A model generated the notes under the pieces. That model was given only the letters and a program-made list of their open reading frames with translations, was not told where the DNA came from and did not search any database. From a virus (lineage: Duplodnaviria; Caudoviricetes): a stretch of DNA of 42,418 bases. Below are positions 1 through 42,418 of the stretch, one piece after another. Where the stretch lies: IMG/VR virus record IMGVR_UViG_3300037137_000910, positions 1 through 42,418 of that record. One strand, given 5' to 3'. The position numbers and the translations under genes are program-made. How positions within the stretch are numbered: position 1 is the first letter of the stretch; every line of letters begins with the position of its first letter.

Positions 1-127
1 GGCACGTGGGCCAAACGACCCACGGCTTATTGCGGTAGACCTTCGGAGCGCCAGCGGCATTGATCTGCGTCTTGAATCGATAGGCCCCGCGGGTGTGCAG
101 GATGATAGGCTTGGCCTCGGGAATCAT
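1..127. repeat. Terminal direct repeat, copy 1 (circular assembly overlap)
   Basis: Identical to 42292-42418; 127 bp is a typical assembler k-mer length and an ORF reads through the junction. Confidence 0.97.
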
Positions 128-1258
128 CGCCTCGCAGATGCCCGCGATAAACGTATACTCCGGCGGAAGTTCCTGGAAGCGGACGCCGGGGACCGTAGAC
201 ATTGCCATTTCGAGCGTCCGCTGGTCCCATGCCTCGCGGCCGTCGGGTAGCACGTCGGGGTATTTCTCGTTAATCTCTACCCAGCGGCGCACAAGCTGGC
301 GGGCGGCGTCCGTATCCCCGAAGTAGACGGTCCCGGAAAGGAAGTCCCCCGCGCCGACAGCCGGCGTCGGCAGATGCACCGCGGCCACGTCTACATCGCG
401 GCGCATGTTCAAGAGCGCTTCGGGCCGCTGCACTACAATGGCGTCAACGTCCACGTAGACCAGCGGGCGGGAGGCAAACTTGACCTGCATTTCGCGGATG
501 AACTTGGCTTTGTACTGAGTGTTCTTTTGCCATGACCCGAGGCTATCAATCGGGTGCAGGTAGTAGGGCAACCCGTGCGCCTCCAGGGATAGGCGGAGCA
601 ACTTGGCTTCATCGGCATACGGCGTGTCCACCGTGTAGAAGCCGATGAACAGCGGCGGCTTGGCGGTAGCCTTGTCCGCCGGCGTGGCGGGCGCGCCGTG
701 AACTTGGACGGCCGCGCTAACCGGGATGCTGGCGAGATAAGCGTCCGTGATCTGGTGCGTATTGCCGCCCAGGTCACGGACGTATAGCCCGTCAGGGAAC
801 AGCTTGGCAAAGGCGAGGCAGCCCTGGATATGCTGCTTCTGGACTAGACCCTCGTGGCCCTCGCCCCACAGGGCGTCCATGCCGACGATGGTAGCCTTGC
901 GATAACCCTTCTTGCGGAGCCAGTCGAGCGCGCAGAACGTGGAACTTGAATACTTGCCGACCAGTTCAAGGCACTTGTCCGGCTCCTCCATGGCCCGGAG
1001 GTTGGCGACGTGTTCCGCTTGGACGTGCCAGCCCTTGAACTCGCCCCAGTCCTTTTGCATGGCAAAGGGGCAGTCAACGGAATAGGCGGCGTCTACGTGC
1101 GCGCCACTGGCCTTGGTGTGCGCCAGGAATCCAGCATTGAGGCAGACGGAATAGGCGGAGTCGGGCGGGTTGTAGCCCTCTGCGCTCGGCCCATTGCAGA
1201 TCAGCACGGCCTCGCCCTGGCCGGTGGGCCGGTTGGGGTGGACTGTGAGGTCACTCAT
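1..1258 (-). CDS. 5' part of a 624-aa multidomain glycosyltransferase (Maf/sialyltransferase-like domain + DxD GT-A domain); continues into 41675-42418
   Basis: Manual translation from ATG 1258 (MSDLTVHPNRPTG...) is stop-free to position 1 and in frame with ORF 41675..42418. Motifs AVLICNGPS, SSTFCALDWL..KGYRKATIVGMD, LVYVDVDA, FLSGTVYF, WDQ. Absent from the ORF track. Confidence 0.9.
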   Translation of the reverse strand, partial: MSDLTVHPNRPTGQGEAVLICNGPSAEGYNPPDSAYSVCLNAGFLAHTKASGAHVDAAYSVDCPFAMQKDWGEFKGWHVQAEHVANLRAMEEPDKCLELVGKYSSSTFCALDWLRKKGYRKATIVGMDALWGEGHEGLVQKQHIQGCLAFAKLFPDGLYVRDLGGNTHQITDAYLASIPVSAAVQVHGAPATPADKATAKPPLFIGFYTVDTPYADEAKLLRLSLEAHGLPYYLHPIDSLGSWQKNTQYKAKFIREMQVKFASRPLVYVDVDAIVVQRPEALLNMRRDVDVAAVHLPTPAVGAGDFLSGTVYFGDTDAARQLVRRWVEINEKYPDVLPDGREAWDQRTLEMAMSTVPGVRFQELPPEYTFIAGICEAMIPEAKPIILHTRGAYRFKTQINAAGAPKVYRNKPWVVWPTC

Positions 1259-1457
1259 TGGGCATCACGATCAGGCGCTTTTGCAGCGCCTCAAGGCAAG
1301 CTACACCAGTGACCCGGCCGATAACCCGGATCGGCTCGGGCATCTTCTCAAGGTCGCCGGCCTGCCAGGTAAAGACTTCGGGGCCGCCGATGCGTTCGCC
1401 GGCGTCGTTTAGCGCCTCGACCGTTACGCGCAACCCGTTAGTGCGCTCGGCAACCAT
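1251..1457 (-). CDS. Hypothetical protein (68 aa)
   Basis: Overlaps both neighbours (TGATG and ATGAGTGA coupling). Confidence 0.65.
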   Translation of the reverse strand: MVAERTNGLRVTVEALNDAGERIGGPEVFTWQAGDLEKMPEPIRVIGRVTGVACLEALQKRLIVMPNE

Positions 1458-1681
1458 CAGAACCTCAGCATGTCGTCAACGATGCGGTTGGGCATGAACT
1501 TACCCATTTTCTGCATGTAGTCATACCGATAGCGCGAGAGGCAGTCCCAGCACAGCCAGCGGGCTACACCCTTGTAGTCGCCGCGCAGCGTATTCATCCC
1601 GCCCCTGCCGCACTCGCGGCACTTGCGGGCGGAGAGCGGGACCGTATCCGCCCGAATCTCGCGCATACTGAAAGCGGCCAT
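1457..1681 (-). CDS. Small CxxC..CxxC zinc-ribbon protein
   Basis: CRECG and CWDC; probable start ATG 1681 after GGAGA. Confidence 0.65.
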   Translation of the reverse strand: MAAFSMREIRADTVPLSARKCRECGRGGMNTLRGDYKGVARWLCWDCLSRYRYDYMQKMGKFMPNRIVDDMLRF

Positions 1682-1689
1682 CTTGTCTC

Positions 1690-1729
1690 CGGGGCTTGGG
1701 GGGCGGCCCAATTGCCGCCCCCTTGCCCG
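1690..1729 (-). promoter_or_regulatory. GC-rich stem-loop after the capsid gene (step-down/processing element, no U-tract)
   Basis: GGGGGCGGC (1699-1707) / GCCGCCCCC (1714-1722) with flanking extension. Confidence 0.55.
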
Positions 1730-1737
1730 TGTAGTAA

Positions 1738-2778
1738 CTAGCCGTCGCGGCTGTAGACCTCGCAGACGCCGACATCGCGGTGGTCGAAGCTGAACGCCTC
1801 AGCCCAATAGGTCGAAGCGTAAAGCTCGGCATCCGTCGGGTTGGCCTTGCTCGCCAGCGCCCAATCCATGCCGTAAACGCCCACGGCGAACAGCCCCTCA
1901 ATCGTGACGCGCTTGGACCTAACCGAGCGCTCGATGAGGTCCGGGGTGACAGTCAGAAGCGGGCTGTCAATGCCCGGCATGACCCAGCAGGAGCCGGGGC
2001 AGAGGATGAAGTTGCGGTAGTTGTAGCTACCGGCAGTGACCAGGACGGCCGGGGTATCGTCATCCACGCACAGACGCATCCCGCCGATGGCCTCAAGCCC
2101 CTTGCCGACATCCTCCTTGGACTCGACAAACACGCGGATAAGGCCGCCGCTGTTGGACCCGGACACGATGTCCTGGGACAGCGAGCGGGCGCCCGCGCTG
2201 TGAACCACGAAAGCCACGGCGTCGGAGCCGCGGTCACCCATGAGGCTCTTGGCGTAGATGAGCCGGCTCAGGGTGAGGGTCTTGACGGTAAGGCCGGTCA
2301 GATCGTAGAGGTGCTGGCCGCCGGTGGACTGCTTGGCGATAACGCCGGTCAGCGCCTGGTACAGAGAGGTCTTGGCGAAGCGGGCCGCGCCCTTGCCGAA
2401 GTTCTCGGCCAACTCGGCAACCAGCTCCGGCTCAGTCTTCTTGTAGCCGTAGCGGGCCATGGCCAGGAACTCAAGCGGGGTGGCCGGGGCGAAGGTGCGG
2501 ACGGGGCCGCGCCCACGAACCGAAGTGGGGCCGGCGAGCGCGTCAACGGCCGTGGTGGCGGTCGTGTCAACGCGGGTCACGGTCCCCTGGTAGACGAACC
2601 GCGGATTCTCGGCCGCGAGTTCGGGCTTGACCTCGGCGTTAGCCGGGTGGAACTCAATGCCGCCATAGAAAGCGGCGTCGTACTGAGCCAGCTTGGCCCA
2701 GAATGCAGCCTGTGCATACGGGGAGAGCTGCTGAAGCTGTGCACCAGCAGCAGAACTAACAGCAGGAGTAGTCGCCAT
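1738..2778 (-). CDS. Major capsid protein
   Basis: 346 aa, follows portal and scaffold; AKSLMGD...FVVHS, CVDD and ANPTDAELYASTYW resemble phage coat proteins. Confidence 0.8.
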   Translation of the reverse strand: MATTPAVSSAAGAQLQQLSPYAQAAFWAKLAQYDAAFYGGIEFHPANAEVKPELAAENPRFVYQGTVTRVDTTATTAVDALAGPTSVRGRGPVRTFAPATPLEFLAMARYGYKKTEPELVAELAENFGKGAARFAKTSLYQALTGVIAKQSTGGQHLYDLTGLTVKTLTLSRLIYAKSLMGDRGSDAVAFVVHSAGARSLSQDIVSGSNSGGLIRVFVESKEDVGKGLEAIGGMRLCVDDDTPAVLVTAGSYNYRNFILCPGSCWVMPGIDSPLLTVTPDLIERSVRSKRVTIEGLFAVGVYGMDWALASKANPTDAELYASTYWAEAFSFDHRDVGVCEVYSRDG

Positions 2779-2790
2779 GGGATTGTTCCT

Positions 2791-3552
2791 TTAGAGTTTG
2801 TCGCGCCCCGCGGGCCTTGCGCCCTTGGGTAGCGCGTCGAATGCCTCTTGGCCGTACTGAGCGATAAACACGCTCATGGCCGCCGGATTGCGAGAAACGA
2901 CCGAACGGCCAGCGGCATCCGTGCTTGTGCTCCACATGAGCTCGGCCTGGGTCTTCGGCATGTTGGACGGGCTAAACCCGCCCTTGTCCGTGCCGGCGCC
3001 AGAGCCGGGCCGCGCGGTAGCTTCCAGCAGATCATCCTTGCCTTTGAGGAAGTTGGCGAGGTAGTCTTTTAGCGGAACCTCGCTGTCCTTGGGGCCGATG
3101 TAGAGGTTGCCCTGTTCATCCTCGCGGGCCTGTGCGGAAAGGGCCGTGACTAGCAACTCGCGGGCGGACGCGGTGACGTGTGAATCGGCAATAGCCTTTT
3201 CCACAAGCCCCTTGATAGCGCGCGCGTGTTCCCTTTGATAAGCGGCCTCCATGGTCTTTAGCCGCTCGTTGACTTCGGCCACTTTCACCTTATCCGGGTT
3301 GACCTTGCTGGCGTCGTCGCCGTCCTTGGGGGTGTCGGCGTTACCCTTCAGCATCGCGGTGATTTCCTCTTTCAGCGAGGCCGAGTAGCGCTTTCCCATG
3401 CCCGTAACCTGTTCGGAGAGCTTGGGTAGCAACTTAGTGGCGACGCTTTCCACGAGTTCGTCAATGCTAATGCTGGGCGCGTTGGCGGGCGCTCCATCCC
3501 CGGCAGGCTTTACGGCGCCTGCATCGCCGCCCGTGGTATTCTCCACGCTCAT
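2791..3552 (-). CDS. Capsid scaffolding protein
   Basis: Helical, charged protein with RPGSGAG motif, directly upstream of the capsid gene. Confidence 0.7.
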   Translation of the reverse strand: MSVENTTGGDAGAVKPAGDGAPANAPSISIDELVESVATKLLPKLSEQVTGMGKRYSASLKEEITAMLKGNADTPKDGDDASKVNPDKVKVAEVNERLKTMEAAYQREHARAIKGLVEKAIADSHVTASARELLVTALSAQAREDEQGNLYIGPKDSEVPLKDYLANFLKGKDDLLEATARPGSGAGTDKGGFSPSNMPKTQAELMWSTSTDAAGRSVVSRNPAAMSVFIAQYGQEAFDALPKGARPAGRDKL

Positions 3553-3595
3553 GATTGGCTCCTAGCCTTTCGGCTCCACCCGGCTACGGGCCGGG

Positions 3596-4207
3596 TCATT
3601 TGTGCGTCAACAGTGCAATCGTTTGTGCGCGGGCGCGGATTCGCAACCCCGCAAAAGCTAGTTCCCGAGAGGCGCTTTCGCCGCTCACGCCCCACTTACC
3701 GCCCAACATGGCGTCCATCCAAAACTTCTTCTGTTGTACGGCAATGTCGCGGTCTATCCGCTGGTCGCGGCGAAGGGCCGACAGGGTAAGTTGGCCGGAC
3801 TTGTGCCGTTGCACGGCCGCGCGGATATCCGCGTTAACACCCTTCGCAATCTGTTCTTTTGGTTGCCCCGTAACGTTAGCAACGTTTGCGACGGCCAGGG
3901 ACAACCCCGTATTGTCTTGCGCCGCCCGGAAAATCGCCATCTGTTCCTTAGACGCCGGCCGCTGTCCGCGTGATACTGCGACGGCGGCGGCGCGCGCATC
4001 GGCCTTGCTGGTATATTCCCCGACGGGGTGACTCTGCCCCTCAATGTCCTTGACGCTTACGCGATAGGTTCCCTTGCCGGTGGGGGTTATGAACTCGACT
4101 TGCTTCCCGCCGGACCCGATCCCGCGGCTCCCCGGCCCCTTCGGCATAAACTCGCCGCCCTTGCCGATGTAGACGTGCTGGCCGGAGTCAAGCGTCACCC
4201 ACGGCAT
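3596..4207 (-). CDS. Head-associated hypothetical protein with N-terminal WVTxxxGxHVxI motif
   Basis: Sits between portal and scaffold; starts MPWVTLDSGQHVYIGKGG. Confidence 0.65.
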   Translation of the reverse strand: MPWVTLDSGQHVYIGKGGEFMPKGPGSRGIGSGGKQVEFITPTGKGTYRVSVKDIEGQSHPVGEYTSKADARAAAVAVSRGQRPASKEQMAIFRAAQDNTGLSLAVANVANVTGQPKEQIAKGVNADIRAAVQRHKSGQLTLSALRRDQRIDRDIAVQQKKFWMDAMLGGKWGVSGESASRELAFAGLRIRARAQTIALLTHK

Positions 4208-5782
4208 TTACTTGCCCTCCGGCTTGAGCTTTGCGGGCGGGAAGCCGGGCTTCTTGGGTTGCGCGCCGCCCATAAGGTCGGGAGGTTCGGGCGCGCTCAT
4301 GTCGGCCTTTTCAATCTCGGCATGTGCTTTCTTGTGGAGTTCGTCGGGCGCGTTGGGGAAGCTTTCCTTGCCGGCCTGCTTCCACGCTTCCTTCGCATAG
4401 GTCGGGGACACCGGCTCGCCTTGCGGGCCGCGTTGCCAAACCTGGGCGCGGCTCAGGGCGCGTTCCGGGGCCTGGCCGACGAAGCCGGCCTTGCGGTATT
4501 CGACGGCCTTGTCTTCGGTGATACCCCTGTCGAGCTTGACCAGCTCGACCATGTCGTTTTCAATCTGCTCGGCCAGGGCGGCAAGGCCCTTGAGTGTGCA
4601 GCCTTCGCCGACCTCGAATTCAACTTGCACTTGCGCGGCGCTGTTCGCCATGCCCGCCGCGTCCTTGCCGGGGGCGGGCTGTGAGCTGCGGCCGTCAATC
4701 CCGGCCTTGGTAAGAATGTCCTGTTTGTAATGCAGATAGGCGATCCAGTTACGGTCCTGGCCGGTTCCCTGGACTTCGAGCCAGGCCATGTCCTCTTTCG
4801 GGTTGTCCTTGTCTCCGGGGTCTAGTTCGTGATAGCAGTTGGGGGAAACGTTGGCATCGGCCTTAGATTGACCCGGACCAGTTAGTGGGTTGGGCCGCTT
4901 CCACCATTTTAGGTGCGGGTGGCCCGTTAGATAGCTGTCCCATCGGTGCAGGGATATGGCGTGGAATGCTCCCATTTCAGCCATCATGCACTCGATAAGC
5001 GGGGTGCGGCTGTCTATCGGGTCTCCGAGAATCTTGCGCCAGCGGGCTACAACCACGGGCAGGCGCTTGGCGGCGGTAATGCCGTCTGAGTACGGGATAG
5101 GCTCGGGGCTCAGGTTTTCCAGCTTCTCCGGGTCACCTTTCTTGGTGATGATCTTCCAGAGCGTGATACCCTTGAGGTCAATCTCGCGGATTTCCTCAAC
5201 TTGGGTGGTATCATCCTCGCGCCGCAGGCTGGACGTAACGCGCACGTAGATCAGCTTGCCGCGGCCATCTGCCCGCCAATCCAGAATGCGCTCCGCGGGG
5301 TACAGGGCGAAGTAAGGCAGGTCAACGCCTTGCGCCTTTTCGTCGGCTCTGTTCTTGACCGCCGCCGGGTCAAATACGGGACGGTCCATGAGCAGCAGCG
5401 CGTAACGCTTCCAAGAGCAGTCCTGGGCCGCCTCGCGGGCCATGTCCTCAAGCGGTTCGCCGTCGGGTCCGGCGCGGTCTATGAAGTCCTTGAGCGCGGC
5501 GTCCGCAAAGTCCCGGCGGGGCTCTTCTGACCAGACTACGTTAGTGACCCGTTCCACAATTCGGGGCGTGTCCGGGCTGTAGTCAGTGAGCTTGGCGCGC
5601 TGCGTAAAGGCGTTGGCGTCTTCGGTTCCGCCCTGGTCGTTCAAGAACCGCTTGCGGGTTGCGAGGTCCGAGAGCCGCCCATTGCGGAGCGCGTCGGCCC
5701 ATGCCCACTCCTCGCCATAGGCGTCATGGAGCGCGTTCTTGGCGCGGAGCTTTTTGATCTGCTCGTTCATGTCAACGGGCAT
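4208..5782 (-). CDS. Portal protein
   Basis: 524 aa directly after TerL; PYFALYPAERILDWR segment typical of SPP1/DUF4055-like portals. Confidence 0.8.
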   Translation of the reverse strand: MPVDMNEQIKKLRAKNALHDAYGEEWAWADALRNGRLSDLATRKRFLNDQGGTEDANAFTQRAKLTDYSPDTPRIVERVTNVVWSEEPRRDFADAALKDFIDRAGPDGEPLEDMAREAAQDCSWKRYALLLMDRPVFDPAAVKNRADEKAQGVDLPYFALYPAERILDWRADGRGKLIYVRVTSSLRREDDTTQVEEIREIDLKGITLWKIITKKGDPEKLENLSPEPIPYSDGITAAKRLPVVVARWRKILGDPIDSRTPLIECMMAEMGAFHAISLHRWDSYLTGHPHLKWWKRPNPLTGPGQSKADANVSPNCYHELDPGDKDNPKEDMAWLEVQGTGQDRNWIAYLHYKQDILTKAGIDGRSSQPAPGKDAAGMANSAAQVQVEFEVGEGCTLKGLAALAEQIENDMVELVKLDRGITEDKAVEYRKAGFVGQAPERALSRAQVWQRGPQGEPVSPTYAKEAWKQAGKESFPNAPDELHKKAHAEIEKADMSAPEPPDLMGGAQPKKPGFPPAKLKPEGK

Positions 5783-5785
5783 TGA

Positions 5786-7054
5786 CTACCAACCTTTCGG
5801 GAAGGGGTTAGCGTTGACGTTGCCGGTTTGACCCCGGCCCGACAACCCCCATACGGCGAGGGCCAGCGAGATAACGCAGTCATCATGGCGGCCTTCGGGG
5901 GCGCCGAACTTGGGCTTGCCCTGCGGGCCTATGACCATTTCGAAGTCCTGGAGTTCGGACACCAGCGTCTTGAACACGTCGCCCTCTTCGGGGATGCCGA
6001 GGCCGCCGGGCGTCTCAATGGTCAGTTGCAGGCGGCGGATAAGGGCGGACTTGCTCTCTTGGGTGAACGTGTAGGGGTTAAGTGACATACCCTGGACGCG
6101 CAACTGCTCTACCACTGGGACGCCAACACCCGTCGAGTCCACCCATACCGGCCCCGGATATAGGCGGGTCACGGTGGGGGCCAGGAGCGCGGCTTGCTCC
6201 AGGTAGGGCATCTTCTGGAGCCGGGTCATCTGCGCTATCCGCCGGCTGGCAACGTCAATCGTGGTTAGGACCGTCCAGTCCTGAGACTGGGCCAGGTCGA
6301 GCCCGTGAACGTAGACGGCGTTGCGGCGGGGCTCTTGGAAGCCGCCCGTGACCATGCGCTCTTCCAGCTTAGGGAAGCACGTGGCGCGGTTCTCAAGGAA
6401 CTCAGCAAGGCACTCTTGCCGGAAGAGGTCTTTTGGCATGGACGTTTGCATTACGGGCCACTCGGCCTCGGGGAACAGCGGGTTGGCGTTAGTAGGCATT
6501 TGCCAAGAGGCGGTATCCGCGGCTCCGTCCTTGCCCTTGCGCCATTCGTCGTACCACCAGTTGCGACCTCGCGGTGTCCCGGCTGTCAGAATGCGCCCCT
6601 GTCTGTCCGCAACCGTGGGGCGAAGGGCACTGGCGTACCACGGCCCATAGAACTGTGCGGCCTCATCAATGCAGAGCAAGTCAAGCCCCGCCCCGCGAAG
6701 GTTATCCTCGCGGTCACCAGTGCGGATTTCGAATACCGACCCGTTGACCAGCTCTAGGATCGGCGGGCGCTCAGAGCAGCGTTGAATCAGCTTGACGCCG
6801 GCCTTTGCCTCGATGGAGCGCAGCACGGGGATAAGGCTGGTGGGGTTGCGGTCCCAAACCTCAGCGCCCTGTTGGTAAATCGGCGTGACCAGCCATGCGC
6901 GCTTGCGGGGCTGCAAGATGCACTCAAGAATGGCCGTAGAGAGCAGCGCCGACTTGCCCCAGCGCCGGCCGCAAGAGACGTGCCGGAACCGCGCCGGGCT
7001 GGCGAGTATTTCACGCTGTCCGCAGTGAGGCGCATAAGGCATGGCGACTTCCAT
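5786..7054 (-). CDS. terL: Terminase large subunit
   Basis: Walker A CGRRWGKS, Walker B LCIDEAA, GTPRG, nuclease GLDLA and HDDCVISLALA. Confidence 0.96.
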   Translation of the reverse strand: MEVAMPYAPHCGQREILASPARFRHVSCGRRWGKSALLSTAILECILQPRKRAWLVTPIYQQGAEVWDRNPTSLIPVLRSIEAKAGVKLIQRCSERPPILELVNGSVFEIRTGDREDNLRGAGLDLLCIDEAAQFYGPWYASALRPTVADRQGRILTAGTPRGRNWWYDEWRKGKDGAADTASWQMPTNANPLFPEAEWPVMQTSMPKDLFRQECLAEFLENRATCFPKLEERMVTGGFQEPRRNAVYVHGLDLAQSQDWTVLTTIDVASRRIAQMTRLQKMPYLEQAALLAPTVTRLYPGPVWVDSTGVGVPVVEQLRVQGMSLNPYTFTQESKSALIRRLQLTIETPGGLGIPEEGDVFKTLVSELQDFEMVIGPQGKPKFGAPEGRHDDCVISLALAVWGLSGRGQTGNVNANPFPKGW

Positions 7055-7416
7055 TAGGCGGGCTTCTCCGGCCAGGTGAGCTTGACCACCAGCGGTTCAC
7101 CGTTACCGCCGGTTACTTCAATGGCTTGCGGGGCCTTACCCATAAGTCGCTCGAAAAAGGTTGCGGCCGCTTTGGGGTCTCCGCGATGTGCAACCACCGT
7201 ATGGCACTTGGGGCAAGTGACTTCCTTGCCCTCAAGTGCCGAGTCAATGACCTCTTGCCAGACGGCCAGGAACTGCTCTTGAGTAGTGGCTTCTTGCAGG
7301 AGCCGCCCCCAGCGTTGCGCTTTGCCAGAGCCGTCTGGACGCCCCGGGCCGCCGGGGTTGCCCTTGATGAATGTGCCGTCTGGATTTCGGTCGGGCGCTT
7401 CCGTTTCTGGATTCAT
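7054..7416 (-). CDS. terS: Terminase small subunit
   Basis: GTFIKGNPGGPGRP N-terminus, GKAPQ...EVTG C-terminus, abuts TerL; CPKC insert. Confidence 0.8.
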   Translation of the reverse strand: MNPETEAPDRNPDGTFIKGNPGGPGRPDGSGKAQRWGRLLQEATTQEQFLAVWQEVIDSALEGKEVTCPKCHTVVAHRGDPKAAATFFERLMGKAPQAIEVTGGNGEPLVVKLTWPEKPA

Positions 7417-7431
7417 TGCTTTAGTTCCGTT

Positions 7432-7506
7432 TGGAGCCGACCCAAGGACTTGAACCTTGAACGTCCTGGATACGGGCCAGGTGCTCTGCCGTTGAGCTAG
7501 GCCGGC
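7432..7506 (-). tRNA. tRNA-Thr(CGT)-like with atypical anticodon loop
   Basis: GCCGGCC/GGTCGGC acceptor stem + TCCA, GCTC/GAGC D-arm, CCTGG-CCCGTAT-CCAGG anticodon arm, CAAGG-TTCAAGT-CCTTG T-arm. Confidence 0.88.
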
Positions 7507-7616
7507 TCGCGGAGTTCATCGCGTAGTCAGCCCCCATGTGTACTTGACCGTGATTCCGAATACGGCCATCAGCGCGGGTATCGCGCCGCGTTCATCAGTA
7601 GCCGGGGCGGCCGGCG

Positions 7617-7672
7617 GGTGATACGGGTGTTTCTGCCCCGCCGGTCTGCCCGCGGCGATACGGGCGTTTCTG
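7617..7672. repeat. Two 19-bp direct repeats in the late leader
   Basis: GGTGATACGGGTGTTTCTG (7617-7635) and GGCGATACGGGCGTTTCTG (7654-7672). Confidence 0.8.
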
Positions 7673-7773
7673 GTCAGGCGGCCGCCCTTAGCCGTTGCGG
7701 CTTTCGCCGCTCTGGTCTTCACAATGTCCACCTACAAGTATAAAGGGGGCGTATAAATGGAGATTTTTGCCGA

Positions 7774-8028
7774 TTAAATCTTCCCCCGCTTGCACTTTTT
7801 GACCTTTTTCCGGAAGGCGTCTAGGCGGTCCCGGATGGTTTTGCGACTTACGCCTAGCAACCGGGCGGCGTCTTTTTGCTTCATTCCGGGCTGGAGCCCT
7901 ATGCACAATTCGGCGGCTTCCCGTTGCTTGGGGGTACAACAACAGCCGAAGTGAGCGGTCACGTCAAGCTCGGCAACGGCCAGTTCCCCGGCCTCTATGG
8001 CTTGGCGAACATTGAGCGGGTCAATCAT
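7774..8028 (-). CDS. Sigma70 region-4-like HTH protein, probable late-gene regulator
   Basis: TPKQREAAEL...MKQKDAARLLGVSRKTIRDRL; last early gene before the packaging genes. Confidence 0.75.
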   Translation of the reverse strand: MIDPLNVRQAIEAGELAVAELDVTAHFGCCCTPKQREAAELCIGLQPGMKQKDAARLLGVSRKTIRDRLDAFRKKVKKCKRGKI

Positions 8029-8270
8029 CTTTTCCTGTGCCTACCCTCTACCGCGCGATAAACGTCATCGCGCTTAGCCTCGCGAATAGCCAAGAGTTCC
8101 TCTAGTTCCGCGTCACGCGGGCCGTTGCATCCGAGGGCCAAGAACGCTTCCGCCCGTTCCTTGGCGTCCGGCATACACGCATGGCAAAGCGTATCGCGGT
8201 TGTATGAATTTAGCTTTTTGCCGCACTTGCGGCATCGGCGCGCCTTGCGCTTGCGGGGCTTGTCAGGCAT
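8025..8270 (-). CDS. Zinc-finger protein
   Basis: CRKCG..LNSYN...CHAC. Confidence 0.7.
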   Translation of the reverse strand: MPDKPRKRKARRCRKCGKKLNSYNRDTLCHACMPDAKERAEAFLALGCNGPRDAELEELLAIREAKRDDVYRAVEGRHRKR

Positions 8271-8490
8271 CGGCTTCCCTTTCGGCTTCGAGTTCTCGGC
8301 GTTCTAGTTCGCAGGCGATGATGGCCCCGGCTTGCCGGAGTACCATGTCTGCCGGGGTCTTGACGGCGCTATCGTGCATGGCGGCGATGGATTGCCACCA
8401 GCCCAGTTCGTCGCGCTCCATGGCCCACATTTCGTCGGCTATGGACGTAAGCAGGGCGAGCCGGGCGCGCTTGACGGGGCTAAGGGGCAT
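8263..8490 (-). CDS. Hypothetical protein
   Basis: Coupled overlaps with neighbours. Confidence 0.6.
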   Translation of the reverse strand: MPLSPVKRARLALLTSIADEMWAMERDELGWWQSIAAMHDSAVKTPADMVLRQAGAIIACELERRELEAEREADA

Positions 8491-8839
8491 CGGCGGCCTC
8501 TGTGTCGGGTATCCCGGCCTTGGGGGTCTTTTCGCCTAACGGAGCCTTACGCGGGCCTACGGGCCTATCGTGGGGGTCGTTTAGGACCAGTCCGGACAGG
8601 GTTATCTTGACCTCCCGGACCAAAGCGGCGAGTTCTACCACCCCGGCGAGCTTCCGGGCGTGGGTTTCGGTCCGGATCGCCCCTTCGGTGTAGGCGTCCA
8701 GGGCGGCGGCCAGGGAGCCGAAATACATGTCCCGGTTGCCGTAGGTTAGCACCCAACAGAGCGGGTCCGCCGATAGCGTGTACCCGTAGGGCAGGTTCAC
8801 CGGTTCGGCCATGTCAGCTTTGCGTTGACCTCTTGCCAT
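8480..8839 (-). CDS. Hypothetical protein
   Basis: Coupled ORF; YTLSADPLCWVL...YFGSL phage-like segment. Confidence 0.6.
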   Translation of the reverse strand: MARGQRKADMAEPVNLPYGYTLSADPLCWVLTYGNRDMYFGSLAAALDAYTEGAIRTETHARKLAGVVELAALVREVKITLSGLVLNDPHDRPVGPRKAPLGEKTPKAGIPDTEAADAP

Positions 8840-8840
8840 G

Positions 8841-9140
8841 TCAGTCCCCTTTCCTTGCGATTTCGGCCCAATCTGCGGCGTCTAAGGCCACTTCCTGCCC
8901 GCGGCGCCAGATTAGGACTGGGGCGCCGGCCGGGAAGCGGTCGTATTCCAGGTGGTAGGCGGCCAGGGCGTTGAGGATGTAGCTGTCGGCCATGGCATCG
9001 GCCTCCATGGCGCTCCCCGGCCTAACCACGTGGTCTATCTTGCGGTGCCTGAGCCAGTCCTTGGCAAACTCGCAGACGGCGCATTTTATGACCCCGGTGG
9101 CGTCGGCCACGTAGAGGGCGAAGGGGGCGCGCTTGGTCAT
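8841..9140 (-). CDS. Hypothetical protein
   Basis: Probable start ATG 9140 (ATGA overlap). Confidence 0.55.
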   Translation of the reverse strand: MTKRAPFALYVADATGVIKCAVCEFAKDWLRHRKIDHVVRPGSAMEADAMADSYILNALAAYHLEYDRFPAGAPVLIWRRGQEVALDAADWAEIARKGD

Positions 9141-9406
9141 GCGCCTAGCCTCCACGGGGGGGTATGCGCGGCGATCCAGCCCCCGCAGGCATCGGAGAGC
9201 AATGCCCGGACTATGGCCGCGTCGCCGACTACCCGCCAACGGCGGCCCAGCGGCGAGCCCGCCTCCCGCTTCCGGCGCATGTATGCCCGCCCGACCGCTC
9301 TCCGGCAGTCCTTGCACCGCGTAGACAGGCCATTCGGCCTCCGCTTGTCAGCGTCGAAATCCTCGGCAAGCAACGTGCGCCGGCATGTGCCGCAGCACTG
9401 ATTCAT
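9137..9406 (-). CDS. Zinc-finger protein
   Basis: CGTC...F..D..RPNGLSTRCKDC; start ATG 9406 overlaps the upstream stop. Confidence 0.7.
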   Translation of the reverse strand: MNQCCGTCRRTLLAEDFDADKRRPNGLSTRCKDCRRAVGRAYMRRKREAGSPLGRRWRVVGDAAIVRALLSDACGGWIAAHTPPWRLGA

Positions 9407-10011
9407 GGCTTGCCCTCCTGAGCCTTGGCCTTGTCGCGTATTTCCCGAAGGCGAATGTTCATGGCGCGATTCCAGCGCTCCTGGGTGGTGACACCATCCT
9501 GCAAGAATGTGTCTGCCTCTATGTCCCACTCGCGCTTGCGGGCTATGACCCAATCCATGGCCTTAGTCGCCCGTTCCCGGTTGCGGCCGGGGGCTACCTT
9601 GTGACCAAGCTCGCAGGAGCATGGCACGGTGAACTGGTGGATACCGTCGAGGCCGTTGACGGCCGGCTCGTGGCCGGCGATAAGTTCAACGCTGGCGACA
9701 AAGGCATCCTTGTCGCGGTAGCCCATGACCAGAAGCTGGCCGCCCGTGCAGTGGGGGCAGTAGGCCCCGCCCGGCTCATAGGCGTGGACCTCAAGGGCGC
9801 GCATGGCCTGTTGGAAAAGCCCGACCTGGGGGCGGGCAAAGCCAGAGCCCCGCAATTCGTCTACCTTGTCGAAAATACGGTCAGCCTGAGCATCCGGGAG
9901 GGCGTCAACCACCTTGGATTTCCACAGGCGGACGGCCTCTGGATTGCCCTTGACGTGAGGCGGTTCGCCCCAGCGGGCTTGATAGAGGGCCATGAAGCGG
10001 TCAGCGTCCAT
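9403..10011 (-). CDS. Replication accessory protein (possible helicase loader), Zn-binding
   Basis: Directly follows the initiator; CPHCTGG and CSC. Confidence 0.5.
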   Translation of the reverse strand: MDADRFMALYQARWGEPPHVKGNPEAVRLWKSKVVDALPDAQADRIFDKVDELRGSGFARPQVGLFQQAMRALEVHAYEPGGAYCPHCTGGQLLVMGYRDKDAFVASVELIAGHEPAVNGLDGIHQFTVPCSCELGHKVAPGRNRERATKAMDWVIARKREWDIEADTFLQDGVTTQERWNRAMNIRLREIRDKAKAQEGKP

Positions 10012-10759
10012 CGGCGTCTCCTGGCTTGTAGGCTTTCAGCGCGTCCGCAAAGGTTCCTTCGGAGGGGCGGGGGCTCTGCCGGGGGCGGTCCTGTGCCTTG
10101 GCAAGCCAGCGGTTCAAGAACGCGGTTCGGAGCTTCTTGCGCCTTGCCGGGTTAGCCATTTCCCAAGCGTGGGCTGCGGCTATCTCGGCCCGAAGGTCAA
10201 CGCCGGGGTAGGCTTGCCGCCACGTGCCTTCAAGCTGTGGGATGGCAAAGCAAAGCTTGGGGTCGGCTTCGTAGAGCGGCAACCCCCTCAACAGCGGCGG
10301 TATGGCGTGAGCCGCGGCCGTTGGCGGCTCCGCCCTACTGACGTTGTTATTCTCTTGTAGTTGTGGTTGTGGTTGTGGTTGTGCTAGCGTCCCGCTATCC
10401 TTAAGGATATCCGTATGGCTATCCTTACGGCTATCCGTACGGCTACGCCATGCGCGCTTATTAGCCTCCCCTCCGGCGCGAGCCCAGCGGCATCGCGTTT
10501 CGTAGACCCGGCCAGCCTTGAGCAGTTCTGCGTCTACCCGCTTGTGACGCCAGTGCCCACCATCATCCGCGAAAAAACGCTTGACCCGCTTCCATTCCCG
10601 CCCAGCTATGGCCCTGGCTTCCTTGTCCGCCAGCGGCCCGCCCTTGCGCCAGTAGGCCATGAGGCAGAGCAGATAGGCCCCATGCTCCGCCCGGGTCAGG
10701 TCAACCGTATCTGCGGTGTAGTCTCCGATGTACAAGGGCATCCACGTGTCAGGCTTCAT
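10001..10759 (-). CDS. DUF1376/YdaU-family replication initiator
   Basis: WMPLYIGDYTADTVDLTRAEHGAYLLCLMAYW; C-terminal FLNRWL. Confidence 0.88.
   Translation of the reverse strand: MKPDTWMPLYIGDYTADTVDLTRAEHGAYLLCLMAYWRKGGPLADKEARAIAGREWKRVKRFFADDGGHWRHKRVDAELLKAGRVYETRCRWARAGGEANKRAWRSRTDSRKDSHTDILKDSGTLAQPQPQPQLQENNNVSRAEPPTAAAHAIPPLLRGLPLYEADPKLCFAIPQLEGTWRQAYPGVDLRAEIAAAHAWEMANPARRKKLRTAFLNRWLAKAQDRPRQSPRPSEGTFADALKAYKPGDADGR
10361..10445. repeat. Iterons / probable replication origin inside the initiator gene
   Basis: 12-bp tandem units GCTATCCTTAAG, GATATCCGTATG, GCTATCCTTACG, GCTATCCGTACG (10394-10441), adjacent to a TTGTGG run. Confidence 0.7.
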
Positions 10760-11789
10760 TCGTCTCTCCGAAAAGCTGCCCCTGCCCCTCGCGGTGCTCA
10801 GCAGGGGTGAGGCCCTTGGCGGCGGCGGCGAGGCGCGGCGTTGCCAGTTCCCCGGCGTACTTGGGGTTAAGCTCGAAGCCTATGAAGCGCCGGCCGAGGC
10901 GCAAGGCGACCTCGCCGGTTGTTCCGCTTCCGCAGAACGGGTCAAGAACGATGTCGCCCGGTTGCGACAGGTGCGGGTATTCGGCCACCTTGAAGTCGTG
11001 GGTACTCGCCTTGATGCACGTCTCCGGAATCTCCGGCGGGAACGTGGCGAAGTGCGCCTCGGCGTAGGGCTTCGTCGTGATTGTCCAGACGGAGCGTCGG
11101 TTGCGTGTGCCTTGCTTGCCCCATCCCCGAATATTGGCCTCATTTCCGGCCGTTCTGTCGTGCCTTGTGCTGTTTGGGTCAAAAGTTGCATACCCAGGGG
11201 CGTGTACGTCCGTGGATGCCGGTTCCGCCACCGCCCCCGCGTCGTAGTAGTACCTTGCCGATTTCGTCAGCATGAAGATGTACTCATGCGCCTTGGTGCA
11301 GCGGTCGGTGACGCTCTCTGGCATGGGGTTCGGCTTCGCCCAGATGATGTCCTGACGCAGCCACCAGCCGTCCGCTTGCAGGGCGAAGGCTACGCGCCAG
11401 GGGATGCCAACGAGGTTCTTCGGCGCAAGGCCAGTCTGTCCGTCGCGGTTGGGCCCAGCGTATCCGCTCCCCTTATGGCTCTTGGTCTGCGGGACCTGTC
11501 CGCTTCCGCTTCCGTTGGCAACGTAACTATCCCCCAAGTTCAGCCACAGCACCCCATCATCCCGCAGCACCCGGCGTAACTCGCGGCCCCACGCGACCAA
11601 CTTTTCGATGTATTCCCGCGGCGTCTTTTCAAGGCCCCACTGACCGGGCACTCCATAGTCGCGCAGGCCCCAGTATGGCGGGCTGGTGACGCAACACTGA
11701 ATGCACCCGTCTGGCAGGAGCTTCATGGCTGACAAACAGTCCGCGCAGTGGACGCGGTTGAGGGCGAAGGGGCCGAGTATGTCAGGCAC
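10749..11789 (-). CDS. DNA amino-methyltransferase, beta class (SPPY, probably N4-C)
   Basis: TSPPY, WLNLGDSY, HFATFP, LDPFCGSGTT; probable GTG start 11789. Confidence 0.93.
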   Translation of the reverse strand: MPDILGPFALNRVHCADCLSAMKLLPDGCIQCCVTSPPYWGLRDYGVPGQWGLEKTPREYIEKLVAWGRELRRVLRDDGVLWLNLGDSYVANGSGSGQVPQTKSHKGSGYAGPNRDGQTGLAPKNLVGIPWRVAFALQADGWWLRQDIIWAKPNPMPESVTDRCTKAHEYIFMLTKSARYYYDAGAVAEPASTDVHAPGYATFDPNSTRHDRTAGNEANIRGWGKQGTRNRRSVWTITTKPYAEAHFATFPPEIPETCIKASTHDFKVAEYPHLSQPGDIVLDPFCGSGTTGEVALRLGRRFIGFELNPKYAGELATPRLAAAAKGLTPAEHREGQGQLFGETNEA

Positions 11790-12975
11790 GGCGGCCCCCG
11801 AAAAGCTGCCCCTGGCCTTCGCGGTGCTCGGCGAGGGTGAGGCCCGCGGCGGCGGCTTCCAGGCGCGGGGCGCAGATGTCGCCGGCATAGTGCGCGTCAA
11901 GGTCGAAGCCGATGAACCGGAAGCCGAGTTGCAGGGCGGCCACGCCGGTAGACCCGCTGCCCGCAAACGGGTCAAGCACAATCCCGCCGGGCGGAGTCAC
12001 CAGCCGGACAAGGTAACGCATCAGGTCAAGCGGCTTGACCGTCGGATGGTCATTGCCCTTGCCGCGGTCCTGTTTGTCGGCCTTCGCGGTGTAGAAGAAG
12101 CGGGCGGCGGAACCGGTTGAGGCGGGAATATCATAATCGTTTATACGTGAGAGGTCTTTCCCAAAGGCTGCATTACTACCATTCGGTCGGCCGCATACGT
12201 GCGCGCCACTTGCGGATTGCGGGAACCCCTCCAGCACCTCCGCGCTGCCATCGTGGATGAGGTTGGCGGGGAAACGACCTGGAGGATTGATTATTTCGGC
12301 GACTCGCGCGTCACCCCCGTAAATGCCCTTACCCATGCTTCCGGAACGGAGAGTGACGGTCTGCGCAACCCCCACCCTGCTCCCGTCAATGTTCATCGCC
12401 CCCGTCCCGTGCTTGAGGACATTGGCCGCCACGGTGCCCTCCAGCGGCTTGCGGGCGACGATGATCGGCTCCCAGGCGGGCTTGAGCGCAGTGCCCCAAC
12501 CCTGCCACCTGATGGCCTCGCCGCTGATGGCCTCGCCGGGCTTCAGCCTATCGGTTGAGATTGTGCCCTTCGTGCCGCAACCGCCCGGCACTCGCGGCCG
12601 GACGCACCCCGCCGCCTTGTCAATCGCCTTGCTCACGTCCAGCGACTTCGGGAAGCCGGAACCGTATACCCACATTACACAATCCCGAATCTCCCAGCCC
12701 GCGTCTTCAATCGCGCAGGCCAGCCGGTGAAACGTCCGGGTGCCGCCGAAGGCCAGCAGGTGCGCGCCGGGCTTGGCAACGCGGAGGGCGGCGGCCCAGG
12801 TCTCTACCCGGTGAGCAATGCCCGTTTTGTCAAAGTTCTTGCCCATGAAACCGATTTCGTATGGGGGGTCGGTCACCACCGCGTCCACGCACCCATCCGG
12901 CAGGAGCTTCATGGCCTCCACGCAATCCGCGCAGTGGACGCGGTTTAGCAGAAACGGGCCGAGGGCGTCAGGCAT
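11782..12975 (-). CDS. DNA amino-methyltransferase, beta class (DPPY, probably N6-A)
   Basis: TDPPY, GFPKS, GRFPANLIHDGS, HPTVKP, LDPFAGSGST. Confidence 0.94.
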   Translation of the reverse strand: MPDALGPFLLNRVHCADCVEAMKLLPDGCVDAVVTDPPYEIGFMGKNFDKTGIAHRVETWAAALRVAKPGAHLLAFGGTRTFHRLACAIEDAGWEIRDCVMWVYGSGFPKSLDVSKAIDKAAGCVRPRVPGGCGTKGTISTDRLKPGEAISGEAIRWQGWGTALKPAWEPIIVARKPLEGTVAANVLKHGTGAMNIDGSRVGVAQTVTLRSGSMGKGIYGGDARVAEIINPPGRFPANLIHDGSAEVLEGFPQSASGAHVCGRPNGSNAAFGKDLSRINDYDIPASTGSAARFFYTAKADKQDRGKGNDHPTVKPLDLMRYLVRLVTPPGGIVLDPFAGSGSTGVAALQLGFRFIGFDLDAHYAGDICAPRLEAAAAGLTLAEHREGQGQLFGGRRA

Positions 12976-13279
12976 TGGCGACCTTGGGGATGTAGATTGC
13001 CATGTTACCGTTGCCGTAGCGGCGGACCCGGCCGGCGCGGTAGAGCGCCCGCAGTTGCAGGGCGGCGTTGCTCTTGTCGCGGTGAATGACCGCCCCGAGT
13101 TCCCGGCTGGTAGGGCCTCTATGCTTTTCGCGCCAGAAGAGCAAGAGGGCGTCGAATACGATGTCCGCTCGCGTCCGCAGGCTCTCCGGCTTCGCCCCCA
13201 GCGCCCGCAAGTCGGCCGCGATTTCGGGGGGCACGGTCAGCGGCTTAGAACACCGCGAGAGCCCCGGCAAGGTTCTCAC
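12968..13279 (-). CDS. LexA-N-like winged-helix protein
   Basis: GPTSRELGAVI...SNAALQLRALYRAGRVRR; no peptidase domain. Confidence 0.7.
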   Translation of the reverse strand: MRTLPGLSRCSKPLTVPPEIAADLRALGAKPESLRTRADIVFDALLLFWREKHRGPTSRELGAVIHRDKSNAALQLRALYRAGRVRRYGNGNMAIYIPKVANA

Positions 13280-14067
13280 AGGACATTCACCTCCCCGCGT
13301 TGCTCCACCAAGGGAAGCCGGAAGGCCCGGAGCGTCCATGCCTCGCGGGATTCCACGTCAAGGCAGAGAAACCCGAAAGAACAGGGCAAGCCGTCGCGCT
13401 GGCGGACGCCATAGCGCGAGCCCAGCCCTTGCAACGGCGGGCAGACGGCCGCCAGCCCCATGTCATCCTCTACACGCGCGTAACGGTGAATGTGCGCCCG
13501 GATGATGATGTCGGCCTTGTCCTGTTGGCCGAGCGCAGCCCACAAAAGCTGGTTGACCTGTGCGCGGCTTAGGGCGGTGTACTTGGACGCGGTAGAATTG
13601 GAGTTGCCGATGAAATGCTTGCAGCAAACTTTCAGGCCGCGGATATCGTAGTGGCCTTCGTCCTCAATCTTCTTGGCCCCTACATCCTTGGCAACCCAGT
13701 TCTCCCACTCCTCTTGCTCCCCGACGTGATAGGGCGTACCCCGAACCATGTACGTCGGCGCGCCGACAAAGCGGATGATTTCCGCTGCCATGCGCGCCTG
13801 TTCCTCGCGGTCAGTGGTCATTAATTCCACGCCGCCGGATTTTTCACCGCGGCCGTCTACTGCGTCCCCCAAGTGAATCAGACGGTGAATCGGCCAAAGT
13901 GCGTCAACGTTGGCCGCGAACCACCGCCAGAGCTTGACCCGTTGCGCCGCTGCCTTGCGGACAGATCGCGGGGCCTGTTCCGGGACAGCGGTATGCCATG
14001 CCGGGGGGGTCAGCCCGCTCTTGTGCCCGCAATGCGTGTCAGCGATGAACAGGACGCGCTTTATCAT
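13276..14067 (-). CDS. Calcineurin-like metallophosphoesterase
   Basis: ADTHCG, LGDAVDG, GTPYH, AHIH. Confidence 0.88.
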   Translation of the reverse strand: MIKRVLFIADTHCGHKSGLTPPAWHTAVPEQAPRSVRKAAAQRVKLWRWFAANVDALWPIHRLIHLGDAVDGRGEKSGGVELMTTDREEQARMAAEIIRFVGAPTYMVRGTPYHVGEQEEWENWVAKDVGAKKIEDEGHYDIRGLKVCCKHFIGNSNSTASKYTALSRAQVNQLLWAALGQQDKADIIIRAHIHRYARVEDDMGLAAVCPPLQGLGSRYGVRQRDGLPCSFGFLCLDVESREAWTLRAFRLPLVEQRGEVNVL

Positions 14068-14333
14068 GTAAACACCTCCCCATTTTCCCCCGCCTTGCGG
14101 TCTTCGAGCGCGGCAACTCGCCGCCGGTAGATTTCGAGGCTTGCCATGTGGATCGCGCCCAGGAACCGCTCGTAGTGGGCATACCGCTCCGGCTTGGCAA
14201 GGATTAGGAGCCGGCAGATGGTATAGTTCAGCATCCCGCCGTAGCCGAGATTGTCTATCTCGGGAAGCGCCTCAGCCAGCGCCTCAATCCGGTGGTCAAT
14301 CTGCTCGCGGGCATCCCTTGTCACGTACGGCAT
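14064..14333 (-). CDS. Conserved phage hypothetical protein
   Basis: MPYV..., GMLNYTI, EIYRRRVAALEDRK...NGEV. Confidence 0.7.
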   Translation of the reverse strand: MPYVTRDAREQIDHRIEALAEALPEIDNLGYGGMLNYTICRLLILAKPERYAHYERFLGAIHMASLEIYRRRVAALEDRKAGENGEVFT

Positions 14334-14683
14334 ACGCCCTCCGCTTCCGCCAGCAGAACCTCCGCGTCGGCGACGGTCTGCCCTAGCTCTTCGGCCAGCT
14401 TCTTTTCGGCCAACGTCCCCTTGCTTAATTGCCAGCCCGGAAGCAAAGCGAGGATGAATCTGTCAGCCCCGCGGGCAAGCGCCCGAATCATGTCAAGGTC
14501 GCCGTCCAGAAAGGCTTGCGGCTCCGCGTCTTCGTCCATGAATGCCGTATTGCAGTGCGGGGATAGCACCGCGTAGCCGACTTGCCAGAGCCGGGCCGCG
14601 TAGTGTTCCGCAATCCGAATGTTGTATCGGCGGTTGCCGACAGGACCGGAACGGTAGGGGCCGGCAAGGTAGACTATCACCAT
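14321..14683 (-). CDS. Nucleoside 2-deoxyribosyltransferase-like (DUF4406/DUF1937-type)
   Basis: VYLAGPY, SPH, LPGWQLSKGTLAE. Confidence 0.8.
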   Translation of the reverse strand: MVIVYLAGPYRSGPVGNRRYNIRIAEHYAARLWQVGYAVLSPHCNTAFMDEDAEPQAFLDGDLDMIRALARGADRFILALLPGWQLSKGTLAEKKLAEELGQTVADAEVLLAEAEGVCRT

Positions 14684-14947
14684 CTATTCGCCCTCCAGAA
14701 GCTGGTTAAGCAGTTCCGCGTAGCCGCAGAGGTCCACAAGGTTGTCCCGCTTGTGCTTGTGCATTTCGCGGGAGAGCTTGACGGCCAGCATCGCGTAGAG
14801 CATTTCGCCGGGACTGACCGGCCGCCCCACCATCGCGGAGTAAATAGCCGCCGTCCGCCCGAAGTCCTCTGCAACCGGGCCATAGGCGGACAGCCTATCC
14901 CCGTTGACCAGCCCCTCCGCCTCCAGGAGAATTGATTTCGGCTTCAT
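14684..14947 (-). CDS. DUF6378-like protein (dNTP pyrophosphohydrolase-related)
   Basis: ILLEA..LVNGDR..AYG, KLSR, DNLVDLCGYA. Confidence 0.8.
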   Translation of the reverse strand: MKPKSILLEAEGLVNGDRLSAYGPVAEDFGRTAAIYSAMVGRPVSPGEMLYAMLAVKLSREMHKHKRDNLVDLCGYAELLNQLLEGE

Positions 14948-15105
14948 CGGCGATTCCTCCGCACCCAGCGTTGGTATTCCCTATCGGCCGCGGTGCATTC
15001 CCGAACGCACTTGGCATCGGCTGCCAAGATGGCCCTTTCCTTGCGTCGGCAGGCCGCCAGTATCCGGCGATCAAGTCTCTGCCCGGCCCGCCCCCTCGGC
15101 TTCAC
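14944..15105 (-). CDS. Small basic hypothetical protein
   Basis: GTG 15105 overlaps the upstream stop; its stop overlaps the next ATG. Confidence 0.45.
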   Translation of the reverse strand: MKPRGRAGQRLDRRILAACRRKERAILAADAKCVRECTAADREYQRWVRRNRR

Positions 15106-15212
15106 GGGCCAACCCGCCGCCACAAATCCCATAGGGCAATAACTATCTCGACCAGTATTGCGCCGACGATCCCGCCGACGACACCGGCAAGGATAAACAC
15201 AATCCAAGTCAT
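15102..15212 (-). CDS. 36-aa single-TM membrane peptide
   Basis: MTWIVFILAGVVGGIVGAILVEIVIALWDLWRRVGP; coupled on both sides; below the ORF-track cutoff. Confidence 0.6.
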   Translation of the reverse strand: MTWIVFILAGVVGGIVGAILVEIVIALWDLWRRVGP

Positions 15213-15619
15213 TTCCCGCCTCCAATCTGTTCCGCCAGTTCTGCCGCGCTTCGGGTTAGCAAGTAGACCCCGCCGGCCTTTGTCGCGCGCTTCTGAAAGT
15301 CAACCTGAGCCGGGGACTGCTTGCCCTTGCCCGACTTGCATTCGATGCCCAGCCAGCGACCGCCCGGCAGAATGCCGATGATGTCCGGCACTCCCGGCGT
15401 CCCGTGGAAAACGAAAGCGTTATCCCGGAAAATGCCTACGTTGTTGACCCGCCACGCAAACACCCCAATAGCCGCCAGATAGTCAAGGCAGGCCCGAACT
15501 ACCGCGGATTCCCCGGTAGATGCCTTGCGCCTCATGGCCGCCGGCAACTTCCGGAACATCTCCGCCGGCATGGTGCAGGCCGCAGGAATACCAACGCCGG
15601 GTACAAGTTCCTTACCCAT
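15209..15619 (-). CDS. VRR-NUC / PD-(D/E)xK nuclease (resolvase-like)
   Basis: GVPDIIG, IECKS, Q...Q..F; GGGGAGG RBS. Confidence 0.88.
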   Translation of the reverse strand: MGKELVPGVGIPAACTMPAEMFRKLPAAMRRKASTGESAVVRACLDYLAAIGVFAWRVNNVGIFRDNAFVFHGTPGVPDIIGILPGGRWLGIECKSGKGKQSPAQVDFQKRATKAGGVYLLTRSAAELAEQIGGGK

Positions 15620-15635
15620 TCGCCCTCCCCGTATG

Positions 15636-16319
15636 CTACTCACCCGCCCCTCCCGGCTGCGGCTTTGATGGCGGCGATGACTTGCGCCGCGACCCACCAG
15701 ACGATTGAGTTGCCCAGTGCGCCAAGTACGCTGCGGTGTAGCCCATCAACCAGGCCGACAGAGTTGCCAGGCGCACGGCGAATACGCCCGTCAGGGAAAG
15801 CGGCCCAGAGGTAATCGGACCAGAAACTTCCGCCAGGCTCAGTTGCCGCCCCGCCGCTATTCGCTTCTCTGTCCGTCGCGCCGATGCGCCCCGGTGCCCG
15901 TGATGCGCCTCTTGCGCTTGCAGCGTCGGGTAGGTGCTCACCAGCCCGCCCAGCGTCAACTCGCCCTTGCGCTTGCCGCTCCGGCACTTGTACCCGCCGC
16001 CCAGCATCACCGGCGTCGGGTAGAGGGACTTGGGCGCCGGTGTCAGGTAGGTCAGGCCCTTCGCCGGACTGCCCGACTGCCTTTGGTCTGCCTCCTGTGC
16101 GGTGGGCCACAATCCAGTACCTGTGCCGGAGTTGCGGGGAGTCCACGGCGCAAGCTGGAATATCAAAAACCGGCCCGACTTCGTAGCCTTTTCCCGCCAC
16201 CTCAGCAAGTATTCCGTCGAGCCCCACGTCCTCGATTCCAGGAGGGTTCTCGAATAGGCACCAATCGGGCCGGACAGATTCGAGCGCCGCCAGAGCCGCC
16301 GGCCAGAGCCAGCGGTCAT
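15636..16319 (-). CDS. Overprinted C5-MTase beta-subunit-like ORF (target recognition + motif IX)
   Basis: Alternative frame open over the whole MTase; LWPT/LYPTP/YPT repeats and AWLMGY...W; start codon uncertain. Confidence 0.7.
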   Translation of the reverse strand: MTAGSGRRLWRRSNLSGPIGAYSRTLLESRTWGSTEYLLRWREKATKSGRFLIFQLAPWTPRNSGTGTGLWPTAQEADQRQSGSPAKGLTYLTPAPKSLYPTPVMLGGGYKCRSGKRKGELTLGGLVSTYPTLQAQEAHHGHRGASARRTEKRIAAGRQLSLAEVSGPITSGPLSLTGVFAVRLATLSAWLMGYTAAYLAHWATQSSGGSRRKSSPPSKPQPGGAGE

Positions 16320-16572
16320 CGCCCGCGCCCCCCTGCTTCCCGGCTCGGGATGCAGGCTGGCAGGGAACCCCGGCAGTGAGGAGGAAGGCCCCGCGGTATT
16401 GCTCTCCGGGGAAGGTTCGCGCGTCGGGGTGGACGGGGACTCCGGGCCAGGCTTTGGCGAGGAAGTCCCGGCATCGGGGGTCGCATTCGCACATGGCGAC
16501 GGTGCGGATGCCATTGGCTCGGGCGGCAAGGGAGAAGCCGCCGAGCCCGGTAAACAGGTCAACATGCGTCAC
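15640..16572 (-). CDS. C5-cytosine DNA methyltransferase (alpha chain, motifs I-VIII and X)
   Basis: DLFTGLGG, AGVPCQP, FENPPG, QLRHRYWIVA, LGALGNSIV. Confidence 0.92.
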   Translation of the reverse strand: MTHVDLFTGLGGFSLAARANGIRTVAMCECDPRCRDFLAKAWPGVPVHPDARTFPGEQYRGAFLLTAGVPCQPASRAGKQGGAGDDRWLWPAALAALESVRPDWCLFENPPGIEDVGLDGILAEVAGKGYEVGPVFDIPACAVDSPQLRHRYWIVAHRTGGRPKAVGQSGEGPDLPDTGAQVPLPDAGDAGRRVQVPERQAQGRVDAGRAGEHLPDAASARGASRAPGRIGATDREANSGGAATEPGGSFWSDYLWAAFPDGRIRRAPGNSVGLVDGLHRSVLGALGNSIVWWVAAQVIAAIKAAAGRGG

Positions 16573-17453
16573 TCACCGCCTCCCGGCATTTGCGACCACG
16601 CGCGGGCGGAGAGCAGGCGGCCGGCGTGCTTGCGGTTGGCCCGCGCCAGGTCGGCGGGGCAAGTGGTTTCGGGTAAGCCGAGCACTCGGCGGTAATCGCA
16701 GAGATAGCAGTCCTCGCCATAGGCTCCGGCGGCTCGACATTCGCGGGTCAAGCGCCAGATGGCGTCGCCGTGATTCTTGAAGAAGAACGGCACTCCGGCG
16801 GCCACGCACTGGTCGCGGATGCTTCGGACCCAGTCCGGGTGCATCGGCCGCGCGCCGGGTCCGGACTCGCCGCCGACGATCACCCATGAAAGCCCGAGCG
16901 CTTCCCGGCACACATCGCACCCAAGGTTCGCCGGAGCACCCTCACAGCCAGGGCGCGCTCCGAGCCAAGGCGACAGGTCCACCGGCCCCAGCATCGGCTC
17001 GATGGACAGGAACCGGACGGCGGCGGGCACCCGCAAGAGCAGCGGGATTTTGGCGTCGGCCTCCGCTTGGTTGCAGACGGTGACGCCGGCCCACACGTTG
17101 CGGGGCCAGTCGCCGAACCAGACTGACCACTTCGCTATGCGTTCGGCGCGCTTGGTCAAGACCAAGAAGCGCTCCCGCGGGTGCAGGTCCGCAATGTGCA
17201 TGGTTCGGGAGATTTCATCGTCGGTAACAACCTCATGGAACAGGTCAGCCCACACCGCCCAGGCAGATGCCTTGCGATGGCGCGGAAGATTCAGTCGGTC
17301 AGCCCGGAACTTGACGGGCAGGTGGCCGCCGCGCCAGTGCTTTTCCATCGCGCGCAACCAGCAGTGAGCGCAGCCCGGCGAGCAGGGGGTGCAGCCTTCG
17401 ACAAGCGACCAAGCGCGGTCCCACCAGCGCCCCTCCCCGATCCGGTCAAACAC
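16569..17453 (-). CDS. DUF5131 (phage Gp37/Gp68, radical-SAM-like)
   Basis: GCTPCSPGCAHCW, DLFHE, LTKR, FLSIEPMLGPV, WVIVGGESG, VPFFFK. Confidence 0.92.
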   Translation of the reverse strand: MFDRIGEGRWWDRAWSLVEGCTPCSPGCAHCWLRAMEKHWRGGHLPVKFRADRLNLPRHRKASAWAVWADLFHEVVTDDEISRTMHIADLHPRERFLVLTKRAERIAKWSVWFGDWPRNVWAGVTVCNQAEADAKIPLLLRVPAAVRFLSIEPMLGPVDLSPWLGARPGCEGAPANLGCDVCREALGLSWVIVGGESGPGARPMHPDWVRSIRDQCVAAGVPFFFKNHGDAIWRLTRECRAAGAYGEDCYLCDYRRVLGLPETTCPADLARANRKHAGRLLSARAWSQMPGGGE

Positions 17454-17751
17454 GGCGGGCCTCCCTGTCGATGTCCAGGATCGCCCGGACGCACATGGCG
17501 GCGGTATGCAGGAGTTCCTTGCGGTAGGCGGCCTGTCGCGCCGGGAGGTTCGCCGGGTCAGCGCCGCCATAGACGCATTCCAGCGCCGCCTTGACGGCCT
17601 CCCCCGCTTCCTCGGCCATGACCGCCGCGCCGTGGATTACATCATCCGGCCAGAGGGGGAACTTGGCCTCGGCCGAAGACACCTCCTGGCGGATGTCTTC
17701 GAGCGCCACATCCACGTCGGCATAGTTCGCAAGGTGCTTATGCTGGCTCAT
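17446..17751 (-). CDS. MazG-like NTP pyrophosphohydrolase fold protein
   Basis: MAEEAGEAVKA and KELLHTAAM. Confidence 0.7.
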   Translation of the reverse strand: MSQHKHLANYADVDVALEDIRQEVSSAEAKFPLWPDDVIHGAAVMAEEAGEAVKAALECVYGGADPANLPARQAAYRKELLHTAAMCVRAILDIDREARRV

Positions 17752-17915
17752 TTCTGTGCCTCCCTCTCGACCACGGCCAGGATCGCCCGGATGTCTTGAT
17801 CGCAGAACCTGCTTCTATCACATCCACTGCACTGCCGGTTCCCGCACAGTTCGCAGAATGCCGCCCGGCACTTCTCGACCAGCGCCTCGTACTTCGGGGA
17901 GAGCTTCCTAGCCAT
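17748..17915 (-). CDS. 55-aa Cys-rich protein
   Basis: [32 protein letters not shown]...; coupled both sides. Confidence 0.6.
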   Translation of the reverse strand: MARKLSPKYEALVEKCRAAFCELCGNRQCSGCDRSRFCDQDIRAILAVVEREAQK

Positions 17916-18516
17916 TGCCGGCCTCCTTTGCAGCTACTTTCGCGTCCGGTAGCACTTCGTTAGCACTTGCTGCCAGCTCAATCAGGTCCGCGAGATGCGC
18001 GACTTGGATGCGCGATTCCGCATCCCCGGCCGCAGCCCAGGACGCAGCCCTGGCCGCAGCCCTGGCCGCAGCCCAGGCCGCATCCCCGGCCGCATCCCCG
18101 GCCGCAGCCCCGGCCGCAGCCCAGGCCGCATCCCCGGCCGCAGCCCCGGCCGCAGCCCAGGCCGCATCCCCGGCCGCAGCCCTATCTTCCTGCGAGATTT
18201 CCGCGCCCGCAGCTTCCAGCGCAGCGAGCCCAGCCGCGCCGTAGCAGTCGGCCAGTCGATCGTCCGTCAGGCCGCTCCCATACAATTCCAGCGCCCGGTG
18301 CGCGCAGTCGGCCGCGAACTCCCGCAGGAGCACGTCGGGCAGTACTCCCTCCCGCAGCAGCGCCCATAGCCGGTCACCCGCGGGGAGCTTGTGAGTCTTC
18401 GCTACTTCCAGTGGAGTCGCCGCCCCCGAGGGGAACGCCCGCAACCACTTCTTGCGGGACTCCTCCTGGCCGTAACAGGGGTTCCAACTGAGCATCAGGT
18501 CGGTTGTGATTTTCAT
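17908..18516 (-). CDS. Phage protein with AAGD/AAWA low-complexity repeats
   Basis: DRLWALLR...[12 protein letters not shown] followed by Ala-rich repeats; GGAGG RBS. Confidence 0.85.
18019..18182. repeat. 12-bp tandem coding repeats
   Basis: Variants of CCCCGGCCGCAT / CCCAGGCCGCAG. Confidence 0.9.
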
Positions 18517-18693
18517 GTCTTGCCCTCCTTGCGGAGTTCGGCAATCTCGGCTTGGGGGTCCATGGTCAGTCCTTTCGCTTTTTGTGGCAGGCCAGGATCA
18601 GCCGCTTGCGCCGGTGTTTGTAAATCCGGTCAATGTTCAAGCGGTATCGCTTCCGGTCCTTGACCCGGCTGCGGGAGTCGTTAGGCACTAGGT

Positions 18694-18915
18694 TCACCGT
18701 TTCGTCTCCACCAGTTTGTAAATCCGGCGGCTTATCCAACCGGCGGGCAAGCGGTCTAGGATTTCAGAAATCTTGTGCGGGTCCGCCTCCAGCCGTTCCG
18801 GCCTCAGTCCCCACCAGCCGCCGGGAGCCCAGTAGGCTACGCCGATGAACATGGCACCCATCGGCGGCGCGGGCCGCTCTGAAACCTGTTCGGCCGTGAA
18901 AAGCATGTCAGGCAT
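18694..18915 (-). CDS. Hypothetical protein
   Basis: Probable ATG 18915 after GGAG. Confidence 0.55.
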   Translation of the reverse strand: MPDMLFTAEQVSERPAPPMGAMFIGVAYWAPGGWWGLRPERLEADPHKISEILDRLPAGWISRRIYKLVETKR

Positions 18916-18927
18916 GTGCGGCTCCGC

Positions 18928-18974
18928 AAAAGAGGGCGGCGGCGGTGTCGTTACCCCGTTGCCCCGCCGCCCCC
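18928..18974 (-). terminator. Intrinsic terminator candidate
   Basis: GGGCGGCGG...CCGCCGCCC followed by TCTTTT on the minus strand. Confidence 0.6.
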
Positions 18975-19104
18975 GACTCGGCAGCCCCGCAGAGTATCCC
19001 CCGCGGGCTCTTCGGGCTCGCGTCAAGCGCGGCCCTAGCCGTTACCAAAGCAGAAAACAGCTTGCCGGCTCCATGGCCGGGGCTGATTCTGCCGCAAGCC
19101 AAAG

Positions 19105-19245
19105 TCACGCCTTTTCCTTTCGCGGCCACGAATAGCCGCAAGAACACTTGTGCGCCCCGGAATGTCGGGGGCGGCGCTTACACTCGTGCCGCCAATCGGG
19201 CCTATCCCGCAAGGGCTTTGTTTCGCCGCACCACGTCTTCGGCAT
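19105..19245 (-). CDS. 46-aa Cys/His-rich protein
   Basis: MPKTWCGE...HECKRRPRHSGAHKCSCGYSW; below the ORF-track cutoff. Confidence 0.6.
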   Translation of the reverse strand: MPKTWCGETKPLRDRPDWRHECKRRPRHSGAHKCSCGYSWPRKEKA

Positions 19246-19250
19246 TTCCA

Positions 19251-20147
19251 CTAGAACGGTTCCTCTTGCTTGGCCGGCTGCAACTTGACCATGTAGACCT
19301 TTGCGGCCTCTAGTTCGGAGGGGGTTAGATCCGCCGCGTGGAGCTTGCCGCTGTATGCCATGTTCTTGAGTTCGTCTATCAGGTCGGCCTCCATGCGCCC
19401 AATGCGCTTTGCGGTAGCCTTAATCAGCTTGCGGAAGCCCAGGAGTTCGCCGGCGGGCACTTGACCGGCGGAAGGGGGCGGGGATGAAGGTTTTCCCGCC
19501 GAAGTTGTAGCGGGTGCGGCCGGGTCTTCTGCCGGCGTGGTATCCCCCGCCCCCTCCTGTCCGGCCGGCGGCTGGGGTAAAACCGTAAAGTCAGCTCGCC
19601 GGGTAGTATCCTTGCCTTGCGGCTCTCCCATGACTTCGTCAATGCTGGTCAACCCGACGCCGGTAGCCGCCCGCTTTGCGCGGTTGCTTGCCCGGCGGGA
19701 TGCCAGCATGGCGATGTTGTCAGCGTTCTGCATGGTGGACATTTTGGCGGTCTTCATGGAGCAAGAGCCGATGTCGGAATAGGTGTAGGTGAACGCCTGT
19801 TGGAGCGCCCGGATTTGGTCGGCGGACGCTCCGGGGGCGGACTTCAATGCCTCCAGGAAGCCGGCCTTGTCAAAGTACGTGACAGTGGCCTTGAACTCCC
19901 GGCGGTCACCCTCGGGAACGGCAACCGGATCGACGGTGCATCCGGCGAAAACCAGATTCTCCCGCTCGGCCCGCCGCCGGATTTTGTTGTCAAGCCCGGT
20001 AACGTTGACATAGGGGTTGCCCCCCATGATGGTAATGCCTTCGGGGGGAATCTCCTCTGCCTTGCAGAGCGCGTCAATCCGCTTGGCAAGCACCGCCGGG
20101 ATCGCCCCGCTGCCGGGGTTGACAACTAGAGCAATGTCGAAAGCCAT
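19251..20147 (-). CDS. RecT/Redbeta-like ssDNA annealing protein
   Basis: GNPYVNVTGL and MLASRRASNRAKRAATG; acidic EEPF tail; AGGAGG RBS. Confidence 0.65.
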   Translation of the reverse strand: MAFDIALVVNPGSGAIPAVLAKRIDALCKAEEIPPEGITIMGGNPYVNVTGLDNKIRRRAERENLVFAGCTVDPVAVPEGDRREFKATVTYFDKAGFLEALKSAPGASADQIRALQQAFTYTYSDIGSCSMKTAKMSTMQNADNIAMLASRRASNRAKRAATGVGLTSIDEVMGEPQGKDTTRRADFTVLPQPPAGQEGAGDTTPAEDPAAPATTSAGKPSSPPPSAGQVPAGELLGFRKLIKATAKRIGRMEADLIDELKNMAYSGKLHAADLTPSELEAAKVYMVKLQPAKQEEPF

Positions 20148-20587
20148 TTCCCGTCCTCCTGCGCGCGTTCCGTTGCGGACTTGAACCTCAGTGTCTCCCC
20201 ATCCCATTCAATCCGGACGCCGGCAACGTCAAACACCTTGCCGGTTAGACCGTCGCCGGGTTTGCCGTTGGCCTCCATGAAAGCGGGGAGAGACAGGACC
20301 GCGGGGCAAGCCCCGAATCGCGCCTGGCCACTGGCAACCCGTTCTGAGGCGTCGGCCAGGAGTTCGGCGGCGTCCTGTAGTGTCAACGCCTCCCAAGCGA
20401 CCTTGCCGGCCAAGTCAGCATCCTTGACGGGCAAGGAAAATTCTATCCCCGGAATGGACCCGCCCGCACCCGCAACCCCCTTGCACAGGTCCGACAGGCG
20501 CATGGACATTAGGCCGTCGGCCATTTCGGCCGGGTCTTTCCCGTCCGGCCACGGCCCGCGGCAGCAAGGGCAGGTCTTACGCGCCAT
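20126..20587 (-). CDS. Hypothetical protein
   Basis: Probable start MARKTCPCC, coupled. Confidence 0.5.
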   Translation of the reverse strand: MARKTCPCCRGPWPDGKDPAEMADGLMSMRLSDLCKGVAGAGGSIPGIEFSLPVKDADLAGKVAWEALTLQDAAELLADASERVASGQARFGACPAVLSLPAFMEANGKPGDGLTGKVFDVAGVRIEWDGETLRFKSATERAQEDGKWLSTLL

Positions 20588-20939
20588 TGACTTCCCACAA
20601 TCTAGCGAGCTTGCGGGCCAGGGAATCGGCGTCTGCCCCCCGTGCGCCCGACAGGATTTCGTCAATGAAGAAGCCGGCGCAAACGTCCCAGTCCGCCGGG
20701 TCAAGCACCTTGCGGTGCATGATGTAGTTTGTCAGGAGCCGGGCGGCGGCTAGGTTGTCGGCGTGGCGGTATTCCCCTATCGCCTGCGGGTGCGCCTTGA
20801 GCCAGCGGGTTATGCCGTACTCGCCGGCTTGCGTTGCATCGTGGAGCACGGCGAAATAGCGCGCTTCCGCCTCCCGCGCGTCGCGTTCCTTCGCAAGCGC
20901 GCTCTCGGGGCTAACGGACAGGGCCGGGATTTCATCCAT
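20577..20939 (-). CDS. Hypothetical protein
   Basis: Start MDEIPALS after GGAGG. Confidence 0.6.
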   Translation of the reverse strand: MDEIPALSVSPESALAKERDAREAEARYFAVLHDATQAGEYGITRWLKAHPQAIGEYRHADNLAAARLLTNYIMHRKVLDPADWDVCAGFFIDEILSGARGADADSLARKLARLWEVNGA

Positions 20940-21246
20940 CGGACGCCTCCGCTTCGTAGATGAGGGCCAGGACGGTCCACATGTCGGCGGCCTCGGGGGT
21001 GTAACGCAGGGAACGGTTGGCATCCAAGACGCGGGCCGCCTTTCCCCACGGGTTTTCCCCGTCCCAGTAGCACACCAGGTTGGCCCGGTAGAGGGGGCAT
21101 GGGTCGCAAAACGGTTTCCCCCGGAACACCCTGCATAGGGCACAACATCTAGGGGTAATGCCGCGATCCTTCCCTTCCCAAACTCTCCTCCAGTGCGCCA
21201 TGCTCTGCTTGATGGCCCGGAGAGTCGCGGCGCGCGAGGGGGTCAT
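20932..21246 (-). CDS. Cys-rich hypothetical protein
   Basis: CALC...CDPCPL...C. Confidence 0.65.
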
Positions 21247-21980
21247 GGCGTCTTCTCCAGTCTGCCGTTGTCATTTACCTTGTACCCGTCGGGCGGATTT
21301 GTCGGGCGATACGCGCGGGACAGGTCCGCGCCGGACAGGTCCGCGCGGGACAGGTTCGCGCCGTACAGGTTCGCGCGGGACAGGTTCGCGCCGGACAGGT
21401 TCGCGCCGTACAGGTTCGCGCGGGACAGGTTCGCGCCGGACAGGTCCGCGCCGGACAGGTCCGCGCCGGACAGGTTCGCGCGGGACAGGTTCGCGCCGGA
21501 CAGGTCCGCGCCGGACAGGTCCGCGCCGGACAGGTTCGCGCGGGACAGGTCCGCGCGGGACAGGTTCGCGCCGTACAGGTTCGCGCGGGACAGGTTCGCG
21601 CCGTACAGGTCCGCGCGGGAAATGTCGGCCTTCGGGTCCACGCTCCGCAGGGAAGCCGCCAGGAACGCCCGGACCCGCGGGAACATGCAGGCCAGCGACC
21701 AATCCAGCGAGAGCCGGAACGTTATCCGGGCTTCCGCGAAAGCCGCCTTGTCGGAACTGTCACTGTGGAGCGGCCCCCGGCCTTCGGCCAGATACAACTC
21801 GGCCCCCGGCTTCCACCAGGGGAGCGGGTCACTGGTCAAGTGGTAGCCGCTATGACAGCAGTTCGGCTTGACCTTCGGCGTCCACTTGCCGAGCTTGTAG
21901 GTGAAATCCCCGCCATGACAAGACTTGCCGGCGACCAAGACCTTGAACAGCGCCGGCCCGGCCGGTTGCTTTTCCGCCAC
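21243..21980 (-). CDS. Pentapeptide-repeat protein with N-terminal CHSGYH domain
   Basis: About 20 A(D/N)L(S/Y)(R/G) repeats; probable GTG start 21980. Confidence 0.9.
21312..21620. repeat. 15-bp tandem coding repeats (pentapeptide array)
   Basis: GGACAGGT(C/T)CGCGC-type units. Confidence 0.92.
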
Positions 21981-21981
21981 C

Positions 21982-22287
21982 CTACACCAGCCTTTCCCAA
22001 AGCACCCACACCGCGACCGCAACCACCCCGAAGGCCAGAAGCGCCAGAGAAATGAGCAGCGGGAAATCGTCGGGCCACAAAGGGCGGTAGAAGCAACCGA
22101 TGGTGGGCTGGCGGCCGGGTCCACACCGGCTATCGGTACCACCGTGGGGGCACTCGGGGTCGGACACGTGCCGCCCCGACCCCCCTGCGTGTCCATTTCC
22201 ACGCCGCGCCAGTCCCACTGAATGGCAAGCCGCCGCGACAGGCGACGGCCGCTCCGGCCCCTGGGGTAGAGCCGGCAACGTTATCAC
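21982..22287 (-). CDS. Hypothetical protein with C-terminal TM helix
   Basis: [23 protein letters not shown]; start uncertain. Confidence 0.45.
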
Positions 22288-22478
22288 TTGGTAGCCTCCA
22301 GTTCCCGCTCAATCTCCTGCGCTTCCCGCAAGTACCCGGCGGCGTCCGTAGTCTCTGGGTGGCGCTTGGCCCAAGCGCGATAGCGTCGGGCCTTATCGGC
22401 CGCCTCCGCCCGCGTCTCCGGCCGCATTTCGCGGCGCAAGTCGGCGGCGAGCACCCGGAGTTCCTTCGCGGAAATCAC
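22284..22478 (-). CDS. Hypothetical protein
   Basis: GTGA-coupled start VISAKEL. Confidence 0.55.
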   Translation of the reverse strand: MISAKELRVLAADLRREMRPETRAEAADKARRYRAWAKRHPETTDAAGYLREAQEIERELEATK

Positions 22479-22768
22479 TTGACGGACTCCGCCGCGGCGA
22501 TGGCGGTCATAGCCTGCCCCAGCCACTGTGCTTCCATCCCCGCGCTCGCAACGGCCAATTTCAGCGCCGCCAGCAGGTCCGCGTTGGACTTGCGGAGCCG
22601 CACAAGCTCCGCGGACAGCAAGGCGTGACTGCTCCGGGAATCGGCGGGGGCATCGACAGCGCCGGGGATCAGCGAATAGACCCCGGCATCCGGCATTGGG
22701 CCGGTGCCGGTAAAGATGCACCGGCAATCCCGCCCCACCCCTACCACCTTGACCGTTTTGCAAGCCAT
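22475..22768 (-). CDS. Hypothetical protein
   Basis: GGAGG RBS, MACK start, DLLAALK..AIAAAE phage-type tail. Confidence 0.6.
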   Translation of the reverse strand: MACKTVKVVGVGRDCRCIFTGTGPMPDAGVYSLIPGAVDAPADSRSSHALLSAELVRLRKSNADLLAALKLAVASAGMEAQWLGQAMTAIAAAESVK

Positions 22769-22769
22769 G

Positions 22770-23354
22770 TCAGCCTCCAGCTTCCAGTGCGCGACCCCAC
22801 TGTTCGGCCATTGCATCGGCAATCCATTGGTACGTCCGGCTGCGCTCTCGCCAGCGGTTCGGACCCGGGGGCATCCGGTGTACGCGATGTTCCCGGCCCT
22901 CGACTATGTTTGTCGGCACAAGCGGCGGCAGATTCTTGAGCCACAAGCAAGTCGCCTTTGTCTCCGGGTGGCCGAACTGCCAAGGCTGAATGATTTGGTC
23001 GGGCTTGCGCCACTTGCTCGACAGAATGCTTACCGGGTTCTCAATGCAGATGCGTCCGATGGGGGCTTCCGCTAACGCCATCACGAAATCAAGCGCGGCC
23101 CGCTGTTCCTTCGTTTTTAGGAAAAACCAGCGCGCCCCACTCACGGCAAGATGCGTACAGGGCGGGTGGGCTATCATTAAATCCCAAGGACCGTCCACCA
23201 GTTGCCCGCGCGAAACGGAAACCGCGTCCTGTTGACAGTGCGGACCCGGCCGCTCGGTCGGCAACAGATCACAAGACATGGCGTAGTGCCCCCGCGCGCG
23301 GAAAGCATCCCGCACAATGCCGGAGAACTCACAGGCGACAAGCACCCTAGCCAC
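22770..23354 (-). CDS. Short phage-type DNA cytosine methyltransferase
   Basis: VLVACEFSG.VRDAF, IAHPPCT, IENPV, KATCLWLKNLP, RSRTY..IA.AMAEQWG. Confidence 0.85.
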   Translation of the reverse strand: MARVLVACEFSGIVRDAFRARGHYAMSCDLLPTERPGPHCQQDAVSVSRGQLVDGPWDLMIAHPPCTHLAVSGARWFFLKTKEQRAALDFVMALAEAPIGRICIENPVSILSSKWRKPDQIIQPWQFGHPETKATCLWLKNLPPLVPTNIVEGREHRVHRMPPGPNRWRERSRTYQWIADAMAEQWGRALEAGG

Positions 23355-23529
23355 GGACGATCTCGGGGCGCTGTCCGGCGCGCACCAGCCGGTCAAGTAG
23401 ACGCAGGGCACGCCCGCGGTTTTGCATCCAGAAACGGCTACGCCGACCGGTCGCATCCGTAGTGACAACCAGAATCGGAGCGGCCCCCCGCGCCCTCACC
23501 ATTGCGTCCGGAATCAATTTGCAAGTCAT
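23347..23529 (-). CDS. First early gene, 60-aa hypothetical protein
   Basis: GGAGAGGAGG RBS just downstream of the promoter. Confidence 0.65.
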   Translation of the reverse strand: MTCKLIPDAMVRARGAAPILVVTTDATGRRSRFWMQNRGRALRLLDRLVRAGQRPEIVRG

Positions 23530-23554
23530 GTCAGCCTCCTCTCCTACCCTTGTA

Positions 23555-23583
23555 ATCTTATCCGATTCCGCGGAGTTTGTCAA
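23555..23583 (-). promoter_or_regulatory. Sigma70 early promoter
   Basis: TTGACA-17 bp-TAAGAT; GATTCCGC repeats within and upstream may be operators. Confidence 0.85.
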
Positions 23584-23689
23584 GAGGGATTCCGCCGAAA
23601 TCCGGCGACGGGCCGGGGCCGTCTTGGTAGGAGAGGGGGGCGTTGCGCCCCTGAATCCCCGGCCCGTCGCGTCCTGTTTGATGTCCATC

Positions 23690-24190
23690 TTCCGCTCCTA
23701 CCGGCTTTCTTATAAGCGTATTGTGTGCCAGCCGGAAGGAAAAACGGTCGAACCGTAACCCGCCTAATTACGTGGCTTACGGTTTCGGCAGAACGTTTTA
23801 GGCGTCCACTTCTGGACACCCCGGGGAATTTCTATCCGGTCCTAAGTGACCCAATTGCGAGGGTTACGTGTATAGTGGGGAGTATTTCCCCGGTTGGCCG
23901 GAGTTATATCGTTCGTTAGTTCCGGGTTGCGTTCGGAATTCCCGAACCGCGAATGAAGATTTGCCGACTCTGGCATGGCCCTTGCTAGTCTACGGTTGCC
24001 TCAATCCGCGTACTCGGGCGGGGGCAAGCAGATGTGCTCGTGGGGGTCAAAGCCGGTGTGCGAGCAGAAACAAGTGCCGGCGGCGGAAACCTCGACTGGC
24101 TCCGGACTGGGATAACGGAAAGTCGGGAACGTCGCGATCCTCCTCCTGCTTGCGCCGAATTGGGCGTGGGGGGAGGGGGGGGCGTTTCCT
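23690..24190 (+). ncRNA. Candidate large structured non-coding RNA / regulatory region
   Basis: Largest gene-free interval, with a dense series of stems, several with G-U pairs on the + strand; strand and limits uncertain. Confidence 0.35.
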
Positions 24191-24234
24191 GACTTCACCA
24201 GACCAGGATGTTGTTGTAGTAGGGGGCTTACGCT

Positions 24235-24438
24235 GTGGTGATAACCCGGGAATTGCTTGAAAAGGGACAGTCGAGCCGGGGCGGGTGGAGCCGTGAACAG
24301 TTCGCCCTTTTGGGCATAACCTGGCCGCCGGTTCCTGGCTGGCCGGAACGAATCTGCGGCAAAGAACTTCCGGACGGAACCGCGTTGCGGTTTCTCCTGC
24401 TCCGCGACAAGCACCTAACAGAAAAGAAAGAGGGGTAG
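24235..24438 (+). CDS. Small conserved-looking protein (GGW..Q...LG..WPP..GW)
   Basis: Trp/Gly-rich motif; AGGGGG RBS. Confidence 0.7.
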   Translation: MVITRELLEKGQSSRGGWSREQFALLGITWPPVPGWPERICGKELPDGTALRFLLLRDKHLTEKKEG

Positions 24439-24441
24439 GCC

Positions 24442-24858
24442 ATGAGAACGCTACTGATAGCCGCGCTGCTCTTGACCGCGATGCCCTGCATGGCCGGGGA
24501 GGCGGCGAAGCCGACGAAGGCGGAGCAGATCCAAAAGCTGGAGAAGCGGCTGGCCGCCCTCCCAGTCATCATTAAGGACTACGAGAAGCAGGCCGCCGAC
24601 AATTCGGACCCCATGATCGGCAAGAACCTTAAGAAGCTCATTGAAAACCACCGGGCCGAGGCCGGGCGGATACCCGTAGAGATCGCATGGCTCCGGGGTG
24701 AGGTCACCCTTGCTGGTTGCGAGGCCAAAGTCAAGGCGGCGCAAGAGGCCGTGGACAAGGCCGCCGAAAAGGCCAAGCCGGACGCGCAAAAGGCGCTGGA
24801 CAAGGCTCGGGCGGAACTCGAACTGGTGAAGGGCTTTGAAGCCCGGGGCGAGTTCTAG
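24442..24858 (+). CDS. Secreted/periplasmic coiled-coil protein
   Basis: Signal peptide MRTLLIAALLLTAMPCMA, helical body, GAGGGG RBS. Confidence 0.8.
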   Translation: MRTLLIAALLLTAMPCMAGEAAKPTKAEQIQKLEKRLAALPVIIKDYEKQAADNSDPMIGKNLKKLIENHRAEAGRIPVEIAWLRGEVTLAGCEAKVKAAQEAVDKAAEKAKPDAQKALDKARAELELVKGFEARGEF

Positions 24859-25763
24859 GGCTGGTTAAGGCTCCGCAGTAGCCGGACGCTCATGGTTGCG
24901 GCGGCATCTATCTTGTAATCGTACTGCCCGGCGGCGCATTGGATGGTAAGTTGCATCGGCGTATTCGCTGGGGTAACGTCATTGTACGTGTCCCCGGTAC
25001 GTCGGAAGTGCGGTTGGCCGGTTGTGGATTCCAGATACAGGATAAGCTCTACAGCGTTGGCGCCGACTGTGCCGGAGAGGTCTTTCGTATGCCATGCGCC
25101 GTCGGCCGTGAAGGTACTATCGGCGGTTGAGAAATCATAACGGGCAAGGGTCATAGGCGCGGCTGGGGTAGAGGTCAGTTTGAGGCCGTCCCCATCTACA
25201 GATATTCCTCCGCCAGACTTGAGTTTGACGGCAAGCCCGCCCGTTGCGCCGGTGTCTACCTCTAGGCCGCTATCGGCTTTGACGGGTACGGCCAACCCGT
25301 TTGCGTTTGTGCGGATAGCCCCGCCGTGAGCGTACTTAACGCGCAACCCGCTTGCCCCGCCGGCCGCATTGGTAATCTCAAGGCTGGGGTAATCTTGTGC
25401 TTGGTCGTCATAGTTTTTGCCGACCCGTACCCTAAATCCCCTTCTATCCCCCGCTGTTTTCTTGACGGCCTCGATTGAGGGGTAGAGCGTTGCGGTATCG
25501 TCAACGGTATCGCCGGGGGTGCCGACAAGTTGCAGGCCGGGGAGGGTATCGGACCTGAGCGCGGTTGCGGCCGTGCCCGCGGTGCCGGACTCGGAGGAAA
25601 TGACAGGTGCGGTGCCGGACATAACGGAATCGTCGGGGGGTTTGCTTGGGGCGTCGCCGGCCCCGAGGTGTATGACGCCGCCGCCCTTGGTGACTTCTTC
25701 GCGCGCCTCTTTTTCAAGGCGTCGGTTCATTTCCAGAATGTCACGTGCAGTTGGCCCGGCCAT
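24855..25763 (-). CDS. Tail fibre / receptor-binding protein
   Basis: Last late gene; GLxV..GLxVD shaft repeats and beta-rich C-terminal head. Confidence 0.6.
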   Translation of the reverse strand: MAGPTARDILEMNRRLEKEAREEVTKGGGVIHLGAGDAPSKPPDDSVMSGTAPVISSESGTAGTAATALRSDTLPGLQLVGTPGDTVDDTATLYPSIEAVKKTAGDRRGFRVRVGKNYDDQAQDYPSLEITNAAGGASGLRVKYAHGGAIRTNANGLAVPVKADSGLEVDTGATGGLAVKLKSGGGISVDGDGLKLTSTPAAPMTLARYDFSTADSTFTADGAWHTKDLSGTVGANAVELILYLESTTGQPHFRRTGDTYNDVTPANTPMQLTIQCAAGQYDYKIDAAATMSVRLLRSLNQP

Positions 25764-25764
25764 A

Positions 25765-27927
25765 TTATCTCCCGTCGAGCGTGTATTGGGTGGTGTCCGC
25801 CTCGCGGTCCAGCCGGAAGCTGCGGATGCAGGCGTTAAGTTGCATCGCCTGGCGGTTAGGGGCCTCGCCGGATACGGAAAGCTCGCCGACCAAGTGCCCT
25901 ATCGGCCAGGGGTCTATCCGAAGGCCGGTTAAGACCAGCACCCCGGAAATGTTCGGAGAGTTCTTTATCTCCATCCGGTAGGCCATTTCGGCAGCCAGGG
26001 CCGCGGACTCGTTGACAACCATATCGGGAACGGCGGGAGTGCCGAACGTGTCATAGGCGGTAGGCTTGCCGGCCGTCGGATCACCATCGCCGTTGACGGG
26101 CAGAACGCAATGGATACGCTCCGCGTTGCGGTATTCGTTCCCGCCGTCAAAGAAGAATTCCCGCGCGCGGGCGCTGGATACGGTCTTGTCCACTACCGCG
26201 TCAATCGGCTCCGCGGTTTCAAGTCCCATGGTAACCATGATGTGATAGGCTACGGGCGTGGTGGTGTCCCCGTTCCACGTCCAGGGGGTTGCGCCGGTTC
26301 GGGCCTCTTCAGAAAGTAGAATGCCGGTACAGTCGGGCAGAACCGTTACCCCGACGTGGACGGGGCGCGGTTCCCAAGACGCGCCGCCGTTGGTTGACCG
26401 GAACACCAATGGGTCAAGGGGCGCGAGCCGGGGGACGCTATCATAGGCCCCGCGCTGTGACCATCCTTGGGTTATGAGGCGGCGCAAGCCTGGGTTGTTG
26501 CCGGCGGCAATCATCTTCTTGGCGTTGCCGTTGAATACGTATGTGCCCCAATTGTAGCCGACGGGGACGCGATAGCGGCGGTAGACGTTGCGGTACTTGT
26601 CGTCCTTGAGTGCGTCGGCGTTCTTAGCGGCGACAGCGGCCACATAGGCGGTCACGTCGCTATCGGAGGCGTCCATGACCAGAGACGCGGGGGCATCTTC
26701 GGCAAACTGCTCCGGCAACGTGGTCAGCGTCGTTTCGACGATTCGGCGGCGGCTTACGGCATAGCCGCGGTTGAACCACTCAGTCTGATCGCGGGTGATT
26801 TTCCCGTCTAGCACATCCGGCGCGGCGTCACTGACGGTCTGCCCGTAGTCTCCCCACGTATAGTCTAGCAAGTCGGGAGTTCCGGCAACCGCGCCTAGAC
26901 CTTCATGGACGTTGAAGCAGACGATATCCGATTTGTTCCCGTCAGCGTTGGGAACTAGCGTCCAGTCATACGGCCCGGCCTTTTGCAAGAGCATGGAGAT
27001 AATCCGGGCGGTGTCAATGCCGGTGACCGCGAAATCGGACAGGAACACCCGGACGCCCAGCGAATCCACGAAAAGCCAGTATAGGTTGTCGGGGTCGGTT
27101 TCGCCGGGAGGCGTCTCGCTGGCCGCGGGCATATTGATAAAGCCGGCCATGGACAGGTGCGCGATTTCAATTGGCGGGCCGGCGAAAAAGTAGAATGCCC
27201 GGATATGATTCCAGACGTGGCCGCCCAGCCAGTAATCGGCCCACTCTTCCATCGCGGGGTCAGCCGGGCCGCTCTCCGCCGTCTGGTCAAGCCGGTTAAG
27301 CATCGGTTCAACCCATGCGCCCATGTCTTCGCTGTCTTCGCCCAGCGTAGTGCCGATCTGCCCGCGGTCCGGCTTGCCGCCCTCATTGAACGTGGTGCGG
27401 AAGCTCTTGACGAATATGGGTGTCGGCACTTCCGGAGCATAGAAGTCATAGATGTATCGGCCGTAGACCGGGGCCTTGCGCATGAAGTGGCGGTAGTCTT
27501 CGCAATGCCAGGTGGTGACCGCCGCCCCGAGGTCATAGGTCGGCTTGACTACCACGCCGATGAAGATAGGCCCGAAGGTAGACGGCGCGGCTACAGTGTT
27601 AGCCTCTACCTTGACCAGCGAGTCAACGGTAATGTGCGCGCCGGAAAAGAGCGTCCCGGTTTCGCCGTTGCCGGTTAGCCCTTCGTCGAAGTCGGCCGGC
27701 GAACCCTGCGACTTGAATCCATCCGCTTCGGTCGGCGCTTTGTTTTCAATCAGGATGCAGACGTTGGGTTGCGGGCCGCTGTAGCCCTGCAACGTCTCGA
27801 ATTTCAGTTCGGGGGCAAGCGTCCACGTGCCGGGGGCCGCGGGGTCTTTTGTCGCCGCGTAGTAGACCTTGAACTGCTGGACGGGGCGTTTGACGCCGCG
27901 AGGGTCGGGAGGCGGGGGTTCGGGCAT
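25765..27927 (-). CDS. Tail tip / baseplate hub-like protein
   Basis: 720 aa after the Dit-like gene; PIFIGVVV...CEDYRHFM segment typical of hub proteins. Confidence 0.6.
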   Translation of the reverse strand: MPEPPPPDPRGVKRPVQQFKVYYAATKDPAAPGTWTLAPELKFETLQGYSGPQPNVCILIENKAPTEADGFKSQGSPADFDEGLTGNGETGTLFSGAHITVDSLVKVEANTVAAPSTFGPIFIGVVVKPTYDLGAAVTTWHCEDYRHFMRKAPVYGRYIYDFYAPEVPTPIFVKSFRTTFNEGGKPDRGQIGTTLGEDSEDMGAWVEPMLNRLDQTAESGPADPAMEEWADYWLGGHVWNHIRAFYFFAGPPIEIAHLSMAGFINMPAASETPPGETDPDNLYWLFVDSLGVRVFLSDFAVTGIDTARIISMLLQKAGPYDWTLVPNADGNKSDIVCFNVHEGLGAVAGTPDLLDYTWGDYGQTVSDAAPDVLDGKITRDQTEWFNRGYAVSRRRIVETTLTTLPEQFAEDAPASLVMDASDSDVTAYVAAVAAKNADALKDDKYRNVYRRYRVPVGYNWGTYVFNGNAKKMIAAGNNPGLRRLITQGWSQRGAYDSVPRLAPLDPLVFRSTNGGASWEPRPVHVGVTVLPDCTGILLSEEARTGATPWTWNGDTTTPVAYHIMVTMGLETAEPIDAVVDKTVSSARAREFFFDGGNEYRNAERIHCVLPVNGDGDPTAGKPTAYDTFGTPAVPDMVVNESAALAAEMAYRMEIKNSPNISGVLVLTGLRIDPWPIGHLVGELSVSGEAPNRQAMQLNACIRSFRLDREADTTQYTLDGR

Positions 27928-27935
27928 GTGCGCTC

Positions 27936-28337
27936 CTAGAGTTGCCGGAACGTGATAGCGAAGTTCTCATAGCAGTATTGCCCGGTTTGGAAGCCACCCG
28001 GCTTGAACTCCAGGAGTTCCACGCCGTCTATATCCACGCCCCACCGGCCGAGGGTGTAAGCTGCGCCGTCCTGTGCCGCGTAGATCGCCTCTTCCGCCGC
28101 GGCGCAACCCTGCGCGTCGGCGGCGACGATCAGGCCGCCCATGGTGAACTCGCGCGGGCGCGCCCCACCATCAACCGACTCTATCCCGTCAATCCCCATG
28201 AATTCGTGGTCAACCATCGCGCGGCGGGTTGCACCAGCCGGACAGGATATCCACATAAGTTCATAGTCACCGGGGGTTGCACTGGGCGGCGTGAACTCTC
28301 CGTTGAAGGTGAGCCCGTTGAAAGTAATGTCCGCCAT
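27936..28337 (-). CDS. Distal tail (Dit / tube-initiator-like) protein
   Basis: HEFMGIDG...GGARPREFTMGG; ends ITFRQL. Confidence 0.55.
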   Translation of the reverse strand: MADITFNGLTFNGEFTPPSATPGDYELMWISCPAGATRRAMVDHEFMGIDGIESVDGGARPREFTMGGLIVAADAQGCAAAEEAIYAAQDGAAYTLGRWGVDIDGVELLEFKPGGFQTGQYCYENFAITFRQL

Positions 28338-28781
28338 TTACAACCATCCTCTCGCGCGGAAGAGCGCAAGCCCCAGCTCTTCGGCCTTGCGGGCGCAATC
28401 CTCTTCGGTCGGCGTGGGCAGCGGGGGCCGCGGGGGCATGTAGCCCGTGCCCCACTGGTGAAAGCCGGCATAGTTGTTCTGCCCGGTGTAGATGATGAAT
28501 GAAACGTAGCCCGGCCCGCGGCCTATCGTCGGGTTCATGGCGTCGGCCTGTAGTTTGCCGGTTCGGCGCTGGTCTTGGAATGGGTTGTACCCGCGGGAGA
28601 GTTTGTCCCGCACGGTAGACGGTTTCAGCGCCGCCCACGGATTCGGGTATCCCATGATGGAGAACGTTAGGGACACAAGGCCGCCCTCTTCGCACATCCA
28701 GGCAATAAGCCGGTCCTGTATCAGCTGGTCTATCTCGGCCGCCGGCGGACTCGGGGCGTTGACTTCGGTGTGATAACCCAT
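28338..28781 (-). CDS. Virion morphogenesis / tail completion protein (Mu gpG, P2 gpS-like)
   Basis: WAALKPST, TGKL, YAGFHQWGT..MPPRP. Confidence 0.8.
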   Translation of the reverse strand: MGYHTEVNAPSPPAAEIDQLIQDRLIAWMCEEGGLVSLTFSIMGYPNPWAALKPSTVRDKLSRGYNPFQDQRRTGKLQADAMNPTIGRGPGYVSFIIYTGQNNYAGFHQWGTGYMPPRPPLPTPTEEDCARKAEELGLALFRARGWL

Positions 28782-29656
28782 TAGCGCCCCGTAGACCCGC
28801 CGAAACTGCGGTCATCAGTGATAATGATTTCTTGCGGCGTTGCACTGGCGCGGCGCGCCCGGCTCTTCTGGTATTCGGCCCACTGGTTCTGACTGACACC
28901 GCGGGTTCCCAGCATCCATGATTCCCCGAAGGCGCTAACGCCCTCTTTCTTTTGTGCGTCCGAGAGCGCAAACCCGGCGGCTTCTAGGTCGAGCGCGCGC
29001 CCGAGGTTTTCGGATACCCTTTTTGCAGCCCGTTTCTGCGTCGCGCCCTGCGGGGCGGTTGACGGGGCAAACCCGCCCCAAGACTGGTCCGTTTCGGCGT
29101 TGAGGGCCGCGAGTGCCGACTGCTCCGGGGCGTTCCCGGCGGCGGCCCCCGCTTTTAGCGCGGCTACGCGCCGCCGACCAGACGCCATAGCAGACCCAAG
29201 ATCACCCTTCTCCATGGCTTCTGCGGCGGCAGACGGAGTAAGCCCGGCCGCGCGGGCCTGACCCTCCACGAGAGCAAGGCGATTCCGGCCGTTGGGTCCA
29301 AGGTCAGCTATCTTGCCGCCGAGAGTGGCCGCGCCGCGATTGATTTGGTCTAGCGCGGCGTACCACGCCTTAAGTTCGTTTTTGACCAGCATGGCCGCGC
29401 CGAGAATGCCGCCGCCGATGCCGAAGAGGGCCAACAGGCCGCGTCCGGATCGTTCAACGTGCCGGAGCTCGGTATCCCACTGGCGGAAGGTCTTGGAGCC
29501 CTCGGCCGCTCCGCCACCGCCCCCGCCCCCAGCGCCACCGCCCCCCGCGCCACCGCCGCCAGATATCCGGCGCATGGTCTTCTCAAACTCTTCCGCCTTG
29601 GAGTTGGCGGCTATGAGTTCGCTGTAGTCGAATTTCAGGGCAGCGTCAAGGCCCAT
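28781..29656 (-). CDS. Short tape measure protein
   Basis: Ala/Gly-rich helical protein with a hydrophobic stretch, after tube and chaperone genes. Confidence 0.6.
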   Translation of the reverse strand: MGLDAALKFDYSELIAANSKAEEFEKTMRRISGGGGAGGGGAGGGGGGGAAEGSKTFRQWDTELRHVERSGRGLLALFGIGGGILGAAMLVKNELKAWYAALDQINRGAATLGGKIADLGPNGRNRLALVEGQARAAGLTPSAAAEAMEKGDLGSAMASGRRRVAALKAGAAAGNAPEQSALAALNAETDQSWGGFAPSTAPQGATQKRAAKRVSENLGRALDLEAAGFALSDAQKKEGVSAFGESWMLGTRGVSQNQWAEYQKSRARRASATPQEIIITDDRSFGGSTGR

Positions 29657-29659
29657 GGG

Positions 29660-29854
29660 TTAGCTCGCTTTCACGCCGCGGGCCTTGCAGAACGCCGCAA
29701 GGCCGGGGAGCTTGGTGGTCTTGGTTAGAATCCAGAATGCGTCCCGTGCCGCCGTTTCGTCAAGGTCCGCAAGGTTCAAGCCTTGCGCGCGCAGGCAGGC
29801 GCGGAGATAGCGCATTTCCGCGGCGCTCAGGCTTCGGTATTCGGGGGCTTCCAC
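29660..29854 (-). CDS. Tail assembly chaperone, second ORF (-1 frame)
   Basis: Overlaps the upstream ORF in the -1 frame, directly before the tape measure. Confidence 0.45.
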   Translation of the reverse strand: MEAPEYRSLSAAEMRYLRACLRAQGLNLADLDETAARDAFWILTKTTKLPGLAAFCKARGVKAS

Positions 29855-30114
29855 AAGAGCATCCTAATCCGGCAGCACGTCTCAAAGTCGAGCCCGTGCT
29901 TCGCCGTCTCCTGGTCAAGACCCGGAGAGAAGAGCGCCAGGGCCTCAAGCGCCAGCTTGAAAAGCACGTTTTGGATCTCGCCCTGTTTCATCTTCTCGTA
30001 GTCTATGGAGTCAATCAGGCCGCGGAGCCCGTCGCCGCGTTCATCGCAAGGGCAGGAACCTATCTCCGCCTCGCGGCCGTTGGTTAGGAGCAACTTGGTT
30101 CTACTTGACGGCAT
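29827..30114 (-). CDS. Tail assembly chaperone
   Basis: Position between tube genes and tape measure. Confidence 0.5.
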   Translation of the reverse strand: MPSSRTKLLLTNGREAEIGSCPCDERGDGLRGLIDSIDYEKMKQGEIQNVLFKLALEALALFSPGLDQETAKHGLDFETCCRIRMLLWKPPNTEA

Positions 30115-30368
30115 AGGCGGTCACCCCCTGGTCAAGCACATCCCCGGCCTTGCAGTCGGCCAACTTCGGCACGTTGCCGCCCTTGATGTCGGCCAGCCGG
30201 TAGACGAAATTGCACTTGCGGCCCCGGCAATAGGCGACGGCGTACTTACCCCGGACGGCCAGATCGCCCAGCTTGGTCACCGTTTCCCCCGTCTGGTTTG
30301 CCAGCCAAAGGCCGATGTTCGTCATACCGGGGAACATCTTTTCATCAAAGGTCAGCGCGGCGTACATG
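30101..30368 (-). CDS. Hypothetical protein
   Basis: Probable start MYAALTF after GGAGG. Confidence 0.5.
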
Positions 30369-30377
30369 GCGGCCCTC

Positions 30378-30803
30378 CTATGCAACCAAGTCGGTAACGG
30401 CCAGCGGGTCAGCGTCACTAACTGACTGGCACTCAAAGTTCAAGACGGTATTCGCGTCCAGCTCGGCGTGTTTGACGTTGGCCGAGTCCCCCATGAACCG
30501 GCAGTTGCTAAAGACATACGCCTTGCCGGTTCCCCCCGGTACAGCCGAGTTGACATGGACGGTCAACGTCCGGGTAGTCGCCCCCTGCGCGAAATAGGCC
30601 ATCCATTCGGCCGAGCGCGTGTAGATCGCGGCCCCGGTAGTCAGGTTTGCCACGTCTACCAACTGCTCTTCGGTAGCATCGTCGGCGGTGCTGGTGATTT
30701 CGTCGCCGCCCTCGGTCGGCGCGAAGCCGGCCACTTCGTCTATCGTGTCCGCCCCGAAGGTGACCAGGGAGATATCCTTGAAAAGAACGGCCTCGACAGT
30801 CAT
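30378..30803 (-). CDS. Tail tube protein, paralog A
   Basis: 141 aa, beta-rich, aligns with 30813-31265; AGGAG RBS. Confidence 0.6.
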   Translation of the reverse strand: MTVEAVLFKDISLVTFGADTIDEVAGFAPTEGGDEITSTADDATEEQLVDVANLTTGAAIYTRSAEWMAYFAQGATTRTLTVHVNSAVPGGTGKAYVFSNCRFMGDSANVKHAELDANTVLNFECQSVSDADPLAVTDLVA

Positions 30804-30812
30804 AGCAATCTC

Positions 30813-31265
30813 CTAGCTCTGCGCCAGCGGGCAGGTATCGCCGGCCGGGCAGAAGCCCCGGAACCGGATGGAAGCCGCCGCGTCCACATCCGCGTGTTTC
30901 GGGTGCGCCCCGCCTCCCATGCACCGCGCATAGGTGTTAGCGCCGTCGCCCAGCGTGAAGGTGATATTGCCCCCGCCGGACGCGCTCTTGACCTCCACGG
31001 CCAGCGAGCCGTATGTCCCGCGGGCCGGGGCCTTCGCGCCTGCCCCGGTGGCGCCGACAGCTTGCGGGAAGTTCTTGAGATAGACCGTCGCCCCGCTGGT
31101 ATGGTCGGTGCTGTCTACGATTTCGGGTCGCTGGTTATCATCGGCGCTGGCCGCCAGTCGCTTCCCGCCGCGCTGGATATCCACGGCCACCACGCCGTCA
31201 AAGGCAAACTCGTTTTCATCCGAGTCCGTGAACACGCAAGAAACGATATCGCGGTAGAGGGCCAT
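30813..31265 (-). CDS. Tail tube protein, paralog B
   Basis: Shares GG....ADD....VD....T.GA.(I/V)Y and R.MG..A..KHA..DA...F...PLA with paralog A. Confidence 0.55.
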   Translation of the reverse strand: MALYRDIVSCVFTDSDENEFAFDGVVAVDIQRGGKRLAASADDNQRPEIVDSTDHTSGATVYLKNFPQAVGATGAGAKAPARGTYGSLAVEVKSASGGGNITFTLGDGANTYARCMGGGAHPKHADVDAAASIRFRGFCPAGDTCPLAQS

Positions 31266-31268
31266 GGG

Positions 31269-32408
31269 TTACTCCTTGTCCTTTTGCTTCTCTAGGAAGC
31301 GCTGGCGTTCCTTGCGCTGGTCAGCGACAGCCGCGGCCAGGAGCAGGGGCGGAATCGGCAGTAGGTAGCCGGTATCGTTCACGTGGAAGCCGGTAGTAAA
31401 GATGTAGGAGCCCGGCCGGGTGTGGTCAAGGGCCTTGCGGACGCCCTCCCATTCCTCTTGACTGCGGATAAGGGCGTAGTGGGTTGCGCCGAAGCCGTCA
31501 GGCGCCAGGCCCGCGCGGGCGGTGATAGGCTGGTAGTACAGCCAGTTCACGTCCTCTTCCGGCCAGCCCGAATCAAAGGCGCGCCCCATGCCGGCGATGG
31601 TTGACCGGAACGTACTGCGCTGGTGAGTCAGGAATGCCGGCTCCAGGCCGCCGGCCGCGGGGGCAAACAGTTCTGCCGCCTCTTCTGCCGCCTCCACCGC
31701 CATAGGCCCGGCGGTGGCGTCTACGATGGTCATGGATTCCTGGTGGGTTTTCTGCTCTACGGCCCGAATCACGTTGTCAATGAAGCTGGCGGTTGCGGCG
31801 AAGTCGCCGCGCCCCATGGCTTCGTCGAGCCCGTCCAAGAGGTCATCTAGCTCGCCGTCCACGTCTCTGTACTGGCCGGGGTCCATAAGAATGTCGAGTG
31901 CGGTAGCCTTGACGCCCTTTGCCAGCGCGGCCTCGCGGGTGACGGACTTGCGGAGCCCCTTGACGGCCTTGCGGGTCACGTCGGCGGCCTCTTCTTGGGC
32001 CTCGCCGATGATGGACGCCGGGCCACCGCGGTCAAGCCGATAGCGGCGGTTGAACACCTCCACTACCGCTTCCGGGTCTTCTGCGGCCTGGCTGTTGACT
32101 ACGCCCAGCTTGCCGAAAACGCGGTCCTTGAACTCCCAAAGGCGCTGGTCAGTCCGGTTGCGCGCGCCTAGCACGGCCTCATCCCAAGGGTCTATCGTAT
32201 CCGGCAGTGACGCCAGCGCCGCGGCGATGCCCCGCCGGGTTTTGCGCGCCTCGCGTTCAACCGCCGCAGAGAATTTCACCCATTGCCCCTGAATACGGGC
32301 CTCAAACTCATTGACCCCCAGCGCCAGAGCGCCGAAGTAAGCCGCCCAGGCTTCCGCGCGGCCATCCTCAATCTCCTCGCGCAGATCATCATCCGCCTCC
32401 CCGGGCAT
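31269..32408 (-). CDS. Minor capsid / head morphogenesis (MuF-like, degenerate) protein
   Basis: Long helical N-terminus; C-terminal GFHVNDTGYLLP recalls the HPNCRC motif. Confidence 0.4.
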   Translation of the reverse strand: MPGEADDDLREEIEDGRAEAWAAYFGALALGVNEFEARIQGQWVKFSAAVEREARKTRRGIAAALASLPDTIDPWDEAVLGARNRTDQRLWEFKDRVFGKLGVVNSQAAEDPEAVVEVFNRRYRLDRGGPASIIGEAQEEAADVTRKAVKGLRKSVTREAALAKGVKATALDILMDPGQYRDVDGELDDLLDGLDEAMGRGDFAATASFIDNVIRAVEQKTHQESMTIVDATAGPMAVEAAEEAAELFAPAAGGLEPAFLTHQRSTFRSTIAGMGRAFDSGWPEEDVNWLYYQPITARAGLAPDGFGATHYALIRSQEEWEGVRKALDHTRPGSYIFTTGFHVNDTGYLLPIPPLLLAAAVADQRKERQRFLEKQKDKE

Positions 32409-34946
32409 TTAGATGGCCTCGGTGTACCCTACAGCGGCCCGGATAACCGTCGCCAGCGTGTCCTTTGCGATTACTTGCGGCTCGGCTACGCTAACCCGCA
32501 AGCCGAAGACGCGGGCGCTCCAGTTGACCCCGGAGCCGTCCGCCCCGGACATAAGCTCCTGTTTCAGCGCCTCCACAAAGTTTGACGGGGCGGTTAGATC
32601 GTCGCTGGCCGACTGGTCAAACGCCTGCACTACCGTCAGTTCCGCAGTGAACCTGCCTTGTGAATGCTCCCGGGTAAGGGGTGTCAACTCGTAGGGCACG
32701 TATCGGCAGTAGACCACCGGGCCGGTAGCGAGTATGCCGGACAGCGGCGCGGCGTCGGTATGCAGGAACCGGCCGCGCTTGACGTGATCGGCCAGATTGC
32801 CGGAGACCGCCGCGGCCAGCGTTGCGCTATTAAGAATCGCCACGTATAGGTCGGCAAGGAACTTGGTATAGGAGCCGGAGGCGGTGCTTGCCGCCGGCCC
32901 CGCGGTGAACACTTTGATATTTGAGAAGCTGCGCCCGCCGGTTGCATCTTGGCTGTACGCGCAGACAAGGTAGGTGACGCCGGCGGTTAGGCCGGTTTTA
33001 TCCACTACGCCGTCGCCGGTTCGGGAGCCACCGGAAAGCCAGGTGTTCCCCGCGTCGGCGAAGGTGGAGTATAGCACCTGATTAGTAACCCCCGCGTCGC
33101 CGTCAATCGTGACGCGCATGGACGTGTCAGTCAGCCGCGCGACGGTGATATCCGGCGCGTTGGGGTAGGTGACGGGTCCGCCGCCGGCGAATTCGCCGAC
33201 CAGTGCGTTGTTATGGATTTTGTAGCCTGTACCGTCTTCGACGTGCGCGATTCCGGGGTCAACGTTGCGGGTCGCTTCGTCGGCGGCGGAGTAAATCTTG
33301 TCTCCGGTACCGACGCGGCTAACGTTGAGTTGCAACCAAGCCGCCGGCCCCCCGTTGGCCGGACTCGGGACAGCGGAAAGCGGGGTCACTACGGTATTCC
33401 GGCTGGCTTCATCTGCCGCCGAATATATTTTATCCCCCGTGCCAACCTTGCTTGCCCCGAGTTGCGTCCATGCCGCCGGGCCGCCATTCGCAGGGCTGGG
33501 GACCGCAGAGAGCGGCGTAACGACCGTGTTCCGCGTCCCCTCCAATGTGGCGTAGGCCGCGTCTGTGGCGACCAGGTTGGAGAGGTCGCCAGTCAGGCCC
33601 AGCCCGAAGGCGACGGGGCGGACGTTGCCGACCCCGAGGTTGGCGATATTCCAGTTTCCGCCGGCCGTGCTAACCACTTGGTTGCCGGTATGTGCCTCAG
33701 CCACTTCCGTACCCGTCACCGCGCCGGCAAAGTTGGTAAAGTTGACCGAGGACTGAGCGCCAGTCGGCCACGTCACCCCGAAGGCGTTGACCGTGCCCTC
33801 GTAGGCGCCGATTGAGGGCGTGGTCGCGTGGCGGGCGTTGCCTTTGATGTCGGTCGCGTCGGTCGTGTCCGCGCCGGCATGCCAAAGGACCGAGGAGGTC
33901 CGGATGCCATAGCCAGCGTCGAAGAAGCCGTTGTCGTTCTCGTTGTAGAACGCCAGTTGCGCGCGGGTCAGGGAATTCAGGCCAGCCTCGGAGCCGGTCG
34001 CATCGGTCGCGGCGCACTTGGTGTAGGTGCCGTTGGTCTTGGTCGCATAGCAACTGCCCGCGCAGTCGAACACAAGGTTATTAGTATAAGTAACACTCTT
34101 AGACGCATTGGCGATGCCCGTGTTGGTCCGGCCGATGGTGCAGTGCGATACGGTACTGGCCGCACCGGTATTGTTGCCGAATGTAATCCCCGAACTGCCG
34201 CCGCCCATTGCGAAATCGGTCAAGACACACTCGGAAAAAACGAAAGTCACAGCCAGAGTAACCGTCGAGTAGTCACCGAAGAAGCCGCCCGCGCCACCCG
34301 AGTACATCATCCGGCTAAAGGTAATCCCGCCGCCGGCGGTCCCCCCGGTGGCCTTCCAATAGAACGCGGCGGAGACATATCTCTCCCCTACCATCGTCAG
34401 GTTTTGCCAAGTCACTGCCGCCGTGCCGCTGAGGTCGTCACCAGCATACCAAAAATAAGATGTGGCCGAGTTGCCAAGGCTTATCTGCTGATTGGCCCGG
34501 CCGCCCCAACAGGAGAATACCTTGTTGGTTGCGCCGACCGAACCATTATTCAACATCGATCCGAGCGTATCCCGGTCCCACAGAATGCAGGTGTCGCCAT
34601 TGTTGGCCGCTGACACTATCGCCGCCCGCGCCAAATTGAACGACGTGTAGTAGTAGACCGTGGATTGCCGCTGCGGCGAGAAGCGGTGGGTGTTCAGCCA
34701 CGTGGACCCGGAATAGGTCAGGTCCACGTCAATGTAGAAGCCGGCGGCCTCGGTCCCACCAGTCGCCAGAATCGCGGCGCTCTCCGGTGTCCCGAGGGAC
34801 ACATTGGCAACGTAGTGAGAGGTGGTCAGCGCGGCTTGCAGAACGCGGTCCAGCGCCCAAGCCGGCCAGGTGATTCTCATCTTGCCGTCGCCGCGGTCGC
34901 TCGTGGCGCAGACGGGCGGGTAGCCGGCGATGTAATCGTTACCCAT
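32409..34946 (-). CDS. 845-aa virion protein: beta-helix + 44-aa repeats + FN3 + tail-terminator-like C-terminus
   Basis: Asn/Thr/Gly beta-helix ladder ending DIKGNAR..TPSIGAYE; FN3 signature TGLTAGVTYLVCAYS; neck-region position. Confidence 0.65.
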   Translation of the reverse strand: MGNDYIAGYPPVCATSDRGDGKMRITWPAWALDRVLQAALTTSHYVANVSLGTPESAAILATGGTEAAGFYIDVDLTYSGSTWLNTHRFSPQRQSTVYYYTSFNLARAAIVSAANNGDTCILWDRDTLGSMLNNGSVGATNKVFSCWGGRANQQISLGNSATSYFWYAGDDLSGTAAVTWQNLTMVGERYVSAAFYWKATGGTAGGGITFSRMMYSGGAGGFFGDYSTVTLAVTFVFSECVLTDFAMGGGSSGITFGNNTGAASTVSHCTIGRTNTGIANASKSVTYTNNLVFDCAGSCYATKTNGTYTKCAATDATGSEAGLNSLTRAQLAFYNENDNGFFDAGYGIRTSSVLWHAGADTTDATDIKGNARHATTPSIGAYEGTVNAFGVTWPTGAQSSVNFTNFAGAVTGTEVAEAHTGNQVVSTAGGNWNIANLGVGNVRPVAFGLGLTGDLSNLVATDAAYATLEGTRNTVVTPLSAVPSPANGGPAAWTQLGASKVGTGDKIYSAADEASRNTVVTPLSAVPSPANGGPAAWLQLNVSRVGTGDKIYSAADEATRNVDPGIAHVEDGTGYKIHNNALVGEFAGGGPVTYPNAPDITVARLTDTSMRVTIDGDAGVTNQVLYSTFADAGNTWLSGGSRTGDGVVDKTGLTAGVTYLVCAYSQDATGGRSFSNIKVFTAGPAASTASGSYTKFLADLYVAILNSATLAAAVSGNLADHVKRGRFLHTDAAPLSGILATGPVVYCRYVPYELTPLTREHSQGRFTAELTVVQAFDQSASDDLTAPSNFVEALKQELMSGADGSGVNWSARVFGLRVSVAEPQVIAKDTLATVIRAAVGYTEAI
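33270..33533. repeat. Two 132-bp (44-aa) tandem repeats
   Basis: RNTVVTPLSAVPSPANGGPAAW.QL..S.VGTGDKIYSAADEA twice. Confidence 0.92.
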
Positions 34947-35290
34947 CAGCGCACCGGCTTCAACTTGCCGTCATCGGGAGCGGCCAGCAGGGCGTCGAGT
35001 TCGGCCTTGCCGACGACCTTCCCGGCGGCGATGTCCAGCACCGCGGCATCGGTGTAGCCGAGGTCCAGGAGCGCGGCGCGGAGCTTCGACGTGGCCGGGC
35101 CGGCGAGTTCGTCAACGATGGCCGGCAAGCCGAGCTGCGCGCGCACGTCGTCGGGCTCAAGGTCTTCCTCGGCCCAGGCGAAGGTCACCTTGTCGAGCCC
35201 GCCGAAGGGCCGCGCGGCCAGGTCCGCCTCGCAGCGGGCATCCAGCAAGTCGCCGGTCATCTTGTCGCGGAGCGTCTCGTAACGCATCAC
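34946..35290 (-). CDS. Hypothetical protein
   Basis: GAGGAGG RBS, coupled to the 845-aa gene. Confidence 0.65.
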   Translation of the reverse strand: MMRYETLRDKMTGDLLDARCEADLAARPFGGLDKVTFAWAEEDLEPDDVRAQLGLPAIVDELAGPATSKLRAALLDLGYTDAAVLDIAAGKVVGKAELDALLAAPDDGKLKPVR

Positions 35291-35440
35291 CCGCCCTCCT
35301 CGCCGAAGCGCTGGGGCTCGGGCAGGCCGGCCAGCAGCCGGCGGCGCTCGCCGGCGAGGGCCAGGTCGAGAGTCACGGGCTGACCTCCCCGAACTTGCGC
35401 GGGCTTGTCCCGAAAGCTCTACACTTGTGTATAAGTGTCA

Positions 35441-35686
35441 TTAGAATTTCCCTCGGGCGCTGCCGGGCTTGCCGCCCTCGGCCTCGTAGGATCGTGACGC
35501 GCGGAGTTGCACATAGACGCCGCACTTGGGACAGCGGACCTCTGCGGACGCCCCCTCAATCAGCGCATAGGCGCTTACCGCCTCCCCGCACTGACAGGCA
35601 AAGGACAGCCGCGGGCCGCCGTTGTCATTCTCGAAGCGCGCGACAACGGGGAGCGGGCCGGGCATTCTCACGTTATCACTTTCCAA
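35441..35686 (-). CDS. Com-like zinc-ribbon protein
   Basis: FACQCG...EVRCPKCG. Confidence 0.55.
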   Translation of the reverse strand: MESDNVRMPGPLPVVARFENDNGGPRLSFACQCGEAVSAYALIEGASAEVRCPKCGVYVQLRASRSYEAEGGKPGSARGKF

Positions 35687-35960
35687 ACTTCAGCCACCCC
35701 AAGACGGCCAGCGCAACCGCTCCGCAAGCCGCCCAAAGCGCCTTGACCTTGACCGTGCAACCGGAACAGCGCTTTTCGATCTCAGTAAGCCGCGTTTCGT
35801 GCCGGCCGACAAGAAGTGCCTGGTCAACCTGATTGCCCTCTATTCGGTCAAGCACTTCGATTACGTGCTGGTTGACCCGCGCTTGCGGGGCTTTCGCCAG
35901 CGACTCCATTTCCTGAAAGGTCAGTTTCGTAGCAGCCACGGTCAAGCCTTCGGCGGGCAA
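35676..35960 (-). CDS. Holin-like protein (coiled coil + C-terminal TM)
   Basis: HETRLTEIEK followed by LWAACGAVALAVLGWL. Confidence 0.5.
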   Translation of the reverse strand: MPAEGLTVAATKLTFQEMESLAKAPQARVNQHVIEVLDRIEGNQVDQALLVGRHETRLTEIEKRCSGCTVKVKALWAACGAVALAVLGWLKFGK

Positions 35961-36568
35961 GCCGGCGTCGGGTCGAGCGTCTGCACAAGCGCGTGGAGCG
36001 CGTCGGCATTGCCGTCGGCCAGCGCCTGAGTCGCCACTACCTGTTTGATTTCAAGCGGGCTGGTGTCCGGGAGCGCGTTATAGTCCCTGATGGCCTTGAC
36101 CAGCGTGGTCCCGACAGCCCCGGCGGCCTGGATAGCACCCTTGGCCAGCGGGTAGCGGCCCACCGCCAACCCAGCCGCCCCGGTGATAATCGCCGCCCAC
36201 GGAATCTGCCAGTACCACTTGAGCCCGTCAGCAGCGGCTTTCTCGCGCGCGGCAGCCAAGTCCTTGACCGCCTGCACGTCGGCGTTGACCTTCGCCTCTG
36301 CGGCGATAAGCGCCGGGGCCAACGTGGCGAGCTGGTCAATGACCGCCTGCGTGACGGGCACCCCGGCCGTGACCTTGAGCACGATGGCGTCGTACTCGGC
36401 CTTGAGCGCCTTGTGGGCGTCCACGTGGGCCTGCGCCTGCTTGAGGAGGTCGGCGGTCTTGGACTCAAGGGCGGCGATCTGCGCCACTGCCGCGGGGGTC
36501 AGCCGCTGGCATCCGCCAGTCAAGCAAAGCGCCCCAGCCAGGACCGCCAGTAAAGCAAACTTTCTCAC
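35942..36568 (-). CDS. Lipoprotein with coiled coil and C-proximal TM (spanin-like)
   Basis: RKFALLAVLAGALCLTGG-C lipobox from GTG 36568; WYWQIPWAAIITGAAGLAVG hydrophobic segment. Confidence 0.6.
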   Translation of the reverse strand: MRKFALLAVLAGALCLTGGCQRLTPAAVAQIAALESKTADLLKQAQAHVDAHKALKAEYDAIVLKVTAGVPVTQAVIDQLATLAPALIAAEAKVNADVQAVKDLAAAREKAAADGLKWYWQIPWAAIITGAAGLAVGRYPLAKGAIQAAGAVGTTLVKAIRDYNALPDTSPLEIKQVVATQALADGNADALHALVQTLDPTPACPPKA

Positions 36569-36671
36569 TTGTGCCCCCTTCGCTTTTGCCGCTTCCGCGG
36601 CCCGCCCTTGGCAATCAGTAGCCGGATACGCAACCGCGTCTTCAGGCGTACCCACTCGCGCTTTAGCCATT

Positions 36672-37106
36672 TCAAGGCCCAGCCCGGCGAACGAGTTTCG
36701 CAAGCGCCGTGACGTTGTAGACGGCCTCCAGGCCGGTCATATCCCAAGAGCCCTCTCCGGCCGGCACGGTATAGTACCTGTCGGCCGCGGTAACTTGGTT
36801 AACCCACCGGATGATGTCATTTTCAGAGATAGCCCCGGTGAACGCGCCGGTCCCGGCCCGCGCGTCTGCGGCTTGCCGCGGAATCTCAAAGCGCCGCCGT
36901 TCCGGCTCCACCACCAGCCCGCTTACCATGTGCGGGTTAGTCGAATCCTGGTCAGTCAAGCACCACAGGATCACCTCGGCCTCACCGTCATGGGCAAGGC
37001 CGATTTGGGAGCCTAGCGCCTTTGCGGTTGCCAGCGCCGCGGCGGCGATAGCGTCGCGTATCGCGTTGCGCGCGTGACCGTCGAGCAAGGTAGCCGGCGC
37101 GGCCAT
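36672..37106 (-). CDS. Head closure / stopper-like protein
   Basis: Size and position after the adaptor. Confidence 0.45.
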   Translation of the reverse strand: MAAPATLLDGHARNAIRDAIAAAALATAKALGSQIGLAHDGEAEVILWCLTDQDSTNPHMVSGLVVEPERRRFEIPRQAADARAGTGAFTGAISENDIIRWVNQVTAADRYYTVPAGEGSWDMTGLEAVYNVTALAKLVRRAGP

Positions 37107-37525
37107 TAGCGCACCAATCGGCCCGTGCTGTCGCCGGAGCCGTCAAGCGGCTTGACGATATCCGGGGGTGCCTCTTCAATTTCAATGCCGACCAGCTTGC
37201 AGATTTCGGAGCGGAAGTATTCAATTTCCTTGGCGTAGTCAATGTTTGCGCCGTAGGCCCCGCCGACCACCTTGAGGCTCGGGTTGCTCTTGCGGGCAGT
37301 ATAGGCGTCGAGGTAGGTTGCCAGTTCCGCCAGTGCGCCAGCAGAGAGCGCGGTCAGCCGGGTGTCAATGTACCCCTTGGCGGTGGAGTACGTCCAGATA
37401 ATGGAGGTGGTTTTGATGTCGAAGACGCTAAACCAATTCCACCGGACGCGATAGCGCGTATTGCCCTCCCCCTTCAGGCCGACGGCAAGGTAGCACTGCT
37501 GGGTTTCAGAAGCGGTAAGCGCCAT
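37106..37525 (-). CDS. Head-tail adaptor-like protein
   Basis: MALT..E start, helical, first structural gene after the glycan cluster. Confidence 0.5.
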   Translation of the reverse strand: MALTASETQQCYLAVGLKGEGNTRYRVRWNWFSVFDIKTTSIIWTYSTAKGYIDTRLTALSAGALAELATYLDAYTARKSNPSLKVVGGAYGANIDYAKEIEYFRSEICKLVGIEIEEAPPDIVKPLDGSGDSTGRLVR

Positions 37526-37526
37526 G

Positions 37527-38132
37527 TCAGATTCTCCCCAAGTGAACGGCTAGATAGTTCCGGGCGCGCGCGGGGTCCGGCGTTTCAGACACATACCGGA
37601 GCACCTGGCCGCCGGCGGCGCGCGCCATGGCGGCTATCTGCTCGCGGGCAAAGGTGGAGCGCGCGTCAATCATCGCGTGAACCTCCGGGATAGACATTCG
37701 CGGGTCCGGCCCGGTCGGCTCGTTAAAGTGCAGGGCGAAGATACCGCCCGGCAAGAGCGCCGGGATAACCCCGCAGAGTTGCGCTTGTAGGGCTTCGGCC
37801 GGCATGTGCGGGCTAACCCAATAGGACAGCGCCAGGTCAAAGGCGTTCCCCGGCAAGTGCCGCGGGTCAAGGTAGCCGGGAACCGGGACGCGCCGCAAGG
37901 CTTCGGGGCAGATATCCAGGGCGGAGCACAGCCAGCCGCCGCGCGTCAGTTCCCGTATCCACTCGCCGGTGCCGACGCCGATGCATAGTATCCGCGCGCC
38001 GGGCTGTACCAGCGGGCCGACGCCCAGGAACTCAATGTGCGTCTGGAGCGTGGAGCCCGACAGCGCCCCCGAGTCGCCGGGTTGGCAATGCACCCGCGCC
38101 CAATAGGCGGCGAGTTCGGCCTTGACGTTCAC
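37527..38132 (-). CDS. Class I SAM-dependent methyltransferase
   Basis: ILCIGVGTG, ALDIC, FDLA, LLPGG. Confidence 0.85.
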   Translation of the reverse strand: MNVKAELAAYWARVHCQPGDSGALSGSTLQTHIEFLGVGPLVQPGARILCIGVGTGEWIRELTRGGWLCSALDICPEALRRVPVPGYLDPRHLPGNAFDLALSYWVSPHMPAEALQAQLCGVIPALLPGGIFALHFNEPTGPDPRMSIPEVHAMIDARSTFAREQIAAMARAAGGQVLRYVSETPDPARARNYLAVHLGRI

Positions 38133-38785
38133 GCGGCCACCTTCGGCCATACGGGCTTACCATCGTCGCCGTAGATTTGGCCCACGAAGCCATCGTAAGG
38201 CGGGTGCGCGGGGAACGGCTCGGCCGACCATTGCAACGGCACAATGGAGCTATGCGTCAAGAGGCTCCTGGATACGTGCGGGTAGATAGCCGATTCCATG
38301 AAGCGCTGATCGTCCATGTAAGACGCCGACTGACCGCAGCGGGTCGTAACCGCGCCGTAGAGCGCAATGGGGATCGCCAGTTCCTTGATACCCCACATGC
38401 CCCCCATAATCGGAACGCTCCGGTGATACGGGTGGTCATGCATGGAGTGGGCGGTTTTGCCGGAGTCAAGCCAAGCTTTGACGGCGGCGGCCTCCCGGAC
38501 GTTCAAGCGGCTATCGGCATCGCGGAAGATGATGTGACTTGCCGCGGGGGCATCCCAAATCGCCAGGAGCCGCCAGAACATGCCGGAAGCCCCGAGGCTC
38601 GGCCCCATGCGTACAACGTGGACGCCTAGCCGCTCCAGTTCGGTCCCGTCCAGCCCTTGCTCCAGGTATACGCGCATGTGCCAGTCCGGATAGACCGTCG
38701 GCCAGAGCCGGGCGTTTTCGACGGCGCCCTGGATATAGCGCGGGGCGTCGCCATAGACGCAGAACGAAATGATTTTGAGGCTCAT
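38129..38785 (-). CDS. Putative DxD glycosyltransferase
   Basis: IISFCVYG, MFWRLL, FRDADSRL, HDHPYH..PIMGGMWG, DQ. Confidence 0.65.
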   Translation of the reverse strand: MSLKIISFCVYGDAPRYIQGAVENARLWPTVYPDWHMRVYLEQGLDGTELERLGVHVVRMGPSLGASGMFWRLLAIWDAPAASHIIFRDADSRLNVREAAAVKAWLDSGKTAHSMHDHPYHRSVPIMGGMWGIKELAIPIALYGAVTTRCGQSASYMDDQRFMESAIYPHVSRSLLTHSSIVPLQWSAEPFPAHPPYDGFVGQIYGDDGKPVWPKVAA

Positions 38786-39441
38786 GGCCGCGCCTCGAAG
38801 AGCCGGTTGCCGATGGTGGTTGCGTGGAGCCGATAGCCTAGCTCCACAAGGTATTCGTCGGGGCACTTCGCCAGGCTCGCCGGGCGGCTGGCCCACTTCT
38901 CGGTCATAATCGGATTGGTGGTAAACCCGCCCTCCACGCAGACAAGGCGTGGGCGGTAGCGCTTCCAGTCGAGGGTTTGCAGGACTATCAGGTCGTAGCC
39001 TTCGCAATCCACGGTGAGGAAGTCAATGTGCCGGTCCTTGGCGTGTTCGTCGAGGATTTCGGTCAGCGGGGCCAGGGTAGTAACCTGTTCTATGAACGTC
39101 GCGCCATACTGGCCGATGCAGCGGTCCCGCCACTCGGGGTCAAGCGTGGAGAATTGCGCGCGGGAGGGCAGCGGCTCGGTGTAGAGCGTCGCCATGTGGC
39201 GGTAGGGGCCGACGGCTAGGTTAACGCAGGTAACGTCGGGGCGGTCCCTGTACTTCGCGGCCAGCGCGGCAAAGGGCAGCGCCGACGGTTCAATAAGCAA
39301 CCCGCTCCACCCGCGCGCCAGTAGCTCCTCACTGCAAGAATTCAGGTGCCCGTCGTTAGCTCCCACGTCTACCACGAAGCCCCGCGGGGTGTCCTTGAAA
39401 TAGGCCGCAAGCACGGCGTCTTCTGTGTATTGACTAGGCAC
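38782..39441 (-). CDS. FkbM-family methyltransferase
   Basis: SQYTED, VDVGANDG, GWSGLLIEP, IDFLTVDCEGYD, RPRLVCVE. Confidence 0.92.
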   Translation of the reverse strand: MPSQYTEDAVLAAYFKDTPRGFVVDVGANDGHLNSCSEELLARGWSGLLIEPSALPFAALAAKYRDRPDVTCVNLAVGPYRHMATLYTEPLPSRAQFSTLDPEWRDRCIGQYGATFIEQVTTLAPLTEILDEHAKDRHIDFLTVDCEGYDLIVLQTLDWKRYRPRLVCVEGGFTTNPIMTEKWASRPASLAKCPDEYLVELGYRLHATTIGNRLFEARP

Positions 39442-40228
39442 AGGCCGCGATCCTTTCGCGCCAGTAGCCGAGCGTTAGCTTGTGCATGGCGGGGGCGTCG
39501 AAGCGGGCGGCAAGCACCGGGCGCTCCGCCGCAAGCCGCTCCGGTGTCACTTCGGCCCAATCGTCAACCAGCAGGGCCGGCATGTCATCTAGGACCTTCA
39601 TGGCCCGTGACCGCTTGACCACGGGGATACTGCCGAGCGCTATGGCCTCCCAATGCCGGTGACAGTCGGGGCCGGCTCCGGGCGGCGAAAGCACGTAGTC
39701 ACAGGCGGCGATATCGGCGTAGAACTTTTCGGGCGGGACTTGATGGGCAGTCAAAACCCAATCCCGCCAGGCGGGCCGGGCGAAGTGATACCACGTATTC
39801 AGCCGGTCGGCCATCGGCCCGTAGGCTTTGTGATGCTTGCAGAAGTTGACATAAAGCGCGGCCTTGGCTGGCGGGCGCGGCTGGCGGGCTTGCTTGACCA
39901 GACAACCGAGCATGTCAGCGGAGGAGATGAACCCGATAGGCAGGGCCTCTACCCGCGGGCTGGCGGTGTCTACGTTGTTTGAGAACCAGCGAAGCACGTT
40001 GGCCGGGAGTGCCGCGGCTACGGTGTCCGTTACTGAGGCGTCACTGAAAGAGGAGAGCAGAACGCAAGGCCCGCCACGGGCCAGGGCATCAAGGTTCTTG
40101 CCGACGAAGTGCGTCCGGCAATACCGCACGGCCCCGGAGTCGGGGACCGTCTCCGCGCGATGATCCGCGCCGGCCAGATCGGCAACCCGCTGGCAGTCTA
40201 TCCAGTCGGCTTGCCAGTCGAGGTTCAC
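39434..40228 (-). CDS. Exostosin/GT47-like glycosyltransferase
   Basis: LPIG, LYVNF, YVLSPPGAGPDCHRHWEAIALGSIPVV, PALLVDDW. Confidence 0.82.
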   Translation of the reverse strand: MNLDWQADWIDCQRVADLAGADHRAETVPDSGAVRYCRTHFVGKNLDALARGGPCVLLSSFSDASVTDTVAAALPANVLRWFSNNVDTASPRVEALPIGFISSADMLGCLVKQARQPRPPAKAALYVNFCKHHKAYGPMADRLNTWYHFARPAWRDWVLTAHQVPPEKFYADIAACDYVLSPPGAGPDCHRHWEAIALGSIPVVKRSRAMKVLDDMPALLVDDWAEVTPERLAAERPVLAARFDAPAMHKLTLGYWRERIAACA

Positions 40229-40998
40229 TTGTAGCGTTCCTTGAAAGCGACGGAGAGATTGGAGTGCCGATCCCATTGATGAATAACGCAGGGGATACCC
40301 GCTTCGTTATGAAGCAGGCCGTTGGCATCCGGGGTCAGCGACTCGCGCGGCAGATAGCCGACGGTGTAGACCGGCCCCTTCTCATTCTCCCAAATCGTAC
40401 AATTTGGCTCTGCGGTGTAGAAGCCGACTTCATGCTGCGCCTGGTCAGTCAGCATGAGGTTATGGCCCTTGCGCGGCCCCTTGAAAATCCGGTCCCAAAG
40501 GCGGAAGCAGTAGGTCGCGACTTCGGCCCCGCCGCCGGCGATAGTGCCGGAGCAGATGATAGGCTTCGTGTGCAGCCGGGTCAGCATTTCCGGGCCGAAG
40601 TAGCCGGTGACGGCTGGGCCGTTATACGGGCAGTCACCGATGGTCATTAGGCGGCATTCCTCGAAGGAATGCAGGCCGGTTGCGGGCATGTTCTTGGCCG
40701 GGTCGGTTTGCCAGATAAGGTCGCGGAGGTCGCAGACGATAACCTGATCCGGCATTTGCGGGAGGTCGCGGAGGTAAATCCAGTATTCGCGGAAGCGGAC
40801 GTTGCCGACGTGGAAGTCGGCGGGCACGATGAACGGGAGCCACTTGACGCGCAGGCCCTTGAAGCATGGCCAGTTAGCCGAGCCGTCACCCAACAGGACA
40901 AGTTCCCCCGCGTAGCCTGTGCGGGCAAGGGACACGGCGAAGGGGCGGACCTGCTCCTCGGTGTAGTGCGTTGCGGCGGCCAGGATGATGCTTGTCAC
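40225..40998 (-). CDS. GT-A fold glycosyltransferase (PLOD-GT-like)
   Basis: VCDLRDLIWQTDP, ICSGTIAG, DQ, IHQWDR. Confidence 0.75.
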   Translation of the reverse strand: MTSIILAAATHYTEEQVRPFAVSLARTGYAGELVLLGDGSANWPCFKGLRVKWLPFIVPADFHVGNVRFREYWIYLRDLPQMPDQVIVCDLRDLIWQTDPAKNMPATGLHSFEECRLMTIGDCPYNGPAVTGYFGPEMLTRLHTKPIICSGTIAGGGAEVATYCFRLWDRIFKGPRKGHNLMLTDQAQHEVGFYTAEPNCTIWENEKGPVYTVGYLPRESLTPDANGLLHNEAGIPCVIHQWDRHSNLSVAFKERYK

Positions 40999-41678
40999 TT
41001 GCCCGCCTCCTGCACAAACTTTGCCAGTTGCCGATAGCCGTCAAGCCAGTTGGGGGTATTGGCGTCGTAAATCCAGTGGAGCGTTACCGGGGCGCCGCAG
41101 GGCTCGAAGTTGTTAACCACGTCCCAGATGCGCCCGTAGCTGCGGCCGGAAAGGCTCAGAACGATGGACAGGCGACCGGGCTTGAGGTGCCGCAACCCGG
41201 CGGAATCGGCAACTTCGTTCATCCCGTGTACCCACTGGACGCGCGTATTCCCGAGCATGTCAAGCAGTGGCTGGGTGTAGACGTTGAACGGGCAGATGAA
41301 ATGCCGGGGATCGTATCGGGTTATGCGCTCCATGATGGCGTCGCACTTATCATATTTGGCGCGGAGCGTTGCGGCGTCGGCGTCGCCGAACTCGCCTTTG
41401 CCGCCCGGACCCCACAGGACGCCGACCTTTTTCCAATCGCCCGGCCAGCTAAAGCCGTGGTCGAAGCCGTGCATGACCGCCGCGCCCGTCGGGCCGAGGT
41501 GCTTATTGAGCCAGGCAACGTCAAAGCCCGAGTCGAGCAACAGCGGCGAAACCCCGAGGATATACTGGACGCCGGCGGCGTTGAAAATGTCCAGCGGCTT
41601 CTCCAGCCAGATATAGTCAACGTCGCGGCCCCGATGCCCGTTGGGGAAATCGTCAAGGCGGATTAGCGGGGCGGTCAT
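40995..41678 (-). CDS. Polysaccharide deacetylase-like (CE4/DUF2334)
   Basis: IRLDD, MHGFDH, FICPFN, TLHW. Confidence 0.8.
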   Translation of the reverse strand: MTAPLIRLDDFPNGHRGRDVDYIWLEKPLDIFNAAGVQYILGVSPLLLDSGFDVAWLNKHLGPTGAAVMHGFDHGFSWPGDWKKVGVLWGPGGKGEFGDADAATLRAKYDKCDAIMERITRYDPRHFICPFNVYTQPLLDMLGNTRVQWVHGMNEVADSAGLRHLKPGRLSIVLSLSGRSYGRIWDVVNNFEPCGAPVTLHWIYDANTPNWLDGYRQLAKFVQEAGK

Positions 41679-42418
41679 TTGGACACCAGATAGCCGGGGA
41701 AGTTAGCGCCCCAGCGGGCGCGGTAGAGCGTTTCATCCGCGCCGATAGTGGCCTTGATCCGCTCGTGGTGCGGGGCCTCGACGCGCGTCCGGGTCCAGTG
41801 GTTATGCCGCTGGCAGAGGTTCGGAACTTGGTAGAACCGCTCTAGCTTCTTGGCAACGTCTTGGAGTTCCTTGTCACAGAAGCAGTGGTTGTAGCCCTCG
41901 AAGTACGGGCCGGAGCCCCCATAGGTCCGCTCGATGAACTGGCGGCCAATCCAGGGGGAAATGCAGCAGGTATCGAAGGCCCCGAACTTGTCACCCGTCG
42001 GCTGCATAACCCCGTAGTCATCGGGGAAGTGTTTGTGGTATCGGTCAAGAATCTCCGGGCCGGGCGTCTGCGGGTCGGGCTCAATGTCATCGCCGGCTAC
42101 GCAGACAACCTTAGCGCCGCGCTTGATAGCTTCGGCGCACAGCATGTTAGCCGCCGCCGGGAAGCCGCGCCACTTCTCTTGACGGATGATGAAGTCGGCC
42201 CCGGGGATATCGGCTTCGCCCTCGACCAGCAAGCCGACGTGATAGCTCAGGTCGCGCCACTTGGCAACTTGCCGGGATGCAATCTCCGGCTGGCACGTGG
42301 GCCAAACGACCCACGGCTTATTGCGGTAGACCTTCGGAGCGCCAGCGGCATTGATCTGCGTCTTGAATCGATAGGCCCCGCGGGTGTGCAGGATGATAGG
42401 CTTGGCCTCGGGAATCAT
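41675..42418 (-). CDS. 3' part of the 624-aa multidomain glycosyltransferase (GT2-like domain)
   Basis: GFPAAAN, VAGDD, HCFCDKEL, HNHW; in frame with 1-1258 across the junction. Confidence 0.88.
   Translation of the reverse strand: MIPEAKPIILHTRGAYRFKTQINAAGAPKVYRNKPWVVWPTCQPEIASRQVAKWRDLSYHVGLLVEGEADIPGADFIIRQEKWRGFPAAANMLCAEAIKRGAKVVCVAGDDIEPDPQTPGPEILDRYHKHFPDDYGVMQPTGDKFGAFDTCCISPWIGRQFIERTYGGSGPYFEGYNHCFCDKELQDVAKKLERFYQVPNLCQRHNHWTRTRVEAPHHERIKATIGADETLYRARWGANFPGYLVSK
42292..42418. repeat. Terminal direct repeat, copy 2
   Basis: Identical to 1-127. Confidence 0.97.

Follow-up and report, generated by a model that had tools for sequence, protein, structure and literature searches.

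Can one stretch of about 930 bp in a phage genome encode two proteins in two frames of the same strand, and do these two proteins make up a single DNA methyltransferase? This question is raised by a cytosine methylase gene located in a complete virus record of 42,418 bases, the whole of which was analyzed here and is called the window. The window has direct terminal repeats and a GC content of 64%, and it encodes terminase, portal and major head genes. The two sequencing runs that match it best are sediment metagenomes. In one of them, which may be the source run and is not independent, the stretch lies in one contig with 0 differences. A contig from a second study shows a 6-nt insertion that preserves both frames.

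Two overlapping frames in the methylase gene

As reported in the initial annotation, two frames of one strand are open over about 930 bp. Both are on the minus strand: the alpha frame (15640-16572, GTG start, 310 aa) and the beta frame (15636-16565, ATG start, 309 aa), which is in phase +1 relative to alpha. Their stop-to-stop overlap of 926 nt is the longest same-strand overlap of the genome (the next ones reach 705 and 591 nt), and the beta stop ends 4 nt past the alpha stop. The gene sits within a minus-strand block of DNA-metabolism genes, with a DUF5131 gene upstream, whose TGA is overlapped by the alpha GTG, and an endonuclease/resolvase-like phage gene (PHROG 93) downstream. The features of the locus are the following:

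16563..16584, minus strand: shared start region, with GGGAGG before the alpha GTG and GGTGA 7 nt before the beta ATG (from the sequence)
15640..16572, minus strand: alpha chain of 310 aa, a C5-methyltransferase catalytic domain containing motifs I-VIII plus X, with an unconstrained spacer (Pfam, PHROG, model, Foldseek)
16537..16560, minus strand: alpha motif I, DLFTGLGG, SAM binding
16354..16374, minus strand: alpha motif IV, AGVPCQP, with the catalytic Cys71, invariant across 112 relatives
16240..16254, minus strand: alpha motif VI, FENPP (alignment of relatives)
16111..16140, minus strand: alpha motif VIII, SPQLRHRYWI (alignment of relatives)
15835..16047, minus strand: alpha spacer (residues 176-246), rich in G/A/R, with predicted disorder and no conservation in the alpha frame
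15700..15717, minus strand: alpha motif X, LGNSIV, which follows the beta LMG at 38 nt
15636..16565, minus strand: beta chain of at most 309 aa in the +1 frame, composed of a conserved N-part, then four PTP-type repeats, then a motif-IX-like block
16146..16364, minus strand: conserved N-part of beta (PASL, MTAGSG, LLES, W.W..KAT, FQLAP), over alpha motifs IV-VIII
15918..16109, minus strand: beta repeats starting at W153 (16109), Y173 (16049), Y182 (16022) and Y212 (15932), putative target-recognition modules
15714..15773, minus strand: motif-IX-like block of beta, RLATLSAWLMGYTAAYLAHW, over alpha GLVDGLHRS

The alpha chain displays motifs I, IV (PC), VI (EN) and VIII of C5-methyltransferases in this order on a Rossmann-type large domain, and all its catalytic motifs agree with the invariant columns of its relatives. 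At its C-terminus, LGNSIV is followed by a helix predicted with confidence and aligns with motif X of M.EcoHK31I. Motif IX is absent from alpha, and the spacer occupies the place where the recognition domain and motif IX normally lie. The description of this chain given in the initial annotation (motifs I, IV, VI, VIII and X, a low-complexity middle, no motif IX) therefore holds. PF00145 only matches residues 1-162 (85.7 bits for a cut-off of 22), and PHROG 363 matches residues 1-305 (E = 3e-50). In the structure model, the large domain and the motif X helix are confident and residues 176-246 have a pLDDT below 50. Since the best Foldseek matches, M.HaeIII and M.HhaI (E about 1e-11), align over only 163 columns, the alpha chain lacks the small domain.

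The beta chain of the window matched no Pfam, PHROG or NCBIfam model. Its close relatives match PHROG 1008 (E from 4e-21 to 3e-12), to which the window beta itself gave no match at E up to 1; both PHROG 363 (alpha) and PHROG 1008 (beta family) are labelled DNA methyltransferase. A word search recovered 119 homologues of beta and a profile search 32,352 protein clusters at E ≤0.001 and 18,980 at 1e-10, part of the weak matches being possibly driven by the repeats. Modeled alone, beta has a low-confidence structure (pTM 0.28); a fold search with this model reached a best Z of 3.4, which is uninformative given that low confidence, a PDB sequence search using the beta alignment gave no match, and the top clusters of the ESM Atlas are unnamed hypothetical proteins (0.95-0.96). 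The N-part is predicted to form two helices and a hairpin and is likely an alpha-binding surface. The repeats of the window read WPTA, YLTP, YPTP and YPTL, and the block reads GYT where GF/YP is usual. The initial annotation had seen repeats and a SAWLMGY block resembling motif IX. Both are indeed present in beta, but the direct likeness to canonical motif IX is weak: with a profile of six single-chain enzymes, the top-scoring position fell on the block for only 6 of 77 betas, and the block of the window was missed. Likewise, a repeat profile found nothing significant in single-chain enzymes (best score 0.4 bits, on TLTATDYK); their PT(L/I)T segments resemble the beta repeats by eye, with a profile score that is not significant.

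Taken alone, the window gives only a modestly unlikely double opening. Synonymous resampling of the window indicates a chance of P ~0.08 for beta being open over motifs IV-VIII and of P ~0.12 for alpha being open over the spacer, i.e., about a 1-in-100 event (0.08 x 0.12). Therefore, the case rests on the relatives.

Other long open frames were noticed in the window. A 720-aa gene without Pfam or PHROG match (25765-27927, minus strand) contains a nested +1 frame (26955-27548, same-strand overlap of 591 nt). The opposite strand is also long-open in the genes of a pentapeptide-repeat protein (21243-22202, minus strand) and of an AAGDAAWA-repeat protein (17908-18516, minus strand).

Conservation and selection of the two frames in relatives

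The initial annotation had pointed to homologues as a check, where conservation of both frames would support its reading and stops in the second frame of close homologues would speak against it. We collected 89 viral loci picked by alpha (80 that ranked best among at least 566 confirmed ones, and nine others), of which one is a duplicate and five are cut by contig ends. Both frames are intact in 78 of the 83 distinct resolvable loci (74 recognized by script and four missed by its pattern but seen intact otherwise), so that a conserved second chain is found in the other frame inside the alpha gene. The remaining loci comprise two with a single indel shifting both frames, one alpha-into-beta fusion, one with an alpha stop and only one with a beta stop. 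The +2 frame of the alpha-picked loci contains from 4 to 25 stops in every locus. Of the 149 distinct loci picked by beta (viral and genome), 142 have the two frames intact and in the same phase. For viruses, 80 loci were fetched, 78 of them distinct (72 intact, four with one alpha stop, one fusion and one in which no alpha core was found), and for genomes, 80 were fetched, 71 of them distinct (70 intact and one with an alpha stop). The alpha-picked and beta-picked viral sets have some contigs in common.

Several particular cases were encountered. In five loci (L031, L054, L091/L127, L102 and L221), a single TAA or TAG interrupts the alpha spacer; beta is intact there, and past the stop the alpha frame is again open over motif X. 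These genes are perhaps broken, or perhaps reach motif X in some other way. One viral contig (L042:133-1955) carries two beta-bearing genes in tandem, and several copies are found within single genome assemblies (L228 and L227; L255-L259). The layout also occurs in archaeal, cyanobacterial and Bacteroides plasmid records (L272:1198-1989 from a Methanomethylovorans plasmid, L184, L279), where only alpha is annotated.

The selection acting on each frame was analyzed in 77 distinct complete loci, whose segments were paired by DNA similarity without regard to frame; since the pairs share ancestry, the counts given here are not independent. All the spacer pairs (99/99) are in phase, and spacer differences are concentrated at the third position of beta codons (1408 vs 469 and 261 at the other positions). 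Among changed codons of the spacer/repeat region, 1200 of 1704 are silent in beta and only 83 of 1697 in alpha. The reverse holds upstream of motif IV, where silent changes make up 5854 of 8630 for alpha and 852 of 9158 for beta, and both frames are constrained over motifs IV-VIII and IX-X. Beta thus evolves under a purifying selection of its own, over a stretch that opens about 15 codons ahead of motif IV, takes in the repeats and extends to the motif-IX-like block. The distribution of beta-frame stops in the 77 loci shows the same boundary, with none vs 75 expected in the 15 codons preceding the PC codon and 152 vs 171 expected farther upstream; the bins after the PC codon are empty through locus selection and carry no weight as evidence. 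For the window itself, 9 of the 13 changes that separate its first repeats from those of the relative L001 are silent in beta. This family evidence removes chance as an explanation of the double opening. Overall, the gene is real, conserved and dual-coded.

Three other explanations of the double opening were discarded. An assembly artefact was rejected because of the family-wide conservation and because cultured phages (Leyra, K1H and Lc-Nu) have this layout. A chance opening in a genome with 64% GC was rejected on account of the frame-specific selection in relatives, and antisense coding because of the stops found in the reverse frames of relatives.

How the two frames are translated can be approached from the same loci. 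ATGs just upstream of the boundary of beta constraint are preceded by a Shine-Dalgarno-like site in 43 of 80 cases, vs 32 of 277 for internal ATGs. Together with the stop boundary, this enrichment points to beta having its own start. In the first 82 codons of the window beta, ATGs are found only at 16565 and 16514, and L001 retains that of 16565 and not that of 16514; we infer that beta is initiated at 16565, the alpha and beta starts being separated by 7 nt in the window. Beta is open back to the alpha start in 21 of the 77 loci, 14 of which exhibit the start-overlapping sequence (A/G/T)TGAATG with starts 4 nt apart (L016, L025, L058, L059, L067, L100, L106, L108, L110, L112, L120, L122, L139 and L146), a possible shared initiation site. 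Furthermore, a Met at beta residue 83, conserved at that place in 64 of the 77 loci, is a possible second beta start.

The initial annotation had also considered double frameshifting, a rival in which a ribosome would read alpha to motif VIII, slip by +1 into the repeats and motif IX, and slip back for motif X, yielding one chain. Such a double programmed frameshift would bring back the canonical motif order. It could also accommodate the 5 of 147 beta-picked loci whose alpha spacer has a stop and whose beta is intact, as well as the in-frame fusions from the alpha start to beta that are on record (L079/L125, P0050 and P0074), which are possibly indel errors. However, each frame is open where frameshifting needs no opening: the alpha spacer, which would be dispensable, has no stop in 142 of 147 loci, compared with an expectation of about 7% (4.8/69 and 3.7/46), and beta, which would be dispensable before motif VIII, lacks the 75 expected stops even before motif IV. 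Furthermore, no slippery site is conserved, with 7 of 77 loci having one after motif VIII vs 19 of 77 in a control zone, only 3 of 77 having one in phase between motifs IX and X, and none in the window. M.EcoHK31I, for its part, functions as two separate chains (PMC2836561). We therefore consider this mechanism highly improbable.

Comparison with M.EcoHK31I and other layouts

M.EcoHK31I is an alpha/beta C5-methyltransferase of E. coli that targets YGGCCR. Its beta chain, which carries motif IX, is encoded inside the alpha gene in another frame, alpha carrying motifs I-VIII and X (PMC2836561, PMC3404938), and its recognition domain has been assigned to alpha (PMC2836561). In vivo, alpha without beta gave no protection (PMC2836561), and this two-frame design has been described as an exception among C5-methyltransferases (PMC3404938). 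Searching 5426 E. coli genomes with a primer from the supplement of PMC2836561 located the M.EcoHK31I gene in 81 of them. One near-identical allele (L188, NZ_CP024886), which adjoins a restriction nuclease gene, encodes an alpha of 309 aa and a beta of 176 aa whose starts agree with the primers.

The window and L188 share several properties. Beta is in phase +1 to alpha in both, and the register of the dual-coded segment is the same, alpha G-I-S-R lying over beta Q-G-F-P in L188 and G-L-H-R over M-G-Y-T in the window. In L188, motif IX lies over the stretch just ahead of motif X and keeps the register of the window block (Pfam places this motif at model positions up to 298), with an IX-to-X spacing of 44 nt vs 38 nt in the window. 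This LMG-to-motif X spacing of 38 nt is also found in 61 of 77 relatives. The L188 alpha matches the family alpha profile end-to-end, including the segment before motif X (HMMER, E = 8e-54), and PHROG 363 (E = 2e-68), which is common to both alphas. In a tree of catalytic domains (37 rows, 160 columns) with a small outgroup and midpoint root only, L188 groups with all the multi-frame forms against seven single-chain enzymes (support 98/87). The profile of the family block scores only 6.6 bits on M.EcoHK31I beta. Thus, the distribution of motifs (I-VIII and X in alpha, putative IX in beta) agrees with M.EcoHK31I in layout and register, with a weak direct score for motif IX, and the M.EcoHK31I-like two-chain architecture put forward in the initial annotation gains support from the shared phase, the shared register and beta's own purifying selection. 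From these sequence comparisons, the window gene would be a variant of the M.EcoHK31I kind rather than a separate kind.

The two systems also differ in several respects. M.EcoHK31I belongs to a restriction-modification pair, whereas the window gene is a phage orphan. M.EcoHK31I beta starts 310 nt into alpha and has neither PTP repeats nor a match to PHROG 1008, whereas the window beta is open over the whole gene. Lastly, the recognition domain of M.EcoHK31I lies in alpha, whereas the window spacer is selected in beta and not in alpha (83/1697 silent in alpha). Variable and exchangeable repeat modules in a nested chain are thus a property of the window family, unlike M.EcoHK31I.

Overall, three crossover layouts were observed. 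In the window, the putative motif IX is nested. In mycobacteriophage Hoot (L185:1080-2079), the second chain has both IX and X in frame and overlaps the first by 179 nt. In Gordonia phage Baddon (L021:1486-2556), the motif IX block is inside alpha, in frame just before X, and the repeats alone are nested in +1. Baddon and Hoot both have the block in frame immediately ahead of motif X, at the place expected of motif IX, and the assignment of the window block to motif IX relies on these layouts and on the register. M.AquI is a natural two-polypeptide C5-methyltransferase (PMC3404938) whose small chain has both IX and X; motif X stays in alpha in the window, which is therefore not an M.AquI-type split, and Hoot has an M.AquI-type split built with the beta of the window family.

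These layouts also bear on another rival, in which beta is genuine yet independent, acting as a regulator or DNA-binding accessory, and alpha needs no partner for its activity, its specificity being perhaps relaxed. The lack of a fold match for beta (best Z 3.4) and its weak similarity to canonical motif IX go in this direction. However, alpha lacks the small domain (163-column match to M.HhaI and M.HaeIII), and M.EcoHK31I alpha without beta gave no protection (PMC2836561). Furthermore, the beta-type chain of Hoot carries X and the Baddon block is inside alpha, which argues that the pieces are parts of one enzyme. We give very little credit to an independent beta.

The nested gene is annotated in GenBank for Paenibacillus phage Leyra and coliphage K1H, only alpha is annotated in C72C1, Lc-Nu, Golestan and plasmid prophages, and only beta in Porphyromonas phage018a. 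For one Paenibacillus phage, two cytosine methylases appear in a table of PMC6070908, with no discussion of nesting in the accessible part of that source, and the accessible parts of PMC3025963 and PMC10885494 contain no description of the two-frame layout. No description of the two-frame layout of this phage family turned up in our literature search, which covers older papers and subscription journals only thinly.

A probable two-chain enzyme and its putative recognition modules

We hold it likely, with good confidence, that the gene is translated from two separate starts into two chains, which would join to form a single DNA cytosine-5 methyltransferase. Both chains would be translated from one mRNA, from starts 7 nt apart in the window phage. 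Beta would dock on alpha via its N-part and motif IX helices and supply the small DNA-reading domain. The PTP repeats would choose the target, and their gain or loss would only lengthen or shorten a passive alpha spacer.

Tandem modules, variable in number and exchangeable, are present between motifs VIII and IX, but in the nested chain. The number of repeats per locus ranges from 0 to 6 and correlates with spacer length (rho 0.84, n = 77), and near-identical repeats are found again in other phages and at other positions. Their position, copy-number variation and sharing among phages fit target-recognition modules, a function that we propose for the PTP repeats. Multispecific C5-methyltransferases of Bacillus temperate phages have arrayed recognition domains directed against many restriction systems (PMC12707154). 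These are single polypeptides, whereas the window array is in a nested frame, and the two are likened here by description only. A more complete proposal, which we would place a little short of probable, is that the specificity apparatus lies in the hidden frame, the PTP repeats being plug-in cassettes shuffled to give a multispecific two-chain enzyme, with the alpha frame as a passive linker and both chains made at a fixed ratio from one shared ribosome-binding region.

The repeats of the window phage also raise the question of whether this copy is still functional. A close variant contig (depth 4.6) was compared with the window over 15955-16054. Among the spacer differences listed, six in number, all change beta and five are silent in alpha, a pattern opposite to that of the family. 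At five of these six sites, the variant contig has the beta residue of L001, and it has two more codons (6 bases). For this reason, the third repeat of the window looks derived; it seems oddly diverged from that of close relatives and to have been recently altered by decay or by a specificity change.

It could accordingly be argued that the family encodes a two-chain methylase but that the window copy is partly decayed, its repeats having drifted and its enzyme being inactive or having lost specificities. Besides the derived-looking third repeat (L001 residue at 5/6 sites and two extra codons in the variant contig), three of the four window repeats depart from WPTP. However, both frames are intact, the catalytic motifs match invariant columns, the first repeats differ from those of L001 mostly by changes silent in beta (9/13), and clustered amino-acid change is also expected from a specificity change. 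Partial decay therefore appears quite improbable to us.

Annotation with Pfam and PHROG revealed no cognate restriction endonuclease among the neighbors of the methylase gene. According to the two-chain reading, the enzyme, which no nuclease gene adjoins, would methylate the phage DNA to protect it against restriction by the host. In all, the phage encodes three DNA methylases, including two whose genes are 2.7-5 kb downstream of the methylase gene:

10749-12975, minus strand: two amino-methylase genes in tandem (N6_N4_Mtase, PHROG 67)

In the window, 6-mer palindromes are depleted (529 observed vs 926 expected), 17 of 64 six-base palindromes are missing and GATC occurs 66 times vs 141 expected. 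Palindrome avoidance is general and CpG is not lost (1.10), and no specific target was called from word biases in the window. In addition, Methyltransf_11 and FkbM genes of small-molecule-type methyltransferases and an RXYLT1-like gene (37527-40276, minus strand) possibly form a glycan or virion modification cluster.

Described so far as an exception, the two-frame design is the general case in a large family of phages and prophages (18,980 clusters at E ≤1e-10). Since mostly alpha is annotated, the specificity of these enzymes would be unreadable from the annotated protein, and a recoded or codon-optimized alpha would be predicted to be inactive. If the repeats are recognition cassettes, this family would amount to an extensive natural library of short, modular units that read DNA, and would offer a clean case of two same-strand frames sharing out selection.

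What the first reader, a model, noticed from the sequence alone, without database searches (positions are those of the whole stretch)
37527..42418. Seven-gene glycan assembly operon between major capsid and head-tail adaptor: candidate virion glycosylation system
Seen: on the circle the order is capsid, two small ORFs, tri-domain GT (from 1258 across the junction), CE4-like deacetylase, GT-A, exostosin/GT47-like GT, FkbM MTase, DxD protein, class I MTase, adaptor. All are joined by overlapping or abutting stop/start codons, total about 6 kb, and none has an evident signal peptide or TM segment. There are no nucleotide-sugar synthesis, flippase or Gtr-type genes. Known: some mycobacteriophages (e.g. 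Che8) O-glycosylate capsid and tail-tube C-termini with a few phage GTs, and giant viruses glycosylate virions. Inference: this small phage builds a long, deacetylated, O-methylated glycan on virion proteins in the cytoplasm from host nucleotide sugars, more elaborate than the described phage systems I know. Tube paralog B ends in Ser (CPLAQS) and the capsid has Ser/Thr-rich segments (MATTPAVSS, VDTTATT) as possible acceptors.
Basis: partly seen in the sequence, partly recalled or inferred. Interest (0 to 1): 0.92.

Follow-up and report, generated by a model that had tools for sequence, protein, structure and literature searches.

The report
Phage capsid-operon sugar-coating enzyme cassette
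An uncultured tailed phage carries, between its capsid gene and its neck and tail genes, seven tightly coupled genes for soluble sugar-adding and sugar-editing enzymes, two of which have algal-virus capsid-glycan enzymes as their closest solved relatives, and which likely put a short, methylated sugar chain on the phage particle, although no sugar or attachment site has been measured.

Summary
Seven coupled genes (6,023 nt across the circle's junction) follow the capsid gene. A relative (L104) carries six of them at the same spot, with the three-domain protein in one piece.

Three domains fold as GT-A. The 'exostosin' gene is a homolog of chlorovirus PBCV-1 A075L (GT114 capsid-glycan xylosyltransferase) and keeps its catalytic residues. 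Domain 2's best structural match is PBCV-1 A064R-D1. The deacetylase fold and metal motifs hold.

The core recurs in tailed viruses of 32-69% GC. In 19 of 29 loci tested an upstream gene could be labelled, and all 19 were virion genes, at the head or the tail end. Relatives add sulfotransferases.

No thymidylate synthase, ThyX or tyrosine integrase was found. Best reading (0.7): a short, methylated glycan built in the cytoplasm on virion proteins. The acceptor, the sugars, the host and the word 'long' are unsupported.

Cluster O mycobacteriophages already show this logic, but no protein homology to them was detected. Verdict: new variant of a known kind. The scan noted similar cassettes on other DNA before.

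The parts
1738..2778 (-). Major capsid protein (346 aa), upstream boundary and candidate acceptor
   Evidence: Pfam PF20036 E 7e-12, PHROG 247 E 2e-14; 3 homologs at 36-81%
1699..1722 (-). 9-bp GC-rich hairpin after the capsid stop, no U tract; may step down expression of downstream genes (inferred)
   Evidence: z -3.79, 0 of 200 shuffles as stable; not called a terminator; no room for it in L104
1251..1711 (-). Two small ORFs (84 aa with Cys pairs, 68 aa); accessory
   Evidence: no match in L104
659..1258 (-). Three-domain GT, domain 1: weakly GT42 sialyltransferase/MptE(DUF115)/WaaZ-like
   Evidence: ESM Atlas nearest named clusters 0.90 MptE-like 34% of members, 0.87 MptE/WaaZ; hhalign 83.5% to phage domains whose profile hits CstII at E 1e-4 over about 30 residues; poorly modelled
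53..655 (-). Three-domain GT, domain 2: GT-A with DxD, best structural match PBCV-1 A064R-D1
   Evidence: AlphaFold of L104 ortholog (57% identical), VIA Z 17.6, rmsd 3.2, 183 aligned, rank 1 of 48,161; D69-V70-D71 invariant in 9 of 9; Pfam PF03407 E 0.008
41675..42418 (-). Three-domain GT, domain 3: GT-A (GT2-like); continues from 128 across the junction
   Evidence: L104 ortholog (51%) Z 15.8 to WrtF, 15.4 to PcManGT; G74-D75-D76 invariant in 9 of 9
40995..41678 (-). CE4/DUF2334-type putative de-N-acetylase (227 aa); accessory
   Evidence: ESM Atlas TM 0.70-0.80 to DUF2334/Polysacc_deac_1 models; D9, D10, H70, H74, H201 invariant in 3 of 3; no Pfam or PDB sequence hit
40225..40998 (-). Putative GT-A enzyme (257 aa), motif evidence only
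   Evidence: D90-x-R92-D93, C149-x-G151 and H240-Q241 invariant, D185-Q186 at least 90% conserved, in 48 homologs; 2 of 48 members hit PF03407 at E 0.02; no PDB hit; not folded
39434..40228 (-). A075L/GT114-like GT-B enzyme, predicted inverting, UDP-xylose-type
   Evidence: phmmer E 3e-16 and profile E 3e-38 to 8q8i/8avq/8asa; Pfam RXYLT1_C 27.3 bits, cut-off 27; D63, R142, G186, R191, E194 invariant and N123 in 9 of 10
38782..39441 (-). FkbM-family methyltransferase; accessory (absent in L104)
   Evidence: PF05050 61 bits, TIGR01444 48.6 bits, both above cut-off
38129..38785 (-). GT-A enzyme with RDxD motif (218 aa); candidate initiating transferase (inferred)
   Evidence: AlphaFold pLDDT 96.8; Foldseek and VIA top hits are GT-A, Z 14.2; 5 of 88 homologs carry a PqqD domain above cut-off
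37527..38132 (-). Class I SAM methyltransferase (201 aa; 207 aa from ATG 38150)
   Evidence: PF08241 23.6 bits, cut-off 21.2; 47% to L104, 44% to L100
37106..37525 (-). Probable head-tail adaptor, downstream boundary (label by position only)
   Evidence: no family hit; 37% to the syntenic L104 gene
30378..31265 (-). Two paralogous probable tail-tube genes; candidate acceptors
   Evidence: 31% identical, E 8e-11; Thr/Ser in one column near the C-terminus with the single G001 counterpart; no family hit

Best explanation
The seven genes are a soluble glycan-building kit translationally coupled into the phage's virion operon, which likely assembles a short, O-methylated, xylose-containing oligosaccharide on virion proteins in the host cytoplasm late in infection. 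SHOWN: gene order and coupling, the folds or families of most enzymes, intact catalytic motifs, and virion-operon placement in unrelated phages. INFERRED: (1) one GT-A domain puts a first sugar on a Ser/Thr of a head or tail protein; the RDxD enzyme is my first guess, because some homologs are fused to a peptide-binding PqqD domain; (2) the other GT domains each add one sugar from host nucleotide-sugar pools, the GT114 homolog probably xylose and domain 2 probably a further sugar, as A075L and A064R-D1 do in PBCV-1; (3) domain 1 may add a Kdo- or sialic-type cap; (4) the CE4 enzyme removes an N-acetyl group and the two methyltransferases cap hydroxyls, while relatives use sulfotransferases in that slot. 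The coat would change particle charge, stickiness and resistance to proteases, decoys or grazing in sediment.
For: Same cassette, same slot in L104, at 41-57% identity against 34% for the capsid and 33% for the portal. Domains 2+3 follow head genes in phages with other capsid families: L026 Phage_cap_E, L155 PHROG 371 and L156/L158 PHROG 758. They follow tail genes in 12 loci. Of 29 distinct domain-2+3 loci whose upstream ORFs I submitted, 19 had a labelled upstream gene, all 19 virion-structural; 10 had no label. The only solved sequence relative of 39434-40228 at E below 0.3 is A075L, and A075L's D73, N148, R158, G203, R208 and E211 (PMC11571054, parts 1-2) are matched. Domain 2's top structural match is A064R-D1. 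PBCV-1 finishes its capsid glycan with two methyltransferases (PMC9614988 passages). L100 places an SDR whose best NCBIfam match is UDP-xylose synthase (176 bits, cut-off 294) inside the cassette. Precedent: Corndog's O-methyltransferase plus GT genes lie in the head module (PMC4351075 passages), and such enzymes modify capsid and tail tube (PMC11600133, PMC12363180 passages citing Freeman 2023). No ThyA/dCMP-hydroxymethylase family, ThyX, 2OG-Fe oxygenase_3 or tyrosine integrase in G000, with controls ringing.
Against: No glycan, acceptor, expression or host is observed. No protein homology to mycobacteriophage GTs (0 mycobacteriophage records). The capsid C-terminus has no Ser/Thr. The initiating enzyme is only a guess, and the PqqD fusions have no genomic context. 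A075L acceptor-contact N202 is not kept (A185), and donor-contact T150 is not kept, so sugars cannot be read off. The 19 loci are not independent: tail-slot rows cluster on the domain-2 tree (2 changes versus 7.7 shuffled). Distant homologs sit elsewhere: L083 has clamp and clamp-loader genes upstream and tail fibres downstream; cyanophage S-SRM01 has the RDxD gene in a GT island; Chlamydiae genomes carry domain 2 alone. Domain 1 resembles lipopolysaccharide-type Kdo/sialyl transferases.
Confidence: 0.7

Rival explanations
1. The enzymes remodel a host surface glycan (LPS core, glycolipid, S-layer or capsule precursor) on its cytoplasmic face, using host flippases, to block superinfection or re-adsorption of progeny.
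For: Cytoplasm-side LPS/LOS transferases need no membrane segment (own knowledge). Domain 1 is WaaZ/CstII-like. Cyanophage GT islands are read this way (PMC12801897 passages). In 12 loci the module sits next to tail genes, which might mean co-variation with receptor choice.
Against: No tyrosine integrase in 5 of 5 records tested (some are fragments, and serine recombinases were not searched). Genes coupled between capsid and neck genes would be made shortly before lysis (inferred). No promoter-like excess in 35000-42418 (2 found, 1.4 expected). No flippase or Gtr gene.
Confidence: 0.15
2. The cassette glycosylates packaged DNA (sugar hypermodification), expressed late with packaging.
For: The phage has four DNA methyltransferase genes, one C5-type. 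DNA-glycan gene clusters can lie near structural genes (bioRxiv 2023.12.21.572611, abstract).
Against: That chemistry needs a 5mYOX/TET or thymidylate-synthase-like enzyme (same preprint, section 9). ThyA-family, ThyX and 2OG-FeII_Oxy_3 searches were negative with working controls. The Tet_JBP search was negative but its control did not ring, so it is inconclusive. None of the 19 labelled loci has replication genes upstream.
Confidence: 0.05
3. The product is a free or non-covalently bound glycan or small glycoconjugate (packaged, released at lysis, or a signal) rather than a protein modification.
For: No initiating protein-GT is identified. The module works in both head and tail slots, so it does not obviously track one acceptor gene. 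Relatives add radical-SAM enzymes. Tandem GT-A domains resemble polymerases such as LARGE1 and K4CP in Foldseek.
Against: No export or chain-length genes. The closest solved relatives act on a capsid glycan. The tandem match reflects two GT-A domains, with rmsd above 13.
Confidence: 0.1

Closest known systems
Mycobacteriophage virion glycosylation (Cluster O Corndog gp35-38; Che8; Myrna; Freeman et al. 2023, not held, known through PMC4351075, PMC11600133, PMC12363180, PMC12619734 passages)
   Same: Tailed phage; phage-encoded GTs plus an O-methyltransferase; in Corndog placed inside the head module; inferred virion targets.
   Different: No detectable homology. Six GT-like domains, a deacetylase and two methyltransferases, versus three GTs and one methyltransferase. 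Slot is after the capsid gene, not between portal and protease. No C-terminal Ser/Thr on the capsid. Non-actinobacterial sediment phage; modification unproven.
Chlorovirus PBCV-1 Vp54 capsid-glycan machinery (A075L/GT114, A064R, A061L, A111/114R)
   Same: Soluble cytoplasmic GTs; a true sequence homolog of A075L with catalytic residues; an A064R-D1-like fold; a three-domain enzyme; two methyltransferases.
   Different: Tailed prokaryotic virus with a compact operon. The three-domain protein has a different domain content from A064R (GT-GT-MTase). Adds CE4 and GT42-like domains. No sugar-nucleotide genes in this genome. The capsid has no NxS/T sequon (PBCV-1 sites are Asn); linkage unknown.
Phage DNA sugar-hypermodification clusters (5mYOX/ThyS plus GT; bioRxiv 2023.12.21.572611)
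   Same: Phage GT-A/GT-B clusters using host sugar pools; C5 methyltransferase elsewhere in the genome.
   Different: No hydroxymethyl-base-forming enzyme found; cassette lies in the virion operon.
Cyanophage 'LPS-like' GT islands (S-SRM01, S-SCSM2R)
   Same: A distant RDxD homolog (33%) sits among GTs and an FkbM gene in S-SRM01.
   Different: Those are 200-kb-class T4-like phages with their own sugar-synthesis genes and variable islands. Here a conserved ordered core sits in the virion operon of a 42-kb genome.

Membership tests
GT114 (A075L) | Sequence homology to A075L across both Rossmann domains | tested here: met
   residues 56-261, E 3e-16; profile E 3e-38
GT114 (A075L) | Catalytic base D73 and phosphate/uracil/ribose ligands N148, R158, R208, E211, G203 | tested here: met
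   D63, N123, R142, R191, E194, G186 (R142 by profile register, phmmer is offset by two); residues from PMC11571054
GT114 (A075L) | Transfers xylose from UDP-Xyl to L-fucose of a capsid glycan | not testable with these tools
   acceptor-contact N202 is Ala here; needs an assay
GT-A fold glycosyltransferases | GT-A fold with DxD-type motif (domains 2 and 3, RDxD protein) | tested here: met
   window protein; L104 ortholog for domains 2 and 3; motifs
GT-A fold glycosyltransferases | GT-A fold for 40225-40998 | tested here: inconclusive
   motifs conserved; weak PF03407 in 2 of 48; hhalign under 5%; not folded
CE4 / DUF2334 deacetylases | NodB-type barrel with Asp-Asp, His-x3-His and catalytic His motifs | tested here: met
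   Atlas TM 0.70-0.80; motifs invariant in 3 of 3; motif roles recalled from CE4 literature; no Pfam hit
GT42 sialyl/Kdo-type transferases | CstII-like fold and motifs in domain 1 | tested here: inconclusive
   indirect two-step link; Atlas leads; low-confidence model
Mycobacteriophage virion O-glycosylation system | Phage GT genes with O-methyltransferase (in Corndog inside the virion module) | tested here: met
   PMC4351075 passages
Mycobacteriophage virion O-glycosylation system | GTs homologous to Che8 gp110 / Corndog gp36-38 | tested here: inconclusive
   no mycobacteriophage record hit by tblastn of five queries; remote structural kinship not tested
Mycobacteriophage virion O-glycosylation system | Glycans at C-termini of capsid and tail tube | not testable with these tools
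   capsid ends in Gly; tube B ends in Ser, the G001 counterpart in Thr; needs mass spectrometry
Phage DNA sugar hypermodification | ThyS/dCMP-hydroxymethylase-family enzyme in the genome | tested here: not met
   PF00303 and PF02511 absent from G000, controls ring
Phage DNA sugar hypermodification | 5mYOX/TET dioxygenase in the genome | tested here: inconclusive
   PF12851 negative but control silent; PF13640 negative with control
Gtr-type serotype conversion | Flippase, bactoprenol GT and polytopic membrane transferase in a temperate phage | tested here: not met
   no hydropathy window above 1.53; no such Pfam hits; no tyrosine integrase

The most novel reading that the evidence does not exclude
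A mobile, chlorovirus-like glycosylation module, shared with giant algal viruses at the enzyme level, lets small tailed viruses of sediment bacteria and perhaps archaea coat their particles with xylosylated, deacetylated, methylated or sulfated glycans. It would be an autonomous cytoplasmic protein-glycosylation pathway with several new GT families, including a peptide-directed initiating enzyme.
Probability: 0.4. Interest if true: 0.82.

Novelty: new variant of a known kind. Interest (0 to 1): 0.6.

Why it matters
If true, virion glycosylation is not a mycobacteriophage oddity tied to mammalian antibodies but a common trait of environmental tailed viruses, needing another explanation (adsorption, decoy avoidance, stability, grazing). 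It would link phage and giant-virus glycosylation enzymes. The 6-kb all-soluble cassette is small enough to reconstitute in a laboratory strain, and it supplies at least four enzyme domains without a Pfam family (domain 1, domain 3, 40225-40998, RDxD) for glyco-engineering. It also offers a testable function for many of the phage GT contigs that lack DNA-modification partners (about 65% in bioRxiv 2023.12.21.572611, section 9).

Tried and rejected
Capsid scan of viral contigs: no relative with the single protein, one distant locus with the alignment.

PDB sequence searches with profiles of domain 2, domain 3, 40225-40998 and CE4 gave nothing meaningful. Profile-profile comparisons among the GT-A families were all under 5% probability, so they are separate families or the alignments are too shallow. 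None of the cassette proteins has a PHROG.

Cultured phages: no record of 50,697 holds the cassette; only isolated distant hits to single genes. No RNA holder listed. Reads: the only full DNA holder may be the source sample, and three other runs cover only fragments; not used as evidence.

Promoter and terminator scans did not exceed shuffles. GC and GC3 of the cassette match the structural genes, so a recent foreign insertion was rejected. I rejected reading the roughly 225-aa gene after domain 3 in L018-L025 as a CE4 ortholog: it is a different family.

Host: not resolved. Cassette contigs occur in assemblies labelled Planctomycetaceae (L100, best identity for the GT114 gene, 55%), Thermoplasmata and Methanomassiliicoccales. 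L098 shows the same matches and contig length as viral locus L023, which has sigma-70-like and DnaB genes, so bin labels may be wrong.

No complex prediction was run. The 50%-representative search was not run, which leaves remote relatives of 40225-40998 less explored. Literature searches found no paper on this cassette; the library lacks most subscription journals and Freeman 2023 itself. No supplements were read.

Full report
OBSERVATION. The window is a 42,291-nt circular phage genome with a 127-nt assembly overlap. The one run holding all of the stretch is labelled sediment metagenome and may be its source. On the minus strand, terminase (5786-7054), portal (4208-5782), scaffold and major capsid (1738-2778) were identified by Pfam/PHROG. 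They are followed by two small ORFs, seven enzyme genes and a 139-aa probable adaptor. From the first small ORF on, all joints overlap by 1-8 nt or are 1 nt apart. The seven genes span 6,023 nt, and none has a hydropathy window above 1.53. The capsid stop is followed by a 26-nt gap and a strong hairpin. The 624-aa gene across the junction is confirmed by a contiguous 634-aa ortholog in L104. GC and GC3 match the structural genes.

WHAT THE ENZYMES ARE. (a) 39434-40228 hits Pfam RXYLT1_C just above cut-off. Its only solved sequence relative at E below 0.3 is PBCV-1 A075L (E 3e-16; profile of 10 homologs E 3e-38). A075L is the GT114 beta-xylosyltransferase of the Vp54 capsid glycan (PMC11571054, read parts 1-2 of 5). 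Its catalytic D73 and donor ligands N148, R158, G203, R208, E211 align with D63, N123, R142, G186, R191, E194 here, all invariant in 10 of 10 except N123 (9 of 10). T150 and the acceptor contact N202 are not kept. (b) Domains 2 and 3 were folded as the L104 ortholog (57% and 51% identical). Domain 2's best match among 48,161 chains is PBCV-1 A064R-D1 (Z 17.6, rmsd 3.2, 183 aligned; next for that domain 15.2). Domain 3 is GT2-like (Z 15.8 to WrtF). A shared fold does not give the sugar. In PBCV-1, A064R-D1 adds rhamnose to the distal xylose attributed to A075L, and A064R-D3 and A061L methylate the terminus (PMC9614988, passages). (c) 38129-38785 folds at pLDDT 96.8 as GT-A. Five of 88 homologs carry a C-terminal PqqD domain, which is a peptide-recognition element (own knowledge); this is a hint, without genomic context, that the family can take peptide acceptors. 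(d) 40995-41678 matches DUF2334/CE4 models at TM 0.70-0.80 and keeps the Asp-Asp, His-x3-His and late His motifs. (e) FkbM and class I methyltransferases pass curated cut-offs. (f) Domain 1 is only weakly linked to GT42/MptE/WaaZ-like folds. (g) 40225-40998 has GT-like invariant motifs in 48 homologs but no fold test.

RELATED LOCI. L104 (capsid 34%, portal 33%) has capsid, three-domain GT, CE4, GT-A, GT114, RDxD, methyltransferase, adaptor, at 41-57% for the enzymes; it lacks FkbM and the small ORFs. Scans of viral, genome and metagenome collections show a conserved core of domain 2, domain 3, GT-A, GT114 and RDxD in contigs of 32-69% GC. In the metagenome set, domain 3 lies within 1.7 kb after domain 2 in 29 of 46 loci with enough downstream sequence. 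I counted distinct loci in which tblastn found both domains 2 and 3 and for which I submitted upstream ORFs: 29. Nineteen had a labelled upstream gene, and all were virion genes: head genes in 5 (L104, L026, L151, L155, L156/158), tail genes in 12 (L018, L019, L021, L023, L025, L036, L099, L107, L128, L137, L147, L154), and unspecified virion protein in 2 (L022 weakly, L150). Ten had no label (L024, L114, L125, L127, L132, L140, L146, L152, L160, L163). Duplicates, L100 and short contigs whose upstream ORFs I did not submit were left out, and only selected upstream ORFs were submitted. These loci are not independent: on a domain-2 tree (39 rows, rough bootstrap) the slot label needs 2 changes against 7.7 in shuffles. 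The stronger point is that the head slot is used with at least three unrelated capsid families. Tailoring genes swap freely: 1-4 sulfotransferases, radical-SAM enzymes, other methyltransferases and SDR epimerases. L100 has an SDR best matching UDP-xylose synthase below cut-off. Against the pattern: distant homologs occur beside replication genes (L083), in a cyanophage GT island and alone in Chlamydiae genomes.

MECHANISM. I commit to cytoplasmic assembly of a short, methylated, probably xylose-containing glycan on virion proteins (0.7). Enzyme classes, coupling and placement are shown. Late expression, host-supplied donors, acceptor and order of steps are inferred. The tube proteins keep a Thr/Ser in one near-terminal column in 3 of 3, which could equally be structural. 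DNA as substrate is unlikely (0.05): the known route needs 5mYOX or ThyS (bioRxiv 2023.12.21.572611, abstract and section 9), and ThyA-family, ThyX and 2OG-oxygenase searches were negative with working controls, though the TET search was uninformative. Host-surface remodelling stays open (0.15) because cytoplasm-side transferases need no membrane anchor, but no tyrosine integrase was found. A free glycan or small product (0.1) cannot be excluded.

COMPARISON AND NOVELTY. It works like the Cluster O mycobacteriophage system: O-methyltransferase plus GTs in the head module (PMC4351075, passages), with capsid and tail-tube modification reported second-hand in PMC11600133, PMC12363180 and PMC12619734 (passages; Freeman 2023 itself not held). 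No protein homology to those phages was detected, so membership is not shown. Its enzymology is closest to PBCV-1's. Seven literature searches (listings only) found no description of this cassette or of GT114 in tailed phages, within a library that lacks most subscription journals. PMC7826918 and PMC12801897 were seen as passages only. The scan's earlier, unchecked notes describe similar cassettes on other DNA, and none matched this gene by sequence; they are not counted as support. Verdict: real, a new variant of a known kind, interest 0.6.

Noticed in passing
window 28781-29656, 30378-31265, 25765-27927: Unusual tail module: two paralogous probable tube genes and a putative tape measure of only 291 aa, suggesting a very short tail; G001 seems to have one tube gene and a 347-aa counterpart. 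None has a family hit.
   Followed up: partly
window 32409-34946 and 31269-32408: 845-aa Ser/Thr/Asn-rich protein (19% S+T, 9 NxS/T) whose C-terminal 235 aa is 49% identical in L104 while the N-terminus differs; followed by a conserved 379-aa unknown. A variable head or neck appendage and another candidate glycan acceptor.
   Followed up: partly
window 10749-12975, 15640-16572, 22770-23468: Four DNA methyltransferase genes (two adjacent N4/N6, one C5, one PHROG 757) plus DUF5131 in a 42-kb genome.
   Followed up: no
window 1699-1722: Strong GC hairpin without U tract right after the capsid stop; absent in L104.
   Followed up: partly
L018 3893-4591 and 9318-9992: Two NUMOD3/TnsA-like homing endonuclease genes inserted inside the glycan cassette, a possible vehicle for its mobility.
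   Followed up: no
L018-L026 cassettes; L020-L022, L151: Relatives carry 1-4 sulfotransferase genes and often a radical-SAM/SPASM enzyme plus a conserved unannotated ~225-aa gene within the same cassette.
   Followed up: partly
P0054, P0057, P0063, P0064, P0071: RDxD GT-A domain fused to a C-terminal PqqD domain, suggesting peptide-glycosylating members of this unnamed family, perhaps in RiPP clusters.
   Followed up: partly
L098, L099, L103 record titles; P0026/P0094 source names: Viral-looking contigs with cassette genes sit in assemblies labelled as archaea; either archaeal tailed viruses use the module or the bins are contaminated.
   Followed up: no
L101, L102 at 10001-10560: Chlamydiae genomes carry a lone domain-2 homolog (39-40%) without the rest of the cassette.
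   Followed up: no
window 24855-25763: 302-aa terminal tail protein with an adenovirus-fibre-like repeat (PF06536, E 1e-8).
   Followed up: no
window 3596-4207: 203-aa basic unknown ORF between portal and scaffold, absent in L104.
   Followed up: no
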